In this document: piece after piece, positions 1 through 64,000 of the stretch
Position numbering within the stretch: the first letter of the stretch is position 1
Layout: each line of letters begins with the position of its first letter
From: Mytilus californianus
Lineage: Eukaryota
NCBI RefSeq assembly: GCF_021869535.1
Contig: NW_026262679.1
Span: 47,306,001-47,370,000, forward strand
Length of the DNA: 64,000 nucleotides
Direction: 5' to 3'
Notes under the pieces: generated by a model
Database searches by the model: none
What the model was told of the DNA's origin: nothing
The model's input: the letters and a program-made list of their open reading frames with translations, nothing else
Made by a program: the position numbers and the translations under genes

Positions 1-1122
1 AGCATTCCTAGAGGACGAAAATTGCGTCCGAAACATGGAAATAAAGCCAAATTCGATAAAATACGCATTGGGGACACCCACTTTCCGACCCATTGTCTCG
101 GTAGTTCTTTATGGCTAGGCATTATAGACGCTGCCCAAAGGAATAGCTATTGGATAGTACTACAACGTGAGGGTAAAGAATTTCTGGGGTAAGCATTCTT
201 TAAAGGCCGAAAATTTCGTCCGTAACACGGAAAAAAAGTCATATTTGATAAAATATGCACTGGGGTCACCCACTTGTTCAAAACCATCGCCCTGGCAGTT
301 CTGTATGGCTAGGGATTATAGATTCTGCTCTAATAAATAGCTTTTGGGTAGTACTACGACGAGGGGCCAAAGAATTTCTGGGGTAAGCATTCCTAGAGGA
401 TGAAAATTGCGTCCGAAACATGGAAATAAAGCCAAATTCGATAAAATACGCATTGGGGACACCCACTTTCCGACCCATTGTCTCGGTAGTTCTTTATGGC
501 TAGGCATTATAGACGCTGCCCAAAGGAATAGCTATTGGATAGTACTACAACGTGAGGGTAAAGAATTTCTGGGGTAAGCATTCTTTAAGGCCGAAAATTT
601 CGTCCGTAACACGGAAAAAAAGTCATATTTGATAAAATATGCACTGGGGTCACCCACTTGTTCAAAACCATTGCCCCGGCAGTTCTGTATGGCTAGGGAT
701 TATAGATTCTGCTCTAATAAATAGCTTTTGGGTAGTACTACGACGAGGGGCCAACGAATTTCTGGGGTAAGCATTCCTAGAGGACGAAAATTGCGTCCGA
801 AACATGGAAATAAAGCCAAATTCGATAAAATACGCATTGGGGACACCCACTTTCCGACCCATTGTCTCGGTAGTTCTTTATGGCTAGGCATTATAGACGC
901 TGCCCAAAGGAATAGCTATTGGATAGTACTACAACGTGAGGGTAAAGAATTTCTGGGGTAAGCATTCTTTAAAGGCCGAAAATTTCGTCCGTAACACGGA
1001 AAAAAAGTCATATTTGATAAAATATGCACTGGGGTCACCCACTTGTTCAAAACCATCGCCCTGGCAGTTCTGTATGGCTAGGGATTATAGATTCTGCTCT
1101 AATAAATAGCTTTTGGGTAGTA
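1..1122. repeat. Tandem satellite, 384-385 bp unit made of two diverged ~192-bp subunits; truncated by the window start
   Basis: AGCATTCCTAGAGG recurs at 1, 386 and 770. The related subunit AGCATTCTTTAA(A)GG starts at 192 and recurs in each later unit. Both subunits end in GAATTTCTGGGGTA. Confidence 0.95.
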
Positions 1123-2243
1123 AAGTTAACCAGGAAAACTGAACATTGACCAATCAACCATGAAAATGAGGTGAAGGTCAGATGATACCTGCCCGACATA
1201 CATATACACCTTACAACCATTCCATACACCAAATAAAGTTGAAATATTGCTTAAAGTTTAAGAAAAACAGACCAAAACACAAAAACTTAACATAAGCAAT
1301 GAACCATGAAAATGAGGTCAAGGTCAATTAAAACCTGCCAGACTGACATGTGCATCCTAAAATATTTCCATACACCAAATGTAGTTGACCTTTTGCATAC
1401 AATATCAGAAAAACAGACCAGATCACAAAAACTTAACATTGAGCAATGAACCGTGAAAATGAGGTCAAGGTCAAATAAAACCTGCCAGACTGACATGTAC
1501 ATCGTAAAATATTTCCATACACCAAATATAGTTGACCTATTGCATACAGTATTAGAAAACCAGACCAAAACACAAAAACTAAACTATGACCACTGAACTG
1601 TGAAAATGAGGTTCAAGGTCAAATAAAACCTGCCAGACTGACATGTACATCATAAAATATTTCCATACACCAAATATAGTTGACCTATTGCATACAGTAT
1701 TAGAAAAACAGACCAAAACACACAAACTAAACTATGACCACTGAACCATGAAAATGAGGTCAAGGTCAGATGACACCTACCAGTTGGACATGTACACCTT
1801 ACAATCATTACATACACCAAATATAGTAGACCTATTGCTTATAGTATCTGAGATATGGACTCAACCACAAAAACTTAACCTTGTTCACTGATCCATGAAA
1901 TGAGGTCGAGGTCAAGTGAAAACTGTCTGACAGGCATGGGGACCTCGCAAGGTACGCACATACCAAATATAGTTATCCTATTACTCATAATAAGAGAGAA
2001 ATTAACATTACAAAAAATCTGAACTTTTTTTTCAAGTAGTCACTGAACCATGATAATGAGGTCAAGGACAATGGACATATGACAGAAGGAAACTTCATAT
2101 CATAAGGCATCTATAAACAAAGTATGAAGCATCCAGGTCTTCTACCTTCTGAAATATTTAGCTTTTAAAAAGTTAGTTAACGCTGCCAGATCACTATCCC
2201 TATGTCGAGCTTTCTGTGACAAAAGTCACAGGCTCAACAAAAA
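1123..2243 (+). mobile_element. Helentron/HINE-like non-autonomous element with ~7 internal ~147-bp tandem units
   Basis: ATGAGGT(C/G)AAGGTCA-type motif at 1166, 1312, 1459, 1606, 1754, 1900 and 2056. Terminal hairpin GAGC-TTT-CTGTGAC-AAAA-GTCACAG-GCTC at 2207-2235 is followed by an A-run. Confidence 0.7.
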
Positions 2244-3824
2244 GCATGAGTTTCAGTATCTTAATACATTAAAGGACAAGACTTATACTTTATTAGACAA
2301 GTTTTAATTTATACTGTTATCTTGGTTCAATGTTTAATGAAAATGCTGCAAAACTAAAATTTCTCTTTAGGACGAATGCCATTATCTGTAAATTACTGCA
2401 AATTAATGGAGACCAAGACAATTTTGGACCCTTTGGACCTTAATATGGACTAATTTGAAAACAGGGCCCAAAATTAAAAATCTGAATGCACAATTAGATT
2501 CAGCATATCATAGAACCACAAGAATTCAGTTTTTGATGAAATCAACCAAAATCTAATTTTGGACCTCAATGTAGACCTAGTAATACATGGTAAAAATCTC
2601 AAACAATTCAAGACTTTAAATCAATCCTCATTGAAATGGGTTAAAAGATTTGTATTTATTTTCAATTGAAGATTTCTTGCTGTTGTGCAATACTTTGCTG
2701 TTGCACAATACTTAGTAAATCTGTTTACAAACTAAATATAATAATTTACACACCCTGTTAGGTGTGTATCTTCTGCCATATCAGTATTTGTTGTTTCTTT
2801 ATATAGATCAGAAATAATTTACATTAGAACCAGCTTAGCCAGTATTAGAAAAGTCTTGTTTTTTACCCCTATTTGGCCTCTAGTTTCTTAACGATTACAG
2901 CCACAACCCACAAAATCGATCCCAACCTACTGTGTGTGGTATGGAACCTTGTGGTACAATTTCATATAGATCCATTGCCTAATACATTAGTATTTATCCG
3001 GAAACCAGAAAAACCTTGTTCCTCCCCCCCCTTTTTTTTCCTGATCGGTTTGAGCCATAACCTCCAAAGTCAAACCTTGTGTTTTAATTTCATAGAGATC
3101 CATAGACTAATACTTAAGTAATTGTCCATTAACCAGAAAAACCTTGTTTCCCCCCCTCCCCCCCTTTTTATGCCCCTAATTCCTGAATTGTTTGGGCCAT
3201 AACCCCCAAAGTCAATCCCAACCTTCCCTTTGTGGTATGGAACATTGTGGTACAATTTCATGGTGATCCATTCAATTATACTAAAGTTATTGTCTGGAAA
3301 CCAAGACGACAATGACATGATAGCAGTATACGAACGCAAATTTTTTGCTGTCGTATAAAAACAAATATGACAGACATGAACCAACGACAACAACTGAATT
3401 ACCATACAGGCTCCTGACTTGTGATAGGCACATAGAGAATGTGGCGTGGTTAAACTCTCAACCCTCTCTCTAACCTGGCAGTGTTATGTTGCAGCACAAC
3501 ATAAGAACAAACTGTAAAATAAGCTGCAAATAGCTTAACTATATGCATTTTTGTATGTGGATCAACTTCCAAGCAAAGTTATGTGGTCACTGTGACATAC
3601 AAGTAATAGGAGCATCTAAAATAAAACATGTGTAGATATGCATTTTTAGGAAAAGGGCAGTTTTTATGTTGTTTTTTAATAGTGTATAAAGGATCATATG
3701 TATAGAGATGTTTCAGGGAGAGTTCATCATCAGGAATGAAGTTGGTCACTATAACCTAGATTCCATGCTTCATTGACATTGAAAATTTTATTTTAACAAC
3801 TATTGATACCAATAAGTACAAGGA

Positions 3825-4580
3825 TTTTTATGCCCAAACCGTAGCGGAGGGGGCATTAAGTTTTACCCTTGTCTGTCTGTACGTCCGTATGTACATTTCA
3901 AAATTGGTTTCCTTTCTCTAACTTTAGTTTGCCTCAACCAAATGTTATGAAACTTATACACAATGCTTATTACCACAAAACACAGATCAAGTTTGAATGT
4001 TGGTGGCATCACTTTTACCGTTCTAGAGTCATGCCCTTTACTAATGGAAAAATTGCTGAATTTTTCGTTTCCGTTTTCTAACTTTAGTTTGCCTCAACCA
4101 AATGTTATGAAACTTATACACAATGCTTATTACCACTAAACACAAATCAAGTTTGAATTTTGGTTGTGTCACTTATACCGTTCTAGAGTTATGCCCTTTA
4201 CAAATGGAAAAATTGCTGAAATATTTGTTTCTGTTCTCTTAACTTTAGTTTGCCTTAACCAAATATTATGAAACTTATGCACAATGCTAATTACCACAAA
4301 ACACAAATCAAGTTCGAAGTTTGGTGGCGTCACTTTTACCGTTCTAGAGTTATGGCCCTTTACAAATGGAAAAATTGCTGAAATATTCGTTTCTGTTCTC
4401 TCAACTTTAGTTTGCCTTAAGCAAATGTAATGAAACTTATAAACAATGCTTATTACCACAAAACTCAGATCAAGTACAAATTTGGGTAGCGTCACTTTTA
4501 CAGTTCTTGAGTTATGTTCCTTTATAACATTATATGCAAGCGGGGGCATCATCTGTGTCCCATGGACACAATTCCCATTT
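3825..4580 (+). mobile_element. Helentron/HINE-like element with four ~160-bp internal tandem units
   Basis: Start TTTTTATGCCC...GGGGGCATTA hairpin, then a GTCT/GTAC microsatellite. Units start near 3919, 4079, 4240 and 4402. End hairpin TGTGTCC-CAT-GGACACA. Confidence 0.7.
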
Positions 4581-4811
4581 ATTTAACTTTTGTAAGGAGG
4601 TATCTTGGAAAGTAGGTCAGCATCTAGGCTACAGATGGTAATCTTATCTAGATTATATTCCTTTATGCACATTCTCAGGAAGTGTTCTATAAATGGGTCA
4701 AGTTTCTTCCATATTGATTCAGACTATAGGGAGGAGTTACTCTAACAAGATGGATGGATAGAGGTCGATTCCTAATATCTCAGAAAAAACTTTTGTTTGC
4801 AGGGTGTTTAA

Positions 4812-5184
4812 GGATGATTGCTACTCTGTTTTAAAATAAAAAGCTTTTTTTTTAAAAAGGCTGTAATACATTGATAGTATATAAGTAAAGGAACTTAATA
4901 AACAGAAAAAAATGAATGGTCCGTGTCCTTGTTTTTGACATACAATGTATAATCAATTGAAAATTTGGCGGGAAATGATTCTCTCTTGAGTTTTCATACG
5001 TTTAACTTTCTTTTTCTTTCAAAAACTATGACAAAATAACAAGAATTTTATACGATTTTTAAACTGTATGTTATAAAATAAAGAAAAGGGGTTAGCGGGC
5101 AAAATTTTTATTGGCTCTACATGGATCAAACTAGAGGATTCCGAATATCTGACAAAAAGTCAGAAGCAAGAGTAGCGAACATCC
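4812..5184. mobile_element. TTAA-associated MITE (Kolobok-like), same family as 34934-35285
   Basis: Left TTAA|GGATGATTGCTACT; right AGTAGCGAACATCC|TTTA. Internal similarity to the 34.9 kb copy. Confidence 0.6.
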
Positions 5185-6525
5185 TTTAATGCATGTGTAA
5201 AACTAGTAAATCAATAAGCCCCTTTTCCAAAACAAGTATGGCCATAACTCCAAATGTCAATACAAACCTTTCTCTCATGTTTATTAACATCAAGCTTAAC
5301 GGACTTGTGAACTAAAAAAAAATTAAAATCTGTGTCCGCAGATGGACAAAGACAATCCCAATACAACTGTTCCATAATTAGACCTCATTTTTTTTTGTAG
5401 TCCAATAGTCCAACTAGCTATAGGGAAGAAATAAAAAGTAAAATTCCATTCTATTTTTAATGTATGACATTTTCAGTGGAAAAGTATATCATTTTTACAT
5501 CATTATAGAACACTTCTGATATATCATCAGAGGTTTTTTATGTTGTTTTAGAACAGTGATTTAAAAAAAAAATAACAAAAATAAGACACTAACCAAGAAT
5601 ATTGAGACAATTCCAATGCAGTAATATTCAGTGTGAATGTCAACTTTATATAAAAATTTCCTCTTGGAGATATTGCAATATTGTTTATAGTAAACAGATT
5701 TATGAAGACAGTATAGTCAGAGACTACATTAACACTTCAATTAAAACACAAAATATTTAATTGCATCTCAGGATAACCCAACTGATTTTAATATTACCGT
5801 TCATCTACTTTTCCAAACTTTTCTGTCATCATTCTATGTATCGACAGCTTTCACCTCTCATACATCAAATTTATGTGTAAACAACACATGAACACATCAT
5901 ACTAAACTGTCACTCACTATATTATTTTTGAACATTCAGCCACACATTCTGTTTAAAATTCATTAGTCTTGATAAAATTCTGGTTGAAAAGTAAATCATA
6001 AATGTACCATATGTGCAACTTCATTTCAAAATTTTTGCAACTTATCTAAATAAAATCTTCTTTAATTTGGTTAAATTTCAAACTTTCCCCAAGTAGTTTA
6101 ACCTTTAATTTAGTAATTAAATGCATCTAATTATGTTTTATACAAATATTCATAACAGTTATCCTTGCTTTATCACAACAAGCAAAGGTTTCACTACATC
6201 AATCTGTGCTCTTTCATAACAGGCATACACAAAAAAATTAAATAAAACTATTTCAACATAAATCAGCATGGCAGTGTATAACAATTTTAACTTAAAAAAA
6301 TGTCATTACATTTTCACAAATTTTCACTTTATACATTAAAAGTTTTTTTTCCAAAGCTGTGATGTCTAGATTAGGAAGACATTGCTTTAGTAAAAGCATT
6401 ATTTCTTCAAAAGATATGTTTTGGTACTGTTAACAATAGAATTGCAAAATAAAATTTTATATTCTTAATATCAAACTAAACTGCTCATAAAAAAAAAAAC
6501 CTGTTTCATGCTTTTCTGAAGAAAA

Positions 6526-6610
6526 ATAAAATTGAGAATTGAAATGGGGAATGTGTCAAAGAGAGAACAACCCGACCAAAGAGCAGAAAACAGATGAAGG
6601 CCACCAAAAA
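6526..6610 (-). mobile_element. Short 3'-terminal fragment of the Penelope-like family seen at 31181-33740
   Basis: AATAAAATTGAGAATTGAAATGGGGAATGTGTCAAAGAGAGAACAACCCGACC closely matches the sequence starting at 31181. Confidence 0.8.
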
Positions 6611-7745
6611 TGTTTGTATGAAAAATTAAAATTCCTTTTCAAGCATAATCATTAATAATTAATGAATATGTAAAGGGAAAAGTGTAACAAATTTACAAAA
6701 TGAGTTCATTTCTTATTTGATTTATTCTCATTTTTAAAATCAAAATAATAAATAATTTAAATTATAAAATGGTTTTATAAATATTCATGAATGTGAATTC
6801 CAATACAAAACATGATGTGGTGATATGAACCAATGTTTATTTCTACTGAGTCATCCGAATATCAGTAACTCATATTCCCATTGAAGGGATATTATTCTTA
6901 ATTACACAAATACTGAACTTCCATGTCAAATATCTTTATAAATTGTATATTGTACCCAAGAAAGATAGTCTGTTGTTTATAGTCACTTATGACAATACTC
7001 CAAGAAAGACTTTGCCAGTTATTTTATATATTTTATAAATTGGGACATATATATGTATATGTGTATCATACCCATTATTTCTAACCACTTTTGTTTATAT
7101 AAAAGTCCATCTACTCCATGTTCTTTATTGTTCTAATAACATTATGAATTTGTTATGCCTAATTAATACATTTTACAGTTGATGCCCACTGAAATAAGTG
7201 TATTGCATATTAAGAAAATTTTAAAGTACATACACCCAGAGAAAGAACTAAAATAGATAGCTTTGAGTAACTTCCAATATGACCAATTTTTAGCCTCAAC
7301 AATTCCAAAAATACTAGTTCATTTTATACAAGATATTCAGAAAACTAAAAAGGCAAAAATGTAACAAAACTTGACTCAACAACAGCCTTTTTATGCAAAA
7401 ATGGATAAAACAATATTTCAATGGAACTAACTGGGGTGTCTCTAATAAGGTCCATTGATGAGATTATCTACAATGATCTGTGGTTGTTATACAAAACAGT
7501 ACTGACCATAACTTGTTTCTTACAATGAAACAAAATTGAATAAAGTGAATTTATGAACTTTGTTTTACATGCATACGATTCCTTGAACATTCCTTCATCA
7601 ATGCCATTTTCAGTACACTTTTTTGGCATGTGTATTACGATTCAAACCATTGAGGTGATGAACTCCAGAAAACAATTTTAGTCCAGGTTTGCAATCAATC
7701 ATCCTTACATGGCTACCTTCTTCCGTCAATCGAGAAATGGAAATA

Positions 7746-15783
<8,038 letters not shown>

Positions 15784-18013
15784 CTGAATAAAAGATAAGA
15801 AATTTATGTTAGATCTGCCATTTAATTGATTTTATTTATTTCAAGTGAATATATGCAAATACACTTGGTATGTTAATATTTATATTCAGTAGTACGATTT
15901 TTGTGGAATGTATATGATGAAAATGCTATTTTACAAGTCACGAATGTTCAACGGATTCTCTTATTAAACCTGATCCTCTTTTCTCAGTCATTTTACATGG
16001 TGTGTATTTGTAGCAAACAGTTATGAAAGGTGTACAAAATCAGAAAAATGAGTGCAACTTCAATGATTCAATTTGGTGACACAATAAAAAATATATATCA
16101 AGTGGTTTTATCAGGGGTTCAAATTAACATTTAGTACTGGAAGGTCCATGACCTTTGACACTCCAAACTGAAAGGTCCACACCTAAATCCTAGGTTCTAC
16201 TTTTACATGAAATATTTCATAACTCAGTAACTAAGATACAAAATTAATGTGCTTTTGGTGTTAGGTTATACTGAGCTTGTTTCATCATATTTAAAGAACT
16301 GCATGTAATGTTTTGTTAAGTTTACAAATATATTGCCAGGCAACCATATACATAAAGCACTACACTGTCAATGTCACTGTGGTATAACATGTATAATAAT
16401 AAATGTGTTGTCTTGTATATTATGAATTCCAATAATCTTTTTTTTGTATTGTGGAGGGTGTCACTGTGGGTGGGTGTGTTGTCTCAATCATTGACAATTA
16501 TACCATAATCTCAGGGCTCACACTACTTCAGATTCGTAGGGAGATTCCGAGAAGTGACTTCTGTTTTTGAAACTGATACATGTGATAGGGAGAAGTGGTG
16601 AGATTTGAAAGAGGAGTATTCAAAGTTGCTCGCGGCGCTACAATGTTTGGTTTTAACTATAATATAAAGGGCTATATATGTATCTTTTTTTATATTGTTG
16701 TTAAATTTATACCTGAGTATACAATTAAAGTAACAGTTCCAATTCAAAGCTGTTTAAGTTTATCATATCTAGTTGCACATTGATTATATTAGTTGTCTTG
16801 TCAGAAACTACCACCTAAATATCTAGCACTGATAAAAAAAGAACTTTAGTTTTCAAAGCATTAAGCTATTTTCTACATAATAAATCAAATTTAAAAAGAA
16901 AAACTTAGCAGGTGCATAATTTTAGATTGTAATCACAATGAGCATTATGAGGGTGATGAGAAAAAAAATATGTTAACATGTTTTGTTTTGAATTTTGCAG
17001 CAAAATATGGGATCCGGTTTGTTTTGAATTTTGCAGCAAAATATGGGATCCCACATTTTTGTACCAGACATTTGGACCGATGAGTTGCCAATATTTATCA
17101 ACCTGGCAGCATAATTAAGAGTAGTAGCAGTATATATATCTATCATTAAATAAATGCAAATTGAAATATATCTTTATTTTATTTATCTTCATTGCATCCT
17201 ACTGAAGAAGGCTTCTTTTAAAATATGTCAGTAACTTAAATCAGGCCTTTTCCTGGCCCTTTTCGGAATTATGTCCTCTTGGTTGGTGGGGTGTCTATGG
17301 TGACAGTCTACCTCTATCTTTCCTAGGTGACCAGCCTCAGCCTGAAATTTTTTCAAAGGTCTTCCTTCGCTTCAGGATGCAGGTTGTCCTTTCCTCTGCT
17401 TATATTTTTCCTTACACTTTTTCTGCACGTCTTGGTCCATTCAGAATCTGTGACACTTGACCGAAGAATTTGCAACACTTGAACTACATGTATGGACGTC
17501 CTACAACAATCGTTTTTCTTTTGTCTCATCAATCATTTTCTCTTGTGATGTCAAAGTTTTCTGGGAACGTCTGTGATTTGTAGTAAAGGCAGACCAATAC
17601 TATTTGAAGTAATGATACGGCAAAGTCGGATGTAATTGTATGTTTTTTTGTATTAACTGTGAAAATACATGATTGGTACCAGCGGAATCTCTCAATCTCA
17701 GGATCTAGGGCAGTGCTTTAACCTATTCAGCCAAAAAAAATTTTTCCTAACTCAAACAGTTAGACTACCAATATATCTCTTGTTATAAATACAACACTCT
17801 CTCCCCCCCCTTTTTTTTCGCACTGCGAACCATCCATCAGAGCAGCTTACAGGTCCTTTTTGAGTCTTTCACTTGGAAACCCTCTGACCAGTTCCTTGAT
17901 CTAATGACCTGATCAGACCTCAACTGCCAGGCATCACACTCACTTGTATATACCAGTAGTAGATGCTCACAGCACCAATAATGGCAATATTGACTTTTTG
18001 TAAATACATTGAT

Positions 18014-18080
18014 GGTACCAGCAGGATTCGAACTCTGAATCATGGGATCCAAAGGCAGTGCTTTAACCGATTAAGCCAAA
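18014..18080 (-). mobile_element. tRNA-derived SINE head (A and B boxes); diverged second copy near 17674-17737
   Basis: Minus strand reads TGGCTTAATCGG (A-box-like) and GTTCGAATCC (B box). No clean cloverleaf. Confidence 0.6.
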
Positions 18081-18499
18081 AAAGATCTTCCCTAACTCAA
18101 CCAGTTAAGACAATCTTTATATTTCAAGTTATACAACAGTTGCACATAATGCTTTGTTTCAATTGTTTTGTATACCTTTTTTATTCTATAAAAAGTTCAC
18201 CAGAGCTAATGTTAATAGGTTTTATACTATGCTAAATTCAAATAAAGTTATCTATATCTATGTATAATTCATAGAAACAGAACACTACAAATGAATAATT
18301 TTTGTTAGCTGCTTGTTTAAACTTGAGACGGTAAGAACAGCTGTATGTTTTCTTAAAAACTTGGTTCATTTACTTTTCATCCTGGACATGTTCTCAATGC
18401 TGACTTTCTGCTACATATCAGTATTTTCCAATCTCATAAATGTCAAACTGAGGGCTCAAAATGTTATTTTTTTGTATCTGTTTGGTTTATTTCTACATT

Positions 18500-18600
18500 C
18501 TCAACGGAAATGCGACTGACGGAAGTCAAATTAAATGCGCCATCTGGTGTTAACATTAGTGCCCTGAAAATTAACCTTTCACTTACCCACCGTGAGTTTG
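18500..18600. promoter_or_regulatory. Candidate bidirectional promoter for DCAF12 and the kinase gene
   Basis: ETS-like ACGGAAATG (18504) and ACGGAAGTC (18519); CTCF/YY1-like GCGCCATCTGGTG (18537-18549); donor-like sites on both strands at 18586 and 18592. Confidence 0.45.
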
Positions 18601-18616
18601 ACAGTTTCAGTAAAAA

Positions 18617-19499
18617 CTAGAGTCTAGAACACACCCGCGAAATCGCGGGTATTTAGAGCTTGGTTGAAAGTATGTAAACTGTTATAGGGTGAATTTTTGT
18701 AAAAAATTTTATGTCTGGAGAAATTCAGAAAAGGTATCAAACTGAGTCATAAGCACTTGGAGACAGGACAATTATTTTAAGCCCTCTCCCTTTTTTCCAA
18801 AGTCTGTTATTTTTTTGCTCTCTGTTAAATTGCATGATTTTCGCGTTTCTGTATACTATGACCATAGAACTACATATAATATAAATAAAGTGTATTTGCT
18901 ATTAACTATCAATTCCATCCACGGCGATCACTGCTATATAATTTATATAGAGAGTCTCTATATATTATAGGATTATAATCATAGTATAATGCAGAATAAC
19001 GCGAAAATAATTGTCCTGTCCCCGAGTAATTATGAAAATTATGTTTAAAGAGGGGAGTAAAGGGAGGTATCTGCACGATCGAAAGAACGCGAAATAAAAT
19101 TGCCATTTCACGATGAGCGAACAATGAAAAAATTCTTGCACGTTGATCTTTTTATCGATTTCAAGAAACATGGTGAATAACGAACCTTTTTCACGGCTGC
19201 ACATGAAATAAAAAGTGGCAAAACATGTTGCTCGAAAAAAAAACCTTTACCCCCTCTTTTAAAGTTTAAAATCGGAAGTCTTGGGTATGACTTAAAAGTC
19301 GGTCTGATGACGGAAACAATATCCGGAAGCCTTTTTCTTCGTTTTTCTCCCAAAATAACACAAACTGAATAATCATAAGAATGGATGACAAATGCGACTA
19401 TGCATGGTACCTATAGGACACAGAGGCATGATGATTAATTTATTGGGGAAGGAAGAGAAGCGACACACAAAATGAGGTCTTCTCGTTTAATAGTATAGA
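18617..19499 (-). mobile_element. Complete non-autonomous Helitron (883 bp)
   Basis: Minus-strand 5' end TCTATACTA at 19499. 3' hairpin ACCCGCGA-AA-TCGCGGGT at 18633-18650 and terminal CTAG at 18617-18620. Inserted between A and T with no TSD. Confidence 0.85.
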
Positions 19500-21009
19500 T
19501 ACTTGGGAGAACCTATAACCCTGTATTGTAATACTACAAGTAATACATTGTACTGAATTTTTGCCATAGAATGTGAAGTTATGTGTTAATACAGTTTTAT
19601 TACTGTTTAACATAGATATAATATGGAGTTCAGATTACTGCAGAAATTCTGTGGAGATTTTTTGATATTCACTTAATTAACCATACAGAATCCAAGGAAG
19701 AGTTTATTGTTCCATTATATATTCAGTGACATGTAATGTACATTTTACGTGATTAATTGACTATGGACAATGATGGCGAATTATCTTTGTATATCCTTGG
19801 TTATATTTATTTTGACATAAGATGGTAATAATTCATATTAAAATATAACTAGTCATGCTAGTCCTGATCACACATACTTTCATCAAATTAAAAACATATT
19901 ATATCACTCACAGGTGAAACATATTTCTTTGATGGATAGAAGAATTCAAAAGATATACCAACTCATTGCATTAGATAGATTGGAATGGAAATGGAAGTTT
20001 GAATATGTGTAAGCCAAAACATGTTCAGTTGTATAGAATTTCAGAGATGTAATCCATCAATATGTGTCCAAAGATATGAATTGATGTCCACAAGGACAAT
20101 TTAGGTAAGATATATTATGATATAAAAAATTAGTCTTGAAGAGCAATCATAATACGTTGTTTGTAATAAAATGTATCAACAACTTAAAGCTTTGAATATA
20201 CATGTACAGGATAGACCAAATGTACCAACAGGAGCATTTCAAATACAAAATGTAGGTGTCAGCTCATCAGATATTGAAAGGGCTCTAGGAGCTTGAAATG
20301 TTCCTGAGTAGAGAGTTAAATGTCTATATGTATTCCAGATTTGATTGAAAATACAAAATTGTATGTAGATCATCATGCTTGTTTCAATATTTTGTTTAGA
20401 TTATTTTATGTAACCCTTAATGGCTTTGTTAATCCCCACTGAGATTAAGAAAGAGATAGAGAGAGAGTTGAGAACTCAAAAATCTAGTTTAACTGCCACA
20501 TGTTAATTTTAATGTGGCTGAAAATTTAGATATCTTGTCAGTCATGTCAGTGGTTGTCTTTTGTTTTCTTAATGTTTTATCAAATATGGTATGTTGACCT
20601 TATGTTGCTTTTATTTTGTTGGATGACATTTTGTACATGCATGGGCCATGACGGCAATAATGCCTCATAAATTACCCTAAAATCTATTGGAGATAAAATT
20701 TTCATCTTTTTCTGAAACTTCATGAATAATCTGAACCAAATTTATCAGGTATATTATATGGAAGATCATTCATATGAATATATTATTTCAGTATGATGGG
20801 ATAAACATTATGGGTTCTTAATTCTCAGGAGTCAATTTTTAAATTTTTTGTCGTGGGAAGTACAAGACCACTTCTTTTGAAACTTCAAATGAATGATTAT
20901 TGGCATATATCATCTATTGAGAATCCTTGTTTTGTATTGATCAGGTAGCATAGAAGAATAAAATGCATAAATAAATGTTATGTCTTTTTAAAATATTTTC
21001 AGAGAAAAC

Positions 21010-24000
21010 ATGGATGTTCAGAAAGATACTCGACCAAATGCAGCCGATATGATATCTTTACTGGAGACCAATATTGTCTGTACAGTGTCCCATATTGAAG
21101 AACTAAAAGCATATGAAGACAGGAATTTTTATTTAAGAATTGTAACGAGTGAACAAAACCAGTGTGATTACATAGGGAATTTAACAGAGTTTGTAGTAAA
21201 AGTGACAAAATGTGAAGAAATGAGCGAATTAAAGTGGAAATCTCTTAAGAAAATATTGAACTGCCTTCTGCATAATGGTTTTACCTGCACAAAGTTATTA
21301 ACTTCATATAAGATGGAGAAGAATGGTAAGTTTATACATGTATAATTTTGTACAATGATTATTTAAAACTTGGGACTACAGTCACTGTGCATTTGTATTT
21401 GGACTTTTCGAGAGAAAAAATTATATACTTTTATCCACATTTTTTATCTTATTCGTATATTAACTTTCATTTTAAATGTTTAAAGGGGGATAACTCTTTT
21501 ATTGTTTACTATGTGTATGCAGCTTTTAGACATAAAGTCCCCAGTTTTTCCAATGTAATATGTTTTTAGTTTTATTTTAATAAATAGTTTATTAGCACTG
21601 ATTCCTTTAAATGAATTAAAATATTGGCTACAAACTAGTACATTGAAAAAAGAACACAAGATACAATGTGCATGTCCACTAAACACAATACTGAATAGTA
21701 GAAGATGCAAGGTACATTTGTATACATCAGTGAGATATTTTTTCCTATTCTTATCTTGCTTTTACATTTAAGTTTTGAATGATAAGCATAGTCTTTCTTC
21801 AACAATGAATAGCATATAAATAGAGATTAAATTGAAGTTTCATCTCATACTTTGAATTCAGAATACTGTGCTTTACTAAAGATAAGATAAAACTAATCAA
21901 TTAGAATCTGGTATAAATTACTTTTTGTGATATGTGCATATATATATTTTGTTTTATAATTTCAGGAAAAAATTATTTAGTACTACTTTTGAATTACATA
22001 CAAGGAAGCCCATTGATGTACCATTGGTCAAAACTTAATAAGGCTATGGTGATTAAACAAGTGGGAGAAATGGTAGCTAATTTACACAACACATTACAGG
22101 TATGTTAATCAGAGACCAATCATGGTAAAGAAGTAGGGTAAATATGGATGACCTCAAAATTGATCTTGAAATGCACAGAACAGACAGTGAATTATTATTT
22201 TAAGCAGAAAAATGTTGATCTGATCACAATGCTTATGATATTACATCACAGTAAAAACCAATTGTTCATTAACATCATTCACGCCGATTTACCTCAGGTC
22301 AAAGGGTGTAACTCATTCACAAAAAACAACTTGAGATTGGTCTCTTCTTTAGAAAGTCATCTAAAGCTGTGTTGATCTTTTAATGTCTTTAGTGGTAAAA
22401 ATAATAATTGCAAATCAAATAATGTTGTTGTTTTGTAATTCACGTACCAATGTACATTTTTCCTCGAAGTTCTGTAGTGTTAATTTTATTTAACTAACCA
22501 GTCATTCACAACTCCTTTGTAATTTCTAATCTGTCTTCCATTGATATACTGCCACCCTTGCATATTGCCCAATATTTGCTTGGTCCAAAAAAGTTGGGAT
22601 TAGTGAGGGAGCACTGTATAAATAGTTATTTTCTTAATTAACAAGCTCATGTTTTTGTTCAATAAGGGATTTAATGTCAATTACGAAAATCTGACTTTGT
22701 GTCTAAATGCTTGTAGTATATAAACAACTCTTTAAAGTACAATTTTTAATTTGCATTTTAGACTTTAGATCCTTCATTGTTGGCTGCAGAGAAAGATGAA
22801 GAAGATGCCTGGGTCCTAGAAAATGCCAGTGTTATGTTAGGATATTTAATTGCAATCAAGGTACTAGGTTAATAAGTTTTCTTAGAACATCCTCCTGCTG
22901 ATTCATCTCATATTTTTAATCATTTGATTTATTTATGTTATTGGTAAGGTCTTTATCAACCAGATATATATTATTTCACATAGTGGCTGGGACTTAAAAA
23001 ATTATGTAAATTGGAAATTAATATGTTTGACTAGACTTTTTCAAAATATACCTGTGCATATTTACCTGACTAATTAGTATGTAGCTGCATATTGATGAAT
23101 ATGCAAATGTTTTAATTCAATGGAAGATTTTCTATCAAATACAAATTCTGAATTTGTGGAGGTTTGTAGACATATCATTAGACTGTGGGTTTGTAATTTT
23201 TTGTTTTCAGACTCTACACAGAAAAAATCAATAGCAAATATGAACATCCTTTGGTATAATAACTTTTTGTTTTGATGAAAATCAGTACTCTGTACTACAG
23301 TACAAATAAAAGTTTTAAGTTCACATTGTTTTTAATTTCATTTTCTTTTTTTAGGATGATAAGGAAAGGGAGGTAATAGAATCAATAATTAAACAGTTTA
23401 TTATCTTAATGGAGCAGAATGGAGAACATTTTACAAGAGGTAAACATGTTATTTAATTATCGCATTGGTTGATTCATGACTGATACCCAGATAACATGCT
23501 AACCTTGGAGTGTGGTAGGTCATGGGTTTGAACCCATGCTGGGTAAAACCAAAGATTTGAAAATTGGTATTTACTGCTTCTCTGCTTACCATACAGAAAT
23601 TTGTAGTAAGAGCAAAGACTGGATGTCTTGCAGTCACAGTAATGTAACCTAGTAGGATGAAATGTCTTCTGAATGTTACACTAAACTAGTACATAAACTG
23701 GAGGCTCTTAAGAGCCTGTGTCGCTCACCTTGGTCTATGTGCATATTCAACAAAGGAAACTCTCCAACATTGTAGACAAGAACAGAATTCATGACAAAAA
23801 TCTCTTGTTTTGTTGATCTTAAATTGCTGATCATTTTATAGTCAGTTTAGTTTCTCTCTATTTTCTTTAGTTTTTGCTCAAAACACAAAAGAGGGTTAAA
23901 AAAATCCTCATTTAAGGGCAATCACTCATATAAAGGGTGACAGTCTAATAACTATATTGGCAAAATTTGACTTGTTAGTAGATCTTGCCTTGCTGATCAT

Positions 24001-25727
24001 TTTTGTGATTTAAAGTGTCAATTTATCTATTATAATTTTTATCATATTAGGCAAAACGCAAAAAAATGATAACAATCGTCATTAAAGGGCAATAACTTCA
24101 ATAGGGAGTTGTAGGACGATTTCCTCCATATTGTCTAAATTGTAGATCTCGTCTTGCTGATCATTTTTGCTAATTTAAGTTTCTATCTTTCTATTATAAT
24201 TTTTAAGATATAAGGCAAAAACGCAAAAAATTGGTGAAAATTGTCATCAAAGGGCAATAACTCTAATAATGAGTTGACTGACGATTTCGACTCATAGACT
24301 TATTTGTAGAACTTTTTTTGCTGATCATTTTAGCATTTTTAAGTTTCTCCCTATCTATTATAGTTTTCAAGATAATAGGCAAAAATGAAAAAAATGGTAA
24401 AATTTGTCATTTAGGGCAATAACTCCTATAAGAAGTCATCTGACAGTTTTGATGTATATAAACAATTGGTAGAGCTCAACATTCTGAACATTTTCGCCCC
24501 GACAGATTTTCTCTATTTTTAACAGTTTTCAAAATAATAGACAAATCTTGCATTTTACCCCTATGTTCTATTTTTAGCCATGTCGGCCATCGTGGTTGGT
24601 AGGCAGGGTCATCGGACAAACTTTTTAAACTAGATACCCCAATGATGATTATGGCCAAGTTTGGATAAATTTGGCCCAGTAGTTTCAGAGGAGAAGATTT
24701 TTGTAAAAGTTAACGACAACAGAGGCCAACAGACGCCAAGTGATGAGAAAAGCTTACTTGGCCCTTTGGGCAACTTTAGGTCAACATGTGGCCTAGTACA
24801 AAGCAGGGTTTATATCTTTGTAACATTTAAATATTCTCATCCTGAATATGCATTGAATTTTCTATTGGACATGAAACAGCAACACCAACCAATGAATTAC
24901 AGGCTCCCAACGTGAGACAGGCACATATAGAATTTGAAGTAGTTAAAAATGTTTGTGAGCGCTCAACCCTCCCCTAACCTGGAGATCGGTTACCGTTAAT
25001 ACATAAAAAAAAAGTTTGGACCGTACTCTACCATATCCACCCTATACAATAAGGTCTTCCTGTACTGTGTAAGATAGAGATGGCACATGATGATCGTATG
25101 TGTAACCTTCTTTTCAAACAACGCTTATTTGACAACAATTAAATGCTTCAATTTTGTATAGATTGTAAATTATCCCAAGACATCTTGGTATAGTCATAAT
25201 GATATATATTTATATATCCTTGTACTTTTGCAGGAATAGTTCATGGAGATTTACATGATATGAATCTAATTGTGAACTGGAAAGATGGTCAACTTCAGCC
25301 ACATTGTCATTTTTCTGGGAATTATACAGTTCAAGATCTGTTTGGAATAATAGACTTCAGTGATATGTGTGTTTCCTGTTATATTTATGAAGTTGGACAG
25401 ATTATTCGTGATTTAATGGTTTCAACATGCCCAGATAATTGTTATATAGTGGCAGTTACCTTTTTGTCAGGTTATTTGAAATGCAGAAAATTAAATCAAC
25501 ATGAACTAAGTATTTTGTTTATTTCTATAATGACATCACTTTGTCAGTATTATGTTATAAGTGAATATAAATTCCATGGACAGTCTGACAATGAATATGC
25601 AACACTAGGTGCAAAAGAAGCATATCATTTGATTATGGAATTTCATAATACAAATGATATTTTTATGTCATTTCTGTCAAAGTTCTTACAAAATGAATTT
25701 CACATTGATTTGATACATTCCTCCTAG
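21010..25727 (+). CDS. HYKK: Hydroxylysine kinase-like (AGPHD1; APH/choline kinase fold), 375 aa
   Basis: Exons 21010-21325, 21966-22099, 22762-22860, 23355-23439 and 25234-25727 are in frame (1128 nt). Motifs YEDRNF, FVVKV, HGDLHDMN and IIDFSD are present. The acceptor at 21002 implies a 5' UTR exon upstream. Confidence 0.85.
23490..23680 (+). mobile_element. tRNA-derived SINE fragment (MetaSINE-like)
   Basis: GGGTTTGAACCC box-B-like motif followed by AAACCAAAGATTTGAAAATTGGTATTTACTGCTTCTCTGC. Confidence 0.55.
23694..24775 (+). mobile_element. Helentron/HINE-like element with internal tandem units
   Basis: Start hairpin AGGCTCT-TA-AGAGCCT, repeated AAGGGCAATAACT/TTGCTGATCATTT units, end GACGCCAAGTGATGAGAAAAGCTTACTTGGCCC. 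Confidence 0.6.
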
Positions 25728-25929
25728 GTAATAAAATTTAACATGATTCATTTACACCTTTTTATTTTTAAAGAAAGTCTTATGTGTCAAAAGAATGAAT
25801 ATGCATGAAAAGGTTGCCACTGGAGTATCTGAATATGAAGCAACAATATAGACTTTATCACTTTTTGGATATCTGTGAGACTTGACCCAAGAAATTGAAA
25901 CACTTGAAATCAGTGGAAAGAAACATAGG

Positions 25930-26092
25930 TGAACTAGTATACATTGTTTAGGGGCCAACTGAAGCCCACCTCTGGGTGCAGGATTTTCTTGGTGTGTTGA
26001 AGACCCATTAGTGGCCTTGGGCTGTTTTCTGCTCTTTGGTCGGGTTGTTGTCTCTTTGATGCATTCCCCGTTTTTATTCTCATATTTGTAGC
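25930..26092 (+). mobile_element. 3'-terminal fragment of the Penelope-like family, opposite orientation to the 31.2 kb copy
   Basis: ACTAGTATAC...GTTTAGGGGCCAACTGAAG...GGTCGGGTTGTTGTCTCTTTG matches the reverse complement of about 31190-31345. Confidence 0.75.
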
Positions 26093-27224
26093 TTACAATT
26101 ATAACAGCTTTTGATTCAAACCAGCTGTGTACAAATACTGCACTGATGCACTGACATGGTTTATCAAACATTTAATTTTATTCCGGCTTATACTAAACTT
26201 GTACGAGTAAGTCAGAAAATTGACTTCAATGCTTACAGCATTTCTCTGCCCTTTTCTGGACATTGATATATGATTTTCCATAGGATGTATTCAAAGTGAA
26301 AAGGATTACACAAAATGTACCTGCTTTTCTCTGTTTTGTCTTTTTTGTTTCTTTTAAAGTGATAATTCTCAGTTCTTTTTTTACGAGTTTATTTTAAAAA
26401 GTTGATGAAATTCAAACCTGGCGTACATACTGGTAAAAAATAGTGATCATTCCAATACTTTCTATTTAAAATTCTAAAATGACGTGCTGCTTTCGCTTTG
26501 TACACAACAGTGTGATAAAAATCTCGATGTAGCTATACTTAGCGCAGACTCAGAGATTACATATTGATGGCTGTTACTATTTACCTCCCATGTAAATCCA
26601 CATGTATCGTAACCTATTGTGCAAACACCATGTCGATTTCGTTGTGTTCAAATTGAAATTGAAAAAGAAACTACAGAACTGTTATTCCTATTCTAATGCA
26701 TAATTAAAAGAATTAATGCACAAGAGCTTAAAAATGTATAAAATCAAAATAAAATTCCGGGAAATTTTGTGAATGATCTTGGCGCATCAACGTCATGTCA
26801 TAACATGACGTCATACGAATGAGAACTCTCAATCTCAAAGTTTTACATCACGTATATGTCCTAAGTTCCGATAATATCACATTAAAGTGGAGTTTTTGAG
26901 GTAGGAGTTATTTCATTTTCTATTCATTGCATTTGCACATTTGTGGATTTCAGCAAGTCAACATGGCAGCTCACTCCTTAGTTACTACATGTCAGCTGTG
27001 GATTTGACAGTAAATAGTAGCCAACGAAAAAATGTTTGGGTTAAGAATTATAAGGATTGAACACCTTTTTACTACTGGTTATTTAAGAAATAATTCTAGC
27101 AAGACTTAGATTTATTTGAAATTTGAAGATTTTGTCTTACAGGGGGTAAATTAGAACAGCCATTCCCACGGCAATCTTACCTTCGCTTCAGTTTTTAAAT
27201 TACCGTATTTGTCCTATTAGAATC

Positions 27225-27344
27225 GAAATAATTCATGGAAGCCATAGATTTGTTGGACATTTAACGCTCAGGATAAAATTCGAATATCAAGGCCCAGGCC
27301 ATGTGTAAATGTCCAACAAATCTATGGCATCCATGAATTATTTC
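27225..27344. repeat. Long hairpin, 39-bp arms with 1 mismatch
   Basis: GAAATAATTCATGGAAGCCATAGATTTGTTGGACATTTA (27225-27263) versus its inverse at 27306-27344. Confidence 0.9.
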
Positions 27345-27439
27345 TTAAATAGTATTGCACATGCTAAAATGTCTTGCCTACTTTACTTATAGTATCTGAG
27401 AATCTGACATAATTACGAAAATTTATTAATTACCAATCA

Positions 27440-28310
27440 TCCATCAATATGAGATCAAGGTCAGATGAACACAATGTAATAATTCCTTACACAGAATATA
27501 AATGTAGTTGACCTAATGCTTGTTAGTATCTAAGAAATAAATTTCAATTTTGACTAATGAACCATGAAAATGAGGTCAAGGTCAGATAAACCTTGCCAGA
27601 CAGACATGCTCACCTTACAATCTTTCCATACACCAAATACACTTGACCTATTTCTTATAGTATCCAATACACTTGACCTATTTCTTATAGTATCCAATAA
27701 ATGAACACCACCATGAAAACTTAACACTGACCAATAAACAATGAAAACTAAACCTGCCAGACAGACATTGTACACTTTCCAATCATTCCCGAAACCAAAT
27801 ATAGTGGCCCTATTGCTGATAGTATCTGAGAAATAGACCAAACCAGAAAAATTTGAAAATGACTAATGAACTATGAAAAAAGGTCAATGTCAGATGAAAC
27901 CTGCCAGACAGTCATGTACAACTTTAAATTATTTCTGAAACCAAATACAGCTGATATATTGCTTATAGTATCTGTGAAACACTTAACATTGACTAATGAA
28001 CCATAAAAATAAGTCAAGGTCAGATGAAACCTGTCAGTCTGACATGTACATCTTACAATCATTCAACACACCAAATGGAGTTTTTGCTTATAATATCTGA
28101 GATACAGACTTGACCACAAAACTTAAATAATAATCACCTATCCATGAAATAAGGTTGAAGTTGGGTGAACCCTGTCTGAAGGACATGTAGACCTTGCAAG
28201 GATCCCATATACCAAATATAGTTGTTCTATTACTGATTTTAAATGAGAAATTCGCATGACTAAAAATTCCTCAATCAGTCGCTGAACCATGAAAATGATG
28301 TCAAATGGAT
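27440..28310 (+). mobile_element. Diverged copy of the ~147-bp-unit HINE-like family
   Basis: Repeated CCATGAAAATGAGGTCAAGGTCAGAT...CCAAATATAG units as in 1123-2243. Confidence 0.7.
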
Positions 28311-28567
28311 GATTTGTAATAAAATCTTGAGCTTATAAAACATATTATATATTTATTAATTTTATTTAATCATTAAAATTTTTATAAATTAACAAACAGC
28401 AGCACTCTTAATAATTGTTCTGTGATTTTACTATATGCAATTTCTAGTAACACTTTTCTGATGGTCCTGTGTATTAAGATCCTCTGGGGCAGCTACAGAT
28501 TGGATACTACATATGAAATTCACTGCTGAATCCAGTGATGATATCAAATAAGCTTTGTTTGTTACAT

Positions 28568-28568
<1 letters not shown>

Positions 28569-28598
<30 letters not shown>
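28569..28598. repeat. (TCA)10 microsatellite
   Basis: Read directly from the sequence. Confidence 0.95.
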
Positions 28599-29144
28599 AT
28601 CAAAGGAGATATTATCAATCAATGTTTATAACTAAACAGGCAGTCTGTTTACTCTCAGTAACTGAAAAAAAAAAATATGATTATTATTCATACAAAAAAT
28701 GGGTAAAGCAAATCTTAAAATTGTGGACAGATGGACATTTTTTGTTTCTGCTTCTACTTATTTAAAAATCAAAATTCAAGTCACTTTTTCTCAGTTTGTT
28801 ATAGGTTGGTGGGTTGCTGTATCATTTTTCATTCATGAATAAAATGAGATGCCTGGTTTATATGAATGAGACAGTAACCCAACAACACAAGCGAAGCAAA
28901 ATTGAACTTTCAATAGTTTCACCTGATCTCTCTAGATCTAACATTCAAAATTACGTGTTTTCATTGTTTTTTTAACATTCAAAGATCTTTATCATCCAGT
29001 AATCATTTGGTTCTGTTTGACAATCAGTCAAATTAATCGAAGCAAAACTGAAGTAATCATCCAGAAAACATTAGATTTGAAACAGTCAACCAAAGCAGCA
29101 AATAAAAAGGTTTCATGGTTTTTCCTCAAAGAAGTTAATGGTAC

Positions 29145-32100
29145 TTACCTTCCAAGTTGTCCCCCAGCTATACTGAAGTATCTGTTGAAGTCGAGTCTTA
29201 GTAACAACTGTGCTAAATGTGGACTGGCATTGTGACTCCGGACACTTGATAATATCTTAAATAATAAGTTTGACTGGCCTTGGAAATTCTGAAATAGACA
29301 AAAGCAAAAAACTATAATAATAAATACATGAAAACTCCATTTGAGTCGTATTATGATGAGTTAAATTTTGCTTGACTTGAACTAAATAGACAGTAAAAAA
29401 ATATGATAAAAAAATTTCAGATTTGTCTTAAATCGTCATGGAATTAAATGTCTTCTTCATTCTTATAGAAAATACACCTGTTATAAAGTGTTATTTAATC
29501 AGTTAATCTATAATTTCCATAGTCCTGATGACGCCGATCTAATCGGCGAAACATGTCGACTTATTAAATTTGCAGATTACTTAAGTGTTGTTGTCAATCT
29601 AGTGGCATTTAGAATTTCCATAATCGTTAAAAAATCAATGCTGTCACTAACTTTGATGGAAAGTAGACAAAATGAAATATAAATTGATAGATAAAAAACT
29701 TACTTTAGCTATACTTTCTAACTGGTTAAGTTCTCTATGTACCATAGGAGATTCACAATGCATCAACAGCTTACTAAAAGCCCCACACTGGTCTAATATT
29801 TCATGTAAACAATGAGATACCTGAAAAATCCAGATTTTATCTAAAAATGTTAAAAAAAAACCAATTACAAGTATGTCAATAGACTTATAGTTGCTCTCAC
29901 TGATTTTATATTTTATCTTGATTAGAGTAAGAAAATAGAGAGTAACACTAAAATTAAAAGAACATCATTCGAGAAAACAAGACTGGATAGAAATTCTTAT
30001 AAGCACTCCTATCATAATGATTTATATGTTTTTATTTTTTTTTATATTTAATTTGTGATTGTCTTTTATACTATATCTCTTTTCTGGAGTAGATATACTT
30101 AATTTCCATGTTTTTCCTCATTTGACTCAAAGATTGTGCTTTCAAATGTTTATCAAATCTAAAGACATTAACTTAATTATAAATATTCCAAGAACAAATA
30201 TATGGGTTAGACAACACCTTTTAATACCCCAATGCCCATAATTTTTTCTTTTCATTAGTAACAAAATTGTATTGGCTTCCATCCCTTTTATCCAAAGAAA
30301 AATATATGTGGTGTCCAACCTTCCAGTGGGAAATCTAGTGATAAAATATTACCTTATGGATTTTTCTAGAATTCCACAGGGTCCGGTATTGGGACCTATT
30401 CCCAATGGCAAAACCCCTACATTTTTCCCAATTTCGGGAGGAAAAAATTCCCGAACAATCTCAAAATTCATTTTCACCTATATTATTCATGACAGCGATG
30501 TTCATTTTATTCAACCGCTAGCTTTATGCTAAAAATTTGCAACAATTAATGTGTAAAACCGAGTAAAAACATATCTGACTGACAAAAGCAACTTTGTCAA
30601 ATGGATACAATAAACCTGAAATATGACATTATTGCAGATTCAGGGAGCAGATAAGACTAATTCCGGGCTTGCCGATCAAATACAATAAATAGATCCAAAA
30701 AAAATCTAGACAGGTGACAAATTACAGCTATAAAATATAAACACAAAAAGATATATGAAAAAGAAAGAAGAAACAGGAAAATTTTATACAGAAACTCAAA
30801 ATTAATTTTAGTTCACAAATTTTCATGTCAAAATCCAATAAAATGTGACATCACTTTTCTTTATCACATATAACTACAGATCTAGGAGGTAATTTCTTCT
30901 CAATTTTGAAGGGCCATTAAAAATCTAGAAGGGCTAGTGAATTTAGAAAAGTGTTAACATGCTTGGCCAGTTAAAATAAATCTTATTTCTATTCCTGAAT
31001 TATTTATTTTATCAACTATTACTGTCTTTGAAGATAAAAAAGGCGGTAAATTTTTATTACATGTGTGCTTTAACATGTTTTAGAAGTACGATAATTTTGT
31101 TACTAAAATAAATTTGATGGCCTTGTTGTGAAATTAAAAAAAAAGGACAGAAAATAAAATTTTAAATCATGTAGTTTCTTAATAAAATTGAGAATGGAAA
31201 TAGGGAATGTGTCAAAGAGACAACAACCCGACCATAGAACAGACAACAGCAGAAGGTCACCAACAGGTCTTCAATGCAGCGAGAAATTTCCGCACCCGGA
31301 GGCGTCCTTCAGCTGGCCCCTAAACAAATATATATACTAGTTCAGTGATAATGAACGCCATACTAAACTCCAAATTGTACACAAGAAACTAAAATTAAAA
31401 ATAATACAAGACTAACAAAGGCTAGAGGCTCCAGACTTGGGACAGGCGCAAAAATGCGGCGGGGTTAAACATGTTTATGAGATCTCAACCCTCCCCCTAT
31501 ACCTCTAGCCAATGTAGAAAAGTAAACGCATAACAATACGCACATTAAAATTCAATTCAAGAGAAGTCCGAGTCTGATGTCAGAAATGTAACCAAAGAAA
31601 ATAAACAAAATGACAATAATACATAAATAACAACAGACTACTAGCAGTTAACTGACATGCCAGCTCCAGACTTCAATTAAACTGATTGAAAGATTATGTC
31701 TTCATCATATGAATATCAGGCACAATCCTTCCCGTTAGGGGTTTAGTATCATACCATCATAACATATATGAGAAGAACATAACCCGTGTCATGCCAACAA
31801 CTGGTTTTTAAATAAATGTGTTTAGTTCCGATGCAAAGACCCTATAAGTGAATCAATATTAACGCCAAAATATGCAATCTTTAATGACCCGACAACAGTA
31901 TCGTAACTATATCCCTTCTTAATAAGTCTATTTAAAGGTTTTGTTAGCTTCAGAGGTGAATACTGACATTTTTGTGCTTTATAAAGAATATTTCCATAAA
32001 AAATTGGATGTGAAATACCTGAACGTATAAGAAGTCTGCATGTTGAGCTATATTTACGAATGATGTCCTTATACCGATGATAAAATTTAGTAAATGTTTT

Positions 32101-35100
32101 GACTAGTTTGTGATATCAAAAACCCTGGTGTAATAATTTTTCAGTAATACATAAATTTCTCTCGTTAAAATCTAAAACATTGTTACATACACAAGCGAAT
32201 CGAACAAGTTGAGATATATAAACACCGTAAGATGGTGACAAGGGAACGTCACCATCTAAAAATGGATAATTTACAATAGGAAATGAAAAATCATCTCTTT
32301 TATCATATATTTTAGTATTAAGCTTTCCGTTAATGATATAGATATCAAAATCGAGGAAAGGGCAGTGGTAATTGTTAGTATTAGCTTTATTTAAAGTAAG
32401 TTCAACAGGATAAATTTCTTTAGTATACATACTGAAGTCGTCATTATTGAGAGCCAAAATATCATCCAAATATCTAAAAGTATTATTGAATTTGTGTATC
32501 AGATGTTGTTTCGATGGGTCTTTGCTGATTTTTGTCATAAATTGTAACTCATAGCAATACAAAAAAAGGTCCGCAATAAGTGGTGCACAGTTAGTCCCCA
32601 TTGGAATTCCGATAACCTGACGATATACGGAATCTCCAAAGCGAACAAAAATGTTATCTAGTAAAAATTCAAGGGCATATATAGTATCAAAGCATGTCCA
32701 ATTGACATAGTTTTTTTGTTTATTGCTACTAAAAAATGACCTAAAAGAGTTTGAACATATATATTCACATTCTGACTTTTTAAATGCCCATTTAATTAGG
32801 TGTGTGAATTTTTTCTTAATGAGAATGTGAGGCAATGTGGTATATAGGGTAGAAAAATCAAAACTTTGAACAGATTCAAAATCACCAATATATGCATGCA
32901 ATTTATCAAGTACTTCCAACGAGTTCTTGACACTCCAAAAGTAATTAATTCCACTATTTTCGAAGGCCTTATTTGAATAATTTATTATCTGGTTTTTGAT
33001 TGTACCAAGTGTACTGGTAAGAAGAATAGACAATTTAGTAGTGGAACAATGACTTGAAGACGAAATGAATCTATATTTGTAAGGTGTTTTGTGTAGCTTT
33101 GGAAGCCAATACATAGTTGGGACTTTCATTGTATTTGGTTCTGCTTGTAAAGCGGTAGCTAAAAGTTTATGTTTGTTACAGATGTCATTTCTGAAAATGG
33201 AGTCAGTTGGAATGTTGGTGAATTGGTGATTTCTTTTTTCAGAACCTCAATGTAAAATTTACGTCAAACAATAATAATATTATTAGCAGCTTTATCGGCC
33301 GGGACAAAAACAAATTCCTTGGCTAGTTCTTTAAGTTTATGTTTGATACGAGAAATAGGTTTATTGTGGTTATTGTTAAGAGTAAAATGTTCTTTAAAAT
33401 GTTGAATACGTATATCAACTATGTTCATTACTGAATTAAAAAAAGAGTCCAAAGATTTTTTGTCAGCTTTTTCCCGTTTTATCCATTTCAAACAGTAAGT
33501 ATGGAGTGAGTCGTGGATGATATTACGACACTCATTCCAATTAATAATTGACGGGGGACGATATTTAGGTCCTTTACTGAGGAATGATTTTAACTCTCGG
33601 TCTTGAACGATGTTAAGATCTCCTGTTATAACATAAGAAATGGGTCTTACTTTATTTTCACAAAAAAATATCATCCCTAATGAATTATACACACTAAAAC
33701 TCACATCTGGTATATTTGTTGTTTTTCCAATTTGATTGAAAATCACGTGAAAAATTCCCAAAACTCCACAGGGTCCTGTTTTCCAAAATACCCCAAAAAA
33801 AACCTGTACCTCCCCTGTAAACACTGAAAACTAGATCTTTTTAATGTTTGTCCAGTTTTAGAAAGGACAATATCAATTATAAACTCACAGGAAAACGTTC
33901 TGTAAATAGTAAAAATAGAAATCAATTGAAATAAAAACATTATTATTACAAATAGTTTTCTACTGGCTGTATACCTCTCTGGAACATGCTAATTAGCCGT
34001 ATACATATGCAGCTAGATCAGAGAAAATCAGAGAGAAAATTCCAAAGGAATCAATTGATATGCAGCAAAGATTAACACTTTTGAAATTAAGTTACTAAGC
34101 AAATTCAAACGGACCTTATTCCAATGTAAACATTTAATGTGAATAGATCGAGAAAACCACAATTACATGTACAAAAATCGAGACGACCTTTTCTTAAAAA
34201 TGTAAAAAAAGTAAAAAGATACCTACTTTATTAAAGATATTTATCTTTTATTTTTTTAATCTGCACAGACCGACTTTTAAATTGTTATATTCACGAAAAG
34301 ACGCTGGATTTCCCATTGCTTCCTATTACTTTTTTTCTGGAAGAGCACTTATTTACTTACTGATTTCATATGTACAAAACTTTGTGCTAACAATGCTGAT
34401 AGGAACTGATCATGTGCTAATCGTACTGCCTCAAAATCTCTTGTAGACTGAATCTTATCTACCAGTATACCATACTGTGATTCTATTACATCTACCTGTT
34501 AAAACAGTAATATCTCATACACTGGGAAGAATGAGTAACCATAACAACCTGACAATATCAAGGACTACCAGCAATATACAAGAAAAAAGGTAAAATAACT
34601 AAAACCGCTACATGAAAAATGGGCAAAAACTATTTTTCACCTCATGCACCTACCATTTCCTAGTACAAAAAGTCAATATCTCATTGCTTTGCTGGTATAT
34701 TGGTTTCTGACATCATGTTTACCCGACAATTTTATATGTGAGCAGCTCAATAATAAATAACCTAATTTTACCTTGATGATATTTTAATTAAAAATATTTG
34801 TATACAGTCTAGAATGTCACATCTGGTTATATCAATTCAGTATTCTTCTTAATGTTATAAGTAAAACAACATTAAAGACAACAACACCCTGCTAAGTACA
34901 ATGTAATTATTCTATTTTGGTTTACATGTTTAAGGATGTTCGCTTGTCATGTTTTGGAATTTTTGTCAGATTTTCTGAATCCTCTGGTTTTATCCACTTG
35001 AATGCTTTGAAAAAATTTGCCCAATAACCCTCTTTTTTCTTTTTATAAATCTTTTACATGTATAATTATAAGCCATCTGTAAAAGTCTTAAAATTGTCTA

Positions 35101-38100
35101 TGATAAAGCTATGAAAAATCAAGAGAGAACATTTTCCCGCCAAAATTTCAATGGCTAATATCTCCAAAAACAAGCACACGGACCTATATTTTTTTTTCGC
35201 TCTTTTGGTTCCTTTATTAATCCCCTATCAATATATACTAGTGTTATGAAAAGCTTGTTATTTTGAAACTGAGTAGCGAACTTCCTTAACAAAAACAAGC
35301 ATTGCATTTTCAGGACCCCCTATTTACCCGACCATGCAATCATCACTTCATGTGAATTATAATTAATGTTATAAATGTACAAAGGAATCCCTAATTGTAC
35401 AATTTAACAGCATTACATGTGCTATATCCATTCAATTTTAGTGACTCTTTTCAACAGACTGACTGCATTTTATATATTTTTACCTGCAAGTAATACTGTA
35501 AATTATCCACCAGGAAAGCCATATGTGTTCGTAGCTGCCATTTAGTCATTTCTTCACGACTAACAGCTTTTTGTTTATACTGCATCTGTAATACCCAGCA
35601 CTGTTGTATGTCTATTTGGGCTCTTTTAACCAGTAGGAGAAACCTAAACACTCTGTTATATCTGTAATACATTATTATTGGATTTATAAAATACCAAAAT
35701 CCATACTATCTCAAACATTTCTCATACTTACATTTTTTTCAAATTCAAAGCAAATTTATTTCAACTGTTCTTTTGATTCATGAGATAACTAATTTTGTTA
35801 CAACATGTACTGAAAGATCAATGATCTACACTGGCAATTATTTAAATCTAGTATAGAGGGACAGAAAGACCCTCTCAGACATCATGATTGGGCTTATATT
35901 TTTGAGAGAATTCCAGATTTACACTTAATGGGACTCAGGGAATTTGTGATTCAGTGAATGTAATGTTGTCATTAACTTCCTGGCACACTGAACTCATTTA
36001 TTAAATTTTTAAAACCTTTTAGAAATAATAATTTATGCATAAATTTGAAATAATCATCAAAGAATTTTCTCAGTACCAAAACAATTGATTTACAATAATT
36101 ATAATTGCACCCTTCATTAAAGCTCTTCACTGTTGTGTACCAATTTATCTAACATTAATTCAATTGGACATACTTAATACACTTGGTATAATGAGGACAA
36201 ATGAATATATTGGTTTAGTGTGTTGGGTATACCTTCATAATATACTTACTTTTCTAACACTGATGGTGTAAACAGTATATGTAATGGCCAATCCACTGTG
36301 TATGTCAGACTTAAAGAATTCCACCCCGATTCCACCGACTGCTGACTACTGCTACTACTGGTGGAATCTGTTGTAGATTCTGAAAAAAAACAAACAGATT
36401 TCAGCTGGTTTTCCACTGTGGATTTGACTTTTGTGATTTTCTGCATTTTAATTGTAAGCTAAATGTTATAAAAACAGCTAGTACCTGCTTTCATGTCTAA
36501 GATGTAAATATGTAAATTTTATGATGCTCAATTTTTATGTATTGTATATTTGTTTTTAACTATTTATTCATTTGACTTGTGTAACAACAACTTGATTTCT
36601 CGGTATGACTGTGGATTCAGTATTATTTGTAGGATATCAATTTTTGTGGATTTTGTAGGTAAAGGTGAACAATGAATTTAAATGTTCAACAAAGTATACA
36701 TTTTCTATATTTTTTGCAGTTTGGCAAATCAACGAAATCAAATATCTACGAATAACCAATCCATGTATGAAAATTGGTATCCACAAAAAAAAATGAAGTG
36801 TGTAATTTTGTTGACAAGTATGGTTATGCACATACATATCATTTTGAAACTTGAATATCTGAGTGTATATATCATTTGATAAAGTTCTTGAAATGTTTAA
36901 GGATAGAATGTATAGAATGTTTTGCTCAATGCACTGGGTTTTTTTATCTTAAAAGTAGTGATAATGTCTGGAAAATTTATAACTATAAAGCCAGTCCCAT
37001 AAGGATTTTGATTGATTCCATTTATGTGTTGTTCTTTTATTTGTATACCATATTATTCTCTTGGTGTGCAATTGAATTATGTATGTTAGATCCATGTCAT
37101 TGGACAGATTTTATTATATCAAGATAGAAATAGGACTGCAGGGTTTTCACATTTGCAAGGGATTGCATTTTGAATTAACTTACTGTTTGTGATTGGTGCT
37201 GCTACTGTGAGATGAAAATTCTGTAATAAATTCTCATTATCAAACAAAACATTTCTTGCAGCTTGCTGAAATGCTGTATTGATATCTGTAACAGATCATC
37301 ATATAAATGTATTACACAAGATATTCAAACAGCTCAAAACATAAGTGGTTACATTTAACTAAATTATTTAAGCCATTAAACTGTGAAAATCGCCATATTT
37401 TTTCTCTCGGTGCAGGGCTATCATAGTCAATAGGTAATAATTGAATGTGTGCACAGTAAATAAGTTCTCATAAACTATATTACTTATTAATCATATGTTT
37501 TCAGTGGTGATTCTTATACATTGAAACCTGTACATATTGAATATGTCTAGTAATGAAAATTTTGTTAAGTTTTTACAGAATTTTAAATTATTGGACAATA
37601 GATCAAGTTAGATTTACTTGTGTTTCTGGTTTTACAATTGAGTTTTTTTTGTATTTACCATGTTCTGTGGTGCCTATAGGTGGTCCTCTTAATAAATTCT
37701 GTGCATGATCTATAAATGTGAGAAACAGCTCCCCTCTTCCTAATAGATAAAAATCTTTTATGATCTTTAAATGTGGCACTAGATCTGAATCTTCCACTAC
37801 TAACATCCACAAATGCTAGATAAGAGAAAAATATTTTAAAATTTACAGATAGTGCAAGTTACAGTTTGATATCCATGATAAAACAAATAACATCTCTAAA
37901 AAGTATGTATAAAAGGCTAATAAATTAAATACATCCTAACACTTCACTCATCCAATTCAAACTTTAAACATCACTACATTCTAATATTTAAACAACTTTG
38001 TCATAAAACTATACAATGTAAGAATTTAAAATGGATTACCTGCATACAAAAAGATAGAACAGATAAACTAAAAGTTTAACATCCAAGCAGGAACAGATCC

Positions 38101-41100
38101 AAATTTAATAACAATATAATTTTAAAAGGATATTTATATATACCTCAGCAACATGTGTCCTGATTTTATCAATCAGTGCTTCAAATGACATGTTATTAAA
38201 ATCTGGTTCTAGAGATAAATTATATAGATCCTTGGCAAATTCTGATTCATGATTTTTCAGGATACTACCTAGAAACAAAACAACCTTATAAAGCTAGAAC
38301 TAATTCAATTTTTATTCTATTTTTAAACATAAATAATTCATATTCTTCATATTTGATCCTTGACTATGAATATCTCTTCATCTTACATTCATCATTCAAA
38401 TAAAGCTGTAAGGGTTTAGTGTAGTATATGCAAATATTTAGATGCAGAAAATGAATAATAATTTGCATTAGTTGACTCCTTCAAACAGAATTGCATCTTG
38501 TTTAAATCATACACATAATTTGATAAAATTTAAAAGGAACAGTGTAATAAGCTTACAATATCCTTTTATGTTTAAATCCTTCAAAGACTCATCTATAATA
38601 CAAACACCCAAGGCTTTCAGTTTTCACTGAGGAAATAATAATTTTATAGTGATGATTTCTTTTTTTGTACAATGAAAAGCACAGTTTACAATTTCTCTGA
38701 GAAAGCATAACCAAATATTTTTTTTTCATTTTACTTTAATTTTCTAGGAGACTGAATATTTCAAAACCTTTGGCATATTTTTTTTCATAAAAGAAGTTAT
38801 TTTTATCTTGATGCTAATCTAATTGCTGACAATATTCTATAGACCTTGTTTATAAAATGAAGACAGCCTATTGACCAATACATGTTTTTGGTTTCTAGTG
38901 GCATTGTGTTGCTGTCTCAATGATGTATACCCTATAAATCTCCCTATCCCCCCTTGGAATTGACATGTACAAATGCTACTTCAACTGTATACCAAATATC
39001 ATTGAGTTAGCATTAGTTGATCCCCATAAACTAACTTTATCACAAACTTACAAACTGTTGAAGCCAACCCTGCCGCTGCAAACAGCAGGCCATAGTCAAG
39101 GCGAGCCAAAAATGTTTGCTTAAAAAAAATTTGCATCTAAAAACTTACCAATTTTAAAGATAACTTACCTTTTTTATGTGTAGCTGGTTTCTTATCTGTC
39201 TCAAACATCTGTATTGATTCTCCAACAAAAAGAATCTTGTTCGCCACGCGTATTGGAATATAAACAGGAAGTAAGTCTGCTTGTATAGAGAAAGTCTGAT
39301 GACTGCCACCACCAGTATCTGGTAAGGTCATAGACAATGCTTTCTACAAAATATAGAAGAACATGCAGCATATGTCAAGTATCAGCACTGTTCTCCCAAG
39401 AGCCTTAAAGCATCATGGTACCATGGTGCTATCTAAAAAGATTTTATAACAGAATGTTTAGTAAATGTTGTGCTATAATTCTAGGGAAACAGTACTATTT
39501 CAAATACAATGGGGCTATATGAAAATACTGAGGAGAACACTATTCAGGTTTGCAGCCATTTTAAGTATGTACAAGGTACTGTCATGGGTATTGCTCTCTG
39601 AAAATAAAACATGAGAACGTATAGTATATTATCCAGTATATACTAAGTATGTGATATCTACCATAACATACTACACTGTTGAAGACTCTTCTATGATATA
39701 CCAAATGCTGATGTTATTCCAATATTTCTTCAATTATTGCTTAGTATTATTGCTTAGTATCTTTCTAATAAGATTATGCCCCATACCTTTTAGTTTTAAC
39801 TCCTTACCTTCGCTGCAATATAGCCTTTTTGCACTGATGCTGTGTAAAGCAATCATCAATCAATCAATAATTCCTTACCTGCAGCTGCCTTCCCGTCACA
39901 CCCATAATTCCTAAATAATCTTCCTCTTCCTGTGTCTCAGAGCTGACACCTGTTGTCTGTCCTGTAGAATGTTGTATGAAGAATTCTTTGTAAGGATCAA
40001 ACAAAGACCCATGTAACAACCATGAACATAACTGTTTGTACAACACGTCATGACATACATGTAGAATTCTGTAAAGTACAAAGATTGATTGATGCTTGTT
40101 GGTTGCTTAACTCCCAGTGGCAAATATTTCATGCATGTTCAGAAGGATAAGTACAAAGAAAATGTTGTCATCAATCAAAAATTCTGTTAGGAGGTATGTC
40201 TTTCCAAAATGTGAAATTTTGCTCCTTGTATAATGATTTATTATATACTTAGTAGTAAATACATTTACAAGTAAACTGTTTGTGTAAAACAATAATGACA
40301 ATTGTTCTGTGTCAGCAATCCGAGACGAAATCAGTCATAGTTACAAAGACTTTAACAAACCCCTTATATTTTTAGCTCATGTCACGAAAAAACATCACTT
40401 TTAGGTATATAATAAAGTGTATATGATATGGCTTTTTCCAACATCACTCTCAGAATAAAGAATTTTTTAAAGAATACGGATTCACATGAGATTGAATTAT
40501 TGACTTGCAAGTCAATAATACCTCAGCGATGTTTATGAGCTTATTTTGACAAATTGATGAGTTATTGTACCCGATTTTTCATGAACAATAAAATGTACTC
40601 ACTTATTCATTGCTTCCTTAACACTAGGCTGTCCACAGTTAGAGTGTTTGTGTACAATATCTAATATATAACAGCCATGTGCCTGAAAATACACAAAGAA
40701 AACATTATGATCCAATATCATTCCCTTGTTCAAGATTCATATATACAATATTAATGATTTCATGCAATTGATACCATTTTAATCCTTTACACTAATTTTA
40801 TAACATAACTTTCATACAGTTTGTAGAAATAGCAATGCAAAACTGGTCATGATATGGTAATTATTGAACATATAATATCAATTTTATGGAAAACTGCAGA
40901 AAGGCAGGCAGAAACTGTTTTCTCTTGAAACTGACAAACCGAACTAATACATAACAAGGATTTTATAGGAATTACCAAAATATTGGACATTTTATCACTG
41001 ACCAGAACTGTCTAGAATATTATAGATATTGTGTTGAATACCGGTACTGTAAAGTGACCATTAAAAAAATACCTTGTGTGATTTGATCTGTTCTACCATT

Positions 41101-44100
41101 GCAGATAAAGCTGGAAACAGCAAAAAATACTGAAAGCAGAAACAACGTAAAATTTACTAAACTCATAAAACTGGTCTATTTGTCATTAGGAAAGGTCAAG
41201 GACCAACTATGTCAAATATAAATTTCAAACTAATACAGTCAGGAGTACTACTTGTAAAAGTAATTTTTACTTACTTGAAGAAGTAAATTGTAATATACTT
41301 ATATAAGTAAATTTGTAGGATACTTATACAAGTGTATTTTATTTACTTGTACAGGTACATTTTTTTTTTGGCTTAGTTATGTCCCTTAGACATTCAGATT
41401 TTTTACTTATACAAGTAAAAAGTCATCCTATCTTCTTTTCTTGAATTTCTTAGGACTTCTTTGCTCTAATAAAATTTTTAATTGTCTATCCTTTGCAGAT
41501 GTCTTCTTATCATTTAAGTGTAATTTCATGGACAATGAAAATCTCATTTGTCTGATATCTTCAGAACACTGCTCATTTACAAGCCCCAAGGGGCAATTTT
41601 TGAAGGCCTTGCCCAAATACTTAATATCTTTGCGCATTTAGTTTCTTTGTTGAATTAATGAGATGAAACATTGAACTCTAATAAAAAATTATGAGCTAAC
41701 CTGAGAATTATTCAGGATTGTAAAAAAAAATTACTTATACAAGTAAATTTTGGAGAAAATTAAGGGGAGATTATTCAAACATTATAATTTAATTATATAA
41801 GTATATTATTATTAATTTACTTCTTCAAGTAAATAAAGAGTACTTGTACAAGTAGTACTCCTGACTGTAATACTTACTAAAATATTCTAACAATCTATAG
41901 TATACTGGATTGTCAAGTTTAATTTAATTCTTCGAAGCCAAACCATTTGACTAGTCTAAACACACTATACATTTACAAATCTGAATTTTGAGTGAAATCT
42001 GTTTCATATAGCAAACAAACTGATTCACAGCATTTTTATGGGATTTTTTTATCCAATAAATAATGTGAGCAATTTTTTTTTAAAGTTCTGATACTGTCTC
42101 AATCAGAAGAACTGTTTATTAATTTTGTCTCCTTTCCCAGAGGAATTAATATGTGTACTAGTCTAGTTGTTTTGAAGAGTATTTAATATGAATAAACAGA
42201 GATGTGGGGTTTATGTCAATGCAACAACATTCCAATCAAAATTGACACAACATCATCATAAGATGTTTAATACACACTTGAAATAATGTTCTGTAAAGGT
42301 GGGATATTGTGAGGTCTGGGTCTGCTAGTATTTCCATCTCAAGTCTCTGTAAGGATGCTCTGTAGTCCTCTAAAACTTTATCTAGGCCATGACAGAAAGA
42401 CTTCAAGTACAAACCATGAATCTCTGACTTTCTTTTGTCTGAAAAGAAACTATATTTGTTACAATTATAAAATACCATTTTAAACCCTATTACTTAGTTG
42501 CATTGTAAAATTGAATGCCTCCCCTTCCCTGCAATACAGGGATGGAAATAAATTTATCAAAACATCGCTGAAATGCTGATAGAACAGATTGTTAACCTGA
42601 GAAAACATTGTCAACCGAGGCAAAGCAAAGGAGGGGTAGCAAATTGCTCTATCAGCATCTCAGCTATGTATTAATATATTTATCATAGTCAAAATTCTGT
42701 TATTTGTGTCTTTAAAATTCTCAATTAAAAGTAATAAACTAAGACGTCATGTACAGAACAAGCATCCATATTTAATAAAGCACACAAATGATACAGCGTC
42801 ACCATGAACCATAATATACTAGAAGCCATGGGAAAGAGTAAAATGTTTCCCTAGTAATAACCAATCAAAATCGCATTTTAACAGGATAACAAATTTAAAT
42901 GTCTTCCAGTCAAATGCAACTTACCATTTGGTTGTAGACTAAGATGTCCTCCATATTGTCTAATGAAGTTATTAAAATCCCTGTAGAATGTACCAAGTTT
43001 ACATAGTTTGTTCAGTTGATCCACCTCTGATGGTGATATAAAAGGAACATCACTCAACACCTACAATAATGTAAATACATCAGTTAGAACAAAGACATGT
43101 TTCACCTGCTTTGTAATAAAAGAGAACACAGAAGCTCAATAGTTTGTTACTTGTTTTGTGCATGCAAATAAGATAATGAAGAGTAGATATATATCTTGTT
43201 AACTTTAAATCTATTTCTTATTAGCCCTATGTCCTGATCATGACAAAGTTTAACACTGAGCAATGAAATAACTCTAAAAGTCCATGGAAATATGTATAAG
43301 ATACATGTATCCTGGGCTCACTATCAACTTATAAATGAAATTTTAAGATGCCAATTAAACTGCCAACTAAAATTTAAGGCCAGGCAAAGCATCTTTTCAT
43401 CAAAAACACCTACCAGTATTATTATACAAAGATTTTAATTCAACAATTTCCATATGCTGAGCTGGTACAAAGACTTTACTGTATATGGAGTTATACTGCT
43501 TTTATAAATAAGTCTATAATTTTGAGATATATGTCACTTTTACTCCATAAAAGTACAATTTAACATCATGAATTCGTTTTGTGTGTCTTTAATACAAGTT
43601 CCCTTCTGGACTCGAGTGTACTTAATTATTCAAACTTGAATCACATAAGGTATGTACGTGCCTTGTGCAGGGTACCGTTGTAGTTAAAATTAAATTTTCC
43701 TAATAAAAATAAATACCTTCATTGTTTAAATAATAATTATCTACCTTTTGAATAATTACCTCCTCCATATTGTTGTACAAGGAACTTACATACAAGTAGA
43801 TAGATATAAGAAGACACACAAATAGAATTCCTGAAGTTAAATTGTACTTTTATTAAGTAAAAATGACAAATATCTCAAATTTATAGTCAAACTTATCAAT
43901 AAAAGCAGTATTACACTATACAAAATCGAGTTAATATCTATCGGTACTCAGGTTCATATTGAGTTTTTGGGAGTTCTCCAGAAATCTTTGTATCCAAATT
44001 CAGCAGGTTGGGGAGATCCTCATAAATGGGTACTATCCTCATTTATGGGTATTATACCCCAAACCGGGTATGAATTTAAGTGATAAAAATATAAACTTTG

Positions 44101-47100
44101 GATTTACAGGTATTTTCTGTCATGACGCAAACATTCAGGTAAACATTTTGCCTTAAGTAGGCTAAAGACTCCATGACTGAAATATCATCAGGATAAAAGT
44201 TAACAGCCTTCAAAATCTAGGATTTTTGGAGGCCATTATCTTTGTATTCAGTTCTCATTTGAACTATGGTCTTATAGGGAAAAATGTTGTCATTTATGAT
44301 TTATATAAATATTTACGCCATGACAGCTATCATGATGAAATACAAAATTTGATTTTTTATCACTGTAATCAGAGACATATAATATTTCTCTGCTGTAATT
44401 GATACCAGATTTTGGGGATAATACCCATAAATCAGGATGGTACCCATTTAAGAGGATCTTCCCCAACCTGTTGAGCCTAACAACAAAAAATAGGTGCTCC
44501 AAGGACCAAGTTTCAATTTTCTAGTTTACAGTTCCACATGTACATGTATCTATTTTAGTTAACTCAATTTTTCCAAAAGCATTTTCTGACTTGGCAGAAG
44601 GGCATCTGAGGGCAGCCAAATCAGAAAATTGATCCGGACACAGAATTCCAAATAGGGATTATTATAATAATAATGAGATGTGGTATGATTAACAATGAGA
44701 CAACTATCCACCAAAGTTCAAATGAAAGTGGATGTAAGCAATTATAGGCAACTGTACAGCCTTCAACAATGAGAAAAAACAATACAGTATAGTCGGCTAT
44801 AAACTGATAAAAGGCCCCAACATGAAAAATATGAATCCATGACAAATCGCCCCACTGGCAAATCGCCCCACTTTTTCACCAACTCGCCCCACTTTCTTAA
44901 AAATTGCCCCACTTTTGTTTACCAACTCGCCCCACTTATGAAAAGGATAAAATCCCATTGAAAATAGGTTGGATATATTGCTCCATTTATGAAAAGGGAA
45001 AAAAATCCCTCTGATATAAGGTCTGCCAACTCGCCCCACTTGTATAAAATAGATAAATCCTGATGAATTTAGTAATGCCAACTCGCCCCACTTATGACAA
45101 AAGATGCAATCCCGTTGTATATCTATGTTCCTGCCCCTCTTATAAATAAAATCAATACCTATTAAAACCTAAGATACACATGTTTTTCCCGTTTGAATGG
45201 TTTTACACTAGTCATTTTTGGGGCCCTTTATATCTTACTGTTCGATGTGAGCCAAGCTAGGCTCCGTGTTGAAGACAGTACTTTGACCTATACATAATGG
45301 TTTTTCTTTTACAAATTGTGACTTGGATGGAGAGTTGTCTCATTGGCACTCATACCACATCTTCTTATATCTATTTTGTAGTTCTTTTCTTTTTGTTGAA
45401 ATAAAGCATAAAGAAGCGAGTAACAGTATTTTCTGTGACGTGAATGCCAACTACCGGTACTACTAGCCCAACCAGTGAAAAATAGAAAAATCCTGATGAA
45501 TTGAGTAATGCCAACTAGACCCACTTATGAAAAATAGAAAATACCTGATGAATCAAGTTGAGTCATGCCAACTCAATGTCAATAATAATGATTTAGTAAA
45601 TTTTCGTTTTTTTGTATTCTGTGTATAAGATTTTTTTGGTTAAGTGGGGCGAGTTGGCAGACCTGAAAATATATATTCATCTAGGTTTACATTATTTCAT
45701 TAAGTGGGACGAGTTGGCAGGAGAAAAATTAACGGGATTTAACCCTTTTCACAAGTTCGGCGATTTTTTTAAAAGTGGGGCGAGTTGGTTAACCAGTTTG
45801 GGGCGATTTTTCAAAGTGGGGCGAGTTGGTAAAAAAGTGGGGCGATTTGTCCTGCTTCCAAAAATATGAAATAATTCAATTGAGAAAACTAACAGCCTAA
45901 TTTATAACAAAACAATTTACGAAAAACTGATCGAACTGCCTTAAATGCATAATTCTAATGCAATTTTTATGTAACAATTTTTTTCATTGGCTAAAAGTTA
46001 CCGTCAAATCCACAGTTGACCAGTCGTAACTAAGGAGGGACCTGCCATTTTGAATTCGTGGATTAAGAAATGTTCGGTTACTGCAATATTATCGAAAATA
46101 ACACAACACCTACCTCAAAATCGCCGTTTTGATGTCATATTATCCAAATTTGAATCGTAGTAGTAACAAAATTACCTTCAGCTTGTAAGTTTTCATTTGT
46201 ATGATGTCATGTTTAGCCATGACGTCTTTGCGCCAAAATCATTCATGAAGTTTCGTGGAATTCTATTAAATTTCAAATTTATACATTTTTTCAAGCTTTA
46301 AGTTTTAACGTATTATTTCCTTTTGTAATGCATTAGAATCGGAATAACAGTACTGTAGTTGAAGAGTTGCCACCGTCAATTTTGATTTGACGGTCGCAAA
46401 TATCCGTTTAAATGTCTCCGCTACGCGTTGCCAGTAAAACTGCATTTGCGACCGTCACATCGCCAATTGACGGTGGCAACTCTTCAACTACAGTACAGTT
46501 ATTCCTTAAATGGGTTACAACTCCTATGAAGACGTACTGTTTATTGATCACACGTAGCTATATCGAGGGTCTGGTTGTACAACAATTAATAATAGTGAAA
46601 ATAGACGTATTTACACTTGTATGCAAATTTGTCCGCCATTACGTAAAATCACACAGGTTCCCGTAAACTTTGACATCATAATTCAAAACATTTGACGTCA
46701 CAATTAAAAAGTGATTGTTGCCTGACGTCTAAAGGTGATTCGGAGTAGATCTAAGGTCATTCGGAGGCAAAATATAGCTAAATACCAAAAGTGTAAATAC
46801 GTTTATAGGACCAAAATATAAAAAATGACAAAATTGACAAAAAAATAAGAATGTGGGTACGTGTAGACACAGGAATCGGAAATTCTATCAATAAAATTCT
46901 GTAAATAATAAAGTCGACTATCAATAGAGCTTCTCGTAGACTTTATTATTTACAGAATTTTATTGATAGAATTTCCGATTCCTGTGGTGTAGATAACTTA
47001 AAAAGTGACATTATCGGGTTTTGATTATCGTGATAATAATAATCACAAATGCTTTTAACTAATTAATACTTGTATCCCGTCGCCTTTATCAATAAATACA

Positions 47101-47144
47101 CCACCAGAGTGGCCAGAAAGAGCGAACAGAACTTCATGTAACAT
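29145..47144 (-). CDS. TUBGCP4: Gamma-tubulin complex component 4, 15 exons, 653 aa
   Basis: Exons 47144-47070, 43060-42925, 42438-42278, 41129-41073, 40682-40603, 40068-39879, 39343-39169, 38268-38144, 37815-37659, 37285-37184, 36379-36250, 35661-35484, 34495-34361, 29820-29704, 29288-29145; total 1962 nt, phases consistent. Peptides MLHEVLFALSG, KIIKDFYLLGRGELF, WPLHILFTPSVLEKYNRVF and LAQLLLRLDFNRYF match GCP4. Confidence 0.97.
29521..29561 (+). ncRNA. Minimal type I hammerhead ribozyme
   Basis: AGTC-CTGATGA-C-GCCGAT-CTA-ATCGGC-GAAAC-AT-GTC-GACT. Stem I AGTC/GACT, stem II 6 bp, palindromic stem III ACATGT, predicted cleavage after C29557. Confidence 0.85.
31702..31772 (-). ncRNA. SECIS element (form 2)
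   Basis: Minus strand: ATGAT-GGTATGATACT-AAA-CCCC-TAAC-GGG-A-AGGATTGTGCC-TGAT. Helix II has 10 of 11 pairs (including G-U) and is flanked by a CATATATG/CATATG helix I. Confidence 0.8.
31822..33740 (-). pseudogene. Disrupted PLE reverse transcriptase ORF
   Basis: In-frame TGA at 33266-33264, an apparent 1-bp deletion near 33190, and TGA at 32118-32116. The frame resumes YHKLVKTF... to TAA at 31824-31822. Confidence 0.85.
34934..35285. mobile_element. TTAA-flanked MITE (Kolobok-like), 352 bp
   Basis: TTAA|GGATGTTCGCT ... AGCGAACTTCC|TTAA; TIR match 10 of 11. Confidence 0.75.
41236..41867. mobile_element. Tc1/mariner-type non-autonomous element, 632 bp
   Basis: TA|CAGTCAGGAGTACTACTTGTA ... 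TACAAGTAGTACTCCTGACTG|TA, with internal ACTTATACAAGT repeats. Confidence 0.85.
44838..45854. mobile_element. Foldback/MITE-like element with arrays of subterminal AACTCGCCCCACT motifs in inverted orientation
   Basis: Left CATGACAAATCGCCCC; right end reverse complement CAGGACAAATCGCCCC. A SINE-like fragment is nested near 45170-45375. No TSD recognised. Confidence 0.7.
46341..46505. repeat. Nested long hairpin (41-bp arms plus 14-bp inner stem)
   Basis: GGAATAACAGTACTGTAGTTGAAGAGTTGCCACCGTCAATT versus its inverse ending at 46505 (1 mismatch); inner stem TGACGGTCGCAAAT/ATTTGCGACCGTCA. Confidence 0.9.
46868..46986. mobile_element. 119-bp MITE with perfect 48-bp TIRs and 7-bp TSD (P-superfamily-like)
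   Basis: GTGTAGA|CACAGGAATCGGAAATTC...GAATTTCCGATTCCTGTG|GTGTAGA. Confidence 0.85.
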
Positions 47145-47611
47145 TTTTGTGTTTGGCGGTAGTGAACCTAGTTGTCTCCACTTGAATTTTTGCTCACACA
47201 GTTCCGTTTCAAAAGTTATTAAATAGTTCCTTACAATTTACGAAGAGATACGCAAGGATCTCAATATGATGGTATATTAAAGTACATTTTTGCTCGTAAC
47301 TAGCAAGCCAGTAGTTGTGGGATCATAGTTTTATACTTTTCAATGGTGTTTTGAACTTAAAGTACAATAATTACGGTAAAGCTAAGTACCGAAAACTTAG
47401 TAAATAATGTAAGCTTATACTCAAAACGGCCCAAAGAAAAGGCAACTGTGTGTAGTCAAGGATTTGTATAGTGTATACAAATCCTTGCTGTAGTTAACCA
47501 TTCTTCAGATCTCATAAAATCCACATTGAATATACGAATCAAGATATAAGAAAAAAAAATCATTGAAGCTGAATACACAAAGCGTTTGACTGTCTTCGTC
47601 ACGGTCCTACT

Positions 47612-47686
47612 AAAAAGCGCCCGGAAAAAGAAAAAGCGCCCGGGGAAAAGAAAAAGCGCCCGGGGAAGAAAAAAAAAGCTCCCGGG
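47612..47686. repeat. Four 19-20-bp-spaced AAAAAGCGCCCGG motifs
   Basis: Copies at 47612, 47631 and 47651; degenerate copy at 47673. Confidence 0.9.
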
Positions 47687-47874
47687 AGAATAAAATAATA
47701 ATATTATATAACAATAAATGTTTTCCTGAATAAAAAAAAAAAAATCATTGCTTGTTTTGTCCTTAATATAAATTTTCTATTATTACGTCAAAATTTTACG
47801 GGAACCTTTTGTGATGTCCAGTAATGCCTTATGGCGGACTAATAGCGATAAGGTGTATTTAGATCTATGACCAT

Positions 47875-49640
47875 ATTATATATCTATCGCTACACTCTAC
47901 ACATATATCACCACACTCTATACATATATAACCACACTCTGCATATCTTTCTACACACTATAATACGTATATATCTATCACCACACTATATATCTATCAG
48001 TACACTGTTATGAGTTGTATGGTTCGCTACTGACCTCCTATGGGTTAGTAGTAATGCTGCAGGTCAAATCCCTTATCATGTTTTTAATTCACCCTCTATG
48101 GTGGGGGTCAGTGGTGAACCGTTTAACAAATTTAGTGCAAACGTGATTTTTTCAGCAGCTTTTTGTAAAAAAATAAACAATGAAATACAATAAAATCAAT
48201 AGATTACGTCACCATTAACAGTAGACGTGACATCATGAACCCACTATTAAATTTACTTACCCCCTATGAATACTTGTGATGGCCTTAAACCAATCACAAC
48301 ATAAAAATTTACCCAAAGTGCAAGAAATACTTATCACCCCTATGTATATATCTAACACCAAACTCTCAATATATATATATCACCACACTCTATATATCTA
48401 TCTACATATATAAATCTTACACCACACTCTATATACATATATCTTTTACCACAATCTATTTACATATATTTCAGTGCACTATACATTTATCACCACTATC
48501 TATACATCTATCACCATTCTTTATACATATATAACCTATATATATTAAAATTCTCATTATATATTTATTACTTCACTCTAAACATATATTATAACACTCT
48601 ATATATATGTCACCACACACTATATATGTATCACCACTATCTATATATCAATCACCATACTCTATTCACATATCACCATTTTGTATACACCTATCACCAG
48701 ACTCTATATATGTATCACCACTATTCATATATCTATCACCACATACTATATATCTATTACCACACTCTATATATATATCACCACACTCTATATATATATC
48801 ACCACATTCTATAAATCTATCACCATACTCTATATATCTATCACCTCACTTTATTTATCTATCAGTACACTCTATATATCTATCATTACACTCTATATCT
48901 ATCACCACACTCTTTATATCTATCACCACACTCTTTATATCTATCACCACACTCTATATATCTATCACCACAATCTATATATATATATCACCACACTCAT
49001 TATATATCTATCACCATACTCTATATGTCTATCACCTCACTCTATATATCTATCACCATACTCTATATATCTATCACACTACTCTATATATCTATCACTA
49101 TACTCTATATATCTATCACCACACTCTTTATATCTATCACCACACTCTTTATATCTATCACCACACACTATATATCTATCACCACAATCTATATACATAT
49201 ATCACCACACTCATTATATATCTATCACCATACTTTATATATCTATCACCTCACTCCATATATATATCACCACACTCTGTATATCTATTACCACACTATA
49301 TATCTATCACTACACTCTATGTCTATCTCCACACTTTATATATCTATCACCACTCTATATATCTATCACCATACTCTATATATGTATCACCACACTCTAT
49401 ATATTTATCACCTCACACTATATATCTATCATCACACTCTATATATCTATCACCATACTCTATATATCTATCACCACAATCTATATATCTATCACCACAC
49501 TCTATATATATCTATCATTACACTCTATATATCTATCACTACACTCTATATATCTATCATCACATTCATTACAATATCAACACACTGTGTATATGTATAA
49601 CCACACTCAATTATATATCTATACCCACACTTTATCTTTC
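47875..49640. repeat. ~21-bp minisatellite (ATCTATCACCACACTCTATAT), core ~48600-49570
   Basis: Dozens of variant units; the plus strand is almost free of G. Confidence 0.95.
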
Positions 49641-49814
49641 ACATCAATATATATATATATTTCACTGAAGTTACAATGGAGGATTGCTAAAACTCCAATA
49701 ATGGTACTTTGACATTATTAAATATACAAGAAACCATAAATTATAATCATTTTGCAGTTGTGGATTATGTTTGAAAAAAATATATATATATATATATTAT
49801 TTTTCAGTATCGGA

Positions 49815-52800
49815 ATGTCCAAGAATAAATGGTCAAAAATAGATAGTTTGGTACGTATGTTTATGTTGAGTAATGAAATTTAAATACCAAATGTATACGT
49901 ATAAAAAAGAAAATATGGTTTGATTGCCGATAAGACAACTCTCCACTAGAGACCAAAATGACACAAAAATTAGCAGCTATAGGTCAATACAGAGTATAGT
50001 TCATAATTATTTTAAAGGATCCCTTCCTTATGACACACTTTTGATATTTATAGTAACTTATAAGGTAGATAAGCATCAAAAGTTAGTCTAGTTACCTAAT
50101 GACAGCAGTATTTTGTAACTGTAAACCAGCGATTGCTTTCATTACATTTCATTCTTTTTAATTTATTGAAACATTATTGTATATAATTCCCAAACTTGTT
50201 ATTATACACATTGATGTTAAAAACTATGGTTCTTTATATTTTATACTTTTATTTCGATTCAAATAGTCCATGTTCAATGAAATATACAGTAATAATTTAA
50301 GTAATGGAAGATTGCAAGTATCAGCTACACGTGTACACATTCATAGATTAATGGTTTTGAAATTGTGGTTTTATTAATCATGTTACTGTTTTAAACAAAC
50401 TAGAAATATATTTTAATTTTACTTCTGAATTTAATGCCCTTTTAAAAAATGTTTTGAAATATTTTTAAAGGTGCAGACTTGGGTGGAAGATGAAGATCCA
50501 AATTTGTTGGTGGTTTATCTTCCAAAGAGTAGGAATAGTAGGCAGCAGGTGATATGTAAAGGTAAATGAGCTATTTATAAATATGGAAAGATGAAGTTAT
50601 ATTCCTTTTTTACTGGATTTTCAATAGAAAAATCAGTTTTTTTGTTTTTGGATGTACGGCAGGAGGGAAGGCTGGCCAGTGGCTGCCAATCAGTTTTCAT
50701 TCATTAACATGAAAAAGCATTTCAGAAATCTTTTCAAATTTACATCTGTTGTTTCGTGTGAGTGAATGAAGGTCAAGTTCAATTTTCACAATTTTAGGTG
50801 TTCTTGTTTTTCAGTTTTACACCTTTCGGTAGCAAATTTATTTTTATTACATATATATGAATTTGAGTTATTTCCCTTTGAACAGAAACCAATTATGAAT
50901 ATTTCTTTGTCATTTGGTCTCATGTAAAAAAAAAAATCAATTTTAGTCCTGTCTTAAAATTGGTCCTCATTTAGGTCCAAAGGGTCAAAAATACAACTTT
51001 TCTTTAATTTAAAAAGAATTGGTGTTCTTTAATATGCTGAATGTAAGTGGTATTTAAATTTTTTATTGTAATTTGAAAATAGATATAACATTATATATTA
51101 TTCCACTGTTTATACATATTGATAGTTTAATCAATATTTGATTGGTTGAGACTATCCCACGTGTCATTGAACAAATCTTCATATTCCCTTCTCAGGATCA
51201 TATTCACCTCTGAAATGTTGGGATTACATAGTACGACGTTAAGCACGGTTAATGTACATAACGTTTTGAACTTCTTATTCTTCTTAAAATAGTGATAGCA
51301 AAAATCAATGTCATGTTCAAGTTTATTTCAGACGATAAGACACGAAGACTAATAATGAACTTTTGATCCGTACTGTTTATCAATTTGTATGTCATGTTAA
51401 GTTTAACTTATAAAAATAGGATAAGAAAAAAAAATTAGGCAAAATAATAATTAATGTATTGATAGTAAACAAAGCATAAACAGTGGAATAAAACATTCAT
51501 TTCCCTTTGCCTCGGAAGAGATGAAGATTTGTTCACCCTTGAAAAATCATATTTCCCTTGGGCAGAGCCCTCGTGAAACATGAATATTCTTGGTTGAACA
51601 AATCATATCTCCCTCAGGCATGGGAAATAAATGTTTATAATTTTAGAGAACTATTTTTTAGTGGTTAAATCATAATTAATTTTATAGAACTATTTTTGCT
51701 GTTTATATCACTGGTTCATGGAAATATCTTTGAGTTGTTTCCTTTTCAACAGAAATGGTAAAATTAATATTTATATGGCTTTTATAATTTAATGATGATT
51801 GTCTCTGTTCAATTTATTTTAATCATTACTTTAGTTGTAAAAATGTTCTTATAGCTATTCCTTTTAAGTCATTTGTGTTATGAATGTAGATGTTACACTT
51901 GTTACATAGTATTTTATTTTTGTTGTTTGTGTTATTTTATATTTTTTACTTGATCCTTTTTGGTGGGTCAATAGGTTTTCTTACACTTGTGTAAAGGGCT
52001 TTTGTGGTAATGTTTTTTCAAAGGAGAAGGGGCAATTTTTTTTTCAAAGATGCCGGGGCAATAAGGGTCTTATTTGGGTGAAATAAAAGTGTAAATTGAA
52101 AGGTTTGCATACATATTCAAAAATTTGTCATAACTACACTAAGTTACAAGGTGTTCATAAAATATAGATCTTACATTGAACAAGCTACAATAGGAACTTC
52201 CCATGACAAAATGGGTGTGTGTCTGTCAGTGCTGATGACAGTTAGCACAGAAAAGTGTCCATTAAGTACAAAATGTATCAGAAACAATTTATAACAACAA
52301 CAAAAAAATGTGTACAGATACGTCAGATAGCAAAACCTGAAATAAAATGATATTTTGATCTGGCCTATTATTTAAATGTGTTCAATTGATATAAAGAAAA
52401 ATTGTGTTTTGAAACATTTCTTTTGGCAGTCTGTAATTGTAATATATGTTTTAAATAGCTACAGTGTAACCATAATGGTTGCTCTCAAAACAACATTTAA
52501 TATGAGCATTTTCTTTTTGAAAAATTTAAATTGAATGGTATTAATGGAAACAAAAGTTTTAAACAATGAATTTAACAGGAAATATATTGAAAATATTCCA
52601 GGATCTCTGAGGTTGATGGATGTCATAACCCCGGACTTTATTGACAAATTCACAGAAACAGCGTACAGAAAGGCACCATATGTGCCAACAATAAGAGAAG
52701 GTATACACCATCTAGTATTAGATTTATTTTGATAGATAAGAACTTTTTAAAAAAGAAATAGAAAATAAGGGCAAATGTCATTTCCTAATGTGCATTGTTA

Positions 52801-55800
52801 ACAAACTTGAAAGAATCAATTACACAGTTGGGTTTTATTTTGTCATTACACTTGTTGATATAGTAATAAACAAAGTACTGAAGTACTGAACATGAGATGA
52901 CCACAAGTTCTGGTGGATGGTTACAGGCACTTGTCTGAGAGAAAAAAATCATACCTCTATACCTGAAAATTCGGTTCAGGTACATAGATATGTTTTTATT
53001 TTTCTGACATGAGTTCATGTGTGGATGATGAATAAATGACAGTGAATTCAACCTCACGGTAATAATTATTATATTGTAGTGATATAATTTTTTGTTATCA
53101 GTAGAATCTGGTTTGTTGCTAAACATCATAAAAATATTTGAATCAGATTTATATATATATTTAGCAGAACGATTCGTCTGCATGCCTTAACATGAATTTT
53201 CGATATTCATGATTTGTTACTGATTAATATATTTCTCATGACAAAACATTTTCATATCAATAATCTATGTTCTTAAAAAATATTTTTAAAAATATTTATT
53301 GATGAAATTATTTTTAACTAGGCATGAAATGTTATTTTGCAGTCGATAATGCCCTGGTATTCATATGATTTACACAAAGTGATTGGTGCTTAAAAACCCA
53401 AGGGCTGTGTGCAGATATTCTGCACCTGAATACCATGGAATATCCTCTAGTGTAACAGTTCATAGACAAAAAATTTAAAACTTGCCATAATTTCGAGAGA
53501 CATAGATGTCAGTATATGGTTTATTTCATATTATAATTGTATATTAAATACTTACAGATCCCTAAGGCTTATAAGTCTTTTGCAATTGATTAAAATGTTA
53601 AGTATTCTGTTTTCTTAATGATGTCTTCTTTTATATTTCGATAAGTCTTACCAGCTATCACCAAAGATGTTGTTCAGACAAACACCACTGTCAAAAGACA
53701 TCTTTTATCGGATATCACTCAAAAATACAGTAAGTATATTAGTATGGGCATATGAAATTTATTATAAATGCATTCACTTTATGGTTTTAATCTGATATGA
53801 TCCAAAACAATTTTTAGAAAGTACAAAGCATTTCATTGATTGATGTACAGTATATAAAATAAAGTTCTATTAATAATGAAGCTTATAATGGGTTGATTTT
53901 AAAAGATTGCATGTTTTTTTCTAAATGAGTCCATCCCTCTTTTAAAAGTGAAGTTATAACTTAAGATATTACATGTAGTTCCTGAAGTATAGTGTTTTCC
54001 TATCTGACAAAAACAAGTAAGATATTTTGTCCATATATTGTGTGACTATGCATCCTGGTCATAAATTTGTCTGAAATCCAGTGGATTTTACCACATTTTG
54101 CCAAATTTTCTTTATTTTGAACTATTTTGGATGTAAAAATCAACGCTTATGAATTAAACTTTTACAAAAATAGTTCTATTTAACTTTTTCACATGTCTAT
54201 AAGTCATCTTAAAATATTTTTTATCTTGTAACATTGAACTTTATAAAAGGGGCCAAATATGGTCCTTAGCATTTTTTGAACTGTAACATTTGTCATATTT
54301 CTCATTCATAAAAAGAAGACTAGCTCCACGTGATTGATACAGCTTTCATAGTTACTTTATCTTTGATTTCTACAATTGCAAAAAATAAATCAATAAATTC
54401 CAACATTATTTTGAAAAGATTGTTCACCTATATATATACTCTTTAATAACAATAATGAGAGAATTCAGATTGTAATTTTATGCAGAGATGTAATCAAAAT
54501 GTAATCATGAGGAGGTCAATGAAACTATCATGAAACAAACATGATTGGTGGTTATTTTAAACATGTAATTGAAAACATTAAATTTACTGTTAATCATAAA
54601 TTTCTGATTACTCATTACAATTAATAACAAGACCTTTGCCACAATGTCATGTAATAATTACTTTTAAAGTACTATTGTTATTGTGTATAACCCATTTTTT
54701 TTTTTAAGTGACCAAGAAGAAGAAAATCAGTAGAGGATATTGGGGGAATGATTTAATGAAGCCAGAATTTTGGCCTGAAGATGTTCCATTTAAAAGTCCA
54801 TCTACAAATAAAGGTAACTTGTTTTAATCCATAAGTTTTTCTGCATAGTTATTTAGTAGTTTTACTGTTTCAATTACATAGAAAGCACTGAAAATTTTAA
54901 AAATGAATACGAACTTTGTAAGCTGAAAATGTTTATACAGTGAACAAGAAAAAAGCCATAGATGTAATGTTTATGTACTTACATTTCAGTCGTTAAATTT
55001 AAAAAAAAAATGTTGAGTGACTTCTACAATTTTTAGATTAGATTCCTGGTATCTGCTTTGATCTTACAAGGTGTTTTACTTACAGGGAATTGGACTTTTT
55101 AATTTGAAATAAAACGGTTCAAAAGGTTTTTGTGTGTACTTTAAACCATAATTTTTTTGTCATGTTGATAACATAATCACTTATATGTCTGTGCATGTTA
55201 TGGAAAAATTGACATGTATATTAGTTTCCATGATAATCACAATATGACAGTGTTCACTGTGGGCTGTTCATGATATTTGAGTTCACCAATATAGTTCAGT
55301 AAAATAATACATTTATTTGACTGTTTTTGAAAGTAATAGCGTAATTGCATCCTCAATACAAACCACTGTGTTTGACATTTCTCTTGGCAATAGTTGTTGC
55401 ATTGTGAATAATAAAAATTATATTTCTTTACCTAATATATCAGTGTATATCATTGAAGGATACAATTATAAGCTAAGTTTTTATTGCAATAAGACATATT
55501 TCAAAAAATCCATGAACTATAATTTTATAATCTATAATTATGTTCAAACAGCTACTGGACAATGCAGTTTATGTGGAGAGGAGATGAATAAGGTTCTGCT
55601 ACATTATGTGTCATGGAAGAATGCTTTGGTAAATTTTCAACATTTATTCTAATAACACATTTTCAATACATACTTCAATGTTATTGGAATAAGGTGTGAG
55701 TTTTGATTTATATATAGATGTTGTATTATAACTTGAAATCATATTATTTATTTTTTAAACTCCTTCTTGTAAGGGATCATATTTTGGGAAGACATGTATG

Positions 55801-58800
55801 AAACCTTATTGTTTTTTGAATTATTGTATTTTTTAAAAGACACCCATACAGTCTTAAAAAGTTACTAGGTGGCTATTATGCTTTTATGCTATTAAGTGGA
55901 AAATTCTGGAAGGGAAACAATCTAAGAAAATAAATATATAACAGTGTTATCTAAATATATCAACAGCAATAATTTAACAACAAATTTTGAAATAAATAGT
56001 GTTTGATAAAATGAGGAAAAGAAATGCATTTTCTAATTATTTAAAAGATATAACTGATATGTGACTTATCTATTAAATGGCTGTATTACTTTACTTCCAG
56101 CAACCATCCAATGACAACAGTCCTTCAACAAATGACAATGTACAGGTAACAAATTTGATGTATTAAATCTAAATCAAAATAATTTAATTTTGGATGTCTT
56201 CTGATTGGCTGACAGTGTTTTGTTTATCAGCTCATAGACATAATTTTGTCATGTGACCGTGACGTCAACACTGTTTTTTCTTGATTTACTGCGGCTTAGA
56301 ATTAAATAATAAGGAATGCATGACTGTAATATTTTTTCTGTCTATTTGAAATAACATCAAAAATGTGGTTCACACTTTCAAATAACCCATTACACCGGTT
56401 ATTCAGTGTGCACCAAATTTTTTATGTTATTTTGAGTAGACAGAAAAAATATTATAGTCATTCATTAACTGATATTTAACATGTATGGTCCTTTTATACG
56501 TTATATGTTGAAATGCATTTTCCAATTATTTAAAATATATTACTGATATGTGACTTATCTATTAAATGGCTATATTACTTTACTTCCAGCAACCATCCAA
56601 TGACAACAGTCCTTCAACAAATGACAATGTACAGGTAACAAATTTGATGTATTAAATCTAAATCAAACAAATATTTTACATATGGTCCTTTTATATGGTA
56701 AATGGTGGAATACCAGAATTATACTGATTTACAAAAAAGGTTCTGCTGATCATTTAATATGTATACATCTACATGGGCGTATTGCATTTCCGCTAATTTT
56801 TCAAAGTTCCAATACTACGTTTCTGGAAACTTAAAGTATACGTATCCAGAAATTGTATTTATTACTTTTCCGGAAATTTACCTGGTAGTAAATTATTAAT
56901 ACTTGAATATATGTTAGATAAATTATTTATTTCATATTTTTATGCAAAAAAGGTTCTGATCTTATATCTACAATATACTAGATATGAAAAAAATGAAAGT
57001 TTCACCTTAGTGAAAGATGATGATGTTGGAATTGTTATATTTTTATGTTTCACCAACTTGAAATGTCTATGATCGTATATGCAATGAAATAACTAATATT
57101 TTCATAGATGGCACAGTTAATTATTCAATACATGGGTGTAAAATGGTAACTACATTCCTCTTGTGTTTGCGCTACTTCCACTTTTATCAAAATGTGGGAT
57201 CTGCTTATTGATGTGTGCACTTCCCGAAGATTAACTCTCCAGTCCGAGGTAGATCATATTGACTTTGAATATGCAATGCATACTGCTGTTACAAAAATTT
57301 CATGCTGCTACAATCAGTTGTTGCAGGTTTCATTTAGGACAAAGTTCAAGGTACTCCTTTAACTGGCCACCCGCTGATTGATTCTTCGACACAAACGAAG
57401 TTTGTGTAGATAAGATTGAAACAACAGCAGGGGTCCAGATAAGGTACTCCTTACTTATTTCCTCGAAAAAGTAATAATTTATTTATTCCGGAATCGTTAC
57501 TATTTTCTTGGAAAAGTGAGGTATTTATTTCCGGAAACGTAGACTTTTTTGGCGGAAATGTCATCTTTTTTTCCCGGAAAAGTCATGCCAATTTGAGGAA
57601 ACGTAAAACGCCGATCTACATAATTGAAAGTGCCAAACTTATTTATTACATCTTTGTATTGGATAGTATTACTTTTATATACTGTATTCTTGTTGGGTTG
57701 ATTTAGTGACTGCTTACTTTATGGTGTGTACTTTCCTACCATTTAGGACCATGTTACTTTCAAGATTTTTGTTTCTTGTCACAATTGATTTCCATGCAGG
57801 ACTTTATTATATACCAAACATTTAATTTGAAGTGTATTTACTTGAGAAAAGAACTGTTTTCCCAACAAGTCCACTGTTTTCAAATTTCATTCCCATGATC
57901 TTAAGTGATACAGGTCAGCTGTCATTATTTAGATCTGTGTTAAAATTTGTGTTATTGAAGAAATGTTTACTTTTTTGGTTGACATGGCCCAAGACCAGTG
58001 TAAACTATTGTTATCCTATGTTGTCTGTCCATAAAATTTTATACTTTTACAATTATGTATTAACTCTTTACTGTAACACTTTCAGCAACAGGACCATGCC
58101 AATGAAAGTTTATGTGACTTTTTGATAGATGGTAATATAGAGGTAAATATACTTTTACTACAAACCTGACCACAAACAAATTAAGCATGGCAGAGGATAT
58201 ACACAATATGTTGACATATATACAGTCCACGGCTGGATGTGTGATGAGTATATAGTGTGTGATGATGTGTAAATAAGTGTAATTGATTCAGACCATATGA
58301 GTATTTTGACAATATAAATTTCATCTGTTCTTCTGGAAATATACCTGTATGCGCATTATATAAATGCTCTTTTCAGTATTAAGACCATACATATATTTCA
58401 AAACAGTATATGATATCAGATTTCTAACAGTCATGTAATTATAAAGTTTAAACACATTAAATTGAAACATGTATTTAAATGTGTTTCATATGGGAACACA
58501 ACATTCTGGATTGATCATTCATTTAACTGTTATTATTTGATTATATAAAGAAGATTTGTTGGCTTGTACACTTATTAATTATCTTTGGGCAAAATAAATG
58601 ACCACTTCAGAAGGATAACACACTATGGTAGATACCTATAAATGTTTTAACAATATATACATTTTAGGTGTTACAGTGTGAGGTGGACCAAGGACCAACC
58701 ATGTACACAGCAGTACCTGTATCAAGTAAATCATTAATAGCTAAATTTTACACTTTTAATAAAGCGATCATTTATAAAATTGTATTAACACTTTCCACAT

Positions 58801-61800
58801 TAGCAGAAAATTTTTACTTATGTAGTTGTGGCCATTTTCAGTTTTCTGGCTGACAATTGCGCCAATTTAAAACATTTTGATCTTTCATGTTCACCAATTT
58901 GATTCTTTCATTAGTGCTGATTCCATACTTGCTCCTATTTGCATTTGCATTTTACATGTGATAGTAAATAACCTTACGGGTACTATACGTAAACGGTATA
59001 TTGGTAAAATCTGGATATAAATGGTCTTCATATCTGTTTAAGTTAACTTTGGTACATATTAATTATTCCGTAACTTGGTTATGACAAGATGCACATGATG
59101 CACATGGAAATTAAGGAGGAGAGGAGTCAATTTTTTACATATCACCAGGTCAGTATCCTGAAACATAAGCAACATGACGGGTGCCACATGTGGAGCAAGA
59201 TATGCTTACCCTTCCGGAGCACCTGAGATCACCCCCAGTTTTTGGTGGGGTTCGTATTGCTTAGTCTTTAGTTTTCTATGTTGTGTCATCTGTACTATTA
59301 TTTGTCTGTTTGTCTTTTTATTTTTGGCCATGTTGTTGTCAGTTTGTTTTCGATCTATGAGTTTGACTGTTCCTCTGGTATCTTTCGTCCCTCTTTTCTG
59401 AAACATAATAACATAGTTTACGAATATACAATCAAGACATGTACAGCCAGAGTCACAACAGAGTTTTTATTTGTTTCTGTGTTTCTTTTTTGTTTGTAAT
59501 TTATCTGTAAATACAATTTAGGTCAACCACAGACACAAACAGAAGTAAGGTGGAAAATCACACCGAACACACGGTTCAGTTATGACAATGAGGTACACGG
59601 TGAGTGTCTTCATGTACATTTTAAATTTTTTATTACCATATATAATTCAAATGTGAAACATCAAAGTTTCAAGCTGCTTTATCTTCATACAAGCTAAGTT
59701 ATCACTTTATCACAATAACCACACGGAATGAATGCAATAAGATATGGAGCATCTCCAGTGCAGCCACTTTCTGTTAAGACATTATAATTAGTTTGAAATT
59801 TAACACAATTATAGTGTACTAGGAACAATTTGGTCAAAATTTTACTTAATTCAACATGTTTATTGAATGAGAAAATTTAGATAAGCATGAAATAGTTCAG
59901 AAGAAATCTAGAAATTGTCAAAGTTAGTGTTTGAAAAAAATTCAACATTTTAGTTTTAATGATATTTTTACGTAGTTCTGTTTTTCATAATGCAGAAAAC
60001 AATGAAGATATTTAATTTGTATGTCCATTTCAAATGCTGTACCATGTGTTGTTTATTCAAAAGTATATTTAAAAAAACAAAAATTGAAGTCATTAGATAT
60101 CATGTGCATTATAAATTCTAATATTGCATGTTTGCTATAATAATGTTTCATTTACAGGCACTCATGGTCTGTACAATCTGAACAACAACTGTTGGTTGAA
60201 TTCGGCACTGCAGTCCTTGAAACAAATCAAGTTTCCAGAATTAGACAGAAATAGTAAGATAATCTCCAACCCAACTACAATGGATACTTTTTTAAAATAT
60301 TGAAATCATGTTATATTCATTCATATATTTATTTATTGGTTCAGAGATAGTCAGGTAATTGTTGCAATTGCACACTAATCTGCTTTAGGTCTCTTTCATT
60401 GGCATGCATGTATTAATCTGCAGACTATACAGAATATAATTACGTCATGAATTTTACAGCCTAAATTCAGGACATTTCAGTTATTGTAAATAAAATTCAT
60501 AGATTAGTGACAACTTATAGTCAATATACATTTACAACCAACACATGATTTATGAGAAAGGTTCACAAAATTCATATTCATCATCAGATATGTCATTCCC
60601 TGCATTGTTGTTAATTGCCCAGAAATGTATCTTGGAAAATTTGGATAGATACATTTCATCCTTAATTTGAGATAACATACTTGGCAAATTGAAAATGATA
60701 ACAAAGAGAGGATGCATAGATTTTTGTAAATGTCCTCTGAATTAACTGTCTGCATAGATATGAGAAAATAGAAATCAATTCACAGTGTTTTTTTTTTCTA
60801 CATTGTCATTGACCAAATATCATTTCTCCAAATGAACATGCATTTCTTATCGCATAATGTAATATATCATGCTTGATTTAAGGTTTGGATGAAGATAGCA
60901 CCATTACCAAAGTAATGAAATTGATTGTTGAGTTGCAGCAACCTGTCCCAACAAAAGTAAATCACTCTGTTGAGCATATCCTGGTAAATACTATGTATTT
61001 TAGTGATCTGATCCTGTTTTACTTAATAAGAGTAACATATGATTCCTGAATTAACAAAAAATCATCTCAAAATTACAAGTTAAACTGAGGATAATATATA
61101 GCAACATGATGGTCAATTTTATTCCTTTTTGGCTAAAATAACACGCTTTTTAAAAGATTTTTTATACATTTAACATTCACACCTTTTTTGTTTCAAAGGA
61201 AAAATTAACAAGGATTTTATATGATTTTCCCCAAAAAGATGACATTTTGAACTGCATGTAATCATATGGAAAGAAAAAATGGGATTAGTGGGCCAAAAAA
61301 AATCAATGGCACTACATAGATAAAACTAGAGGATCCTTAATATCTGACAAAAATTCAAATAATGAGCATCATTAAACATAAAGGGTAAAAAACTGATAAC
61401 TTGAAGTACCTGTTCTTATTTTAAGTTTTTTGGGTTGTCTTTCTTTGTTACTTGCATTTACATCCAAAATTGTGATAACACTTCGTACAATGTATGAAAA
61501 AGTGAAATTTTGATCAGCAATCTTCTTTGTATTTAATACTTACTGTTTCTTTTATGCTTTCTGGATGATAAGTATGTACACCTATAGGCACACATTGAAG
61601 AAGAATGTTTATCATAATGGTCTCCCCAGGGGTATAATCATAGGTCACTTCAGGGATAAATCTATAAGAAGACCATATTTAACTTAGGTTCTTTGAAGAT
61701 TTCTGTTACTTCAGAATATTAGGACAGTAACCAAATTTATTGGATAACTTCATACTGTTTAAATATCATATTTTTGAATTTGAGGATCGTTCTATTAATA

Positions 61801-63782
61801 TTATCTCCATACAATTACATATATGAGATCATTCGACATTGTAAACTACCCAATTTAGAAATCATTTTAATGTATGGTGCTTCTTTGTCCCATGGACAGG
61901 TTCATTTTTTAAAGCCAATTTCTCCCTTTACCTTATCTGAATGAATAATTTATATCTCAGAATTGAAACTGCTTTCTAACTTTCTTTGATTGATCAAATA
62001 ATGCATTGCAACTTCAATTATGATTTAAAAATTACAGGATTCACTTCATTTTGATGATGCCTTTGGAGACACAGACAAAGGTATGCAGCAGGATCCCTGC
62101 AACTTCTTGGAAACTGTTCTTCAGAAGCTAATGAGAAAGGGTTTATTTCAACTGCTTCAAATTAAGAATACACTGAAATGTAGACAGTGTGAAGTGGTAT
62201 GAACTTCTTATCTTATCATTTCAAATTTACATTCGCATACTTTGTTAATAATAACCATTATTGCAAAAATAGATATTATATACTTCTTTGATATTTTTGC
62301 TGTGTTTGTGAAATTATACCAAAGCTTAAATCAAAGACAATAACCTCACAAGACTTAGTTTAGTAATGCATATTTACTGTGGTTTTAAAGTTAAGTTACA
62401 GACCAAAAAATGTTGAATGAAGGATATGTTCTGGATATGGCGTGCGGTGAAAAAATAAAAATAAACTGAAATTTCTGTCAGACTTTAATATATATGTTAA
62501 AATTCCATACAAAGCATGAAATTTGTTTAAGAAGAATTGATTGTTTGTTGCAGGAACGTACTGGATCCAAGGAACCACTACCGATACTTTTTGTGGATGC
62601 CTGCCGAAATGAAACACTACAGGATTCTGTTGATCGCTTCTTCCATGAAGAAATAATGGAAGGCAGTGAATCTGTGTAAGATATTTAACTTATTCATCAT
62701 GTTAAAAATACCAGAATACTGTTCTTTTTTCTTTTTCATTATGGTTCCTTATGACCAGAGGGTTAATCTATAATTATATTTGGAAAGTCTAAGGTCAAGG
62801 TCACACATTCACTTCAATGAATAAACTTATAGACATATATAATATATGGAATATTATACAATAACAACCCTCTGAAGGGGTTATTTTATAAGCCTTCATG
62901 CAGTTATTTTACAAAGAGAAAAAATCTTTTGTAGATTTGTAATTTAGTCATTTCATCTGTCTTTGTTGGACCAACAACTGTTTTTTAAAAAAATGGCACA
63001 TCGGACATTTAAATAACTTTTTATTTCACATCATCTTTCGACCTTCACACTATATATATATAATCAATCAATATCATTGCAATTGCATTCTTTTTTTTCT
63101 TTATTTTACACTGCATACATACATGAAACTGAATCTATTTTGTTATTTCAGCAATTCATATTTAATGCATTTCATGCTGTTGTGTAAAGTACTTCCATTA
63201 ATTATTTTAAATCTCTTTACCAAGTCATGAAGGTCTCTGGTAAAGGATAGTAGCCAATTTTATAATAACATTTCCATTTCTGTTGCATTTCTGTCTGTTT
63301 TTATGCACCATTTATGGGCATTATGTTTTCTGGTCTGTGTGTCTGTTTGTTCGTCCGTCCTTTCATTAGTCTGTTCATTCGTCTGTTCATTCGTCTGTTC
63401 GTTCGTATGTCTGTCCAGCTTCAGGTTACAGTTTTTGGTCAATGTAGTTTTTGATGAAGTTGAAGTCCAATCAACTTGAAACTTAGTACACATGTTCCCT
63501 ATGATAATTTCTAATTTAAATGCCAAATTAAAGTATTTACACAATTTTCCTGGTCTACTGAACATAGGAAATGATAGTATCGAATGGGGCACACGTGTAC
63601 TAGGGACACATTCTTGTTCAATTTATGTTTCTATATATTAGGAATTGTAGACATTGCAAGCAGGCAACACAACATATAAGAACATCAATGGTATGTGAGG
63701 AACCTTCGACCTTAGTGTTGCAAATCAAAAGGTTCAACCCGATTACTTATCAAAAGTCCATGATACCAGTTAAACCTTCAAG
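49815..63782 (+). CDS. Protein with an NRF1/Ewg-like N-terminal domain and a USP (C19) deubiquitinase domain; continues beyond the window
   Basis: Phase-compatible GT-AG exons 49815-49850, 50471-50561, 52602-52700, 53646-53729, 54709-54813, 55552-55628, 56101-56145, 56590-56634, 58668-58725, 59522-59599, 60158-60253, 60883-60983, 62038-62196, 62554-62675, 63642-63782. Motifs GYWGNDLMKPEFWPEDVPF, GLYNLNNNCWLNSALQ, QQDPCNFL, CRQC, CRHC and LVLQIKRF. The start codon and linker exons are less certain. Confidence 0.8.
56775..57613. mobile_element. 839-bp non-autonomous DNA transposon with 8-bp TSD
   Basis: ATCTACAT at 56767-56774 and 57614-57621. Imperfect TIRs GGGCGTATTGCATTTCC and CGGCGTTTTACGTTTCC; internal TTTCCGGAAA motifs. 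Confidence 0.75.
59171..59400 (+). mobile_element. Dispersed repeat, probably the 3' tail of another retroelement family
   Basis: ACATGACGGGTGCCACATGTGGAGC...CCGGAGCACCTGAGATCACCCCC..., recognised from recall as an abundant mussel repeat. Confidence 0.5.
63299..63618 (+). mobile_element. HINE-like element with GTCT/GTTC microsatellite
   Basis: TTTTATGCACCATTTATGGGCATTA start, CTGTTCATTCGT repeats, GGGACACATTCTTGTT end. Confidence 0.6.
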
Positions 63783-64000
63783 GTGAGCATTACTTTAATA
63801 CAAACATGCTGTAAAATAGCCTTCTTTCAGCCTGATGGGTCTTTAAAATATATACCATTTTTAACAGTATTATTATTTTTGCATGAAATGAAAATGCTCT
63901 TTAAGGGAATTTTTTGACATGTATAACAATTTCATGCTTCTCAAAGAAGTGCCCACACAAGAGAGTATCCAAAATTATATTTCATAGACGTATGCATATA

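Follow-up and report, generated by a model that had tools for sequence, protein, structure and literature searches.

In a 64-kb window of the Mytilus californianus genome (the whole stretch of DNA analysed here, 64,000 nt), one spliced and weakly expressed protein-coding gene probably joins an NRF1-like module to a ubiquitin-specific protease (USP). The predicted protein would begin with an N-terminal region of about 165 aa (exons 1 to 6), of which exons 4 to 6 would supply the signature loop and helices of the module found in NRF1/Ewg and in fungal YDR124W-like proteins. A low-complexity and probably disordered linker of about 95 aa (exons 7 to 11) would then lead into a putative USP-type cysteine protease domain, of which exons 12 to 16 encode the Cys box, the QQD box, both zinc-ribbon CxxC pairs and KRF. 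The combination of domains would be new, its parts being known.

Gene structure and coding capacity

We rebuilt the exon model between positions 49815 and 63782 of the plus strand, where canonical GT-AG sites join the exons into a single frame free of stops (Table 1). The sequence-only reading had proposed 15 exons spliced in phase without stops, and each of these was recovered with canonical splice sites. It had missed one, as RNA joints reveal a 78-nt in-frame exon (59522 to 59599) between its exons 10 and 11; with this exon, the part of the gene within the window comprises at least 16 exons and 464 codons. We also found the peptides that it had quoted: exon 4 encodes VLPAITKD, and KYMTKKKKISRGYWGNDLMKPEFWPEDVPF spans the junction of exons 4 and 5. 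An acceptor-like site at 49807 leaves room for a true start upstream of exon 1.

The open frame and exon structure are beyond chance. Read in the two alternative frames, the joined sequence runs into 30 and 41 stops, GC content is 0.40 in the exons versus 0.285 in the introns, and GC by codon position (0.46/0.35/0.39) is coding-like. At the stop-triplet frequency of the introns (0.069), the 94 codons of the linker would be free of stops by chance with a P value of about 0.001. Rfam and tRNA scans were blank (48 to 64 kb and 44 to 64 kb of the window).

Table 1. Exons of the putative NRF1-like/USP gene, in positions of the window.
Feature	Position	Strand	Content	Basis
Exon 1 (as modelled)	49815-49850	+	ATG start, 12 aa	Sequence, exon model
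Exon 2	50471-50561	+	N-terminal region	Exon model
Exon 3	52602-52700	+	N-terminal region	Exon model
Exon 4	53646-53729	+	LPAITKD...KRHLLSDITQKY, presumed first helix of the NRF1-type module	Exon model
Exon 5	54709-54813	+	Signature GYWG....KPEFWPEDVPF	Pfam, PDB and ESM Atlas matches; RNA coverage
Exon 6	55552-55628	+	CSLCGEE...VSWKNAL, last of the NRF1-like part	Exon model, RNA depth
Exon 7	56101-56145	+	45-nt low-complexity linker, first copy	Exon model, plus-strand RNA coverage
Exon 8	56590-56634	+	Identical second copy of the 45-nt exon	Exon model, RNA coverage
Exon 9	58086-58142	+	Linker	RNA joint 58142>58668
Exon 10	58668-58725	+	Linker	RNA joints 58142>58668, 58725>59522
Exon 11 (newly found)	59522-59599	+	78 nt, in frame	RNA joints 58725>59522, 59599>60158
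Exon 12	60158-60253	+	USP Cys box GLYNLNNNCWLNSALQSL	Pfam UCH, solved USPs, RNA joint at acceptor
Exon 13	60883-60983	+	USP domain	Exon model
Exon 14	62038-62196	+	QQD box and first CxxC (CRQC)	Sequence read
Exon 15	62554-62675	+	USP fingers region	Exon model
Exon 16	63642-63782	+	Second CxxC (CRHC) and LQIKRF	Sequence read
Exon 17 (tentative)	63906-63964	+	REFFDMYNNF...	In-phase acceptor, open frame

Likeness to NRF1 in exon 5

Searches of Pfam, the PDB and the ESM Atlas were run with single exons rather than with the spliced protein, and in these comparisons the likeness to NRF1 is real, narrow and significant for exon 5 only. Exon 5 matches PF10491 (Nrf1_DNA-bind) over profile positions 151 to 172 of 213 with 16.4 bits (E 0.0076; cut-off, 23.5). 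Its best Pfam match is the YDR124W-like family PF11001, at positions 38 to 66 of 124, with 22.1 bits (E 1.6e-4), which likewise lies below the cut-off (31.3). Solved NRF1 appears in the top three of 177,635 sequences when exon 5 is compared with the PDB by phmmer (8k3d, E 0.014; 8k4l, E 0.047), and the two best ESM Atlas clusters carry PF10491. Because NRF1 had been named before the search, the directed chance that this particular family would turn up is about 0.0076/24736 per exon.

The phmmer alignments to 8k3d_A and 8k4l_A place the signature GWG...KP.WWPEDIPW loop of the NRF1 DNA-binding domain in exon 5. The pattern shared with NRF1/Ewg/P3A2 proteins (PF10491; 8K3D, 8K4L) can be written WG....KP.(W/F)WPED(I/V)P(W/F), and exon 5 agrees with human NRF1 223-242 at 12 of 20 residues. 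By eye, a helix exon precedes the loop and a VSW..AL helix follows it, in the same order as in NRF1. The mussel protein departs from NRF1 in that its last helix would be cut short after VSWKNAL and the C-terminal activation domain is replaced by the linker and USP.

Three residues of NRF1, R206, N242 and R244, read bases (PMC10810270). N242 aligns with a Ser in the 8k3d/8k4l alignment, as does R244 when the alignment is extended by two residues without a gap, and a KRH in exon 4 is an uncertain equivalent of R206, placed without statistical alignment. Since the base-reading residues of NRF1 are not kept, any DNA specificity would be expected to differ from GCGCATGCGC.

Beyond exon 5, exons 2, 4 and 6 gave no NRF1 match in Pfam, the PDB or the Atlas, and PDB and Atlas searches with exons 2, 3, 4 and 6 (exon 3 in the Atlas only) returned chance matches only. 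Exon 4, which we presume to resemble NRF1, had no NRF1 match when compared with the PDB by phmmer. For a MADS-like dimerisation domain, exons 2 and 3 gave no signal in Pfam or the Atlas, and exon 2 no NRF1 match in the PDB.

The sequence-only reading had assigned an NRF1/Ewg-like DNA-binding domain to the first six exons. Exon 5 bears this out through its matches to PF10491, solved NRF1 and the Atlas clusters; on the other side stand a score below the Pfam cut-off, the better score of PF11001 and the replacement of N242 and R244 by Ser. A beta-beta pattern like that of the NRF1 dimerisation domain, also proposed for exon 2 and seen there by eye, found no support in Pfam, the PDB or the Atlas. 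Because exon 5 alone matches and N242 and R244 are gone, "NRF1/Ewg-superfamily-like module" is a fair description, while an NRF1 DNA-binding domain with sequence targeting would claim more than these matches show. PF11001, the fungal YDR124W-like helical bundle, was formerly DUF2841 and its function is unknown; we know of no USP fusion in this family. The match of exon 5 to PF11001 points to a wider superfamily that shares the motif and would include the mussel module.

A credible USP half

Exon 12, only 31 aa long, matches Pfam UCH (PF00443) over profile positions 2 to 23 with 23.7 bits (E 4.4e-5; cut-off, 23.9), and in the PDB it aligns with the Cys boxes of over 40 solved USP chains, among them USP28, USP14, USP15, USP4, USP30 and USP2. 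The catalytic Cys, correctly placed at 60190 in an NNNCW box by the earlier reading, is encoded by codon 60190-60192, and the oxyanion Asn five residues before it is kept.

The QQD box, the two CxxC motifs and LQIKRF could likewise be read where they had been reported. In the spliced model the QQD box, both CxxC pairs (four of four zinc-ribbon Cys) and KRF are kept in canonical order, with canonical spacings of 73 aa from Cys box to QQD, 45 aa from CxxC to CxxC and 23 aa from CxxC to KRF. Together with the Cys box and Asn, this order is shared with USPs of family C19 (USP28/25, USP14, USP15/4, USP2). In contrast to the GNTC(Y/F) of known USPs, the mussel Cys box reads NNNCW, and the remainder is too divergent for single-exon matches. 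The exons after the Cys box had no significant match in Pfam or in the PDB and Atlas (exons 14 and 15, chance only), and exon 16 weakly matched the solved USP 6tbm_Q (E 0.42). Among USP accessory domains, we know of none that resembles the N-terminal partner seen here. On these motifs the USP half is credible, and protease activity is predicted.

Relatives and distribution

A phmmer search with exon 14 against 1.84 billion representatives returned CAC5383136.1 of Mytilus coruscus, one chance repeat protein and nothing else. Exon 14 is 63% identical to the C-terminus of CAC5383136.1, and the M. coruscus locus encoding it aligns with the window over 61316-63181 only, at 83% DNA identity. This 1.9-kb fragment of exons 14 and 15 sits at an unrelated locus and ends after exon 15, the copy of which is frameshifted; the CxxC is lost, and no NRF1-like or Cys-box exons were found at the locus. 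We rejected CAC5383136.1 as an orthologue, as it is a chimeric gene prediction whose last exon is the exon 14 copy, part of a pseudogenised two-exon fragment. An N-terminal likeness of the same protein to exon 2 (TW.EDE) was also rejected (E 0.28).

Neither a protein homology search with the open frame of 114 aa that surrounds exon 6 nor a metagenome scan with an exon-14 alignment returned a match. No orthologue or other protein with the same architecture emerged from the protein and metagenome searches run, and an NRF1-like module joined to a USP was absent from the literature found by our searches. The earlier statement that no described protein has this architecture is consistent with those protein, metagenome and literature searches, in which the only relative was the pseudogene fragment of M. 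coruscus.

One explanation is that the gene is a young, lineage-specific chimera or a decaying gene produced by exon shuffling between an expanded NRF1-like family and a USP gene. Its transcription would be at noise level, its protease incomplete or inactive, and a conserved function would be lacking. The missing orthologue among 1.84 billion representatives and the pseudogenised fragment as sole relative would fit such an origin, as would the very low expression, the unusual Cys box (NNNC for GNTC) and the recent duplication of a linker exon. However, none of the 16 exons is damaged and their splice sites are good, no stop interrupts the 464 codons, GC by codon position is coding-like, and the catalytic Cys, the Asn, the QQD box, the four zinc-ribbon Cys and KRF are kept. 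We consider this explanation unlikely; if it were correct, the locus would still be a clean example of exon shuffling.

RNA evidence for a probable fusion of the two halves

RNA was compared over exons 5 to 12, using contigs of runs X1 and X2 and reads of run X9. Three GT..AG joints (58142>58668, 58725>59522 and 59599>60158) connect exons 9, 10, 11 and 12 in contigs of both X1 and X2, and two of the three (58725>59522 and 59599>60158) are also present in raw reads of the stranded RNA-Seq run. In the bins of exons 5 to 12, the covering pairs all have their first mate on the minus strand, at a depth of about 1.3 to 3x per exon and 7x on exon 11. The gene is thus transcribed from the plus strand, with very low expression.

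Toward the 5' side, exon 5 is covered by X9 and by record 1 of X1. This 289-nt record has 151 letters upstream of exon 5, a length that fits exon 4 (84 nt) followed upstream by 67 nt of exon 3. On exon 6, the X2 depths of 0.49 and 0.24 in two bins match 53 plus 24 nt exactly, and the X1 depth of 0.58 is what 31 letters of the same record 1 at depth 3.6 would give. These values fit a record that spans exon 5 into exon 6, which amounts to an indirect exon 5>6 joint. On the 3' side, record 8 of X1 has 65 letters beyond exon 12 with no match to the intron, as would fit splicing onward from exon 12.

Exons 7 and 8 sit in a duplicated 163-nt segment. X1 covers the bin of the first 45-nt copy only and X2 and X9 cover both, and transcripts may carry one or both copies.

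The two halves could instead be neighbouring genes, an NRF1-like gene of exons 1 to 6 and a USP gene starting at the Met of exon 10, with occasional read-through transcripts. Joints 6>7, 7>8 and 8>9 are not among the RNA joints listed (15 further joints lie beyond that list), and the lack of 6>7 from the list in particular would fit separate genes. The Met of exon 10 is in frame, 43 residues before the catalytic Cys and 34 before the start of the USP domain, and between exons 8 and 9 a repeat-rich segment (56751-57705) with transcription from both strands could hide a promoter. With two genes, exons 7 to 9 together with the opening 11 codons of exon 10 would belong to the 5' UTR, but they continue the phase of exon 6 and contain no stop in the USP frame (chance, about 0.014). 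Moreover, coverage does not extend past exon 6 as it would in a terminal exon, since bins 55605-55986 correspond to exon 6 alone, and depth is similar over exons 5 to 12 on the same strand. On balance, a pair of separate genes appears quite improbable.

The RNA joints from exon 9 through exon 12, the even, exon-limited and one-strand coverage of exons 5 to 12, and the open linker without a start all point strongly to one fused reading frame. Exons 9 to 11 are set by RNA alone, and none of their 64 codons is a stop in the USP frame (chance, about 0.01). Downstream of exon 6, the sole Met codon before the USP domain is that of exon 10; as the linker has no Met upstream of it, the coding region must begin further 5', and the only covered exons 5' of the linker are the NRF1-like ones. 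Because we infer the exon 6>7>8>9 joints, we infer the fusion as well.

A possible DNA- or chromatin-tethered deubiquitinase

Deubiquitinases normally reach chromatin via partner proteins or generic nucleosome-binding modules, and the NRF1-type module is usually seen as part of one conserved transcription factor. In the fused mussel protein, the N-terminal module may bind DNA or chromatin and so bring a complete and active protease to nuclear targets. It is possible, and we propose it only tentatively, that an NRF1/YDR124W-superfamily DNA-binding module is here covalently joined to an active USP, giving a deubiquitinase that is tethered to DNA or chromatin and has a sequence preference of its own. 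Such an enzyme may, for example, act on histones or DNA-bound factors at defined loci or mobile elements.

Chromatin-directed deubiquitinases include MYSM1 (SANT/SWIRM plus JAMM), USP16, USP22 and the BAP1 complexes. The mussel protein would share their concept, in which a module that binds nucleic acid or nucleosomes recruits a deubiquitinase to chromatin, but those enzymes use other modules or partner proteins, and none is known to have an in-chain NRF1-type module on a USP. If the proposal is true, a transcription factor-type module in one chain with a USP offers a simple, testable model of locus-directed deubiquitination. It would also mean that the NRF1-type module has been reused as a portable domain in molluscs, here in a genome known for gene gain and loss.

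That the gene instead serves a large transposon as an accessory, its NRF1-like module recognising element DNA, is very improbable: the fragment of exons 14 and 15 at an unrelated M. coruscus locus could suggest mobility, but that 1.9-kb fragment and not the whole gene is repeated there, a tblastn search with the protein of the gene detected no further copy of it in the 64-kb window, the introns are long and filled with unrelated repeats, and around it lie what look to be ordinary host genes and an unrelated Penelope-like element.

The 3' end of the window

The His and Asp boxes of the protease would lie beyond the end of the window (base 64000), and an exact look-up of three ORFs near the 3' end found no contigs reaching past that base. 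After exon 16, the tentative exon 17 would correspond to the LDL-like region that comes after KRF in USPs, with a donor at 63948 or 63964.

A sixteen-exon gene model

The window is AT-rich (G+C ~31%) and contains no N, and the open segments on its + strand between 49.8 and 64 kb are all short, as expected of an intron-rich animal gene. The sequence-only reading had proposed 15 exons here, encoding an NRF1-like domain fused to a USP deubiquitinase. We rebuilt this model from the sequence and obtained canonical AG/GT sites, in-phase splicing and zero stops, with all of the quoted peptides present and the catalytic Cys codon at the position that had been given. Most of the 15 exons have good polypyrimidine tracts and GTAAG or GTAAA donors. 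RNA exactly matched the predicted intron 58142>58668 (a>b denotes a splice joint) and the predicted acceptor at 60158. The proposed direct splice from exon 10 to the Cys-box exon proved wrong, as RNA places between them an extra exon of 78 nt (exon 11), which preserves the reading frame. The corrected model comprises 16 exons and 464 open codons, with 30 and 41 stops in the other two frames. Its G+C content is 0.40 in exons versus 0.285 in introns, and 0.46, 0.35 and 0.39 at the three codon positions. There may be a 17th exon. Upstream, a minisatellite ends ~180 bp before the modelled start codon and gives rise to long but spurious ORFs in each of the three + frames.

Positions of features in the window
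Feature	Position	Strand	Detail
Open segment	14543-14941	-	
Open segment	21010-25727	+	
Minisatellite	48345-49635		21-bp unit, ~61 copies, 77% matches
Gene under study	49815-63782	+	
Exon 5	54709-54813	+	
X1 contig signal	54841-55031		Intron after exon 5
Exon 6	55552-55628	+	
Duplicated segment, first copy	56021-56183		163 nt
High-copy repeat	56178-56559		
Duplicated segment, second copy	56510-56672		163 nt
Repeat block	56751-57705		
GT..AG joint in repeat block	57347>57441		93 nt
High-copy repeat	59043-59424		
Short interspersed repeat	59162-59409		Intron between exons 10 and 11
Exon 11	59522-59599	+	78 nt
Exon 12	60158-60253	+	Cys box
Catalytic Cys codon	60190-60192	+	
Exon 14	62038-62196	+	Longest exon
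Exon 15	62554-62675	+	
Possible 17th exon	63906 (start)	+	

A predicted USP catalytic domain in the C-terminal part

The Cys-box exon alone (31 aa) matches Pfam UCH at 23.7 bits (E 4.4e-5; cut-off, 23.9) and the PDB entries that align with it include the Cys boxes of USP28, USP14, USP15, USP4, USP30 and USP2. After it come, in this order, the QQD box, two CxxC pairs and LQIKRF. The catalytic Cys lies 73 residues from QQD, the two CxxC pairs are 45 residues apart (last Cys to first Cys), and KRF lies 23 residues from where the second of them ends, spacings that are typical of USPs. The USP assignment made in the earlier reading is thus backed by the Pfam match, the alignments to solved USPs, and the order and spacing of the motifs. 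Searched singly, the USP exons after the Cys box gave no significant matches because they are too divergent. By these motifs, the N-terminal two thirds of a predicted USP catalytic domain are present in the window with the nucleophile intact; the His and Asp boxes would be expected past the window end.

An NRF1-like signal in exon 5

Exon 5 (34 residues) matches two Pfam families, both under the gathering score: PF11001, a YDR124W-like helical bundle (E 1.6e-4), and PF10491, Nrf1_DNA-bind (E 0.0076). The solved human NRF1 structures 8k3d and 8k4l match it at E 0.014-0.047, amid chance matches to ribosomal protein uS5. PF10491 is also found on both of its nearest ESM Atlas clusters, one of them molluscan, which at scores of 0.84 and 0.82 serve as leads only. 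NRF1 had been named ahead of any search, and Pfam holds 24,736 families; the appearance of that one family is therefore the outcome of a directed test and very improbable by chance. We take the local homology of exon 5 to NRF1 as real but narrow.

The statistical NRF1 signal is limited to exon 5, as single-exon searches with exons 2, 3, 4 and 6 gave no family signal. By eye only, exons 1-3 bear some likeness to the MADS-like dimerisation domain of NRF1, and exons 4 and 6 to its flanking helices. The claim of an NRF1 domain stands in its local homology and not in its base-reading residues. In the NRF1-DNA structure, bases are read by R206, N242 and R244 (PMC10810270). N242 is replaced by Ser in the mussel protein in the phmmer alignment to solved NRF1, as is R244 when that alignment is extended by two residues, ungapped. 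With both residues aligned to Ser, the GCGC specificity of NRF1 would not be expected of the mussel module, for which "NRF1/YDR124W-superfamily module" is the defensible label.

The probable combined protein and its relatives

NRF1-type modules and USPs are each already known, and the novelty is their combination. We know of no description of the two in one protein, and literature searches returned nothing on this architecture. Domain order and transcription are observed. In the most likely reading, the protein would be nuclear and would use its N-terminal helical module to contact DNA or a partner on chromatin, with the flexible low-complexity linker presenting the USP protease to ubiquitinated targets close by; DNA binding, catalytic competence and targets are what we infer for such a fusion.

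A phmmer search with exon 14 against 1.84 billion representative proteins gave one true match, the predicted M. coruscus protein CAC5383136.1. Its locus, from CACVKT020003353.1 (gene model at locus positions 10001-25452), aligns to the window at 83% DNA identity over a stretch of only ~1.9 kb near exons 14-15, and has neither NRF1-like exons nor a Cys-box exon. The last exon of CAC5383136.1 is a copy of exon 14; the adjacent copy of exon 15 is frameshifted and was left outside the model. The locus has also lost the CxxC. The GenBank entry looks like a chimeric prediction, and we rejected it as an orthologue: it is a pseudogenised fragment swallowed by the gene predictor. Neither a homology search with the 114-aa open frame around exon 6 nor a metagenome scan with the exon-14 alignment gave matches. 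Failure to find an orthologue with such single-exon or single-frame queries is weak evidence of absence, and, for a gene with this open frame, we regard a young chimera without function as unlikely.

RNA evidence for a probable fused gene

RNA over 54650-60350 came from raw reads of X9, a stranded RNA-Seq run of the same species (~6% of the run), and from contigs of three other runs. Contigs of two of these, X1 and X2, carry the joints 58142>58668, 58725>59522 and 59599>60158, on which X9 has 0, 1 and 2 raw reads, respectively. X9 covers all predicted exons from 5 to 12, exclusively with pairs whose first mate is on the - strand, at a depth of ~1.3-3x per exon (7x for exon 11). Intron bins are mostly empty, apart from the two high-copy repeats and the repeat block.

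Across the center of the gene, X1 record 1 is a 289-nt contig of depth 3.6. It matches exon 5 over 107 letters and has 31 left over on its 3' side, and the bin with the start of exon 6 has an X1 depth of 0.58, exactly what those 31 letters would give. For the two bins that span exon 6, X2 depths are 0.49 and 0.24, in line with the 53 and 24 nt that this exon contributes to them and with nothing further. Between exons 6 and 9, no RNA-covered exons were found besides two of 45 nt. X1 record 8 (402 nt) is as long as one 45-nt exon, exons 9-12 and 65 nt of exon 13 would be together. Exons 9-11, known from RNA alone, keep 64 codons open in the USP frame (chance, ~0.01), with no Met before exon 10 and none in either 45-nt exon. 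Joints 6>7, 7>8 and 8>9 are absent among those listed for this interval, with 15 further joints outside the listing, as two genes joined by read-through might leave them; given the strand, depth and frame of the RNA, we consider that explanation quite improbable. A reading frame fused from the NRF1-like part through the USP part is very probable. The full statement, one gene with an NRF1-type module and a USP in one protein, is likely, our lower confidence reflecting the fused frame multiplied by the uncertainty on the module.

Repeats and neighboring segments

The two open segments farther upstream, one with a WD-repeat-like peptide, resemble ordinary host-gene exons and place the gene in a genic neighborhood rather than an obvious transposon; that it is a transposon accessory gene is highly improbable.

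Within the gene, the copies of the duplicated segment (96% identity, 489 bp apart) each hold a 45-nt linker exon together with the splice sites on its flanks, and mRNAs could include either one copy or both. They flank the high-copy repeat at 56178-56559, which the RNA runs contain in great abundance. Both strands of the repeat block are transcribed, and the block contains a short GT..AG joint; its reads show many differences from the window and so come from other copies. In the intron after exon 5, X1 contigs reach a depth of 4.7 (zero in the other runs), which could reflect a repeat or an intronic transcript. The short interspersed repeat, which has no tRNA or Rfam match, is covered very deeply by each of the four runs, reaching ~10^6 in one run of a related organism, and occurs in three copies at 87-95% identity in the M. 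coruscus locus.
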